Notes under the pieces: model-generated
Told to the model about the DNA's origin: nothing
The model's input: the letters and a program-made list of their open reading frames with translations, nothing else
Database searches by the model: none
Program-made: the position numbers and the translations under genes
Assembly: GCF_018977255.1 (NCBI RefSeq)
Contig: NW_024704750.1
Coordinates: 4,092,001-4,156,000, forward strand
Direction of reading: 5' to 3'
DNA length: 64,000 nt
From: Callorhinchus milii
Taxonomy: Eukaryota
Shown: one piece after another, positions 1-64,000 of the stretch
Position numbering within the stretch: position 1 is the stretch's first letter
Layout: every line of letters begins with the position of its first letter

Positions 1-59
1 AAACAACCCACATTTATATGTCTTGTGCTACAAACCAAAGAATCTAGTGTTGCTCAAGA

Positions 60-545
60 TACCTTTCCAACATCAGTGGAAAAAGGTAGACGGGTTGTAT
101 TCCTCAGAGCAGAGGAGGTTAAGGGGGATTTGATTGAAGTATTTAAAATAATGAAAGGAATTGACAAGTTAGATTGTGGACAACTTTTTCCTGTTAGAAG
201 GATCCATTGCAAAAACAACAACAAATTGCATTTATGGAGCACCTTTCATGTTGGGAGGACGTCAAGGGGTCATAACTTTAAAATCAAACCGTTAGAACTG
301 AAGCCAGGAAGCATTTCTTCACATAGAAGGTTGTGAAGATGTAGAATGCTCTGTCCTAGAAAGTGTAGAGGTGAAATGAATAGGGATGTTTGAAAGAGGG
401 AGCGACCGATACATGGGTAGTAAAAGCGTTAAGGGTCCAGGCATTGGGATTAAAAGCTTTTTCCGGGATCTAATACACAGGTGGAACAGACTGAATGGGC
501 TGAATAGCCTTCTCTTGTTCCTGGTTTCCTATATTCCTATGATTG
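60..545 (+). mobile_element. CR1 LINE 3' fragment, interrupted by an inverted SINE/L2 tail at ~211-265
   Basis: Translation GDLIEVFKIMKGIDKLD...RGHNFKIK resembles the CR1 ORF2 C-terminus. It ends in a CR1-type tail (gggctgaatagccttctcttgttcct...ttcctatattcctatg). Confidence 0.7.
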
Positions 546-595
546 CAGTATACTCCTGAATATTTGGATGTGATTGAGTAATTTCCATATTACAG

Positions 596-3500
596 ATATT
601 ATGGACGTAAGATGCTGTTTCTTATGATGTCATCCCACCACGACTTCGACAAAGTCCTTGAAAAACACTTGACGCCTAAGGATTTACCTTGCATTCGAGA
701 TACTGTTAGTAATCTACAGCAAAAGGTATATGCGAGTCATAATTCTAGATTTCCAGTACTCAAGCTTGTTTATATTGATGTTAAAAATCTTTTAATCTCT
801 TTAATCGAATCAAAAATCTTTTAATCGAATTCAAGATCCTCATCCTCACCTACAAGGCCATTCACGGCCTCGCTCCCTCCTACCTCTGTGACCTACTATC
901 CCCCTACTTACCTGCCTGTACCCTCCGTTCCTCTGCCTCCGGTCTGCTCCACATCCCCCGCCCCAACCGCCCTACCATGGGTGGCCGGGTCTTCAGCCTC
1001 TCAGCCCCGAGGCTCTGGAGCTCTATCCCCCAGTGCCTTCGCCGCCTCCTCCCTTTCCTCCTTCAAGGCCGGTCTCAAGACCTTTCTCTTTGACCGTGCC
1101 TTCAGCTCCCCTCTCGGCTCTCTACCCCCTCCTTGCTCCCTCCCCTCACGCTGCTCGGGTCCTGACCCAACTGTCCAGCGCCTTGGGACGTCCTCCCGAC
1201 GTGAAAGGCGCTCTATAAATTAAATCTTGTTGTTGTAATCTCATGAAAGCAATGAAATTACCATTACCGTTGATGTTTCAATCAATACAGTTGTGTTGTG
1301 TCTCTTTGTAAGGGCCTTGGAGAAATGCCTTTGGACACCCCTTCAGCGAAGGGCCGGCGTTCTCATCCTAGTAGTGGAGGGAGCTTTCGAGCTTCCGCTA
1401 GCTCGAGGGAAGTACATAGTTTGACAGGAAGGTATGATCATTATCCACAGTTTATCTCTGAAACAAGAATATCACGATGTATTGGCTGAATTTGCACGTT
1501 TCATATTCATTTGGTGTGGTTATGATCTGAACATAACAAGGATTGAACACGTAAACAGAATCTATAACCAACAGTGCTTGATGTTCAGGGGAATGATACT
1601 ACACCTGATGATCTTAAAATGTTAATCAATTGTTTACTATGTTCCATTCAAGAGCCACTGTTCATCAATAATTCTTCCATTTAATATTGTTTCAACATCG
1701 TTGAAACATCTCAATGTGTTTCACAGAGTTTTACTATAGTGTGTATTGACTGTGTTTTTGTATTTGTCTGCAGACAAGACTGCCACAAGAAAATTAAATG
1801 AACCCTTAAAAAAAATTAAATATGTAAATGTACAAACAAATATAACCCTGTCAAACAGAAATGTTAAAAAGGTTAAAAACATTTTTTCAGTATATTTCTG
1901 ACGTTTGTAGTCATTTTAGTGTTTCATGTTACCAGTATCGTGACATTGTAATTTATAATAGGGATACAGCAGAAGGAGTAATCAATTTACGAGACTATAC
2001 ATGGAAACCAACACAACGGAACTTGATAGAAAATGCAGAATATATCAAGGACATTACAAACTTGCTGGGTGCAAAGGATTTTCGTGATCGTAGCCGAGGG
2101 ATTGAGCAACTCGTAACAAATTGTCAAAACAATCAGGACCTTGTTATAACAAATATTGTTAAGGTAATTCAGAAATGTCCATTTAAACGCTTAATGGAAT
2201 CTTAAAATGTGCAATTGTTCACGAATTATAGAACTCTGCAGATGGTTTCTTAAACATTAGGCAAAACCTTTAAAAGTGATTATAGTAGGAGAAGAGGAAA
2301 TCTTGTTCACAATAGTTGGTTTCTTTGAGGTTTTTAACTTCATTTCACTACATTTTAATTGATAGTTTTAAAAACCAAAGGGGTTGTTTCATTTTCAAAG
2401 TACCTTTTTGTTGATTTTTGTCCCATTTTTCGATCCTAATTCCATAATCATTCAGCAAAGTTGATCTGCAAATTAAGATCTGAAGTATTTCAATCTATTT
2501 TTCTGATTTGAAACATGCCTTGGCCAAACTCACAGTGGACCTCACGTATAAGGGCAAAATAGTCCATTCTATCAAATGTACTTAGTAATCCTTTCATTTG
2601 ATACAGCATTTTATCTCATTATTAGAACTTCTCAAAGTGCTTCATAAAATTTATTGTGAAATGTAGTGACTGTTTCGGCACGCAAGTGCATCAACCAATC
2701 TACGCATAGCAGTGTCCAGCACACAGCCTTCAATAACTCATTCTATTTTGGGGATTAATACAGGATAACAAGCAGAAAACTTCCATTCCCCCACTACTGC
2801 CAAAATATAGTCATTTAAAATGCTGCATTATGTTCTGTTATTTCAAGTGACGTTTTAATTATCCCCCTCTCCCCACCAGATTTTTGATGCTTTCAGACCT
2901 CGATTACATGACTTCAACAGCAAAGTGAATCAAATGGCATTAGAAGCAATGCGGAAGATAATTCCACTGTTGAAAGAAAATCTAGGTCAAGTTTTGAATA
3001 TAGTTGTGCCTGCCATTGTAGACAACAATCTAAATTCCAAGAATCCCGGGATATATAATGCTGCCATTAGTGTTGTTCAGACCCTCATTCATCATATAGG
3101 TAAGTAGAGGTGAACTGAAATAGTAATTAGGTCACCAATCTAAAAATTGATGTAGTTGCTAAAAATCGATTGAATTGCTTTGTAGTATTTACAACAAACT
3201 TGCAGATCTAGAAGTAGAGGGGCTATTTTCAAAGCTCATGGCATTTTTCTTAATCTGTTCAAAAAAAATCTTCAAAATGCTGAAACATGCAAAGCAAAAT
3301 GTACAATATTGTCATTTTCTAAGTAAACTTGGTGTTTATTTTGTAAATGTATCTTAATAGGCTATTTTGTTTTACAGATAATTCATTACTACTACAGCTT
3401 TTCTGCAACAAGGCACTGTTCCTGAATGGAAAAGCAAAGCAGGATATGACCGAGAAATTGGCAGGTCAGGCAAATTTGTTACCTTTGATATTTTAACAAT

Positions 3501-4213
3501 AAACATTACTTTGAAGTAATACTCAGATGGTGATTAAATCTGATGTCCGATTAGATTGATAATCTTGTATTTTGTTTGCCCACCTTTGGAGATCAAATAA
3601 ATATTTTGCAGCAATTTCCTCGAGGTTAAAATCCATGTGAGGTAGATGATACAGAGTCTCTAAAGTAACTGCTTGTTTGGTCTAATGGTCATTTTTCATG
3701 TCGTGCTTTCTTGTATTTTCATGGTCTTGATGTCAGCCATACTTCTAAGGATTCTACATTCTGGTGGAGGTTTGCTTTGTACGCATTCTAGTGGCTGGTT
3801 TCAGAGCATCAATAGTGGAGACTTGGGAAGCTGTTAATTTTTCACTGAAGGCAATAAGTTAACTTGCAAATTGCTTATCTGAATTAAAGAAATTATATTG
3901 AGTAGTTTATAGCTTTAGGAAATCAATAAGCACTAAGACAAAAGCTTTCTGTATTTCAGATATTGTACCTGAGCTGTACACACGGAAGCCTCAGGTTGTT
4001 GAGCAAAAGGTATTGCCCGTTTTGTGGCATCTTCTGGGGAACATGACGAACAGCGGCTCAATTCCTGGAAGCGGAGGAAACATCCGCGTGGCTGCAGTTA
4101 AATTGGCAAACGTTCTCTTTGCAGCAATGGGTCAAAACTTAATCGATCAAGCCTCAAATCAACAACAAAACATCGGAAAGACTTTACAAGATCTGCTAGA
4201 CTACAATCCCTAA
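596..4213 (+). CDS. TOGARAM1: TOG array regulator of axonemal microtubules 1 (FAM179B/crescerin), last 6 coding exons; 5' part lies outside the window
   Basis: AG/GT-bounded exons 596-725, 1313-1431, 1962-2163, 2880-3099, 3378-3464 and 3960-4213 (TAA) join in frame. Peptides GLGEMPLDTPSAKGRRSH, LLGAKDFRDRSRGIEQL, IFDAFRPRLHDFNSKVNQMALE, VPAIVDNNLNSKNPGIY and VEQKVLPVLWHLLGN match the C-terminal TOG domain. AATAAA at 5104. Lies directly upstream of PRPF39 as in human. Confidence 0.93.
826..1235 (+). mobile_element. L2-clade LINE 3' fragment
   Basis: RIQFKILxLTYKAxHGLAPxYL-like ORF2 end, then ...FKAGLKTFLF, then the family tail cagcgccttgggacgtcctcccgacgtgaaaggcgctctataaat(tgt)n. Confidence 0.8.
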
Positions 4214-5477
4214 ACCGAGAAAGCGCATCTTTCAGTGTTAACTTGTTGAAAATGAGCGGAGGGGGGAAACCAGTGTGATTTCATAGTGCCTGCATTTTTT
4301 TGTACGTCAGATTGAAGATCAGGACAAATCAGTGCTGTTTGCATACCACATATGCTCCATGCCACAATCAGATTTTAATTGCTATAGACATCCTGGTTTA
4401 TCAGCAACATTTACACAAAAATCACTCAGCTATTTTGCACTCTTGTACAATAGAATCTATCGTACACAATCGGGTGTATCAATGTATGGAAAATTGTCTT
4501 TGTAAAATGTGTGGTGCATATCAAATATATATCTATTTTGTTTGCAATCAAGTGTATAGTGTTTCCTAATATACCCACCTGTCTTATTTGATGCTGAATC
4601 TCCATATGATGGTGGGGAAATGGTGGATTATCTTCGTAGCCGGAATCAATGTTGAATATTAGTCCCCAGTGGTTGAGAATAAAAAGTGTTTTATCGCTCT
4701 GATTGTGTGTTGTACAGTATTACCGTTGCTCCTGCTGCTGATTGTAAATTATTATTGGTTTGACTGCAGAGTATAAAGTCCTACTCCTTGTAATGCATCT
4801 AGAAATGGCTAGTATATAACACGGCATGACCAAAATCCTGACATAAAAATATTTTTGTTACAGATTCTAATGTATAGAGTTGCATAAGACATTCTTGATA
4901 TAACAGAACACATATATTCCATATTTTTGTGTGAACACTAAAATAATCTTGCTTTTAAACTACATTTTATGGAACTAATTACACTACAATACATTTGTGT
5001 AATTTCAATTGTTGACCATAGTGCCAGCTGCACTTTAGCATTTCATATAACTTCACAAGTAAAAGTAAATTTTAGACAAAATGTGGAATGTTTAAAAGAA
5101 GTAAATAAATGATTTTATTTCTTTAAATGTTTTCTGTGTCTCATTCTTCCAAGGAACATAATAGTCTGGTTATTTAGTGGAGTATTGCAGTTTAAAAAAT
5201 TTAAATAATATGCCAAAGTATGCCTAACTTTGACACTATTTCCTAATAATTTTCTACAGTTACTAATAAAGGAGCATTAAATTAATACTTCTTTTACACT
5301 GTTAATTATGTTTGTCAATTGTGAATTAATGCTAAATTAGGGAAGAGATAATAATCCGTGCATTTGGTATAGTGCCTTATCAGGTCATTGAGTTATCTCC
5401 GAAGTGCTTCACGGAATATACAGTGAACTGACTGTATATTTTGTGGGATCGAAGTGACTTCTACATTATATCAGTTC

Positions 5478-6025
5478 AACAACAACAAGATTACGTTTGT
5501 ATAGCGCCTTTCACCTCGGAAGGACGTCCCAAGGCGTTGGACAGTGTACAGCATTTCAGACCCGAGCTGGGGTTGGGGAAGGGGGTTGGGCGATGAGGAA
5601 GGGTCTTGAAGCGGGACTTGGAGGCTAAGGAGGGGGAGAGGCAGAGTGACTGGGGGATGGTATTCCAGAGGTTGGGGGCAGAGTGGCTGAAGGCTCTCCC
5701 GCCAATGGTGGGGCGGGTGGGCTGGGGAACGTGGAGCAGCCAGAGCCGGCTGAGCGGAGGGAACGGACGGGTTGGTAAGAGGGTTAGGAGGTCGCAGAGG
5801 TAGGGTGGGGCGAGGCCATGGAGGGCTTTGTATGTGAGGACCAGGATCTTGAACTGGATCCTCTGAAGGATAGGGAGCCAATGGAGTTGGGCGAGAATGG
5901 GGGAGATGGGGTCACAGAGTTTGGTGCGGGAGAGGACACGGGCTGCAGAGTTCTGGATTATCTGCAGCTGTGGAGGGAGGAATTGGGAAGGCCGACAAGC
6001 AGGACGTTTGCATAGTCGAGCCTGG
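5478..6025 (-). mobile_element. L2-clade LINE 3' fragment
   Basis: Minus-strand ORFs give SRLDYAN..LQIIQNSAARVLSRTK..PILAQLHWLPILQRIQFKILVLTYKALHGLAPPYL..GGRAFSHSAPNLWNTIP, the L2 ORF2 C-terminus, followed by the family tail. Confidence 0.9.
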
Positions 6026-6317
6026 AGTTCAGCCCCTGAACAAAGACTATTTCCCCTCCAATTCCCCAAATGTACTTCATGGGACATTGCAAGGCATCCG
6101 CCGTTCCCCCAATATCTCTCCGCGCGCAGAAAGCTTTCGACGACGGAGCAGAGAGCCGCGGCCGCAGTGCGGACAGTGCACCGGGCGGCGCTCTCAAGCC
6201 GAGGGAGTCGTCATCGTTCACGGGTGAGCCTCCTCAAGCCACGGCTACGATGCCTTCATTTTGCTGCTGGACGTCGCGGCAACATTGTGTGCCAGGGCTG
6301 GGGGGCGGGAGATCAGA

Positions 6318-6500
6318 ACCGTAGGATATGACAGCGCAGAGGGCCCGGCGGCTGTTCGGCCCATCGTGCCTGCGCCGGCCCCTTCGGAAGAGCTTCCCGA
6401 CCAATCCCCCGCTCTTTCCCCTCCAGTTCCCTATTGAAAGTTCTTATTGAACCTGTTCCCACCGCCCGAACGGTACCTCCATAACAACCCTCTTACACCA
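6318..6500 (-). mobile_element. CR1 LINE 3' end fragment (GC-enriched)
   Basis: ttcggcccatcgtgcctgcgccggccc...ctctttcccc resembles the reverse complement of the CR1 3' terminus also seen at 38240-38365. Confidence 0.5.
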
Positions 6501-6519
6501 GGGAGTGGTTTGTTGTGGG

Positions 6520-7027
6520 GAATGGGAGGGGGGGGCGGGAGAGAGGGGGGGGAGAGAGAGGGGGGAGAGAGAGGGGGGGTGGGGGGGAGAGAGAGGGGGG
6601 GAGAGAGAGGGGGGGGTGGGGGGAGAGAGAGGGGGTGTGGGGGAGAGAGAGGGGGGGAGAGAGAGGGGGGGAGAGAGAGGGGGAGGTGGGGGGGAGAGAG
6701 AGGGGGGAGAGAGAGGAGGGATGGGGGAGAGAGAGGGGGGGTGGGGGGGGTTGGGTTGGGGGGAGAGAGAGGGGGGGGTGGTGGGGTTGGGTTGGGGGGG
6801 AGAGAGGGGGGGGTGGGGGAGAGAGGGGGGGGAGAGAGAGGGGGGGAGAGAGGGGGGGGTGGGGGGGAGAGAGAGGGGGGGAGAGAGGGGGGGGGAGAGG
6901 GGGGGGTGGGGGGGGAGAGGAGGGGGGGGGTGGGGGGGGGAGAGAGAGGGGGGGAGAGAGAGGGGGGGGTGGGGGGAGAGAGAAGGGGGGAGAGAGGGGG
7001 GTGGGGGGGGGGGGGGAGAGAGAGGGA
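6520..7027. repeat. G/A-rich low-complexity polypurine tract, (G)n(AG)n
   Basis: ~500 bp made almost entirely of G runs separated by AGAGAG or T, just upstream of the PRPF39 CpG island. Confidence 0.95.
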
Positions 7028-7084
7028 GTGCTTGTCCCGAGTTCTTTTGTTCTCTGGGGCTGCGGTGTGTGTGTGTGTGTGTGG

Positions 7085-7440
7085 CGCCCTCTGGCGGCGC
7101 CTGTGGCCGCGTTTAACACGTCTCCAATGGGGGGGGTGTTGGTGCTGAGCGTAAGAGTGCGCCTGCGCGGCGGGTGCTGCGCGTGCGGGGAGTGGGGGGG
7201 GGGGGCGGGTCAGTGACGTGCGCCTGCGCGGCCCGAGCGAGTTGAAGAAAGTGAAAGCGCGGAGGAGGGGAGAGAGAGAGAGAGAGGGAGAGAGAGGCCG
7301 AGCGCGCGAGGCGGCCCCGACCCACAGCCCCTCACCGCCCGCATCATGGAGTCGGAGAGGAGTAAGTGTGAAAGGAAACACGGCCCCACAGTTGGTCCCG
7401 GGCCCCGGGCCGGGCGGGACCTGGTGGTAAATGGCGGCCT
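7085..7440 (+). promoter_or_regulatory. PRPF39 CpG-island promoter
   Basis: CpG-dense. NRF1-like TGCGCCTGCGC near 7158 and 7220, GC box, CRE half-site TGACGT at 7214, and YY1-like AAATGGCGGC at 7429 just inside intron 1. Confidence 0.7.
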
Positions 7441-10400
7441 TTTGTCCGCCGCCCTCCTCCCTCCCTCCCTCCCTCCCCGCATCCACTCACTCACTCACTC
7501 ACTCACACAGGGCCTCTCGCCCACTCCTCAACCATCCCCGGACTTTCCTGCTCACACCGGGCGGGCGGGCGGCGGGGCGGTGCTTCCAACCAACCAGGCA
7601 GCCAGGCCAGCCCCCGGGGCCTGCAGGTTCTGCTGACCCCACCCCGAGTCGGCTGGGGGGTGGGACTGGGGGGGGGATGTCGCCCCCTGTCGGCCTCCTG
7701 ACCCCCCGCCTGTCGTTGGGTTTGTACAAGTGGTTATTTTGGGGGAGTTGGTGGCAGCTGTGCTCTGAGATATTAAATGACTTCCTCCCCTTTCCTCCTC
7801 CCAAGGCCGTGTCTCAAGACCTTTCTCTTCGACCGCGCCTTCAGCTCCCCTCTGGCCTTCAGCTCCCCTCTCTACCCCCTCCTCACTCCCTCCCTTCCCT
7901 CCCCTCACCCTGACCATCTCCCCCCTCCTCGCTCCCTCCCTTCCCTCCCCTCACCCTGACCATCTCCCCCCTCCTCGCTCCCTCGCTTCCCTCCCCTCAC
8001 CATCTCCTCGCTCCCTCCCTCCCCTCACCCTGACCATCTCCTCGCTCCTTCCCTCCCCTCACCCTGACCATCTCCCCCCTCCTCGCTCCCTCCCTCCCTT
8101 CCCTCCCCTCACCCTGACCATCTCCCCCCTCCTCGCTCCCTCCCTTCCCTCCCCTCACCATCTCCTCGCTCCCTCCCTCCCTCCCCTCACCCTGACCATC
8201 TCCTCGCTCCCTCCCTTCCCTCCCTCACCATCTCCTCGCTCCCTCCTTCCCTCCCCTCACCCTGACCATCTCCTCGCTCCCTCCTTCCCTCCCCTCACCC
8301 TGACCATCTCCTCGCTCCCTCCCTTCCCTCCCCTCACCCTGACCATCTCCTCGCTCCCTCCCTCCCCTCACCCTGACCATCTCCCCCCTCCTCGCTCCCT
8401 CCCTTCCCTCCCCTCCCCCTGACCATTTCCCCCAGTGCTCGGGTCCCGACCCAACTGTACAGCGCCTCGGGACGTCCTCCCGACGTGAAAGGCGCTCTAT
8501 AAATGAAATCTTGTTGTTGTTGTTGTTACCCCCATTTCTCCTCCCTCCCGCCCACCAGATTGCTGATGGTGGTTAAAGGACGGCAGCGGACCATTTTAAT
8601 TGAAATCTTAATATTTGTACAGGATTTTTTTTTAATCTGTCTGATTTATATATAACTCATACTCATCGTGACGTTTGAACTGTTATTGGGTCCAGTGCAT
8701 ACTTCTCCTTACATTTTTGGTTCCGGCTGTATTTAATACTGTAGTTTAAACTGCTGCATAGATCTAAGAACAGTTTTAAATCTCTTATCTAATGCATTTT
8801 AAAAATATACATCATCTAATAGCAGTGATTGTGTAATCTGTGCACATATTAATGTTTTTATCTGTCAGCAAGCACCAGCAATTGTTTTTTGGTGGCTTTT
8901 TCATCTCGTTCTACGTTAATCCTTGCCGTGGTGAAAATACACATTCTTTGTCTACAAAGAAAAGTCATTATATTTTACATCATCTTTGCAAAGTTATTTG
9001 AGCTGCTTTGTATCTTCCTTCTGTTGTATCTTAAAATCACAAATGTGAATCAGAGCAGAAACTTTTACAGCAGTTCATTCAAATATTTTATGGGAGTTGC
9101 TGATTCTTTTCTGTCATGTCGACCAGATTGGATTTCTTACTATTTCCTGCTCAGCTAGGAAAATGACACTTGCTTTCAATCTTTAACTTGGCCCTTCGTT
9201 CATTAATCCATTGCCCAGAAATGAAAAACAGTACTTGATTTTTCCTAATTTATTTTGATGAGTGAGAGAAGCTGCAAAAACAATGTGCGAAGTATAAGTC
9301 AAAATGATAGTTGGAAGAAGGTCTGTTTGGAGTTTTGTAATATTTGTGCGATTTTATTTTAGCCGATGAACTTTTTTTCTTTTCAGACTCAAATCAGACT
9401 TTATCAGCACCGAATGATAGACTTAACTCTGTGGACGAAAGTGACTTTGAGAAGCCTGGGTGTGAAAACACTGAAGCCACAGTTAATTCACGTATTAAAG
9501 ATGCATTGATGCCAAATTCTTCTGATGCAAGTGGAGTCTTTGCTACTGCCGCAGAAATTGGAGTTACTGACACAATTGGAGAAGCCACTGCGGAAACAGG
9601 AATAGACTTGATTGAAGCCTCAGCATTGCAAGCGGGATCGCCTGAAGGTTCTGCATCAATGGACACAGAATCTCAACCCGATAACTCGCCAAATGAGAGA
9701 CTAGCAGAGGATCTAGAGAAAGCAGAACCAGCTGACTTGGAAAATCATTTACCTTCAGAGTATGAAAAGTTTTGGAAAGTGGTTGAAGACAACCCTCAGG
9801 ACTTCACCGGTTGGACTTACCTGTTACAATACGTAGAACAAGAAGTGAGTAAACCTACTTGTGTGCAGAACTGGAAGGGTTACAAATACTAAAAGGTTCC
9901 ATGTTTTGCATGAGATTTTAAGCTGAGATCCCATCTGCCTGTTCAGGTAGATTTTTTAAAAAAAAATATCTCATGACATAAAGATCCCATCACCATGTTT
10001 CTCCTTGTGTTCCATGTGAGAGTTTGAAATATCACGGACAACTGGAGTGTTGGACGGGGCAGGGAAATTAACAACCAAATATAGGTTTGTGCGAGTAAAA
10101 TGTTTAAATTAAAATCCTTAAATTGATATTAATAATGGTTCTAAACTGTGCGAATTATTGATGGGTACCTATATGATGAAATAAACAGAATTCTGCTTTT
10201 TTTCAGAATCACATCTTGGCAGCCAGAAAAGCTTTTGATAACTTTTTCTCTTACTACCCGTACTGTTATGGTTATTGGAAAAAGTATGCTGATTTCGAGA
10301 AGCGCCATGGCAACATGAAGCTGGCAGAAGAGGTGGGTGATTTCTTGTGACTTTGTTTTCATATGTTTTTTTTACAAAAACTTTTTTGTTTTAATTTTTT

Positions 10401-13400
10401 CTTTAAAACCAGGCCTTGTCTTAGGTTGCTACTGGAAGTCGGGTTCCACTCAGAAAGGCTAAAGCAAAGGTGAAGGATGCGAGAGAAAAGTCTTTGAGAG
10501 TTTGATCTTGGCTTTCAGTAGATGTCTTTTTCAAGGTATCTTCCACTTTCACGGATTTTTAGATTTGAAGTAAAACATTTTTCCCCATAGCAGTTTTCAG
10601 CTAATGTCTTCTCTCTTTGTTAACAGGTACATTAGTACTACAGTTTGTCGAGCTTTGCAGTGCAAATCACTGTATTACAGTGCAGCTTAACAAGTAGGGC
10701 AGGGCTTTCCTGACAGTTTTTATTAGGTGATACAATTTCAATTCAAATTGGGTTTTCCCCGTTTTTATATTTGTTTTATTTTTTTTGCTGAATTTTATTA
10801 CATTTCTGGTTAGAGGCTGTCAGTGATGTTCTAATGGGTCTGTGCCCTATGGTCTGTACCCCAAGCCTGCCCCTACCTGGTCAGAATGCAGGAACCATCT
10901 CACACTCTGAAGATCAAGGCTGTACGCGTGGAGAGCAGAACATTGTGATGTTCTTTCCACCCTCCACAAAATGGTAATGACAGATTATTCAAAACAAATT
11001 CCTGATTTTTATCTGCATTTCTGAAAATAAGTTATTGGGAAACAAATTTCCAGTGTACACTCTCTGCTGGAGGTTTCTATAACCAGTGGACTTTAGTTAT
11101 TATCAGAAAACTTTGTCGCAGGTATACAGACGAGGACTGCAAGCAATACCTCTCAGTGTTGATCTGTGGCTTCACTATATCAGTTTCTTGAAAGAGACCT
11201 TGGATAACAGCAATGCAGAGACCGGTGCCAAATTAAAAAGGTAATGATGGGTTGATACTTGCACTTCTATCAGATCAAAGTTTTATTTACATTTTTACCT
11301 TTTGATCCTGAATATTCCAACTTTAACTTCAGTAGAGCAGATGAAGTCTTGAGACTTAAGTTATATTCCTGACATAATTTTGTGATTGAGTAAATGTGTC
11401 AGCCAGGCACCTTAATTTTACAACATTGATCAAGGAGCTTGTATTGATTTATATTTAAACATAAAACATTATTTTAGGTGAAGTGGTTTCAGAATGAAGC
11501 ACTTCCTTTCACAGATTTGAGTGTTTTACAGATAGCGGATAACAGAATTGTTTTTAATAGGAATAACAATGGGTGAATTATGCTGAATTTTCTTCTTGAT
11601 GCATTCACAGTGTGTTTGAGCACTCTGTGTTAGCTGCAGGGACGGACTTCCGCTCAGACAGACTGTGGGAAACGTACATCAATTGGCAAAATGAAAGTGG
11701 AAACCTGGTGGAGGTGACTGCAATTTACGATCGGATTCTTGGTATTCCAACCCAGCTTTACAGTCACCATTTCCAAAGGTAAACTACAGCAAACAAGGTG
11801 TGGTCACAATCCTTGTTAGGAGTGTTTACTGTTTTTGGAAATAAACTTTTTTCAGAGAGTAAAGATTAAAAAAGAGAAGAAAAAGTAAATACCAAAACTA
11901 AACATGGACAGAAAATTAGTTTATACTTTTTCCATTGCAAGGAGGAAATTGCAGTTGAGAGATACAGTCTCACTGTTTTCTGGTGCTATTCCACTTATGT
12001 TTGTCGACCATTGTTAAGATTGCTGCTGCTGTTCATTTGTGTTTTTGTAGGGTGAAACCATTCAGAGCTTAATATATTTTCCAACTTTTAAACTATAATT
12101 TCCTGACCAATAACAGCTACATAATCTGTATGAAATGTTATTTGCAAGTTGTGCTGAACCACAGAATATACATATATATATTATACAATTTATCACTTAG
12201 TAAATTAAAAATTGTAATAGCTTCTTTATTTTTATGCAGAGGTTCTACAGTCCACAAAGGATTAAATGTGAAATTCTCAATAAACTGAATCTTTGGGGTA
12301 GGAAAATTCCTGTAGTGCATTTAACATTTTGTATTATATAAACTGGAATTTTCTTTCCTATAACTGTCTGGTAATAAAGGCTCTGAACTGCTATTTTATG
12401 ATGTGTGAATGATTGCTGTTTTTCAGGTTCAAAGACCATGTTCAAAATCATTTACCTAAAGATATAATCTGCACTGAGGATTTCATGAAACTACGCAGAG
12501 AACTAGTAGTCAAAAATAGCCACTTTGACAATGATGGACCTCCAGGGGATGACGTGGAACCTGGAATTGATTTAAATGATCCTGCACAGGTACACTATTT
12601 GTATAAAATTACTATTTACAACCTTTGAGTAAGTAGTTTGAGATCTTTTGCTCCTATTGATTCAGTCTATTTTTTTTGTCTTGGGGCAATATCATATTTG
12701 TTATTCTCTTTTGATTTTGGCGAGTTTGACTTGCTTTGCTTGTCTCTTTTCCAATAGTGGGGAGGAAAAAAAAATACCTGTATGTTCTTTGCCTTTTCAG
12801 ATTGTTTCTGAAATCGAGAACATGCGTCACCGAATAATCGAAATTCGCCAGGAGACGCATAATCACAATGAGAATGAGGTTAGCAGGCGATGGACATTTG
12901 AGGAAGGGGTAAGTAAGAGGCCAAAAATGCACCTGAATTTTAATGTAAATTAAATTTAATAGAAGTATTAAGACAGCTGTAAATTTACAAAGAAAAGTAT
13001 AAAGAGTACTTTGTGCCCATTGTCAAGAATACCTAATCTATAAAATTAGGTGAGCTAATATTCATAACCGCTATACAATTATTTGTAAATAACGACTGAC
13101 TGTCAAAACACTACTAGGAATAACCAGCTAATCATCTGTTTCAAATTTCCATGTGTTTTAATCGTCAACAACTGATAGCGCTCAGTTATGTTGCATATTA
13201 GGTATTGTGAAATCAGTGGGAGAGGTGTTGAATGCCACTGAATCTGACTACGCCATTTGCAAGTATTTATAGTGCAGAAATGCTTTGGCTGTTTTTAGTG
13301 TGATACTTAGCAAAGCCTGTAAAACCTGTTACATTGCAAAGTCTAAATTATGTATCCAGAATGTTATTGCAATTGCGAGAAATATTTATGAATGTTTTTT

Positions 13401-16400
13401 ACATTTCTAAATGTGTAAATAATTGTAATAATAAGTTCACAATTTGATCTCTAAGCAAATTTGTCTTTTATCCTAGATTAAACGACCTTACTTCCATGTC
13501 AAGCCATTGGAAAAAGCACAGCTAAAAAACTGGAAAGATTATCTTGATTTTGAGATAGAAAATGGAACCCTTGAGCGTGTGGTTGTTCTGTTTGAGAGAT
13601 GTCTTGTGGCCTGTGCCCTTTATGAAGACTTCTGGATAAAGGTTTGGTGGCGCTTTGTGGATAGAAAATACTTCAAAATATTGCAGAATTATTATTTTTT
13701 GGGGGGAGGGTTAAGCAAATACAGATCAAAACTTTGAATCTGTAAATCGATTAATATCTTTCCTGAGGTTCTGTTTGTTTGTAATGTCTGGGAATACTAA
13801 AGTCAGAAGTCCCCATGTATATAATTTAAGTTTTCTGATCTCAGCTGTAGTTAATGTAGTGGCTGTACTATTGATCTTTTATTTTGTCAGCTGAGTGTCA
13901 CTTGCAGAAACCCATCACTAAGCTTAAGAGTATCCAAACCAGACTTGAATTCTGCATATGTATGCCACTTACAAGTGGGAATTTCCCCGTGTGCAATGGA
14001 ATATGCACTCTCTCTGGATGGAAGCAACCCTACTTAGTACTAAATGCAGGTTGGCAAGAGCCGGGGCTTGGCTGTGAGTGTGCCTCACCATTGATCTGCG
14101 CTTGCAGGTCTTGTTTAAGGAGGATAATATAGGTGGAACTCTTGGTTGTTATGCAGTGACCCTAGCTAGCTGTAACAAATTAGTTGTTGAAAAATATTGA
14201 TCTGTAACATATTTGCCAGTGTGAGTCACAAGCTATTTTCTTTCAGTATGCAAAGTACATGGAAAACCACAGTAATGAAGGTGTGCGGCATGTTTATAGC
14301 AGAGCCTGCACAGTTCACCTCTGCAAGAAACCCATGGTACATTTACTTTGGGCAGCTTTTGAGGAACAACAAGGTGAGTTGTAAAATCCACTAAGTCTGC
14401 ACATTTGTTGCTTAATTCTGACGACTGCATTACAAGTCTCTGCTCCAGCACAAGTCTCTAGTGTTGCACTGAGATTATCAACAGTAATTCAATTGTGTAA
14501 CCAAGGCAGATTAGTTCTATGGAAACAGTGGTTGAGACAATGTTCTAAAAAGCTCCTCTTGAGTAGAATGCTGTATGAATAATGAGGATATTGCCCGTCA
14601 AATAATAAGGACATATAAAGTACATTGAAAACATGAGATGTTTTAATTATGTGATTGTTGTTTGAAGGGAACATCAATGAAGCAAGAAGAATTCTCAGAT
14701 CATTGGAAGAATCTGTGCCAGGTTTGGCCATGGTCCGCTTAAGGCGGGTGAGCTTAGAGCGTCGTCATGGAAATATAGATGAAGCTGGCTTTCTGCTACA
14801 AGATGCTATTAAAAATAGCAAAACCCCTAGTGAAGCTTCTTTCTATGCTGTGAAGTTGGCTCGCCTTTTATTCAAAGTGGAAAAGAGTCTTTCAAAAGCC
14901 AGGAAGGTTCTGGTTGAAGCAATTGAGCGTGATAAGGTATGTTGCAGGAAATATTTCAAATGATACTTGGCAATGCACATATTACAAAAAAACACGTCTA
15001 CGTTTCTGTTCAATTTCCATCCAGAGAGGTATTTCCACCTCTCTTGTTAACACAGAGCCAATTTCAAAAAGTAGCTCTGTGCTGCGTTTTTTCTTTTTAA
15101 ATTTAACTTGTCAACTTCTGTTTTAAGATGGAGGAACAATAAGTGTTTGTATACGTAAATTCCATTACATACAGAACTGATGGCAGTCAATTCTTTGACA
15201 ATTGCTGCTGAGTTTCCGTATGTTCCCACTATTGTAAGTAGTTGTAAGAAAGAAATGTAACTCCTGATCAGATTTGATTAAGTAAAGACTTTGTGAATTT
15301 GTGTCACTTTAAAGAGAAGATGGGAACTGAGTCATCTGCGTTGCTATTCTGAACAAATGCCACAGTTAAAGTATATTTGTTCTGGTTAGGGCTGCAGATT
15401 TGGCATTTTTGGTCAGAAATTGCAGAGCAGCACAGTAGATTTAATGAACATCGTGGGTTTATAGCCATGACAAATCTGCAGCCCTAATTATGGTGATTAC
15501 TGTACGTGACATGGCAAATAAGATGAGTAACAATTGGTATCTATTTTCTTGTAGGAAAGTACTAAACTATATCTGAACTTGTTGGAACTAGAATACAGTG
15601 CAGAACTGAAACTCAATGAGGAAAATATTCTGAATTGTTTTGATAAAGCTGTAAGCAGCTCAATGCCTATTGAAACCAGGATAGCTTTCTCTCAGAGAAA
15701 AGTTGAATTTTTGGAGGACTTTGGATCTGAGGTGAAAAGGTAAATTTAAAGCATCATATTGTTATACCATTGATTTCCTTATATATTTAAAAAAAACTGC
15801 TTTTGATTTGCACATTGGACTTTTGAAAGCAAGCTGTAAGGTAAGTTGAAATCTTTTGTTAAACTGCAGAATAATCTATTAATGATTTTCATTGTGGCTC
15901 CTGTTGGCTTTCACCTAAACTGTTTGAACAGGAAAGAATGTTAGAGATTGGTATCCACACCCATCAGAAGGAATCTGTCCTGCACCTTATAAATGAACCA
16001 GGAGCGCTTAAACAAAAAACGATAGCTGTAATGAAAAATTCTCCATGCAAAATAAGTTTGGTGGATCACCTGCTGGTAAAGTGTACAGGATTTGATTGGG
16101 CCATTCTGGGCAGTCGTCTGAAACTTGCACCTTTTTTTAAAAGAATGCTGGGGAAGAACAAAATTCTGTATTATATGGGGTAATACAGTGACTGCCAAAA
16201 GCCTTTTTTGTGCAATTTAATTCATAGGAAATGTGAATATCAAAGGAAGAAATGGGATTAACTCTTCAAAATGAATTGAAGGAAATCGCTGTATATCCTG
16301 ATGTGACGTCTTCAAATTCTATAATTGTGCTGGAAATGCACATTCACATGAAGCGTAAACTGGGAAATGGTTTAAGATCTTTGTAGAGTATTTCTGCATG

Positions 16401-18036
16401 AGATAGCATTGATTCTTGCCTTGATTTATTCCAGTGCTATGGTGTGTGAAGCAAAAGTTATTTGAGAGTGTTTGAAATCTGTGACAGCTGAGCATTGATA
16501 ATCTTCTTTTTCCTAGACTTATGGTGGCTTATGATAATCATCAAAAGCTTCTTAAAGAGCAAGAATCTTCTAAAAGGAAGGCAGAAAATGGGTAAGTAGT
16601 ATTTAGGACTCGGGGACCTTTCTTTGTGCAAAATGGCTGCTGCATTTGCCTGCCAAAGATCACCACATTAATTGATTGGAATAATTTGAGAGGTTTCTAT
16701 GTAATCAGGCATCATAGAAGTGAAAATTATTTCATTGTAAAGTGAAGCTTTAGGTCTTGAACCTTTGATTTGTCACGTGGAGAATATCCAATCTAATTGA
16801 AAACACTTTCTCACATTGATCGAGGGAGAAGTGGAGGCTCAATCACTCGCTCCTTACAGCCCGTTACAAAGTGCAAAATATATGGAATGTGTTCTGGGAA
16901 CAGGTCACCTACCTGCCACCTTATCTTTGAAGCACTTTGAGATGTCTAGAACACGTGATAAGGTGCTATCTCAAATGCAAGGATTATTATTATCTACTTG
17001 TTATTCTTGCTTTGTTACTTAGGGAGCAGTTTTTTTAAAAAAAAGTTGTATTTTGGAGAGGATTACAGATGAAATTCTAGCTTTGTGATTTTTGTTTAAA
17101 TGTTGCAGATCAGAAGAGCCAGAGGGAAAAAGCACCGACCTGATGATGCATCATTGGCATCTACCCAGATGATGGGTGGAGACTTGCAGGCTAATCAGGC
17201 TGCATACCACTACAATGCTTGGTATCAGGTGAGCAAACCGTTCTTAAACATCGAGTCAAGGAACTCAGGGAAGGGAGTTTTCCCTGATTTCCTAGCCAAT
17301 GATCCCCCGGGTAATAAAAAAAATTGGTGATTCACTTCGATTTTTGTGAGACATTACACACTACAAATTGGGTGCCGTGTTTGCCTACAAGTATACAGTA
17401 TTTGTAGGCAAACATTATGCCTACAAACACAATGCCTGCAAATACACAAATTTAAAGTGATGAGGTGTAATATCAAAAGCAAAGAATAATATTGACTATC
17501 TTAGAATAAATAATGGTAATGAGAATCGTGATGAAATTAAATCTGCTGTCTTCAAATCTGAGGACTTTATTTAAAGCCTTTACTCCCCCAAAATTTCAAG
17601 ACGACTTGCTTCTATAGATCCATTAAAATTTATTCCTGTAACCATTAAAATTTATTCCTGTAACCATGTACTGCATGGAATTTCTGTTTTTTTTTAAAGC
17701 ACCCAACTCGTTGCAAGACGCTGTTCAAGATGCCATGTTTTTTTCCCGGTTCTTTTCACACTATGTTTATTGTATCTTGAAAGAGTTTTAAAACGCTACC
17801 CCATGTAAAGGGCAGTATATAAATGCAAGTTGTTGTTGAAAATGTTTGGATCCTGAGATTGGTGGGGAAGGTGTTCTTAAAGTTTTTCTATTTATGCCCA
17901 GTTTAAACTGCTGGAAATGAAACTATCACTCTTTATGTACAACCTATTTAACTAGTACTTTTTTTTTCTTTTCTCACAGTACAACTACCCAACACCCTGG
18001 AACTATGGGCAGTATTACCCACCTCCTCCTACCTAA
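7346..18036 (+). CDS. PRPF39: Pre-mRNA processing factor 39 (HAT-repeat U1 snRNP-associated protein), 14 coding exons
   Basis: Exons 7346-7361, 9387-9844, 10207-10332, 11122-11240, 11611-11778, 12427-12589, 12801-12908, 13477-13641, 14247-14373, 14668-14936, 15555-15739, 16517-16591, 17109-17228, 17980-18036. Peptides [90 protein letters not shown] and C-terminal [12 protein letters not shown]. Exon 13 is 1 nt short (see findings). AATAAA at 18215. Confidence 0.96.
7755..8527 (+). mobile_element. L2 3' end carrying an internal pyrimidine-rich minisatellite expansion
   Basis: Starts with ctcaagacctttctcttcgaccgcgccttcagctcccct and ends with the family tail and (TGT)n. 7880-8430 is a tandem array of ccctcaccctgaccatctcc..tcctcgctccctcccttc units. 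Confidence 0.8.
15387..15486. mobile_element. hAT-type MITE, 100 bp, in PRPF39 intron 10
   Basis: TIRs TAGGGCTGCAGATTTGGCAT and ATGACAAATCTGCAGCCCTA match 19/20. Flanking 8-mers GTTCTGGT and ATTATGGT match 6/8, consistent with a decayed 8-bp TSD. Confidence 0.72.
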
Positions 18037-18783
18037 CTTTATAAAAATCATTACAGGATAGGTATTCGCTCCAAAAGCAAGAAATATAAAATACTTCATT
18101 TTAATATCTACAGCTGTGGAATTATTTTGTCAAGGAATCAAAAAAAACTTTAGGCAAAGTTGTTTTGGGGGGGAAGGGGAGTTTACCATGATATATTTGA
18201 ATGGTTTGTGTTTGAATAAATTTTATGAATTCTCATAATGACACCTTTTAGAATGTGAAATCTTTTTTAATTTCTATTCTCTTCATACTTTTTGTTAATA
18301 GAAAAATTAATTAAAAAAACTGCTGCAGCTGACTTCTGGTGTTTGTTTTTTCACTGACCGTTTCATGCGAGCATGTTGAAGACTTGTGCCAAGTACCTAT
18401 CAAGCTTACGAATGTAACTCATGCTTTGCTTTAAGAAGCTAGCTTCAATGAAGTGTTTTGCCCTTATACAGTACTTTTATATCTGCTAAATTAGCAATAA
18501 CCTGCCTTTGTAGAGACATTACATTGTCTGAACAGTTCATACAATATGCTCCTAAAATTAGCTATACTTGCATATTGGGGAACGGATTTGAATGTTGCAT
18601 ATGAAGCATTTTGAGATGTTCATTCTGTCAAAGGTAATACACAAGTCCAAGTTAAAATAAGTGATGACATGTCACAGAAATGTTCAATGATAAAAGAAAT
18701 GGCTAAAAAAGGTTCAAAACCAAAGGTGCATAAAAGAGCACTCTGCAGATCTAAGTGGCGGAAAGATAAGATAATGTATCTGT

Positions 18784-19095
18784 GAGTCCTGTAGCTCAGT
18801 GGTTAGATCACTCGCTTTGCAAGTGAGAGACTCGAGTTCAATCCCCGGCAGGTCAGGGCCAAACCTTGGGCAAGTTTCCTTACTCCACACAGAGCCTAAT
18901 AATAATCCTCCAAAAACAATAACAAATTGGTCATTTTCAATCTACGACTGTCTGTGGGACATTGCTGTGCGCAATTGGCTGCTGCGTTTGCCCACAAATA
19001 CACAGTCGATTCACTTTACGGTGTGTTCTGTGAAGCGCTTTGGGACGTCCTCCCGACGTGAAAAGCGCTATATCAAATGCGAGGATTATTATTAA
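18784..19095 (+). mobile_element. tRNA-derived SINE with L2-derived 3' tail
   Basis: A box TAGCTCAGTGGTTAGA, B box GAGTTCAATCC, conserved body, tail gcgctttgggacgtcctcccgacgtgaaaagcgctatatcaaatgc..(TTA)n. Confidence 0.9.
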
Positions 19096-19384
19096 TAGAA
19101 ATGCGAGAATGTGGATTCTCTTCATTTAGACTGGAGCTGTTGCCACCTGCCCGGGAAGCACATGAGACTCTGCCAATCTGATTCCCTTGGATATACCCAA
19201 TGCAAAAAGCTGAGACTTGAACTCCACCCCATCTGTTGACCTAAATGCATCCAGGCCTGAACTGTCAGCCATTTCAATTTCTGGCCAAAACAGATACTTT
19301 ATAAGTTTTACATTGAAACTGAAGTGGGATCTGAGAGGAGGAATTCAGCTGAAACCCCACGACCTTCGGTGGGGGGGGTGTCGC

Positions 19385-19586
19385 CCCATGCGCATGCGCG
19401 ATTCTCCGCCGTGCAGTTGGAGGTGCGCTTGCGCGGTGGCGTACAAAACCCTCCGCGGGATGGTCTTCCGTACAGTCGGGAGGTGCGCTTGCGCGGTGCC
19501 GTACGACGCCCTCGCTCTCTCTGCGTGTAGCTGCGCTGTCGGACGGTCGCTGTTCGGTTCGCTCCGAGTCGGGACTGAGGCCTTCG
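19385..19586 (+). promoter_or_regulatory. FAU promoter and probable non-coding exon 1 (TOP-like pyrimidine start)
   Basis: NRF1 motif GCGCATGCGC near 19390 and a duplicated GGAGGTGCGCTTGCGCGGTG (19419, 19479). Pyrimidine tract ctcgctctctct near 19511; donor CG|gtgagg at 19586/19587. Confidence 0.6.
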
Positions 19587-20574
19587 GTGAGGGTTTGGGG
19601 CTCTTTTTTTTCTCTCCCCCCAACCGCGTGGGACCGCTTCTTGACGAGCTCAGGCCGCCTCCCGCGCTGCCCTCCGCCCCGCGTCGGTGATTCGGGCGGT
19701 TGAGAAGCGGCTGCTCGGAAACGCGCTGAGGCGGCGATGGCGCCGGGCCCTGTGCCGCCCGCGCTAGGCCCGGCCCGGCCCCCTCCCCCCGCCCCGCCCG
19801 CGCTAGGCCCGGCCCGGCCCGGCCCCCTCCCCCCGCCCCGCAGGCCCGGGGTCCGGCGGGTCTGGACTCTGGAGTTTAAGCCGCTGACGGATAGTTTCGC
19901 TGTGGGTCGGACCCGGTTGGGACCGAATGGAAAATCGCCTGTGGTTCCCGGCGGCGGCGACTCTAAACCAACCGCGTGGCTCCCGCAGACCCTCCCGCCC
20001 GGGGGGGGGCCTGGAAACGGCTAAACTGCACCGGGATAGGCCCAGCGTCAGGGCCGGTGCCGGTGGGGGGGGGAAGCCGTGTTACTGGGGGGGATACAGA
20101 GAGCGGTTGGAGGATAATCTGACGGTGGACAGAAGGAGTCCCTGAATGATGGCAGTTGTTTGGTTTCCGACAAATCTAATGGTGAAAGAAGCGATTTTTT
20201 TTTTTTAATCGGTGTATTATTTGCCCAGATTCTGTTTCAATCAATCAATCAATCGATCGATCAATTCTTTTTATTTATATGTACTTATATTTCGCCCACA
20301 AACTACGCAGCGGTCAACCCACTTTACGGCATCTTCTGTGAGGCGCTTTGAGACGTTTCAACGGTGTGATAAGGCGCGATGTCAAATGCAAGGATTATTA
20401 TTATTATTATTATCTTAACCGTCCGCGCACCTGTACTCGTTGCACCACGATGGAGCGATACACTTTACACCTCCTGACCAGCGGCAGGCGACTAATATTT
20501 CAGACAGATTAGGATGCTTCCATTGCATTGTAGCGCAGAGGCATGAATGTTTTTGTGTTGCCCGCAGAATCATC

Positions 20575-23275
<2,701 letters not shown>

Positions 23276-24261
23276 ACATGTTTTGACTTGGTTTCCTTTG
23301 AGCAGAAAATTAACTTGACTTGGTTCAAGAATTAATTCTAATTCTGTATTTGAGAGTAAGGCATGGTTGGCTTTTCAGGACTATGGAATTCCAGAGGGAT
23401 CAGTTGATTGGTATGTTTGATATAAAAATTCTGTAATGATGGCTAATAAAATGCATTTCACTCACTTTGCTTTCACTGCTTTGTTTAGCAATTGACTCAA
23501 TGATTTTCAGGCCACTAGATTTGGAAAAGATCTCAACTTGCGATGCTGAAAACAGGAAAGTTCAGCAAATATCTGATGTTCTCTGACCTATGGTCAGTAG
23601 CAATTATTTTGAACATTTTTAGTTTGGAAAATTGTTCATGTTGTAGGTCCTTCTCATTCTATGAATGCAGAAAATAGAGTTAAGAGGGAACGATGAAAAA
23701 ATATTGTGTTTGGTTGCAGGGATGGAGCTAAAACCAGAGGGGTAGTGCCATTATGGGGGAGTGTCTCTGTTCAAGGAACGATGAGATTCGTAAACATGCA
23801 GGGGGTGAGGTGGGTAACAGGCATGTGCTTATGAGACCAGTTTCCATTTCCGTCCTCACAATAATATGACCAGAAGTTGGCAGAGCAAAGGACGACTACA
23901 ATCACTAAGGAAAGTGGAAACTCACCTTGCTAAAATAGACTCTGTTTGTAGATCACAACAAATGTATTCAAAATCAGCCATACAAACAAAAGGCAGTTTC
24001 TCGTGCTAAAAAAACATTTATTGCATTTATTGAAGATAGTCTTGACTAGTGCAAGACTTAAACTGAGCATAACTGAAAAATCATCTGACTTCTCCAACAT
24101 TGTGATGGTGTGATCACCCACAACGCATTGAAATGAAGAGTTGCTGAACAAGGTTTTAAACAATTATAATTTTCAAACCAAATATGTCCACAAGTTGTAT
24201 ACCGCTTGCATTATTTCAAATGCAGTGCTTCATAGGATAAACGTGAAGAAGCTAAAGTCTG

Positions 24262-27200
24262 TTAATCGATATCCACCAGTTCAACTTCAAAAATAAGTTT
24301 AGCATTTGGTGGGATTCTGTTTGAAACAGTTAAAGAAAATCAGGTTGTGGTGAAATTTTAAAAGCTGTTAAACTGCAGTAAAGCCACATTTTTTGCGATA
24401 ACGAAAGTATGCACTTCTTTGAGATCAATGGTAGATATTTATAATGTTTAGATGGTCGGAGTGACATTTATAAATCCATAATAAGTAGTTATTGTCAGGT
24501 CTGTTTGAAAACTGCGCCTCGGCATACAATATTATTAACACACAGTACCACAATCCCAATCCACCATTCCTTTGAAAGGTTCAAAACCCTAACATCAGCG
24601 CAATAAACAGGTTGCAAGTTCAAAACTTGAATTCTCCGTCTTTTGAGGGTGTTTTTGCAGGGTCCTATAGCTCAGTAGTTAGAGCACTCTCCTTGCAAGC
24701 TAGACAGCTGGTTCAATTCCAGGCAGGGCGAAACCTTGGGCAAGTTTCCTTACTCTACATGCCTAATAATAATCCCTCCAAAATAAAAAATAATAAATTG
24801 GGACACTGCTGTGCGCAATTGGCTGCCGCGTTTTGCCCACATATATACAGTCAATTCACTTTACAGTATATTCTGTGGAGCGCTTTGAGATGTCTAGAAG
24901 ATGTAAAAAGCGCTATATCAAATGCAAGTATTATTAATATTTTTCAGGAGGTGGACAGAGTATGGTTTCCATCCAGGAGCTGCTAATGTGTTTGCCTCTC
25001 CTGTAATTTTCACAATTCTTCCTGTGCCTCTTCCAGCACCTTGGGACATCCTCCCAATGTGTAAGGTTCTATATAAATGTAATTTGTTGTACAGGATCAT
25101 TTAAGACTAGTAGGTACTGTACATTGCACTGGACCCACTAACCTGTAACCATTCTGCAACTACGTTTGAGTTCTTAAGCTGCAAACGTTCTTCATCTACC
25201 ATGTTTTTCACCAGACTGCCACTTGAAAAGGATACTTAGCATCTGGCTGCCCTTTCTTGCCATAAGCCCACTCCGACTCAATCTCTAGACAGGCCTTTTC
25301 CCCTTTAGTCATTGTCAGGAGCGCTTCATCCCACTGCACAGAGAAGAGAGTCTTTGGTCAGTTAAGAGTCGGACAGCAAATGGGAGACGATCCTGATCAC
25401 TTGTACAAAACATGATTTCAAAGGACGGTTTTCCTCAGACAATCATTACTGTGGAAAGATAGCTCTATGCTCTTACCCCACGGATAACTCTTCCAACTCC
25501 TACTTTAAAGCTCAATGGTTTTGATCCTTTTTTCTTTTTTGAACCTAAAAAGGGGAATATAATCCAATAATTATCCCAAAAGCTCTCTGTACCCCTTTAT
25601 AAAGACAATTCAGAATATTATCTTGTAATGTAATAAAACATATCTTCAATAGCAACATCTTTAAACATTGGATTGTGTTCACGCTATTTTACCTAACGTT
25701 TCTAATTAAATGAATAACAACAACAAAAACAAGATTCCATTTATAGAGTGCCTTTCACGTCGGGAGGACGTCCCAAGGCGCTGAGCTGTCCTTAGGACAG
25801 CTTAGGAGCTTAGGATCCTTAGGAGCTGAGCTGTCAGAAGAGGCAGGATACTTTCGCATAGGGACAGAACGACTAAATACATTAGGAAGGAAAGTCACCA
25901 AGCAGCATTCCTACATGGATCCCAAGAGACAGCCCAGAGTATCAGTGGAATAGACATAACAAGTCGACATTACTTTGTCTTAAAAATACATTGCCAATTC
26001 CTTGATACCCTAACAGCTAATATGTGCGGCACTAAGCTATGCAGACCCAAGGTTTTCAGTTCAATTCCCAGGTTTAAGGTCATCTCCAAGCAGGAAAAGC
26101 CTTTCAATTGTATCAGGACCCCTGGTCCCATTATTCATCACTATCCAGTGACTCCTACTGGACATAGGAATCTAGATATTAAATCAGAATATAGAGCTTG
26201 GCTTTGATTATATTTCCCACTCCCTCCCCACTCGAAACACCCACTGTGCTTGGCTCACAACACGAAGAATAGCCACTTAGAGAAGGCACCAACATGAACC
26301 AAGGCCCTTCAAACTATCCTAACAAGGAATGAACACCTTCAGGAGGATGGGGTAGTCCACATGTATGCACATGACATCCAACTCTACCCCCAGCTCCGGT
26401 CCGAAACTGACTGTCCAGCGTGAAAGGCGTTATACAAATGTCATTTTGTGTTGTTGTTGTTGTAGTCTCTTAATTTGAACATAAAATGCCATACCACAGG
26501 AAGAACCCCGGGAGCAGCCTATTTCATTGGTTCGTTGAGGAATACAAAAGAATCTGTAAGTGTTCATACTAACTTATCACATTGAAATATCTCGAAGCAT
26601 GTCACAGATCATTATTATCAAGTATGGTGACTGTTTTTTCCAGGCATGCATAGAAATCATTTGCACCAGGAAAGGTCCCATGAGGGGCCATTGAATGGCT
26701 TGGACTGGGAGAAACGCTTCTCTTTAAACCTAATAGATTGAATGAGTTTCAAAAGGCAACAATAAACTATACAAATTAATTTGGGTCCTTCACTGCGGCA
26801 GATTATTAAACATTTCTGCATTATATGATCCTTACTAGAAGCAATGTTTGTATCGAACACCGTTCCATCTTCTAATGTTCCCGTGTACCAACAGTGGACA
26901 GTGTCACCCTTCTTGGGAAAGTTGATCCGGTCTCCTTTTTTCAACACATTTTTGGTGTATTTTGGTGGGCCCTAGAATTAATAAGCAGGATTGAAACTGT
27001 AGTTGTAGTCATTTAATTATTTGACATGTTATTTGATATGTTAAATAAAAGTTAAAAAGGTTGATTTATAGCTCACATCATGTTCCATCACTATTTTAAT
27101 AAACACTAATGGTTATCAAGAAATAAAGAACATGGTTTTTTTTAAACAAAATCTGGAATGCAGGTCCTAAATGCAACTTTGAAAACAGCTATCGATTGAA

Positions 27201-29978
27201 AAGTATGCTGTAAATTTGACCACTTGGACATTCGCACCAGTCCTGGTTGAGTGTGTACTAAATCAATGCCTTGTTTATAGTAGCTACCCGGGTAATAATG
27301 CCCATAGCACGGCCATAAATCAAGAAATATTCAGTCAAGAAAATGTAATTATTTGAACCTGTATATCACCTGTCACGTCAGGAGGATGTCCCAAGGCACT
27401 GGACAATCAATGTTTTTAATTTAAAAATATATATATATATCTATAATTTCTAATTTTAAAACTTATTTTATTCCCAAACCTCTGGAACGATTTCTTCAGG
27501 CTTCTTATCCTTTGGTTTGTCTTTTGCAGGCCCAATATTCACATCCTTAAGCTGCTGTGTGACTTCTTCAGTACCTTTAAACCTCTGTAAATGTAAAAAT
27601 AAATATAGAAATCTCCCCACACGATTAATTAAAAATCAAAGGGAAATAACTTGCCTATTTATGCAGTCTTACACAAATACTGCACAGTGAACAACAGTGA
27701 AAGCGGGTTTAACTGTATATCTGCATAAACACCATTGAATGATCAGTACACCCCATTGTTGCACCTATTAAATGTTTGTTTACATTGACAAACCTTTAGC
27801 TTAAAATTATACATTTCTCACAATTTCTCCATCACAGTAGAATTAAGCCTCAATATCTAAGCTACATTTGCAAAGTTATGTTATTGGTTTAAAAGGCTCC
27901 TTCCTTACCTTGCTTTCAAACAGTTGATTGTAGGCAATAATTAGCTGCTCCTTCTTTGCAGTCTTGGCTACATTTTTGATATTTCCCATCAATTTATGTT
28001 CAGAAAGAAACTATTTTTTTCAAAAAAATGTGCATAAGTTAGATAATTGTGTACTGTTGAGGAATACCGTGTGTATTCATATCTCATCTATCAATGCAAT
28101 GAGCAATTTTGTCTGATATTTGAGTGGATTACAGCTGTTCTGCTCCCCCCCCCATGAAACGTTTTGAATACTTGTAATACTAAAAGTTATTAAAACACCA
28201 TTGAACGATTTTGTTTCATAATAAAGTATTAGGATTGAGATTAATTTTGCGCTTCAATTTTCTGTACTGTAACTTTGTACAATTTTTTAAAAAAAGCATA
28301 TCTATAAATTATAAATGAGGTGTTTTCCCCCTTCCCTCCCTGATCGAACAGAAAATCAATAAGGAAGAGAGATGGGGCACAATGCGGGAAAATAGGGGGC
28401 ACGGGAAGAGAAGAGAGAAACGTAGAAAGATTCATGTCCCTTAAAAGATTTCAAACGTGGGATTTTTTTATTTTTTTTTGCTTTTGCTTTGCAAAAAAAA
28501 ATGCCGCGGGCGCGAGCGATGGATCGAGCGAGCGATGGATCGATCGGTTAAGAACATAAGGGTTTGCTACGGCGAAAGAAGACCAAACAAGGTCCGTCTA
28601 ATTGGCCTTCTGCCATCCTGGCAGTCGCTTGACATGTCGTGTCCCGAACTACATACCGTATCCCCAGATAAGTTATGATCCGATGCGATTCACTGCCCGA
28701 ACCCCAATCATTCCATTATTATTAATAATGATGGTTATTGTTGTTATTATTATTGTTGTTGTTGCTGTTGTTGTCACTTGACCATTTGTCAGCAAAGACA
28801 ATTTCCCCACAGAGAGAGAGAGAGGATCACTCAGTTAGATTGAGAGAATGGAGTGAGAGAGAGAGAGAGTGAGAGAGAGGATCACTCATTTAGATTGAGA
28901 GAATGGAGTGAGAGAGAGAGAGAGAGAGAGTGAGAGAGAGGATCACTCATTTAGATTGAGAGAATGGAGTGAGAGTGAGAGAGAGAGAGTGAGAGAGAGG
29001 ATCACTCATTTAGATTGAGAGAATGGAGTGAGAGTGAGAGAGAGAGAGTGAGAGAGAGGATCACTCATTTAGATTGAGAGAATGGAGTGAGAGAGAGAGA
29101 GAGTGAGAGAGAGGATCACTCATTTAGATTGAGAGAATGGAGTGAGAGAGAGAGAGAGAGTGAGAGAGAGGATCACTCAGTTAGATTGAGAGAATGGAGT
29201 GAGAGAGAGAGAGTGAGAGAGAGGATCACTCATTTAGATTGAGAGAATGGAGTGAGAGAGAGAGAGAGAGTGAGAGAGAGGATCACTCATTTAGATTGAG
29301 AGAATGGAGTGAGAGTGAGAGAGAGAGAGTGAGAGAGAGGATCACTCATTTAGATTGAGAGAATGGAGTGAGAGAGAGAGAGAGAGAGTGAGAGAGAGGA
29401 TCACTCATTTAGATTGAGAGAATGGAGTGAGAGAGAGAGAGAGAGTGAGAGAGAGGATCACTCGTTTAGATTGAGAGAATGGAGTGAGAGAGAGAGTGAG
29501 AGAGAGGATCACTCATTTAGATTGAGAGAATGGAGTGAGAGAGAGAGAGAGAGGATCACTCGTTTAGATCGAGAGAATGGAGTGAGAGTGAGAGAGAGAG
29601 AGTGAGAGAGAGGATCACTCATTTAGATTGAGAGAATGGAGTGAGAGTGAGTGAGTGAGAGAGAGAGAGAGAGTGAAGTCAAGAACCTCGAGGCCTCTGT
29701 TTGTGGCTGAGGCAGCGGGAGCCGCACTGGCGGCCGCTGGAGTGAGAGCCGCAGCCCAGGGCGCTGAGACCTCTCCCACCCCCACCAATGGCCGCCATTG
29801 CTCCCCCTCCCTCCCTCCCTCCCTCTCCCCCCCCCCACACCCCCTCTCTCCCTCTCCCCCCCCCACCCCTCACCGGCTCCGAGGCCCTCTCCTGCAGGAA
29901 CTGGATCATCTCCTTTTTAGACACATCGTCGCCCTTCAGCTGCTCCTCGCTCCACGCTCTGACTGCTTCACCTGCCAT
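24262..29978 (-). CDS. FKBP3: Peptidyl-prolyl cis-trans isomerase FKBP3 (FKBP25), 222 aa, 7 exons
   Basis: Exons 29978-29874, 28010-27909, 27584-27480, 26971-26836, 25544-25477, 25333-25236 and 24316-24262 total 669 nt. [130 protein letters not shown] on the minus strand at 24017-24022. Confidence 0.97.
24317..25235 (-). other. U12-type (minor spliceosome) GT-AG intron, last intron of FKBP3
   Basis: 5' splice site GTATCCTTTT. Branch site TTCTTTAAC (24329-24337) lies ~14 nt from the CAG acceptor, with no long pyrimidine tract. Confidence 0.88.
24660..24935 (+). mobile_element. tRNA-derived SINE with L2 tail (diverged copy)
   Basis: Same head, body and tail as 18784-19095. Confidence 0.85.
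28811..29675. repeat. Minisatellite in FKBP3 intron 1: ~15 copies of GAGGATCACTCATTTAGATTGAGAGAATGGAGT plus variable (GA)n, unit ~47-61 bp
   Basis: 15 occurrences of the GATCACTC core counted; spacers are GA microsatellite of variable length. Confidence 0.95.
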
Positions 29979-30870
29979 CTTCCTCCCCCTCGTCCTCCTC
30001 CTCCTCCTCCCCCTCGCGCCACCGCCACCGCCGCGGCTGCTCCTCCCTCCGCCTCCAGCAACAGCCGCGGCGGCGGCGCGGGGCGGGGCGGGGCGGGGGC
30101 GGGCGGGCGGGGGGCGGGGCCGAGCCAATAGCCCAAAGTCCACCCAAAAGTAGCCCCGAAAAACAGCCCCCAATAATATTACGCCCTTCATCTCCTATCA
30201 TGAGGGCGGCGGCGTCGTCACAGGTTGTTGTGTAAATCGTGTCGTGTCGTGTGTGTGTGGTGTAAAAAAAAAGTTCTTCGAAGGTGAAAGGATAAGAAAA
30301 AAATGTATTTTTTTTGGGGGGTGGGGGGGAGGTTTATCCCCACCCGCCCGTTGCCGCTAAAACCCGCCCAATTGGGCGTGAACCCGCCCACGCGCTCGGC
30401 AGATGGTGGTGGGACTTGTTCACCGCCGCCATCTTGGCCATCCCAACCTGGTGCCCTGTGAGGCCTGACCTTGACTGACTGACTGACTGACTGACTGGGG
30501 GGGGGTCACAACCACACCCCAACACCCCCCACCCCCCTCCCTCCCCCCAAACTGTACCCCCAACAATGGTCTGGATTGTTTGTTCTTGTTCCTCCTCCTG
30601 TTTATCGCAACGCCCGTTGGCGAGAAGCGACTCAGCGGAACGCTGCTCACCGCCCGCTGGTCGAGATCCCGGCGCCCGCGCGAGAGGCCGCTCCGCAAAT
30701 GTACATTTGCCGTTGTGGTGGCGGCGGCGGTGGTGGCGGTGTGGGTGGTGGTGGGCGGGCGGGAGACGGGGTAGGAAATTGCTGGTCCTGCGAGGGGCGT
30801 CCGCGCGAGGAATTGGCCCCTCATTTCGAGGGAAGGCAGCTCCTCGCCGGGATCAGCGCCTCGGGACGTC
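29690..30870. promoter_or_regulatory. FKBP3 CpG island and upstream promoter region
   Basis: CpG-dense. Tandem GC boxes at 30080-30120, CCAAT at 30126, and YY1 motif GCCGCCATCTTGG at ~30425. Confidence 0.7.
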
Positions 30871-31189
30871 CTCCCGGCGTGAAAGGCGCTCTCTTTAAGT
30901 GCAATCGTCTTGCTGTCGTTGTCGATTCAGAAGATTGCAGAAGATGGCGATAGAGGATTATGGGCTGAAGAGTGTAGGGGGAGGCAACTCGCGGAAGGTG
31001 GTCAGCGAGGACAGCTCTTGAGATATCGAGTGTGGACGGGCAAAAGTGCATGGACCCGGGGTTTAGCTGCTTTTGGGCGACGTAAGGATGGAGGTGGTTG
31101 ATGTTCTGGAGATCGAGGAAAGCTGTGGCCGTCAAAAAAAACAAAACGGATGTAGAGTTCGAAGAAAGAAATGATCCCCATCAGCCTTC

Positions 31190-31436
31190 AAACCTCGGGC
31201 AAGTTTCCTTACTCCACACAGAGCCTAATAATAATCCCTCCAAAACCCAAAACAATAATAAATTGGTCATTTTCGATCTACGACTGTTTGTGGGACATTG
31301 CTTTGCGCAATTGGCTGCCGCGTTCGCCCACAAATATACAGTCAATTCACTTCACAGTGTGTTCTGTGAAGCGCTTTGGGACGTCCTTCCGACGTGAAAA
31401 GTGCTATATCAAATGCAAGGATTATTATTATTATTA
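31190..31436 (+). mobile_element. 5'-truncated tRNA-derived SINE with L2 tail
   Basis: Body and tail match the SINE family; the head is missing. Confidence 0.85.
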
Positions 31437-32386
31437 GAGGTGTCCACCAGGCAAAGCTTAAACGGGGAATTTACTATATTCACGTCAGTCGGCTCAGCTG
31501 ATCAGCTTTTGCACAAGTTAAATAAAGTTAAATAAGCAGAAAAGTCCATCAAAGAAGTTACAACAGCCAAATTCAAGAAAGGAAATGTTGTGGTAGTTAG
31601 GAATTGGCCAAAAGGAAGACTTCACCTCATTAGTACAGTATTCTAATTCACAACCTTCTGGTTTCAAGTCTGGTGCTCAAGCGAGCAAAGTATGCTGTAA
31701 TGTTCAGATTTTTAGAAAGTTCCATAGAAATGTCTTACTATTGATAACATATTCATGCCAAATGTTGCACTTCCACTCTGTCTCTGTGAAGCACTTTGAC
31801 ACGAATACTCTGCGTGAAAGGCATTTTGTAAGTGTAAATTGTTGTTCGAGTGCTCCGAGACGCTACCCCACGTGAAGGATGCTATCATAAATAGCTGCAA
31901 AGCTGTCAACATCAGGTTAGTCTACTTGGAGTGAGTGACATAAATGATGAGCGCGATTGATTGGAAAATATTTAAACACAGTGGAAGTTATTATTTTTTC
32001 ACCAGTGACACAGTTCAAAATAGATTTTGGGTGCATTCAAAGTGATTCTGCTATATTTTTTGGTCAACTGGGTACCTGACATGCTGCTACTATGTGGCAC
32101 CTGGTGATGAGGGGCCTGAGGCAGCTGTTGTAGCTAAGGGTATCTTACCTGATAGCAATAACAGTGGGTGATGTTTTGAAGATGGAACAAAATGGTCCTT
32201 AGTCTTAGTTTGTTCTCAGTGTACAGTGTATAATTACCACAATTTTTAAAAATATCATCATTTAATTCAGTTTTATTTTGGGGAACCTCTTGCCTATTGG
32301 CATCAAAGTAATAATTATACTGTAGTTATGAATAACATATTTGAAGAAGTCAATTAATGCCGATTTCTCCAATAGCCATATAAGAG

Positions 32387-35300
32387 TTATGAAGATGCTC
32401 TCTCGGATGGGTCTTTTATTCTTCCCAAGAATAGTATGCTCTTTGTGGTTTCTTCATAGATCATTAGGAGAAATGGTCTGTCAAATTTGATTAAGGCAGG
32501 GAAAGACAATGTCATAATTCCCACAGTAGTGACTGAAGTAGCTTCGGTACCTTTCTCATCAACTTCCAGCACTGCATCGTGAGTAATCTTGCAAAATACA
32601 AACACAGGAAAAACAAACAAATAAATAAATACTCGATTTGAGCTCAAGGTGGCAAAGCTAGACATGAGGCAATTGTTCTTCTAGGTTTCCAGAGATTTCA
32701 AAATGTATTTACTGCATCTCAGAAAACATTCTGATTTAATGCACTAATCTTGGTTGATAAATATTGAAGCATTGTCTCAACTCTAAATATTAACTATTAC
32801 AGTATTATGAATGCATACATTTTTCTAGGAAGGTATTTTTTCTTTCTTGCGTTGGCAAGATATAGATTGGGTGTTTAAAGAAATTCTTTCATCTTTGATC
32901 CTAAGAGGCTTTTTTTAACTCAAAAATCTAAAATAGTAGATTGCTAGATATTGCAATTAAGTGTACCGAGGATACAGTATAAAGTGTGGAAGAAGAAACC
33001 ATTTGACCCAATCAACCTGTTTTTGCAACCATAAAAAATACATCTAATGCCGCTCACTCTAAACCACATAACTACAAAGATAATCAAGCAAAAAATATCC
33101 TTCAGAAAATTCATTGATACCCCACATACATCGATCCCCACATACATACATAACAACAACAACAACAACAAAATTACATTTATAGAGCGCCTTTCACGTC
33201 GGGAGGAGGTCCCAAGGTGCTGGACAGTCAGAGGTCAGCACCCATAACCCATAGGTATAATGGAGATTGCACCTTCTTGGTAATGCCGCCCTAATATTTA
33301 AGTACTGTACAGTGTATCCTAATGACTCGTTCAAGAGAACATACCTGGGAAACCTTCAGCTTCACACTTTCACTTATTCCAGACAGGTCGGCATGGGATG
33401 TAAATACATCTGTAACTCCCATTTCCATCAAGATGTCATTTAATTGGTAGGAATTTTTCACCATTAGTTTTGGAAAGTACAGATTGATGAATGAACTGTG
33501 GAATAAAATAAATTAAAATGAATAATAATAATAATAATGAATTATCATCGAATTCAAATGATACTTGTGCAGGGCCATGAACCCATCAATCTGAGAACGT
33601 AATAGTTTTGTATTTTAGTTATTAGTTACCTTCTGTAATGAAGTTGCTCCAACCATTCTCGGGAAAGATTTTCTTCCACGTGAGCTAGTTTATGTTCTGT
33701 AGGTAAGATGGCAATCATGGATATATTTCCTAAATAAACAAGCTTCACTACGGTGCAGAAGAGATTTCGGTCGAAAACTATTTGGAATCTGCCACGTTTG
33801 AACATCATTGGAACGTTTACTGTTTTGCCGTCGTCCGTTTGAAAGGTTGTTACTGCAGTGTGTGCTGGATCAAATGGATTCTTCCATTTACCTATTGGAC
33901 AGAAATATAGAGTAGTTTGGTATTTAACACAGCATTTAATATTTAAGATTGCTGCTGTTCTGCTGTTAATAATGTTTAAAGACTGATTTGTGATAATATA
34001 GTAATTATTTCACAACCAAATAGCAGACGTTTCAGCCCTGGAGAATGTCTCTCAACAATATCAGCTTTGATTGCAATTGATCTCTTCCCTGGCCGGATGT
34101 CCAAGTTACTAATAATAATCCTTGTATTTGATATAGTACCTTATATCATCGAGACGTCTATCAGTGCTTCACAGCATATACTGTAAAATGTAGGTAAAAC
34201 ACAGCAGCCAGTTAGTTGGGCATAGCAATATCCCACAAACAGCCATGGAGTGAGTGATCAATGTTATTTGGGGAATTGTTGACCAGCACACTGGGAGAAA
34301 GTCCCTTCTGTGTTTGAATAGTCCTATGGGATTGTTAACGTTTTCTTGAACAGGCAGACGGGTCCTTGGTTTTAACATCTCATCCGGGCATGGTGTTTAC
34401 CAGTCAATGGTCCCGCAACCAGGGAGGAAATTATGTATTCAATACCTTTGCCAGGTAAGAGCTTTTCAATTAAGATCAGATTTTACTCCATCCTGGAGTC
34501 CCTTTGCCTCACCCCTTCCCTCACCCGTGCCTTCAGTCAATTTCCCATCCACACCCACCCCCCACCCCACCCTTGCCCCCACCCCTTGCGAATCCAACCC
34601 TCACCTCGACTGACCAGCACCTTCAGACAACCTCCTGACGTGCGAGACGACTACATAAATGCAATTTGTTGTTGTTAGCGATCTATTAAGATTAAACACG
34701 TTTTACATGCACCCCTTCACATTATAATAATAATAATAATAATCCTTGCATTTGATATAGCGCTTTTCACGTCGGGAGGACGTCCCAAAGCGCTTCACAG
34801 AATAGACTGTAAAGTGAATTGACTGTATATTTGTGGGCGAACGTGGCAGCCAATTGCGCACAGCAATGTCCCACAAACAGTCGTAGATTGAAAATGACCA
34901 ATTTATTATTGTTTTTTTTTTGTTTTGGAGGGATTATTATTAGGCGTGTGGAGTTAGGAAACTTGCCCAAGGTTTCGCCCTAACAGCATGTCCTAAACAA
35001 GCATTCAAAAACTGAATCAGATTACCTTTAAAAAACATGTAGTTGATAAGCATCAGTTTAGTCGCAGGTTCAATTGAGTCAAAAAGTTTTTGAATTTTTC
35101 CATTTGTTACCTTTTTGATGTAATTGTTAATTTGCTGTGTGGCCCCTTCGGGATCTAAACTAAAATCCAAGTTGAACACATCAGCATTGTAAAACTTTTT
35201 GGTCTCATTTAAGAAGCCTGGCCGTACAGCAAAATCCTTTTGAATATGAAGGGAGTTTCCCGTTGACAGCAGAAAATTGCTATTTTCCATTGTCAAGGTC

Positions 35301-35641
35301 TGCAGCAAGTTCTTGAAGCCGGTGTTCATTTTTGTTCGTCGATCTTGGGTCATGTTCTTAAAATGAAGCCCTCCTAAGAGTTGCTCACGAGACGCTGACC
35401 TGGTTCCCAGAGACAGCATGGCTAAAGCAAAAGAAATGCTCAAAGGGGAGAAAAAAATGTTGGACGTGCTGTGGTTAGTGATTGTTTTGTAGAGATGGAA
35501 AGCAAAATCGGAATTTGCTGCAGAAATCGTGGCCATATCGGCAGGTGGCCGATCTCCTGGTGACTCCATGGGTTGGGAATGAGCTTCTGCTCCACTGGAA
35601 GAAGCAACTATCAACACAACGAGCACTGGAAGCAGCTTCAT
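32387..35641 (-). CDS. Secreted serpin (clade A / V2-type, alpha-1-antitrypsin-like), 409 aa, predicted inhibitory, P1-P1' Leu-Ser
   Basis: Coding exons 35641-35026, 33891-33630, 33495-33345 and 32587-32387 total 1230 nt in frame. Signal peptide MKLLPVLVVLIVASSSG; NIFFSPLSISFALAMLSLG; LINYMFFKG|KWKNPFD; hinge/RCL EKGTEATSVTTVGIMTLSFP; serpin signature IKFDRPFLLMI. Intron positions fit the A1AT-type gene structure. Confidence 0.92.
34723..34982 (-). mobile_element. tRNA-derived SINE with L2 tail (head truncated)
   Basis: Reverse complement of the SINE body and tail. Confidence 0.85.
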
Positions 35642-36290
35642 TTTGGCAGTTCTCCTCGACCCTTATTTTCTGGAGATGAACGGAACAAAGTGTGAATGTT
35701 TCCCAAGTACAATGTTTCTCCTGCTCCCTGCTTCCTGCCTCCAGTTGGTCACTTTCACGTTGCTCCCTTTCATATTGCTCCATCGCACCGCCACACATTA
35801 CACAGTTGTAGGTGGGTGAAATGTACCAGCCCTCAAGCATTGCAGCACTGATAGTGAAATAAATGGTGCAGTGCTTGTCTGTGAGCGCTTTGGCTTGCAA
35901 AGCCAGGGAAATTTTCACACATCCAAATTTCAATCAGATCAACCAAGGACCTTCCTGGTTTTATCTTATTTTTCTATTTATTTATAATAACACTCGTTGG
36001 ACATAGTTATAATATCTCCAATCGCTCTTTGTACATATTTAAACGTGTTTCATACAAATAGATTTGCATTATGTTTGATTTCACATGCATGAGATTCCAA
36101 AAATATACTCGCTTAAACAGTCACCATGAAAGCAATTTTTTTTTTCTAAAACATTTTTTTTATGCATTTGGAAAGTCGGAGAACTAAAGAAAATCAATCG
36201 TGGACAATTAATAAATCACGTTTTTTGTTAAAATGTCATACAGTGTTTTACTAGTTAATATGCTGCATAGTTCAACAATATTTTCAGTAC

Positions 36291-36490
36291 CTGATTGTTA
36301 GTTCTCTCCAAGAAAAGCCCACAACTTGTGCAACTGTGCTCTTATAGACATTGCAAAAATGTACTTTGTTCTTTGGTAGTGGAACAACACAAAGATCGAC
36401 AAATCTGTTGGCTCTTCATTACACAACTATGGTTTTCAAAAACATTTTTTTGCATCAATTCAGCATTTTTGTGAATTAATGTTTAACTTT
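36291..36490 (-). promoter_or_regulatory. Putative serpin promoter and short non-coding exon 1
   Basis: Minus strand: HNF1-like ATTAATGTTTAAC (36475-36487), HNF4-like CAAAGAACAAAGTAC (~36361-36375), C/EBP-like TTGCAAAA (36351), TATAAGA (36340-36346), donor CAG|gtactg at 36291. The acceptor of the ATG exon is at 35669. Confidence 0.55.
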
Positions 36491-36634
36491 TAAGAAATTC
36501 GAAAAGTTATTCTAAGAACAAGTTGTTGCACCAACGTAAATGTGAGGGTAAAAAAGATGTTTTCCTGAATAACATTATCAATGCACTTGTAGAAAAGATG
36601 AAGAGGAACAAATAATAATCCTTACATTGTAAAA

Positions 36635-36875
36635 GTACATCCTTCGGATGAAATGTTAAACCAAGTTCAGGTAGATATTAAAGATCCCATGGGACTATTC
36701 AAAAAGAAAAGTGAGTTTCTCCAGGTTTCCTGGCCAGCCACCCCCAAATAAAACTGGTTACGTTGCTGTGCACAGTTGTGGCCGCCTTTTCATCTCACAG
36801 TAAATACTGTGAAGCGCTTTGAGACATCCTTGACGTCATAAGACATTATACCAAATGCAAGGATTATTATTAAGA
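36635..36875 (+). mobile_element. Deu-domain-like SINE fragment
   Basis: ttcggatgaaatgttaaacc..ttcaggtagatattaaagatcccatgggactattc..gtttcctggcca matches the Deu-type central domain, followed by the L2-like tail. Confidence 0.6.
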
Positions 36876-38239
36876 TATATTTGTAACATATATTGGAATC
36901 ATTGTAAAGTCGAAGAACAACTTGCGTTTATATAGGGCCTTTCATGGTAGATAGCATATTGGAGGTCTTAACAGTGGTGGAGCTTGACACTGAGCCTGGG
37001 AGAGGGGATAGTGACCATTAGCACAGTCGAAAGAAAGGTCTTCAGGTGGTTAAGGAGGGGGCAAGGTGGCGAGATTGAGGGAGAGTTCGCTAGTTTCGGG
37101 GTGTAGTATACTAATGTACCAAAAACTGGTTTATGTGAATTTAAATGGAAGAAATATATTTCTTAGGTAAAAACTTGTAATGCATTTTTTTTGAATGAAA
37201 GTGGTCGTGTGTGTGTTGTTGTGTGGCAGATTAGATTTTAGTCAGGAAGGTGTAAGTCTGAAATGTACGCTGTTAATGGCTGTTGTCATTTTCATACTCC
37301 TATCCTCCTATCACACTTGCTCAGTTATTTGTCTTTCCTCCGCATTAATTTCATTAGTAATTTGATATTTTTAGCCAGCTATGGTTTCAAAGGGTTTAAT
37401 TTCTGATGCTGATCAATACTGTGCTAACTACCTAATGTTGAATTGGCTGCCCATTCCTGATATCCTCTAATTTCTTGGAAACATGTTTTTAAATCTCTTG
37501 ATCATAACTTGCTTCTAGTTTACTCATAACTTAAGTGAACTAACCTGCTTCTAATTACATTATCCTCAAGCTTTTTTTAATAGCTGATCATTTCAGTTCT
37601 CTTTTGGATAGTTTTTAACCCAAGGGTGTCCTTGATTTCTACCAGAGTTGAACATTTTGCAAGATGTATCCCTTTATCTGGTTTGCTAGGAACAAATATT
37701 TAACAGTAAACATAAGCAATCCAAAGGTTTTTTGTGGAGTTTAGATTGTGACATTCCTGTTTTATCTGATGTGTAACATTGCGGTATTTATGCCATATAT
37801 TTATGAGGTTTTTTTTAAAGTTGGTAGTGTAAACTTAATTATTATATTCAATGCAACATGAAGCTGGAAACTTAATACTCTGCCCTACTACAACAATCTC
37901 TTGTAACCCTCCTCCCCCTGCTCCATCAACATGATAATAATAATTATTATTATAACTCTGACCTGCTTTCATGTTCCCTACCTCCTTCAGCCTCTCCCCC
38001 CACCCCCCCGTAAGGAACTCTCTCTCTGATTGCAAAGCCCATCTAAAGATCTTTTTGCCCTTTGGCTACCTACCCCCTCCTGCCTCCTTCCCATCTCAGG
38101 CTCCCTCTCAGTCTTTAGAAAAGTGTTTTAAGACGTGGCCCCCGCTCCCATCATGTGAAAGGTGCATTATAAGGTTGTATAAACACAGATTGTAGTTACA
38201 CAAATTGTGTTGGGGAGTCACACGACTTGTCCAAGCCAT

Positions 38240-38365
38240 TCTGCTTGGGAAAGACAAGTTTGCAGGACTATGGGGAGAGAGCGGGGGAGTGGGATTGATT
38301 TGGATAGCGCAGACACGATGGGCTGAAGGGCCTCCTTCTGTGCTGCATAATTCTACGATTCTACT
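38240..38365 (+). mobile_element. CR1 LINE 3' end
   Basis: ctatggggagagagcgggggagtggg...gatgggctgaagggcctccttctgtgctgcataattctacgattcta has the CR1 tail pattern with (ATTCTRYG)n. Confidence 0.65.
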
Positions 38366-39139
38366 CATTACCCTAACGGGAGGAGATTTACACGGGGACA
38401 GCTTGCTCCTCCCTGTTCCCTCAGCTAATCAGTATCGCAAAGATAAATAAATTGTATTTTTGTTTTGAGTAAAGGAAATAAAGCAGAATGCAACAACAAC
38501 TTGCATTTATAGTAGCGCCTTTCACGTCGGGGAGGGCGGCCGAGGGATTTGGACACAATCGGGATGAATTTTTCTTTGAGGTGAGCAAACGCTGAGTGAG
38601 GGGGTTTGCGTCGCAGCTGGAAGCCGAGACACTGCACATTAGTCATGTTAAAATTAGTAATGTTAAAATTAGTAATGTTAAAATTAGTAATTAGAATGAC
38701 ATTGTCATTCCATCTGACAGTAATTGCCGCGAAGCACTTTGAGGCATCCTTCCACCGCGATAAGGCCTTGTGCCGAACGCAGGGTCTTCGTTATTATCCC
38801 CGGGCCACCACCGACTGCCACCGCTCGGCTGGCTCCGGCCTCCTGGGTGTCCATCGTACCCTCCGCCCCAACCATCAGCGGCCACACTTCCAGCCCCTAC
38901 GCCACCAAACTCCAGCCTTGCCCCCCCCCCCCTTCTCCTCCCCCATTAAGACCGTCCTCTTCGACCGTGGCTCTGGTCAGCTGCCCCCCCGGGCTTGGGT
39001 GGGTCCTGCTCCAGCAGTGTGAAGCGCTGTGAGTCGCTGCCCCGTCGTGGCCGCACACAGTGGGAGCGAGGTACAGAAATGCAAGTTGTTGTTGTGGTGG
39101 TGGTGGTGGTGACGGTGGTGGTCGTCGCATTGAGTCACT

Positions 39140-39265
39140 GAGCGGCGGGGGCGGGGCGGGGGCGGGGCGTGGTGTGTGGGCGGGGCTGCGCGTTGACGCA
39201 ACACGTCAGTAGGCGGCGGGTGGATTTGAACGCGGCGGCGCGAGGCCCCGCCCCCCCGGGCGGCG
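39140..39265 (+). promoter_or_regulatory. FANCM CpG-island promoter with CDE/CHR-like element
   Basis: Multiple GC boxes, CRE-like TTGACGCAA and CACGTCA, and GGCGGG-TGGA-TTTGAA at 39215-39230. Confidence 0.65.
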
Positions 39266-42200
39266 ATGAGCGGCGCGAGGCAGCGCACGCTATACCAGAG
39301 CTGGGGCTCGAGCGGCCCGGGGACCAACGGCCGCCAGCCCCGGCCTACTGCCAGGGAGAAGCCTGGACCCTCGGCCGCCGCCGCCGCCGCCTCCGCCGCC
39401 TCTCGGGACGGCTTCGAGGACGAGGAGGATGACGACTTGCTCCTGGTGGCCGCCGCGTCCGAGGCCGAGCGAAGCCTGCGTTCGGGGCCCGGCGTCGAGC
39501 CGCCGCCGCCCTCCGGCTTCGACCTGTCCTCGGGCGACGTGTGGATTTACCCCACCAACTACCCGGTGCGGGAGTACCAGCTGAGCATGGCCCGGGCCGC
39601 CCTCACGCGCAACACGCTGGTCTGCCTGCCCACCGGCCTCGGCAAGACCTTCATCGCCGCCGTGCTCATGTACAACTACTACCGCTGGTTCCCCTCGGCC
39701 AAGATCGTCTTCATGGCCCCCACCAAACCGCTGGTCGCTCAGCAGATCGAAGCCTGTTACAAGGTCATGGGCATCCCGCAGGAGCACATGGCGGAGATGA
39801 CCGGTAACTCCACACACACACACACACACACACACACTTAACTGCTATAATAATAATCATAATCCTCGCATTTGATAAAGCGCTTTTCACGTCGGGAGGA
39901 CGTCCCGAAGCGCTTCACAGAACACGCCGGTCGAGTTGAATCGACTGTACGTTTGTGGGCGAACGCAGCGGCCGATTGCGCACAGCGATGTCCCACAGAC
40001 CGTCGCGGATTGAAAGTGACCGATTTATTATCGTGTTGGGGTTTTTGGAGGGATTGTTATGTTTCGGGCTCCGTGTGGAGTAAAGGGAACTTGCCCGAGG
40101 TTTGGCCCTGACCTGCCGGGGATTGAACTCGGGTCTCTCGCTCGCAAAGCGAGCGCTCTAACCACTGAGCTACAGGACTCCACTTCTCACAGCTGTCTCC
40201 CGGTGCTTCTCCGAATCTTACTGCAAAGTGGATTGATTGCATATTTTCCGCCACAACAACTGGCTCTGCTCTGCAGTACCTTTCACGTGGGATTTCACTA
40301 CTCCCCAATTGCTCTACAGTTTAAATGAATTCGGATCCGCGAGCGCTTCCCGATCAAATAGGGCGCTGCCCCTGCAAATGCTGTTTCTGTAACTGGCTAC
40401 GAGGAGCTGACCGGAGTTGTTTGTGCCCACGCCCTTGTATAAAATTAAATATGTTGAAATTGATTCAATATCTGGCTGAATGTGCAATGATTTCACAGGG
40501 CAGACGTCGGCAATGGATCGCCAGAGTATCTGGGACTCCAAACGAGTTTTCTTCCTAACGCCGCAGGTTATGGTGAATGACCTTTCTCGTGGGACTTGCT
40601 CTGCAGTTGAGGTGAAGTGTTTGGTGGTTGATGAAGCTCATAAAGCACTAGGAAACCATGCTTACTGCCAGGTATGGTACTGTAAAGAACGTCTTGCCTC
40701 CCTATCTCTATCTCCGACCTGCTTATACCACAACCTGGTGCCTCTACTTGACTGACTCCAGCCTTCTGCATGTCCTTCGTGCCCTCCATTCCATCATTGG
40801 CGGCTGCGCTTTCAGCCACTACGCCCTAAAGCTCTGGAACACTCTTCCTCTATCCCTCCACCTTGCCCCTTCCTTTCCCATCTTCAGGTGGTGCCTGAAG
40901 TCTTTCCTCTTCGACCTTGCCTTCAGACACCTCCCTCTCTTCTTGACATGGCATCGTACTCTGCCACTGTCAAGCGCTCTGGGATGCTACCCTGCATGAA
41001 GGATGCTATATAAATGCAGGTTGTTGTTGTCTTAGCAATTCTCGTGTTTTTCATCAGAAATTTACAATATTGTTTTACTTGTTTTATTTCTCTTTTCAAA
41101 GGTTGTGAAGATGCTGTGTAACTATACACGTCAGTTCCGTGTTTTGGCTTTGAGCGCGACACCAGGCAGTGACTTAAAGGTCTGTTATCAAAGGTTTATC
41201 TGTACATACGCAAAATGTATGACTTTTTCCTCCCATCTTCACTATTATGAAGAACTGCAAGCTTAGAATTATGACTACCGCTATACACAGGGGAAGCACT
41301 GTATTGTCAGCTGTGCAGTTCTTCAGTTGAATCAAGGTCCTAATGTCACTATTCCAAATGAGGATGAAACTCGTCTATGTAACATCCTAGTGGGTTACTA
41401 TTTTAGATTAACGAAAAGTACCCTGAATTCAATGGGTCTAAGTGAATTCTTCACCGTGTTCAGTGTGCATTGACAGGCATGTAATTATTTAATGTTGTAA
41501 TTACAGGCTGTACAGCAAGTCCTTTCAAACCTGTTGATTGCACATCTAGAGATCCGATCTGAGGATTCCCTGGATATTCAGGCCTATTCCCACCATCGAC
41601 AGATAGAGAAGATTGTTGTTCACCTAGGAATTGAGCTGAGTGGTATCCAATCGTTATACTTGGAGGTAGGTGCCCCATTTCCCTTCGAGAATGAGGTAAA
41701 ACTGCACTAAAAGATAATCCTGGCTTAGGCTCCAAGGTAACAGTTGTTCCATTTGGTTTGTCAGGATTCAAGCTGTTAGTGAAGTTCATAAAAGTTTAGT
41801 TTCAATGTATTTTTTTTCAATCGTTCAGTTGTACTTTCAAGCAATATTTTCAGCCTTCTTTTATGTGGTTAATTATGTCCTCTTTATTATTGTGATAGTT
41901 TAATTAGATTTATTGCAAAGCGTGTTTTTGATGTATTAACGTGTCAGCCTGGCTTGGTAAACTGCACTCTCACCTTTGAGTCAGAAGGTTGTGTGGCTTC
42001 AAGTCCCATGTTTGGACTTGAACCCACAACATAGTTGGCACATAGTCTAAGATGACATTCCAATGAAGTACATGTGATGTTTTACATTGTCAGAGGTGCA
42101 ATTCTTCAGATGTTAAACAGAGGTTCTGTCTTCTGTTCAGGTGAATGTTAAAGATCCCATAATACTACTGGAAAAGAGAAGGGAATTTACCCAATAAAAA

Positions 42201-45200
42201 GTTGGAAGGGGGAGTGGTGGGGGAGATCAGATTTACGCATGTTGCTTTGGCTTTTGTTAGTAATTGTCCTGTTTACTCAAATAAATTGGGAGTGAAATCA
42301 GAAATATCTGCAAAATACTTGATAAAATATTTATTCCGACAATATTGCAGTACACAAAATAGAATGTCAGTCACAAAACAAGACGAGTCGTACAGTTCTG
42401 TCAATGAAAAGGAATGCCTATTACAAAGCTTAGTTATAACTGCATATCTGACGTTTATCTTAGATGAAATATTTTCTTCACCAAAATGTAATTTCAAATA
42501 TATTTTTATATTCTTTCCTTATATCTCTAAATAGATTTGAGCGTTTACTGCAGGCCGTGAAATACAATAAAGGCTACAACTGGGGTTCTAGCATTTTTAC
42601 TTTTCAGGTACAAGAATAGTCAGCTTCACAGCAAACAAAAATAGTATTGGTGCACGTTATTTAAAAGTATACTGCACTTGACTAACAGTGGCATAACGAG
42701 CATCCTGCAAAACAATATGCTAGAATGTGCTCGTTGGTGAGCTGGTTAAATATGTTTGAACTATTTCCCAAGACGTTCTATTCCCCAATTTATTACAATA
42801 AAAATCTTCAATCAGGAAAAATAAGTTCCTGCGACATTACCAGAGGCATGACATTTTGTGGCAATACAGGAATTGCTTCCAGATCAAAGTGCTTTTTCAA
42901 CTATGGCTGCAATAGCAGTTTTGTTTTTACGTGCACTGTAGTGAAAACATACATGGAACTGACATCACTGGACTGAGCAACTGAAGAGTTCCACCATCAT
43001 AGTGAATTGTTTAATTGCAATTCACTTGCTCTAAGCTTCCCCAGCAACTGGAATATTTTAGTGTAAAGCTTTCTTCACAGAGGAGAATGCACTTCAGCCT
43101 CTTAATTTGGTTCCTGCCATGTTTTTCACTTCAGTTCTACAATGTAAAGAGGCCAGAGGGGTGGGGGTGTTTTTTGTTGAAGATTTGTTCTTACACCAGT
43201 CAACCTTACCTTCATCTCACTTTATAAAACAATTATCAATACAAAGCATGACAAATATTAGCAAATAAATGTTTCAGCGTATAAATACATTAAAACTAGC
43301 AAGTTGTATCAGTCGGAACCATAACATTTAATATGACTTGTGCAAACAAGTTGCAGGCAAACTGTCTAAGTAGTATAAAATCTGATTTAATCAATAATTT
43401 ACACTGCAAATGTGTAATTCAATGGGACTCGGTGATTATATGACTTAGGCGATTATACGATTTATAAAGATAAGACTTGTGCGAGTTTTACTGTATCTCC
43501 TTAGAAACCTTTTTACGCACAGATGTTTAACATCAGCATGAACTATATTGCAATTCTAATGGACCACTATTACCATTCATATGTTCAATAAAGCAACAAG
43601 AAAAGCAGATACATGAAAGGATTTTCATGATTCTCTGTAAAGGACAGACTTGAATTAATGCAATCCATATTAAATTGTGGTTGTGAGTTATTTTTATTTT
43701 GCAGTGCATTTTCAATGTACTGACAGCTATTTCAGAAGTATTCTAAACAAAGTAATATCTGTAGAGTATTTGTGGATTTAAAAAATAGTTTAACATATTA
43801 ATCAAACCAGACATGGAGTGTTTGTGGTTTCTGGGTTAAGTTAACAGAGTAGCATTTGCAGATTGGGAAAAACATTTCAAGCTTTGACTGTTTTCCTCCT
43901 GCATATCCTGCTATGTGAACCACTGAAATTGAATTGATTGTCCTATATTCAAAAATATACCACTAGGGTACAAATAGGGAAGGGGGGAAACAATTAAGAA
44001 ATTGTCATAGACAGTGGTGCAGCGTGCTTGTCCAACCCAATGGCCTACTTCTCCGATTGGGCAATGATCATTAGAAAATTGCCATTATGGCTATAACTTT
44101 ATACAATAAGGGGAGAGGCCAAGAACAAAGGTATTTCTTCATATATCTACCTGCTGTGTGGCACTTCATCAGCTACTTGTGCCCTATAAAAAGAATGTAC
44201 TCTGTGTAATCCAGAAATTGTAGGTAGGACATGTAATATTGCTGAAGGGTGATTATGTGAACCACTGAAATTGAATTGATTGTCCTACATTCAAAAATGT
44301 ACCACTAGGATACAAATGGGGAAGGGGGAAAAGAATTAAGAAGTTGTCAGACAACTATTGTAGCCTATCCATTGTAATTAAGAGTTTAAAAAGTCCAATG
44401 AAATATCACTGATTTAATGTGCAAGACAAATTAAAAAACAAATTGTGTAGATAAAATGACTATTTTGCTGAATGTCCAAATGTGCTGTCACGAACAGTAA
44501 CCAGCAGTGGCTAAAAATCTAAATTGAACAGATTATTCAGTGGAACAGTGGTTTTGGAATATGTCTTAGATTTTCCACTTTAAACTTTTACATGCATGTG
44601 ATTGTCTATTCTATGATTTGGTCTTGAATTAAATTTAACCTCATGCTCAAGTTACAAAATCACTTTCACAAAATGGATCATTATTCTTTTATACGAATGA
44701 TCATTCTGCATTCCATTATCCAGTACATGATCACGGTCTCTGTATAAACCATATCTCATTCTGGTGATTGGGAGCAGCAGGATTGGAGTATCTAGCAATA
44801 ATAAAGGTATCCTGCAGCAACGGCTCTGGATTGTCCAGATATTCTGCTAACTGGTTTATTTCTTGTAGAATCGAGTCTTCATTCGTGACGCCATTAAAAG
44901 GCCTGAATGCAAAAATGTATTATAATTTTTTTGTATAGGTTATTGGAAGGACCACTAAAGTATTTTAAAATGCACATTCTGGATATATATTTTTATGTTT
45001 AGAAACAGGAAGAAATTGGGGAGGGGGGGGGGGAAATGGCACAAATAGTGAAATTTGGTGAACACTGGGATTTATTTTAGAGCATTAAAACAAAACATCA
45101 AAACAGGAAATATTTCTTTATCAGGATGGTAATTGGAAACCAGTTACCAGGAAGGGTAGTTTGCTGGTAACGCAGCTTGATACTGTGATGGGAGGGTGAG

Positions 45201-48200
45201 ACTACCCCGCAGGAAGGGTGCTATATAAGTGCAAGTTGTGTGAATATTCTGAAGGATGAGATCAAAGCGGCTGAAGGGTCTTCGTCTGAATCTCTCTGAT
45301 TAATTCACACACATTGGTTGACAAAATATTAATCAACACAATGTATTAAATGCACACTTTTTGGGTTTAAGATTCTTACCTGGTATAAACAATGTTAGCA
45401 GGCCACTCCTCTATCTGAATGTCTGCTACTGACGGCTGTGGAATCTGATCTTGAAACTGTCCAGGCAGATGGTAAGCTACAGTAACTGTAGACAGCAGTT
45501 CTGACCGGGACTGGTTGGTACGCACTATGGTAACAATGGGGAGAGTCATCCCCAGATAGAGACCTGAAGAAATAACACATCAAAAATCATTGTGTCCACC
45601 CTTAAAGGATCTACAGCAAATTCAAAACCCTTTTTGACTTCCTCCTCTCAGAATGGTGCAAATAACTTTTAAGATATTTCTCTAGTTTTAAAAACAAACT
45701 CTGTTCTGTTTAAGAAGTTACTGAAAAGAAATGCAGAATAGCAACATTTTAAATACATATACCATCACATTTAACAGCATCTTATTGTAATACATATGGT
45801 CAATTCAATTATACATGTTTGATTTCCATTGTTCAATGTTGTGTAAGAAACAATTAAATATAGAAGGCCTATGTGCATATATAATAATAATCCTAATGTT
45901 TATGTACACAGCCATCCCTCTCCTCGCAAAATGTTCATTTAACATAATTGCATTTTTTGTAAATTCATGAATTGGTTTTGTTGTTTTGAGAAATCAATGT
46001 TTTTAGAATCTAAACAATTCTTGAGTACCTTCAGCAATTTTAAATTGAAATACAACCAATTGGCAGATTACAATCAACACCTGATTTTTTTGTATGTTTA
46101 TCACTTTGCATTGTCTGGACTGTAGGTATCTAGAAATAATCTGCCATTTGTGTGAGTTACCTGATGAGTTTTGCCCACAGATGTATCTCATCAGTTTCAT
46201 AAATCCCAGGCACGTGGCCTGCTCGTAATTGCCTTCATCCAGGTTGACACAAGCCCATTTAGCCTTTTCATATCGACGCTTTTCATACAGTACTTGGTCA
46301 CACTGAAAAATTAACGTGAGAAATAAATGAGCAATTCTAGCAGTATACATTTGTAGAAATAGCATAAACTCGATATGGCAAATGGCTCCTGTGCTAAACA
46401 CTGTATCTCATAGTTTTTACTATTTGGAACTTATAATGTAATAATGGTCTGCCAAGTCCTTTAGCAAAGAGCGTGAATTTTACTCATTACCTTTTTCTTT
46501 TGACTTATTTGTGCGAATGGTACCATCTCTCTGTCTTGAGGCTGGTTATTTCTTGTCAACTGTTGGATTGGTTCTGCCATTTCTAGTAACACAAGAGTAA
46601 AGGAAAACATTAATTTCAATAAGTTTATGAATGCTGTGTAATCAAACACTTGAATTTTCAAATCAAAAGGAGTCTTAAATCTAGAAATAACATGTGTTTG
46701 AAACCCAGGCTCGGACAGGCCATTTGCAGAATGACACTGATCCAAAATTGATCTGCCATACAAATAGTTGCAGGATTTAGTTACAAATCTGAAGTGCATT
46801 AGTGAAACTGAATGTGTAAAATTTCGCAATGATTAAAAACAAATACTACATTCATATTTTATTCTTTAACAAAGAGAAGTCAAATGCATTGCTGGGCATG
46901 AGCTTGTGTCTGAAATCCTTACCACATGAGTTGGTAGTTAGTCTCAATTGAGCTCTGCAAGTATCTCTCGACTGGGCGGAAGACTCCCCTGAGGAAATTC
47001 CTGTGTTCTTCAAGAGGATTGTTAGAACCGGATGTGATAAGTTACTTTGCCCTGTCTTGGGTAAGGAACAAACCAGCGATAGGGATATTTTTTTTAATGT
47101 GTGGTTGCACTAATTCTGCTCCTGCCACTCATGCTGTTTTTTTTTCTTTGTCGTCCTCCCCCTCCTCCATTTTCACCTCATGCCTCAAAGCATGTGACTG
47201 TTTTTTCCTTCTACTGGGATGTTTTAATGAGCCAGATGCTTTCTGAAATCTTGCACAAGTGAGTATTTCTCAACTGTGTGTTGACCGGCTTCTTGACTGT
47301 ATGGGCATTAAGGGAGAACAGGGGGCAGATACCTTGGCTATAAAGGCAAAATCAGTTGAGATGTTTAAGAGGGCTGCACATAGTTTCCTGGTAAATTAGG
47401 CTATTAAAAGGTTTGGAGAAAAAATGTGTGGAAATTGCTATTGCTGCTACGTTTATGCACAGAAATTTATTTTTGTGCAGACTCCAGTGTTTGTGCCACT
47501 CGGAAAACCAAAGGAGCAGTTGTGGATAAACGTTCTCCTAGTCTACACAAAGTATTTTTATATGGCAAACTGGAAAACTATTGATCTATTTGTTAGGTCA
47601 GGATATTAAGGGATACGGGGCAAGGGCAGATAATTGGACTTGAAGTACAGATCAGCCATGATCTTATAGAATGGCAGAACAGGCTCTAGGGGCTGAATGA
47701 CCTACTCCTGTTTTGATGTTTCTAAGGTTCCTTACACTCCTGCAGTTCTCTCTTCTCATCACTTAGTGATGCTGTGAACCAGCTGAGGACTGCTCCGCAC
47801 TGTACTAGATTCGTGGGTGTCACAATAATAGTTTGAAAATTGTGGTAAGACAAGATAGTGCAATTTGAGAAGTTGGAAAATTAATCAGGGCTTGATATAT
47901 CACCCTTCCGAATTATTGCCAGCGCAGAAACCTGAGAAAGAAGAGAGAACTAAACTGCAGGAGTGTAAGGAACCTTAGAAACATCAAAACAGGAGTAGAA
48001 ACCTGATTACGGCATGCTGCAATCGGTCTGCTTTCTCACCGGAAAACACATTTGCTTCTCTTGGACAAGAAAATTTGCAAACATCTTTTAATATGTAAAA
48101 ACATATACTGTTCATAGGGAATATGCATCTACTTTTCCACCAATTGTTAACAGATTTTCTACCATCACTCAGTTGAAGAACATGTGAGATCTTAAAAATC

Positions 48201-51200
48201 TGAAATGTTCTCACTGTGCAGTTATAGGCATTACATCAGATGTGCGGTTTATTATTGATATGTATGGCATTTTAGTATACTTTGTGTAGAGTAGGTGATT
48301 GTTCAGAATGTTTCATTTTAAACTTCTATATTGGATGTTGGGATAATTGCTGGAGTTTAACCAGTTAAAAACGTACTGCTTGCCATTAAAAGCACTAGCT
48401 ACAAAACTTCCTGCTGCTGTCCAGCTCGGATCACCCTACCCTTCAAGGCATTGGCAAGTAGGATTAACAGGATCTGAGTGGAATGATGTTACTACAATAG
48501 GATGAATGTAGAAATGCTTCATAACGGTGATGGATCACCAAGGTGGGAAGGAAGGGTGTTCAGGTGACCAAGGGCAGAGTCACAGAAATACATTGTACAA
48601 AGTTCTGAAGGCATGAAGCAAAAATACAAGGCAGTGGGTTCTGGGGAGCGAGTTGTAGAGAGAGAGAGGAAAGAAACACTGGGATGAGCGGAGTGAAGAA
48701 TGAGTAGCAAATCAGGATCAGCAGAGCAAGGCTGGAAGAGATTGCGAGGATTGGGAGGGGCGAGGTAGTGACCTTTCTCTTTGACGGTGCCTTCAGCTCC
48801 CCTCTCGACTCTCTACCCCCTCCTCGCTCCCTCCCTTCCCTCACCCTGACCATTTCCCCCCCCCCCCAATGCTCGGGTCCTGAGCCAACTGTCCAGCGCC
48901 TCGGGACGTCCTCCCGACGCGAAAGGCGCTCTATAAATGGAATCTTGTTGTTGTTGAAGCGAGTGGATATCAGCACAGTTATCATGGGAGACTCGGCGAG
49001 ATTCACAGTGAGATAGATCATTCAGTCGGCTCTGAATTGATGGGCGACGTGTGTGGGGGAAAAACTCAGCGTCTGAAAGATCAATACAGGATCCCAGAAC
49101 TGCTCTCCATGTGAAACCTCGCTTTGCTCGGGGTTATTATTATTATTATTACTACTACTACTACTTAGTGGAGTCCTGTAGCTCAGTGGTTAGAGCACTC
49201 GCTTTGCAAGCGAGAGACCTGAGTTCAATTCCAGGCAGAGGGCGAAACCTTGGGCAAGTTTCCTTACTCCACACAGAGCCTAATAATAATCCCTCCAAAA
49301 CCCAAAAACAATAATAAATTGGTCATTTTCAATCTACGACTGTTTGTGGGACATTGCTGTGCGCAATTGGCTGCCGCGTTCGCCCACAAATATACAGTCA
49401 ATTCACTTTACAGTGCGTTCTGTGAAGCGCTTTGGGACGTCCTCCCGACGTGAAAAGCGCTATATCAAATGCAAGGATTATTATTATTATTATTATTATT
49501 ACTATTGTTTGGCTGAGCAGTGATTCCTGTGGGGGGGGGGGGGACGACCCTTCGCTGTGGTAGACTCCTGTGAGGGGAGGAGGGCTGGAGCTGGAGGCTG
49601 ACCAAGACCCTCAGAGCTGTGTGTGGGGGCTCCGGCCCTCCCTCGGGCACTTTTTGGGGGAGTAGAAACGGCACCGGGGAAGTTGACGCTGTGCTTTCAG
49701 CCGCATCCGAATCTGCGCCGAGCGATCACCAGCACTTCGGACAGAATCGGTCCCCTTTCGAAACCGGGGATGGATGGTTCGAAGCTGTTTTTTTTGGAAA
49801 AAAATATGTAATATATATTATATATTCTATTCAAATATATAATATATATTTTTTTAAATATATTTTTCTACCTCCTGTTTTTTTTCCCCCCCCTTCGTGT
49901 TGCCAAAGTGTGTGTGTTTTTTTAAAAAAAAACACCACACACACAAAGGCGTATTATTCACCGAAACCAGAACCGACTAAATTACGTTCGCGGGAGAAGA
50001 GGGTAAGAAAAGAAAAGAAAGAGAGAGAGAGAGAGAAAGAGTGAGAGAGTGAGAGAGAGAGAAGCGAACAGAAAGGGGTTTACACAGCGGGTGCAAAGCA
50101 AAGCAAAAAAAAAAAAAAAATGCATTATAAATAAAAACCACCGGAGGGTTCTCTCGGGGCTGAGTGAGCGGTCGCCCTACCGACCTCGTGGCACCTCCAC
50201 CCGGTGACCGCGGCCGATGGTTTGCCAGTAAGAGAAGAGTCGGTCCCCCTCCTCCCCCTCCGGCTGCTCGTCGCCTTCCTCCAAGACGGCATTGCTGTTG
50301 GAGACCGACTCCGTGCTCTCCCCCTCCGGCTCGGGCCCGGGCCCGGCGGTGAGGTCCTCCAGAGTGATCTGACCGCCACCGCCGCCGCCGAACTGACAGC
50401 CCTGTCCCGCCATCTCTGCCCCCGCGGCCGCCCGTCCCCCCCACTGCGAGGCTCCGGTCTTTAAATACACAACGGAGGCAGATGGTGAGGGGGGGAGTGG
50501 TGTGGGAGTGGTGAGGGGGGGGGGGGGGGTGAGGGGGTGGGGGCACAACACCAGGTTGGCAGCCGCCCTGTCTCGGGCAGAGCTTTTAATTCGCTCCTCA
50601 CGTGCTGCAGCTTCAAGAATAACTCGGGGGTCAATGAAATCAAACCACAGACAAACACACAGCAGAGAGGAGAGCCCNNNNNNNNNNNNNNNNNNNNNNN
50701 NNNNNNNNNNNNNNNNNNNNNNNNNNNNNNNNNNNNNNNNNNNNNNNNNNNNNNNNNNNNNNNNNNNNNNNNNNNNNNNNNNNNNNNNNNNNNNNNNNNN
50801 NNNNNNNNNNNNNNNNNNNNNNNNNNNNNNNNNNNNNNNNNNNNNNNNNNNNNNNNNNNNNNNNNNNNNNNNNNNNNNNNNNNNNNNNNNNNNNNNNNNN
50901 NNNNNNNNNNNNNNNNNNNNNNNNNNNNNNNNNNNNNNNNNNNNNNNNNNNNNNNNNNNNNNNNNNNNNNNNNNNNNNNNNNNNNNNNNNNNNNNNNNNN
51001 NNNNNNNNNNNNNNNNNNNNNNNNNNNNNNNNNNNNNNNNNNNNNNNNNNNNNNNNNNNNNNNNNNNNNNNNNNNNNNNNNNNNNNNNNNNNNNNNNNNN
51101 NNNNNNNNNNNNNNNNNNNNNNNNNNNNNNNNNNNNNNNNNNNNNNNNNNNNNNNNNNNNNNNNNNNNNNNNNNNNNNNNNNNNNNNNNNNNNNNNNNNN

Positions 51201-54200
51201 NNNNNNNNNNNNNNNNNNNNNNNNNNNNNNNNNNNNNNNNNNNNNNNNNNNNNNNNNNNNNNNNNNNNNNNNNNNNNNNNNNNNNNNNNNNNNNNNNNNN
51301 NNNNNNNNNNNNNNNNNNNNNNNNNNNNNNNNNNNNNNNNNNNNNNNNNNNNNNNNNNNNNNNNNNNNNNNNNNNNNNNNNNNNNNNNNNNNNNNNNNNN
51401 NNNNNNNNNNNNNNNNNNNNNNNNNNNNNNNNNNNNNNNNNNNNNNNNNNNNNNNNNNNNNNNNNNNNNNNNNNNNNNNNNNNNNNNNNNNNNNNNNNNN
51501 NNNNNNNNNNNNNNNNNNNNNNNNNNNNNNNNNNNNNNNNNNNNNNNNNNNNNNNNNNNCACCCCACAGCCACACACACACACCCCCACACACAACCCCC
51601 ACACGCCCCAACACACACCCCCACAGCCCCCACACAAACACACCCCACAGCCACACACACACACCCCCACACACAACCCCCACACGCCCCACACACACAC
51701 CCCCACAGCCCCACACAAACACACCCCACAGCCACACACACACACCCCCACACACAACCCCCACACACCCCACACACACCCCCACAGCCCCCACACAAAC
51801 ACACCCCACAGCCACACACACACACCCCCACACACAACCCCCACACACCCCACACACACACCCCCACAGCCCCCACACAAACACACCCCACAGCCACACA
51901 CACACACCCCCACACACAACCCCCACACGCCCCACACACACACCCCCACAGCCCCCACACAAACACACCCCACAGCCACACACACACTGAAAAGTAGATC
52001 AAGTGACAGAGAGAGATGTATTACACCAACAGAGAAACAAACCAACAGCAAAAAAGATGTTAGAAACAAAGACGCACCGAAATAGCGGTTTCAGTTGTGG
52101 TCGAAGAATGTAATCTGAATTCATTTGTCTTTGCACTGACAGTGGGGGGGGGGGGGCACTGAGTGCTCAGTATAGATGTAGAATTTCTAGTGTAGATGTA
52201 AGAGGAGCAAAAAAGATAGTAATACTAATAATATTGTAAATGACCAATAAAGAGGTGAAGGATTGGCTGAGAGCAAAATGACATTCTTGAGTACCTTCAG
52301 CGATTTTAAATTGAAGTACAACCAATTGGCAGATTACAATCAACACCTGATTTTTCTGTATGTTTATCACTTTGCATTGTCTGGCCTGTAGGTATCTAGA
52401 AATAATCTGCCATTTGTGTGAGTTACCTGATGAGTTTTGCCCACAGATGTATCTCATCAGTTTCATAAATCCCAGGCACGTGGCCTGCTCGTAATTGCCT
52501 TCATCCAGGTTGACACAAGCCCATTTAGCCTTTTCATATCGACGCTTTTCATACAGTACTTGGTCACACTGAAAAATTAACGTGAGAAATAAATGAGCAA
52601 TTCTGGCAGTAAACATTTGTAGAAATAGCATAAACTCGATATGACAAATGGCTCCTGTGCTAAACACTGTATCTCATAGTTTTTACTATTTGGAACTTAT
52701 AATGTGATAATGGTTTGCCAAGTCCTTTAGCAAAGAGCGTGAATTTTACTCATTACCTTTTTCTTTTGACCTGTTTGTGCGAATGGTACCATCTCTCTGT
52801 CTTGAGGCTGGTTATTTCTTGTCAACTGTTGGATTGGTTCTGCCATTTCTAGTAACACAAGAGTAAAGGAAAACATTAATTTCAATAAGTTTATGAATGC
52901 TGTGTAATCAAACACTTGAATTTTCAAATCAAAAGGAGTCTTAAATCTAGAAATAACATGTGTTTGAAACCCAGGCTCGGACAGGCCATTTGCAGAATGA
53001 CACTGATCCAAAATTGATCTGCCATACAAATAGTTGCAGGATTTAGTTACAAATCTGAAGTGCATTAGTGAAACTGAATGTGTAAAATTTCACAATAATT
53101 AAAAACAAATACTACATTCATATTTTATTCTTTAACAAAGAGAAGTCAAATGCATTGCTGGGCATGAGCTTGTGTCTGAAATCCTTACCACATGAGTTGG
53201 TAGTTAGTCTCAATTGAGCTCTGCAAGTATCTCTCGACTGGGCGGAAGTCTCCCCTGAGGAAATTCCTGTGTTCTTCAAGAGGATTGTTAGAACCGGATG
53301 TGATAAGTTACTTTGCCCTTTCTTGGGTAAGGAACAAACCAGCGATAGGGATTTTTTTTAATGTGTGTTTGCACTACTTCTGCACCTGCCTTTTTGAATT
53401 CTTCTGATGCTAACACTACCCACTACGTGCGCGCGCTCGCTCGTTGTGTATGTGTGTGTGTGCGCACAGTCTGATGGGTGGGAATGGGTCTTGTTTTATT
53501 CTGTGCTTGCAATTCCAATCGATGATAGTTGTTTACAGTTCTCAAATTCAACATGACGCAGATCTTCAAAATTGCCTGAAGCATATTAAATAAAAAAGAG
53601 CTTATTCATATGGAACTTGTTTTCCAAAATAGCCGTAACTTTTTTTGTCAACTGTGACTGCCACAAAGGATTAACTCAACTCTGATATTCCATTGGCTGC
53701 CATGTCACCTTGATACAAATGATTTGGGCTCAATAAGACTCTAAAGTATATGAAATGAATATTTGTGCCTAAAATTCTCTTTTTGCATTGCTTGGATAGT
53801 GAGGCGTTTTGCGAATAATACTGCTTGCTTGTATAACTGTTATTCTGTTATGTGTTTTTGTCAGACTTTGGCCTAAAAAGCATCATCATAGCAAATTCGT
53901 ATTAATCAGTATGAAGTTAAAGTTGACAGCTTGACAAATGTGTTTTAGAATATATATCAGTGAATAAAATGCTGCTATTGAGAAATTAATTGTGAGTTGG
54001 GATAATCTATTGGAATTTTCTCAGCAATTTGTATGGAAAATACTGTAGGTACAAACTTTCATCCCTTGATTTGTTGAGTGTAAGTGTGTTGGTGCAGTTT
54101 ATCATTTTATTTTTCTTGACATTAAAATGGACAATGTACCCTAGCTTTCAAAAGTGTTGACACAGACTGTTTGGGGTAACTGTTGAATTTCTGGGTGAAA

Positions 54201-57200
54201 CCAGTACGGTTATGCTCTTGCTCAAGGTTGTCCAATTCGTTTTCTTGTGGCCTTTTGGTAGCCTATATTTTTTGATCATCACTGTCCACAAGCCAAAAGG
54301 GATTTTTCATGCCTTTATATGGAAGAAGTGATGCGTTTTGAATCTCCTATGACTTACTGGGAGTCCCTCTACCACTTGGCTGTACGTTAAGCTTAATTTC
54401 TGGAATATACCCTTAGTTCTTTGTGAACACGGGAATGAGACTCCCAGCATGTATACCAGCAGAAGAATGCATGTTCGAATTTGGTGTAGCTGTGTTGCTG
54501 CAAGCCGGACAGAGAATATAGCGCTGGACTGGGACAGAGTAAGTAAAATGTTAAGTTTAAAAATGTTCAGAAGACTACAGATCAAGAGTAATCTCATTGT
54601 ACAATTGTATTGCAGTAAATACAATTGTACAATGAGATTACTCTTGATCTGTAGTCTTCTGAACATTTTTCAGTTGACTGACTCCATATACAAGTCATAA
54701 ACAAAAGTCCGACAATCTACTGTGGTCTTGTGATCTAATCGGAGTAAAAGTGGCATGCTGAATTTGTGCTATGGTGTGAATAGTGTGTTATTTTGCTGGC
54801 ATGCTGCTGTTGGTTTTGAAGTCTTGTGATTCAGGACAGCTGAGGGATGTTTTGTCACTTTTACTATGGCTGAGAGAGGCACAGTGTAAATAAAGGGAAG
54901 AAATGGGTGTTGGTGCAACACAACATAAAATGGAAGCAAGCTAAGTTCAGAGAGGGACTCCTGCAAGTTGTTGTTGACTTTTTAATTAACAGGCAGAAGA
55001 GGAAAATAAACCATGAAGCACAGCATCCACCAGGGGAACAACTTGTTGGGAATCCAGGGGGCAGCTCTTTATTTTCTCAGCATATTTCCCATCCTGACTT
55101 TATATTCCTTAATATCCTTACTTGCCAAGTATGTGTTCACTACAAATATAGTACAACTATACTTTACAGAAACATTGTGTTAAAACACTTTGAGATGTTC
55201 TTGATGCCAATGGGAACTATGTCAAATTCAAGGATTATTTTCTTGTTATGTCTCTTTTGCAGCTGCACCACAGAAACTCCAAATGAATGCAAATGCATTT
55301 AAACAGTAAGTGCTCTGTCCTTTAGATGAGATGTTAAACCAAGATCTTGTTCACCAGTTCGGGTGGATGTTGAAGAACTTTTGGGCTGTTGAAAAAGATA
55401 AAGGAGTTTATCTTGGTGTGTTGGCCAACAGATAGGGGTTTCTCCTGCTGTCCAGCCCAGCAATCCTCCAAATAAATTGGTCATTCACCTACTCACTCTT
55501 TATGGGACATGCTGCCCACAAAGTGACTGCTAGATTCACCTACGTATAGAACTGTAATTATTGCAAAGTCCATTGAGATGCTTTTAACATTATATACACA
55601 ATATTAAATACAAGAGTTATTGTGATGTGATTGGATTCAAGTCCATAAAAAAGCCATAATTATTTAAACAAAGTTTAAGAACTGAAAATCTTTGATTTCT
55701 TGATTCGTAATAATCTTCCAATTAATTTGAAAAAGTGCAGAAATGCTGGAAAAGCCTTCAAAGAGTTTAAATTCAAAACTGTACCGGGTGAGGGATTGCA
55801 AGGGTAGGTGATCGATAAGATAATCAGAACCAATGTAATGATTTATTTGAACGACTTATTTGCATGTTTGAAATGGTGCTGAGATGCTGAAATTAGCTAT
55901 GGATCAAGTGGGTAGGTAGAAAACTTAATGTGACATTTTAAAAAATATTAGCAACCGCAGAGGTTTGTAAGGTAATCAAAACGACAGCCCAGTTATGAAG
56001 CCCTGTGTTCCAAAAAGAAAGACTCAAATGCTAGTGCAGCAAGCTTCCAGTTATCACTTAAATTGATGGCTTTTTTCCCAGTACAGAAATGTGTCTTCCC
56101 GTGAAAAGAGAGGAAAATTCAGGAAGTTTATGGCCTCAGACTATTTCTGTGTACCCCCAACTGGCTGGCAATGGGAATCACTAGCAGAGACACAGGTATT
56201 TACTGCCTGCCTTCCCTCAAAAAGGCATTTTGCCACAGAGAGAAAAGGGAAAGGAAAATGGAAAAGAAATTTGTGAGCAGGTTTTATTTGCTAAACTGTT
56301 TTGCAGTTGCATGTCAGTCTCCAGCGGTGTAGTTTCATTGAAAGTGCGTGCTTAAACAAATGCAAAATTCTCCTTGTAATAAGATCTTTTTCTTTGTTGG
56401 AAATCTATAAAGGTCAGACTTTTAATGCTAGTCTGCTGAGAGTTTTAGTTTAATAATAGAGCTATGTGCTCAAATAAAAGTGTAAAATTAGCTGTTTTTC
56501 TCCTGATGTTCACCGGGATTTTAATGTAGTAGTACAAGCTCAATGTCTTCAATCGCCCCCACCCCAGTCTCCCGTGGGTGATCTTAGAAAGGTCACTATC
56601 AGATTCATTTACATGGTGAACAATCAGAAGTAGTATAATTCACAACAACATTTTATTTAATGGCTGCAAGAGTTCTGGTAATATAAGGTTATCTTAAAAT
56701 TCTGTAAATCAGCGTGCAATGATCAAGGAAATGGAATATCTCCCAAACAGTGGAGCGTTCTGACACATTTCTTTTTTCTCTTTCCACCAATACAAAAAAT
56801 GTTTTCTGTCTGTTGAAACATCAATCTGGATATTGCAGTTATTAAACTATTTGTCAATGTCCTTGGTAAAGATTGTGTCTGACTTCTAAGACACTCATTC
56901 TGGTGTATTGTACATTACTTGGACTGGTCAGATTTCTAACTTACAAAGAAACCACAAGTATACAAGAAATGCAGCATGGAATCACAAGATCACAACATTG
57001 GTTTGGAGGAAGAAGGCCCTTCGGCCCATCCACTCTCATTCTTTCAGAACACCCACCTCACTGTTCTCCTCCAAGCAGCTTTTTAAATGAGTCCCGTGTC
57101 CTGCCCACAATCGTCTTTCCTGGTGAATAGTTCTAGTTGTTAATTACCTCTTTGTAATTCAGAATTGTGTCAATAGTTGCGATGTACTGTTCGAAAAGCC

Positions 57201-60200
57201 CAGGAGTAAAATAAACAAAGGCTTGCCAATGTGTTTACATGTTTTTAGTTGGATTTTAAATTGAATTCTCTTGCAGAGAAGTTAGGTGACAAAATTACAG
57301 GTGCTAAGAAAGTGAATAGAAAGACTTACCCTGGCACAAAAGAAAATCTAAGAGACACATACTTTATAAAATGGCATAAACATTGCTCTGTACATGCAAT
57401 CTCAATGCTGTCCAATCGATTTCATCAGTGAATCCTCCTGACACTGAAGTGTAAAAGATGTATTTGGAGAAAGAAATCTGATGGTTGATTTGTTTTAATT
57501 CCAGGAGCTGAAAACTGAGTTCTACCATTAGAACTCATTTGTGGAGTCCTGTAGCTTAAGTGGTTAGAGCGCTCACCATTCCCAGGCAGGGCAAAACGTT
57601 GGGCAAGCTTCCTTACTCCATATGCCTCTGTTTACCTTGCAGTAAGTAGGAACTTGGTTGTTAGTCAGTTGTCAGATCGCTTTTCCGGGGGTAATAATCC
57701 CTTATAATAATAATTTGGTCACTTAATCCACGACTCTTTGTGGGTAACACTGCTGTGCACAATTGGCTGCTATGTTCGTCCACAAAATATACAGTCAATT
57801 CACATTACAGTATATTCTGTGAAGCATTTTGATACGTATGGTAGACATGGTAAGGTGCTACATCAAATGCAAGGATTATTGTTATTCAGTTAACAGCTCA
57901 CTGCTGTACTTTCCACCATATGAACAACTAAAAGTGGCACATAGGTTAAATTTGCTTGTAGTGAGGTTAGTTATGTAATCACTGATGGTTTTTAATTGGA
58001 CTAAATGAGCACCTGCATGGCATGTAGTAGGGATGTACTGTCCTACTGAGTCCTGTTTAGAATTACTGTTATCGCAACAATTGAAGGAGACCGGATTGGA
58101 AGATTGCAGCTTTTTATTGGTATATCTCCGGCAAAATAGTTATCCAAAATAGGAGAACCGTGTTCTTGCCAGAAAAACAAGATCAAATCCTTTTCATTTT
58201 TATGCGGATTTTACCTCTTTATTTTCGTTAATGATAAATTTTTGCCACAATGTGGAAATGTAGTTACTCTTTGATCTGCGTTAAACCCCAACTACTGCTT
58301 TATAATGGGGTTCTATTGTAAATAGGTCATCAGTGAACCATTGGAAAAATCATATTGCTGCACCTCACCTTAAGAGCATTGCTACATATGAAAATGTTAC
58401 AGCATAGAAACACAGTCACCTACAAAATACACATTCATGCACCTTGCAATATATCCTGTGAAGCGCTTTGAGACATCCTCCTGTGAAAGGGGTGATATCA
58501 AATGTAAGGATTATTATTATTTGAATTAACTAGTAAATGCAAGTGTTTATACTTCATATGAACCGCCACACACCCTAATCCCCTCTCCCGTATTCTTCTA
58601 TTCCCATCTCTCATGTATGAATGTGGTGGTCTAAATGGTACTCTGTAAATTTCGATGGTTCATTACTTTACTCTTGAACCAACTGTTAAGTGAGCAAGAG
58701 ATGCATTAAAATCCTGCGCCTTTTAGAAATCCACACTTCTTTCTCTTTCTGCTCCCTCACCACACGTCAATAAACGTTTTCACTGATACAAAAAGGGTGC
58801 AACAAGTCCAGTATTAACATGCAACACCAAATTGAAATTTCACTCAAATGATTAATTTTGTGCTTTCTCACTTTTTAGCAATTCTGTTGAGGCACAATTT
58901 TTAGATCATTGAAACAGTGTAGAACAGCTAAGCCCATTTATTGTATGTCTGATTATTTCTGTGCAATTGATATGTCTCACAATACAACATCCTCACAATA
59001 CAGCACCCATGTCAAAGCATTGATTTTTTTCGACATTGGAAAGAAAATTATGCAAATGGAAGTAGTATTGGAGCTTAGTGGAACAAAGACAAGTGATTTA
59101 AATCAAGTCTGGAATGTGAATGCAGGTACTGGAAAACTGTGAAGAAACAGCTGCAAGACCATTTCATATCCCATGCGTTCAACTATTTTCTTTATGAATT
59201 ACAGAAGTTGCTTATTGCATTTCCTTTCATGTGGTCCCAAATAAGAGTGTTTTGGCAGTCCAGATGAAATGGTTTTACACGTGCTGGGTTCTGGAAATGT
59301 GCGACTGAGATATGGTCAGCAACTTCTGCTGAAATCTGGCTGAGATAGATTTGTCAGAAGCAATGCATTTGTTTTTCTTACGCTGGCTGTTGCTTAGATT
59401 GTCCAAAGAAAATTTGCAAGCATTTCCCGCGTACCTTTTTCAACTGAATATTAATTTGAATTCCAATGGATTTATAGTATCTGTGATAATACTTCTCCCA
59501 AAGCTGTTTTTATTTCTGCAGTAAGTCATTCCACTTTAAAAGTTTGTCTCAAAATAAAACCTGAAGGTAAGTGTTGTGAATGCTGTAGCTGTAGTATTCA
59601 CATGTCTATTTACGATGAAACAACTTTTAGAAGCTACAATTGTGACTGACTATCTTAATATCAGTACACATTATTCTATTTCTGTTCAGCTCTGTTTTGA
59701 AAGGCTTATTTACTGTAATATACAGCTGGTTAGCTTCAAATGGTGTCCATTTTAATCTTTTGTATGGAATGATTGGAATTCCTTTTCCAATAAATCGTGG
59801 CATTAAGACTGTGACACAGCTTATTAGTCACAACTAAGAATTAGATGTGAAACCTAGTTCTTTTCATTCCCCTTTCCTCTACAGCATAGAACCAGCCTTT
59901 CTCTCTCTCTCCCCATCCCCCCACCCCCTAACCAGTACCTTGTTTCCTCTTTCTTCCCTTGCTTTACACACTGCCAGTTCTCCCCTTTCTCCTCCAGACA
60001 CAAACAGTGCCAGCTTCCTTATTCCCTGTCTCTCTCCTTACATGGAGCCTGCCTTCCTTCCTCTATCTCTCTCTCTCAGTGCCAGCTTCCCCTCGCCCAC
60101 AGTGTCAATCATCCTTGCTCCTTGCACTTATTTCTTCCTTCACGTAGCCTCCTCTTTTTCCACACGTAGAGCAGCCCTTCTGCTTTCCCCTTCTCCAGGT

Positions 60201-63200
60201 TATATTGTTATAATAATTCTCGCATCTGATATAGCGCCTTATCACGTCTTGAAGACGTCTCAAAGCACTTCATAGGATACATTGTAAAGTGAATTGACTT
60301 GTATATTTTGTGGGTAAAATGTGGCAGCCAGTTGCATACAGCAGTGTCCCACAACCAGTCGTGGATTGAGTGACCAAATTGTTTTTAAGGGATTATTACC
60401 CCTGGAAAAGTGATCCACCAATCGACTAACAATCAGGTTCCTACTTACAGAGGCGCGTGGAGTAAGGAAACTTCCCCAACTTTCGCCCTGCCTGGGAATC
60501 ACACCCAAATCTTCTTGCTTGCCAGCCGAGTGCTCTAATCACTAAGCTACAGGACTCCACAAATTGTGTCTGATGGACAGTCAAAACTTTGAGAAAGAAT
60601 GGAGATTGCACTGATTTCGGTTCCTGCTAAAAGATCTGTATTTTGATGACATACTACAGTGGTAGATAATAAGCGTGAGAGTTTAGAATGGCATAGCAGC
60701 ATATCAATCATTCACAGGTCTATTTGTTGAAAAGATAAGAAATACTGGAAAATAATTACAGCACTCAAGGGGACAAGTACACCCTTTTTTGTTGTGAGAG
60801 ATGCAAGAAGTAAAGAAGTTCTGAATAAATTGATTGTGAACGATCTTTTAACCATTGGAAATGCATCATCAGAAGAGCCTAATGGACACCAACAAGGCAA
60901 ATTATTACCAAGCTAGTCTGGTGAAGTGCCAGTTTACAGTGAGAACACTATGAAGATGGGATGTATGCTTATTATCCTATATCCTTTGTTCCTCTCCTTT
61001 CTCTCTTTGGTACTCTCTTTCCCTTACGTTCTTATATTCCTCATCTTCATGCTGTCTCACATGTAACATCACTATGAGATTTCTTCCTTCCACATGTATG
61101 CTGATAATACCCAACTCTACCTCTCATCGTATTTATTTGTAGCATGACTAGATCTAATTATTGCAATATATGGGTCACTTAAATAGGATTAGTTTTAATA
61201 ATTCTTGCATTTGATATAGCGCCTTATGTCTTCAAGACATCTCAAAACGCTTCACAGAATATACTGTAAAGTGTAGTGGCTGTGTATTTTGTGGGCGAAA
61301 TTCATTTTTCTAATTGAATTAAGCTGTAACACTCTTGGTTTTGCTTTTAGGTTTTGAAAGCATTCACAAGGCGTCTTATCCAGATTGGAGCCTTATTTAA
61401 TAAAGATATAACAAGTTTAACTAAGTATCAGATTGTTCTTGCACGGGAACATTTCAGAAGAGATCCACCAGTGAATATGATAGTAAGTAATATGCTTGTC
61501 CTTGTTACTGTGGGGTTTTTGCTATGTACAGCTGAACATTTGGCATTTGTAAGACAAAAGTTCTAATTTGGACACTCGGTTTTGATTTGTGAAAATGTTG
61601 ATCTCTCTTGATTTTATGTTTTAAACTTTTGATTCCTTGAGCATCATACAGAGCAACGTCAGGATCAGGAAGGTTGGAGGGCAGTGGGGGAAGGAGGGTG
61701 ATTGAAAACAATGTTGAAGAGGAGGTCCTTGAGTTGGGTCTTGAAGGAGGCAAGGGAGGGGGTTAGGCAGGAGGACTGCAGGATGGAGTTCCAGAGGGTG
61801 GGGGCAGAGTGGCTGAAGGCCCACCCGCCAATGGTGGGGCGGGTGAGGTGGGGGATGTGAAGCAAGTTGGAGCCCACTGAGTGGAGGGAGCGGGCAGGTT
61901 GTTAGGCAGTTGGGAGGTCACAGAGGTAGGGGGGAGTAATGTCATCGAGGGATTTAATGGTGAGGACCAGGATCTTGAACTGTATCCTCTGTGTGATGGG
62001 AAGCCGGTGGAGTCAGGTGAGGATGGGGGTGATAGGGACAGTAACAAGCTCTAATTTCTCAATGTTGTGGGAGAAGAAGAGGGCTAAGCAAAACTATTCT
62101 ACAGAAATATACCAGTACAGAGAATTTTTCTAATATATAATCTCATTCTTAGAAGTGTGATTTAGCTTTAAATCTACATCTGTTCTGTTTTCAAAATCTA
62201 GGTTAACTGTATTCTTAATCTGCAGAATGCAAAATTCTGCATAGCCATTGTAGATGACTACATCGATGAAGGTGCAGAATAATTGTCTTCTACATTGTCT
62301 TGTCAAACAGACCACAGAACAATCTGCCAGAGGGAAATGGCTAGGGATTTATAATAAAACTATAAAGACAGTAACAGTGGAAAAGCAGGTTAATCCTTCA
62401 GCAATGTATAGCTATGTACAGGTTTGAAGAAATGTATTTTGAGCAACATCAGTTTTCATCCTCATCAAAATCTAACCTTAAAGATAAATTGGGCTGCTTG
62501 CTTGTGCAGTGGACAATTTGTACATAGGCCGTTATCAAATCTGTATTGCTGTTAGACCTAATGTTCTTATGCATTATGTTCGCCTAACATATTTGGCATG
62601 CAACATGTTAGGGAATGTGAGGAAAAGTATTGTAGATTTATCTGTCTGTCCTGCCTAATATTTGGTGTTTCTGTCAGGCAGCTCAACGAGGCATGATGGA
62701 AGGAGATTTTGCTCTTTGCATTAGCCTTTATCATGGATACGAACTTCTATTGCAAATGGGAACACGATCCTTATATATCTACCTCAAAGGTATCATCGAT
62801 GGCTCTAAAGGTAAGTATTTAATGGAAATAAATTAAACCACATCAACGAGTTTACCCCTCTTTTCTTCTATTTTTATACATAATTTCCTTTTAGCAAAGC
62901 ATTGGATTGAATACACCCACATAACAACTCTCATAATTAGTCTCTGCACAATTTATAGATATGTAACTGTGGGTAATTTGTCTAGAATGCTCACGCTGGA
63001 AATTCAATTGATTGGCAAAGTTTATAGCCTTAATAATGTCCTTATTATACGGCATAACGTTTCTATAACTTGTCTGTGGTATGTACTGTGTGAGGTAGTA
63101 GAAGACATTCTCCAGATGTAGAACACTTGTCAGATCTTGGAATGGGCTTTGTAGGGCTTCATAGAGAGTCAAGTTGAGCAAAATAATGTCCGAAATGAAT

Positions 63201-63871
63201 TTCTGTCAAGTAATTCTTTCAACAGTGCAAGAGATCTGCCAAAATGTAGATGAAAGAGTGGGTCTGGATGAGCCTGTTCTTGTCCTGTTGCTTTGTCTGA
63301 TCTTTCTGTGAGGGTTTGACATTAGTCCCAACTGTTTTTTGGGATCCTCAGAAATGACAGTTGTCATCAGAACATAATTTGTGTTTTTGTTTTGAATAAA
63401 CAGCATCTGTTTGTGATCACAATTTGTTTGGATCACAATCTCAAAAAACATTCAATTCGATAAACCAGAATGCATTCTGATCTTACTGCTGGCTTGTGCC
63501 ATAAATGTCCATAATCTCAGATGAAGCATGATCTCCCCAATTTTCTCACTTTAATTGGGGATTTTTTTTGCTGAAGCTGTGAAAATATTATACTAGTTCT
63601 GTAATAGTGTCATTTTGAAAACAGGGTTATTAGAAAGGTTCAGGTTTGTTTTATTATACTGAGCGACTGTTCATATTTCGAGAAAGCTGAAATCTGTATT
63701 TTTAGAATAAAGTTGAAAAGAATTCAGAGAAGAAAATTTTTAAATTCTTAATGTTTTTGTTAGGTATGATACGAGCACGAAATGAACTCAACAAGAACAC
63801 CAATTTTATGATGATGTATCAACAGCTGGACACTCTGTTTGCAAACAGCAGTACACTCAATCCTATCGCAG
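39266..63871 (+). CDS. FANCM: Fanconi anemia group M DEAH helicase/translocase, exons 1-7 (gene continues beyond the window)
   Basis: Exons 39266-39803, 40499-40671, 41102-41179, 41507-41665, 61351-61482, 62678-62810 and 63764-63871 join in frame. MSGARQRTLYQSWG, WIYPTNYPVREYQ, LPTGLGKTFIAAV (Walker A), VVDEAHKALGNHAYCQ (DEAH), LALSATPG, EGDFALCISLYHGYELLLQMG. Confidence 0.96.
39850..40181 (-). mobile_element. Full-length tRNA-derived SINE with L2 tail
   Basis: Reverse complement shows the head (A and B boxes, TGC anticodon-like loop), body and tail. Confidence 0.9.
40690..41030 (+). mobile_element. L2 LINE 3' fragment (older)
   Basis: IGGCAFSHYALKLWNTLP..LKSFLF followed by a tail with (TTG)n. 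Confidence 0.75.
41941..42195 (+). mobile_element. Deu-domain-like tRNA-derived SINE (diverged)
   Basis: tRNA-like head (gagtcagaaggttgtg..ttcaagtccca) plus Deu-like core gaggtgc..ttcagatgttaaac.gagg..ctgttcaggtgaatgttaaagatcccat. Related fragments at ~9915-9995, 34290-34385 (-) and 55320-55430. Confidence 0.6.
44731..50413 (-). CDS. soul4: SOUL/heme-binding protein family member (soul4/HEBP1-like), 272 aa, nested antisense in FANCM intron 4
   Basis: Exons 50413-50185, 46582-46491, 46302-46161, 45563-45380 and 44902-44731 total 819 nt, with consistent phases. SOUL-domain motifs YEKRRYEKAKWACV, GFMKLMRYICGQNSSGLYLGMTLPIV, YHLPGQFQDQIPQP, YSNPAAPNHQNEIWF. The acidic N-terminus ITLEDL...RLFSYWQTIGRGHRVEVPREMAEPIQQLTRN resembles fish soul4; the symbol is from recollection. 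Confidence 0.88.
47585..47735 (+). mobile_element. CR1 LINE 3' end
   Basis: ggatattaagggatacggggcaagggcag..gatcagccatgatctta..gaatggc..ggggctgaatgacctactcctgtt is a CR1 3' terminus. Confidence 0.7.
48769..48957 (+). mobile_element. L2 3' UTR and tail fragment
   Basis: Highly similar to 1079-1235 and to the termini of the 7755-8527 element. Confidence 0.85.
49168..49505 (+). mobile_element. Full-length tRNA-derived SINE with L2 tail
   Basis: GAGTCCTGTAGCTCAGTGGTTAGAGCACTCGCTTTGCAAGCGAGAGACCTGAGTTCAATTCC head, body, tail and (TTA)n. Confidence 0.92.
50678..51559. other. Assembly gap (N run)
   Basis: 882 consecutive n characters. Confidence 1.
51560..51988. repeat. C/A-rich minisatellite (caccccacagcc(ac)n..., compound unit ~85 bp)
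   Basis: Tandem repeats abut the gap and probably caused it. Confidence 0.9.
52283..53390 (-). pseudogene. Partial duplication of SOUL gene exons 2-3 with flanking intron (copy of 46017-47126)
   Basis: ~1.1 kb near-identical direct copy at offset 6266. Exon copies 52848-52757 and 52568-52427 keep their splice sites; exon 2 has an IS-to-TG change. Confidence 0.8.
54559..54670. repeat. Perfect 53-bp inverted repeat with a 6-nt loop
   Basis: 54559-54611 is the exact reverse complement of 54618-54670; loop GCAGTA. Confidence 0.95.
57543..57885 (+). mobile_element. tRNA-derived SINE, longer or older subfamily
   Basis: Same head and tail plus an internal segment gcctctg..taagtaggaac.tggttgttagtc. 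Confidence 0.8.
60211..60560 (-). mobile_element. tRNA-derived SINE, longer or older subfamily
   Basis: Reverse complement of the 57543-type element. Confidence 0.8.
61675..62040 (-). mobile_element. L2 LINE 3' fragment
   Basis: TIGGWAFSHSAPTLWNSI..FKTQLK; similar to 5478-6025. Confidence 0.8.
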
Positions 63872-64000
63872 GTACCTTTGATGGTTAATGCTACACTTAT
63901 TTTACTGGGAGCTTTTGGCAGTTCAGTATCTAGTGAAGCGTTGGCAGGCAACTGATTCTTCTTCCTCTGCATTGCATTTATTTGGGGCTGTATTCCCCCC

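What the first reader, a model, noticed from the sequence alone, without database searches (positions are those of the whole stretch)
32387..36490. Intact serpin with a heparin-cofactor-II-like reactive loop between FKBP3 and FANCM
Seen: a complete 4-coding-exon secreted serpin (409 aa). Counting from the hinge (P17 E), the RCL EKGTEATSVTTVGIMTL|SF has P1-P1' Leu-Ser. Known: human FKBP3 and FANCM are adjacent head-to-head with no serpin between them. The HCII (SERPIND1) RCL, as I recall it, is EEGTQATTVTTVGFMPL|ST, and HCII has a long acidic N-terminal extension. This protein has no such extension, but its predicted helix D region is basic (KNMTQDRRTKMNTGFK). Inference: a separate V2-group serpin lineage outside the usual SERPINA cluster, possibly a glycosaminoglycan-responsive inhibitor of chymotrypsin-like proteases or thrombin, that is absent from this position in mammals.
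Basis: partly seen in the sequence, partly recalled or inferred. Interest (0 to 1): 0.7.

Follow-up and report, generated by a model that had tools for sequence, protein, structure and literature searches.

The report
Shark antitrypsin-like gene beside FKBP3
This is a real, spliced elephant-shark gene for a likely blood protease inhibitor of the alpha-1-antitrypsin type; it belongs to a separate branch shared with sharks and rays, and its likeness to the anticoagulant heparin cofactor II is probably a coincidence of this one species.

Summary
The gene is real: four coding exons, 409 aa, group-V2 intron phases, identical to the RefSeq elephant-shark (Callorhinchus milii) protein 'alpha-1-antiproteinase-like' NP_001279794.1, with splice joints in RNA-type contigs. 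It is not heparin cofactor II (HCII). The genome holds a true HCII elsewhere, and the usual antitrypsin/ZPI cluster lies 1.78 Mb away on the same scaffold. The protein is 46% identical to the cluster antitrypsin and 35% to HCII. Orthologs in 12 sharks and 6 rays form a 100/100 clade, and accession order puts the gene next to FKBP3 in 7 of 12 sharks. The HCII-like loop is real here (13/18, best of 184 loops) but not shared by orthologs (5-10/18). Helix D has 1 of 5 HCII basic positions, and there is no acidic tail. Best reading: a liver-made, heparin-independent inhibitor of chymotrypsin/elastase-type proteases (inferred, not assayed). Lungfish and sturgeon serpins may be orthologs, but the deep tree is unresolved: AU tests reject no placement, not even next to HCII. 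I found no paper on this lineage, and the scan had not noted it before.

The parts
35026..35641 (-). Coding exon 1 (ATG at 35641; probable signal peptide of about 20-22 aa; helices A-F); phase-1 intron follows (192a type)
   Evidence: 100% to K4GGW6 over 205 aa; joint 33887/35022 read CT..AC in 4 of 4 runs; signal peptide judged by eye
33630..33891 (-). Coding exon 2; phase-2 intron follows (282b type)
   Evidence: single contigs span exons 2, 3 and 4 in runs X1, X3 and X4 (table 8)
33345..33495 (-). Coding exon 3; phase-0 intron follows (331c type)
   Evidence: joint 32587/33345 in 4 of 4 runs
32387..32587 (-). Coding exon 4 with the reactive loop and the stop codon
32504..32557 (-). Hinge and reactive centre loop P17-P1' (residues 354-371); P1 Leu codon at 32507-32509
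   Evidence: 13/18 identical to human HCII, orthologs 5-10/18
35294..35347 (-). Helix D (residues 99-116); Arg101, Arg102, Lys104, Lys110; only Lys110 lies at an HCII basic position
   Evidence: helix 99-116 in the model; alignments
32272..32277 (-). Polyadenylation signal AATAAA
   Evidence: RNA-type contigs end at 32258-32281
35642..35671 (-). 5' UTR part of coding exon 1 and the AG acceptor of a 5' UTR intron (35670-35671)
   Evidence: one contig of run X4 stops at 35669 with 45 letters unplaced; AG at that place; one contig only
36285..36487 (-). Candidate untranslated first exon and promoter: HNF1-like site 36475-36487, HNF4-like 36360-36372, TATA-like 36340-36346, donor after 36291
   Evidence: recalled consensus motifs, each not above chance in the window; inferred only
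24265..29978 (-). FKBP3 (neighbour downstream of the serpin, with its own CpG-rich 5' region near 30000-31500)
39266..39802 (+). First coding exon of the FANCM-type helicase (head to head with the serpin)
   Evidence: Pfam ResIII and DEAD; the name FANCM is recalled

Best explanation
It is a spliced, four-coding-exon alpha-1-antitrypsin-type (clade A, group V2) serpin of a branch shared by chimaeras, sharks and rays, likely secreted from liver into blood, where it would trap chymotrypsin-, cathepsin G- or elastase-type proteases by the ordinary serpin mechanism, probably without needing heparin. Shown: gene structure, splicing, serpin family and predicted fold, the separate clade, and its place apart from the cluster in C. 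milii. Inferred: the protease binds the exposed loop and cuts Leu370-Ser371; the hinge (Gly P15, Thr P14, Ala P12, small P11-P10) lets the cut loop insert into sheet A and traps the enzyme covalently (established serpin chemistry, not assayed here). P1 in the family is a large hydrophobic residue (Leu, Met, Phe or Tyr) and P1' is always Ser. The HCII-like wording of this species' loop is read as the tail of ordinary variation in a fast-changing loop. The branch is at least as old as the chimaera-shark split. It most likely is an old duplicate from the antitrypsin/ZPI radiation, possibly with lungfish and sturgeon members.
For: Identical to NP_001279794.1 'alpha-1-antiproteinase-like precursor', with cDNA-type GenBank records in its cluster. 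Pfam Serpin E 5e-115. Model pLDDT 81; the best Foldseek hit is native antitrypsin and HCII ranks 32nd, with E-values all close. Core identity is 46% to C. milii antitrypsin, 39% to ZPI, 35% to HCII and 30% to angiotensinogen. Even exon 4 scores 69 bits on ZPI and 63 on antitrypsin against 42 on this genome's HCII. A true HCII with acidic tail and RRLTHRLFR helix lies on another scaffold. The clade has 100/100 support in 3 of 3 careful trees. P6-P3' is among the most variable stretches (49% against 73% for the core; 27 of 358 windows are lower). In run X3 the exon contigs have depth 8,000-12,000 against 5-12 in X1, X2 and X4; contig depth is a poor measure and the tissues are unknown, so this only hints at strong expression in one tissue.
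Against: No activity was measured, and liver origin is inferred. The AU test does not reject the clade joined to HCII (p 0.18, with a single HCII sequence on a long branch), to ZPI (p 0.08), to lungfish/sturgeon serpins (p 0.24) or to chondrichthyan antitrypsins (p 0.41). The C. milii loop really is the most HCII-like of 184, more so than this genome's own HCII (11/18). The core is basic (pI 8.9), though so is the cluster antitrypsin (8.6). 13 of 13 elasmobranch orthologs replace Gly P15 by Ser, Ala or Phe, which could weaken inhibition in those species.
Confidence: 0.72

Rival explanations
1. The chimaera copy has converged on HCII function: a glycosaminoglycan-assisted inhibitor of thrombin or chymase-like enzymes, working by a template mechanism as lamprey angiotensinogen does.
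For: Loop 13/18 identical to human HCII, P1-P1' Leu-Ser. Four basic residues in helix D, three of them at its N-terminal end. Lamprey angiotensinogen, another V2 serpin with an HCII-like loop, is a heparin-accelerated thrombin inhibitor (PMC4026541, parts 1-3 of 5 read).
Against: 1 of 5 HCII basic positions; helix net charge +2 against +5 and +8. No acidic tail. P2 is Thr where HCII and lamprey angiotensinogen have Pro. Arg102 and Lys104 are not conserved in orthologs. The genome has its own HCII. Plain antitrypsins of rays and bony fish reach 11-12/18 on the same score.
Confidence: 0.08
2. A weak or non-inhibitory serpin that serves as a plasma carrier, like the hormone-binding globulins; the drift would be strongest in sharks and rays.
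For: Gly P15 is lost in 13 of 13 elasmobranch orthologs, with bulky Tyr-Phe at P16-P15 in Cetorhinus and Carcharodon. The sturgeon relative has Ser-Lys there.
Against: P17 Glu, P14 Thr, P12 Ala, P8 Thr and P1' Ser are invariant in 14 of 14. The C. milii hinge is canonical. Catshark copies differ at the loop, the pattern expected of working inhibitors.
Confidence: 0.12
3. On history only: a duplicate of the antitrypsin gene that arose in the cartilaginous-fish stem and moved to the FKBP3-FANCM gap, so that bony vertebrates never had it.
For: The 57-row careful tree joins it to chondrichthyan cluster antitrypsins at 93/94. Same scaffold, 1.78 Mb from the cluster. AU p 0.41.
Against: The node dissolves in the 27-row tree and once lungfish and sturgeon sequences are added. 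Those sequences are nearer this clade than any other serpin in my reference set (bit scores 356 against 306 and 359 against 321).
Confidence: 0.3

Closest known systems
Alpha-1-antitrypsin / SERPINA1-like serpins (clade A, group V2)
   Same: Intron phases 1, 2, 0 at the V2 places and a probable 5' UTR intron; 41-49% core identity; best sequence and fold hits; hydrophobic P1 with Ser P1'; short N-terminus.
   Different: A separate clade, 1.78 Mb outside the cluster in C. milii and beside FKBP3. It keeps the C-terminal IYEE-type motif seen in ZPI, HCII and lamprey angiotensinogen. Elasmobranch members lack Gly P15.
Heparin cofactor II (SERPIND1)
   Same: V2 intron pattern (human HCII has the same three introns; PMC2746811 passages); P1-P1' Leu-Ser; loop 13/18 identical in this species.
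   Different: 35% identity; no acidic tail; 1 of 5 basic helix-D positions; P2 Thr; not in PI4KA; a true HCII exists on another scaffold.
Protein Z-dependent protease inhibitor (SERPINA10)
   Same: V2; exon 4 is the best paralogous match in the genome (69 bits).
   Different: 39% core identity; the ortholog with P1 Tyr sits in the cluster; separate clade in all trees (joining gets AU p 0.08).
Lamprey angiotensinogen (heparin-activated thrombin inhibitor)
   Same: V2 serpin with a similar loop ending (..VGIMPIS).
   Different: 36% identity; it has a strongly basic helix D (+8) and an angiotensin N-terminus, both absent here.
Lungfish 'A3N-like' XP_043930534.1 and sturgeon/paddlefish 'alpha-1-antiproteinase-like' serpins
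   Same: 47% core identity, nearer this clade than any other serpin in my set; distinct from the ordinary antitrypsins of the same species (100/99 clade).
   Different: Joined to this clade only in the quick tree (85), not in the careful one. The lungfish accession lies 3-5 numbers from the ordinary antitrypsin, so its locus may differ.

Membership tests
Serpin group V2 | Introns at 192a, 282b and 331c (PMC4476131 passages) | tested here: met
   Phases 1, 2, 0 at the same places as C. milii antitrypsin, ZPI, HCII and angiotensinogen
Serpin group V2 | Intron in the untranslated region (most members) | tested here: inconclusive
   One contig stops at an AG acceptor at 35669/35670; the upstream exon was not placed
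Clade A alpha-1-antitrypsin-like serpins | Closest similarity to SERPINA1-like proteins | tested here: met
Clade A alpha-1-antitrypsin-like serpins | Falls inside the antitrypsin/ZPI group to the exclusion of HCII and angiotensinogen | tested here: inconclusive
   Best trees place it there (80/75; 96 SH-aLRT), but the AU test does not reject a join with HCII (p 0.18)
SERPINA1 ortholog in the canonical cluster | Position in the cluster with ZPI, near DDX24 and ASB2 | tested here: not met
   Cluster at C9:2.33-2.35 Mb with DDX24-like and ASB2-like ORFs beside it (names recalled); this gene is at 4.12 Mb
Heparin cofactor II (SERPIND1) | Acidic N-terminal extension (PMC2746811 passages) | tested here: not met
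   4 D/E in 37 residues against 31 in 120
Heparin cofactor II (SERPIND1) | Arg/Lys-rich helix D (PMC2746811 passages; the five positions read from the alignment, their role recalled) | tested here: not met
   KNTME against RRRRH in C. milii HCII; orthologs 0-2 of 5
Heparin cofactor II (SERPIND1) | Nested in an intron of PI4KA (PMC4026541) | tested here: not met
   Lies between FKBP3 and a FANCM-type helicase
Heparin cofactor II (SERPIND1) | Leu-Ser reactive bond in a conserved loop | tested here: met
   13/18 identical, but P2 is Thr and orthologs do not share it
Heparin cofactor II (SERPIND1) | Glycosaminoglycan-accelerated thrombin inhibition | not testable with these tools
   Needs an assay
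SERPINA10 / ZPI | P1 Tyr, end of the cluster, groups with ZPI | tested here: not met
   P1 Leu; another gene (99.8% to P0410) fills that place
Inhibitory serpins | Hinge P17 Glu, P15 Gly, P14 Thr, small P12-P9 (consensus recalled) | tested here: met
   E-K-G-T-E-A-T-S-V in C. milii; P15 departs in elasmobranchs
Inhibitory serpins | Covalent complex with a protease | not testable with these tools
   Needs an assay

The most novel reading that the evidence does not exclude
Early jawed vertebrates had a third clade-A serpin beside antitrypsin and ZPI. It survives in chimaeras, sharks, rays, sturgeons and lungfish and was lost in teleosts and tetrapods (this part alone: about 0.45). In the chimaera its loop has converged on that of heparin cofactor II, making it a second, tail-less glycosaminoglycan-assisted thrombin or chymase inhibitor, like lamprey angiotensinogen.
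Probability: 0.06. Interest if true: 0.65.

Novelty: new member of a known kind. Interest (0 to 1): 0.3.

Why it matters
Reviews of vertebrate serpins list only angiotensinogen, HCII, ZPI, the antitrypsin cluster and two fish-specific genes for group V2; the word 'shark' does not occur in either main text searched (PMC4476131, PMC2746811). A stable extra branch at a second locus in cartilaginous fish, perhaps with lungfish and sturgeon members, adds one gene to the ancestral set of plasma protease inhibitors and one loss on the way to mammals. That is a modest point for serpin and clotting evolution. It becomes important only if the heparin-assisted reading holds, and the sequence argues against that.

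Tried and rejected
HCII or an HCII duplicate: rejected on identity, tail, helix D and locus, though not by the AU test. Gene conversion from this genome's HCII into the loop: rejected, since the loop DNA matches HCII at 30 of 54 bases and the cluster antitrypsin at 36 of 54. Intron pattern as a test against HCII: useless, because intron 241c is confined to some teleosts (PMC2746811). The word-based searches showed no bony-fish ortholog, but they missed the lungfish and sturgeon proteins that the full HMMER scan found, so they are no evidence of absence. Orthologs in gar, bichir, coelacanth or amphibians could be hidden inside 50% clusters. No run is on record as RNA, so tissue is unknown. HNF1-like (3 found, 4.6 expected) and HNF4-like (27 found, 37 expected) matches are not above chance in the window. 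The marker genes of Spn_94a are in a figure that the supplement text does not give, so a link to this locus is untested; PMC4476131 calls Spn_94a a ZPI paralog. DICER1 is on the same scaffold but 20 Mb from the cluster: uninformative. No complex prediction was run (an enzyme-substrate pair). Literature searches found nothing on this gene or lineage: searches gave 0 papers; some searches gave listings without a matching title; one search gave HCII background only.
Full report
Observation. Four minus-strand exons (35026-35641, 33630-33891, 33345-33495, 32387-32587) with GT/AG ends join into 409 codons and a stop; the intron phases are 1, 2 and 0, the V2 pattern 192a/282b/331c described in PMC4476131 (passages). 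The product is identical to NP_001279794.1 of Callorhinchus milii, 'alpha-1-antiproteinase-like precursor'; three other full-length records of its five-member cluster differ by 1, 1 and 4 residues. The joints 32587/33345 and 33887/35022 stand in contigs of 4 of 4 runs laid (2 studies; RNA is the tool's guess), and single contigs span exons 2-4 in three runs. Exon contigs of run X3 have depth 8,000-12,000 against 5-12 in the other three; contig depth is a poor measure and tissues are not given. One contig of X4 stops at 35669, at an AG, with 45 letters unplaced, which points to a 5' UTR intron. A candidate first exon and promoter lie at 36285-36487, in the order HNF1-like, HNF4-like, TATA-like, donor; the motifs are recalled and singly no more frequent than chance.

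Neighbours. FKBP3 (24265-29978, minus strand) matches C. milii FKBP3 at 94-100% in 6 exon pieces. A ResIII/DEAD helicase exon begins at 39266 on the plus strand; I take it for FANCM from recall. Both neighbours have their own CpG-rich 5' region, so here the serpin, not FKBP3, stands head to head with FANCM.

Other serpins of the genome. A search with exon 1 gave 15 matches among 36 candidates. Models built from fetched stretches show two near-identical antitrypsin-like genes and ZPI at C9:2.33-2.35 Mb, with DDX24-like and ASB2-like ORFs beside them (names recalled); HCII on C8, with the acidic tail and the RRLTHRLFR helix that align to PDB 1jmj; angiotensinogen on C3; and two HSP47-like genes. 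The gene in question is at C9:4.12 Mb, 1.78 Mb from the cluster. Core identity is 46% to the cluster antitrypsin, 39% to ZPI, 35% to HCII and 30% to angiotensinogen. Exon 4 alone scores 69 bits on ZPI, 63 and 51 on the antitrypsins and 42 on HCII.

Orthologs and locus. Searches give close relatives (54-62% where listed against the whole protein) in 12 named sharks and 6 named rays, all labelled antitrypsin-, antiproteinase- or serpin-A3-like. Against the family profile they score 696-843 bits; the next single-domain serpin scores 464 (best 120 of 553 listed). They form one clade at 100/100. I could not read shark genomes, so I used accession order as a proxy. In C. milii the serpin and FKBP3 are XP_007901999 and XP_007902000 (positive control). 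In 12 of 12 sharks both genes lie on a record of the same length. In 7 of 12 the numbers are within 20: S. canicula 1, Cetorhinus 2, C. punctatum 4 (and 1 in the GCC series), C. plagiosum 4, Rhincodon 11, Mustelus 13, S. torazame 20. In 5 of 12 they are 191-1142 apart. NCBI numbering is not strictly by position (my recall), so the far cases may mean little. Against my reading, the Hemiscyllium ortholog is 8 numbers from a cluster model. Rays were not testable.

The HCII likeness. Scored over P17-P1', this loop matches 13 of 18, the best of 184 distinct loops from 233 V2 sequences (median 8); ray antitrypsins reach 11-12, bony-fish antitrypsins 11, lamprey angiotensinogen 11 and this genome's HCII 11. 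The 21 elasmobranch family members score 5-10. P6-P3' is one of the most variable parts of the family (49% against 73%), while P17, P14, P12, P8 and P1' are invariant in 14 of 14. P2 is Pro in 12 of 13 orthologs and Thr here. On helix D only Lys110 falls on one of the five basic positions of HCII; net charge is +2 against +5 (HCII) and +8 (lamprey angiotensinogen), and Arg102 and Lys104 are not conserved. PMC2746811 (passages) names the basic helix D and the acidic tail as the marks of all HCII; both fail. The likeness is real but local to one species.

Deeper history. The full HMMER scan (best 150 listed) turned up two representatives nearer this clade than any other serpin in my set by a clear margin (the other 24 representatives so flagged are distant, under 39%): a lungfish 'A3N-like' protein and sturgeon/paddlefish 'antiproteinase-like' proteins. 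They form their own clade (100/99), apart from the ordinary antitrypsins of the same animals. The quick tree joins them to this family (85); the careful tree leaves them just outside and puts this family next to all ordinary antitrypsins with weak support. Without them, a 57-row tree joined the family to chondrichthyan antitrypsins (93/94) and a 27-row tree left it open. AU tests on the 33-row set reject none of four placements: with HCII p 0.18, with lungfish/sturgeon 0.24, with chondrichthyan antitrypsins 0.41, with ZPI 0.08. Only one HCII and two angiotensinogens were in that set. Of 32 further representatives put in the tree, none joined the family. No mammalian or bird sequence did so in any tree. 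My odds: ancient lineage with lungfish and sturgeon members about 0.45, chondrichthyan duplicate about 0.3, older paralog lost in all bony vertebrates about 0.25.

How it works. The model (pLDDT 81, loop 357-372 exposed and low-confidence) is a native serpin; antitrypsin leads the fold search and HCII ranks 32nd, by small margins. With a hydrophobic leader, five N-glycosylation sequons, a canonical hinge and P1 Leu, the likely role is a secreted suicide inhibitor of chymotrypsin-, cathepsin G- or elastase-type enzymes, independent of heparin. This is inference from established serpin chemistry. Nurse-shark plasma holds antitrypsin homologues, one rising after immunisation (PMC9207270, passages), but which paralog is unknown. 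The rivals are a heparin-assisted thrombin inhibitor like lamprey angiotensinogen (PMC4026541, parts 1-3 of 5 read; 0.08) and a non-inhibitory carrier (0.12), the latter prompted by loss of Gly P15 in 13 of 13 elasmobranchs.

Novelty. The protein is annotated and belongs to a well-known kind. I found no paper that treats this branch or its locus (nine searches; subscription journals are largely outside the library; PMC9110684 was read in passages for HCII background). The scan's own notes hold no look-alike. Verdict: a new member of a known kind, interest 0.3.

Noticed in passing
window 46006-46407 and 52170-52673 (minus strand): Two copies of a SOUL heme-binding gene exon (Pfam PF04832) lie antisense within the FANCM span, 98% identical over 1.1 kb; an earlier scan note reports a soul3 gene in a FANCM intron in another shark.
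   Followed up: partly
window about 20400-23300 (plus strand): Exons that read like FAU (ubiquitin-like/ribosomal S30; name recalled) lie between PRPF39 and FKBP3; Pfam gave no hit on the one short piece tested. From recall, human FAU is on another chromosome.
   Followed up: no
G000:C9:2328741-2341716 (L017-L019): The two cluster antitrypsin genes encode proteins that are identical except in the reactive loop (EIMPMSMPQ against EMIPTAIFP): a young duplicate with a changed target.
   Followed up: no
L022 (G000:C8:11.448 Mb): The elephant shark's own HCII has a diverged loop (ASLTKASFMPLS; 11/18 to human), less human-like than the gene studied here.
   Followed up: no
P0134/P0136 and P0007 cluster: Catsharks carry at least two near-identical copies of this serpin with consecutive accessions and different loops (P1 Leu and P1 Tyr).
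   Followed up: no
No skate ortholog appeared although three skates have FKBP3 records; possible loss in skates, but the search is known to miss relatives.
   Followed up: no
P0215: A 420-aa antitrypsin-like serpin is labelled Salmonella enterica on a 1.3-kb contig, probably host contamination.
   Followed up: no
G000:C15:16.58 Mb and G000:C1244: Two HSP47-like serpin genes (name recalled from the sequence) exist in this genome.
   Followed up: no
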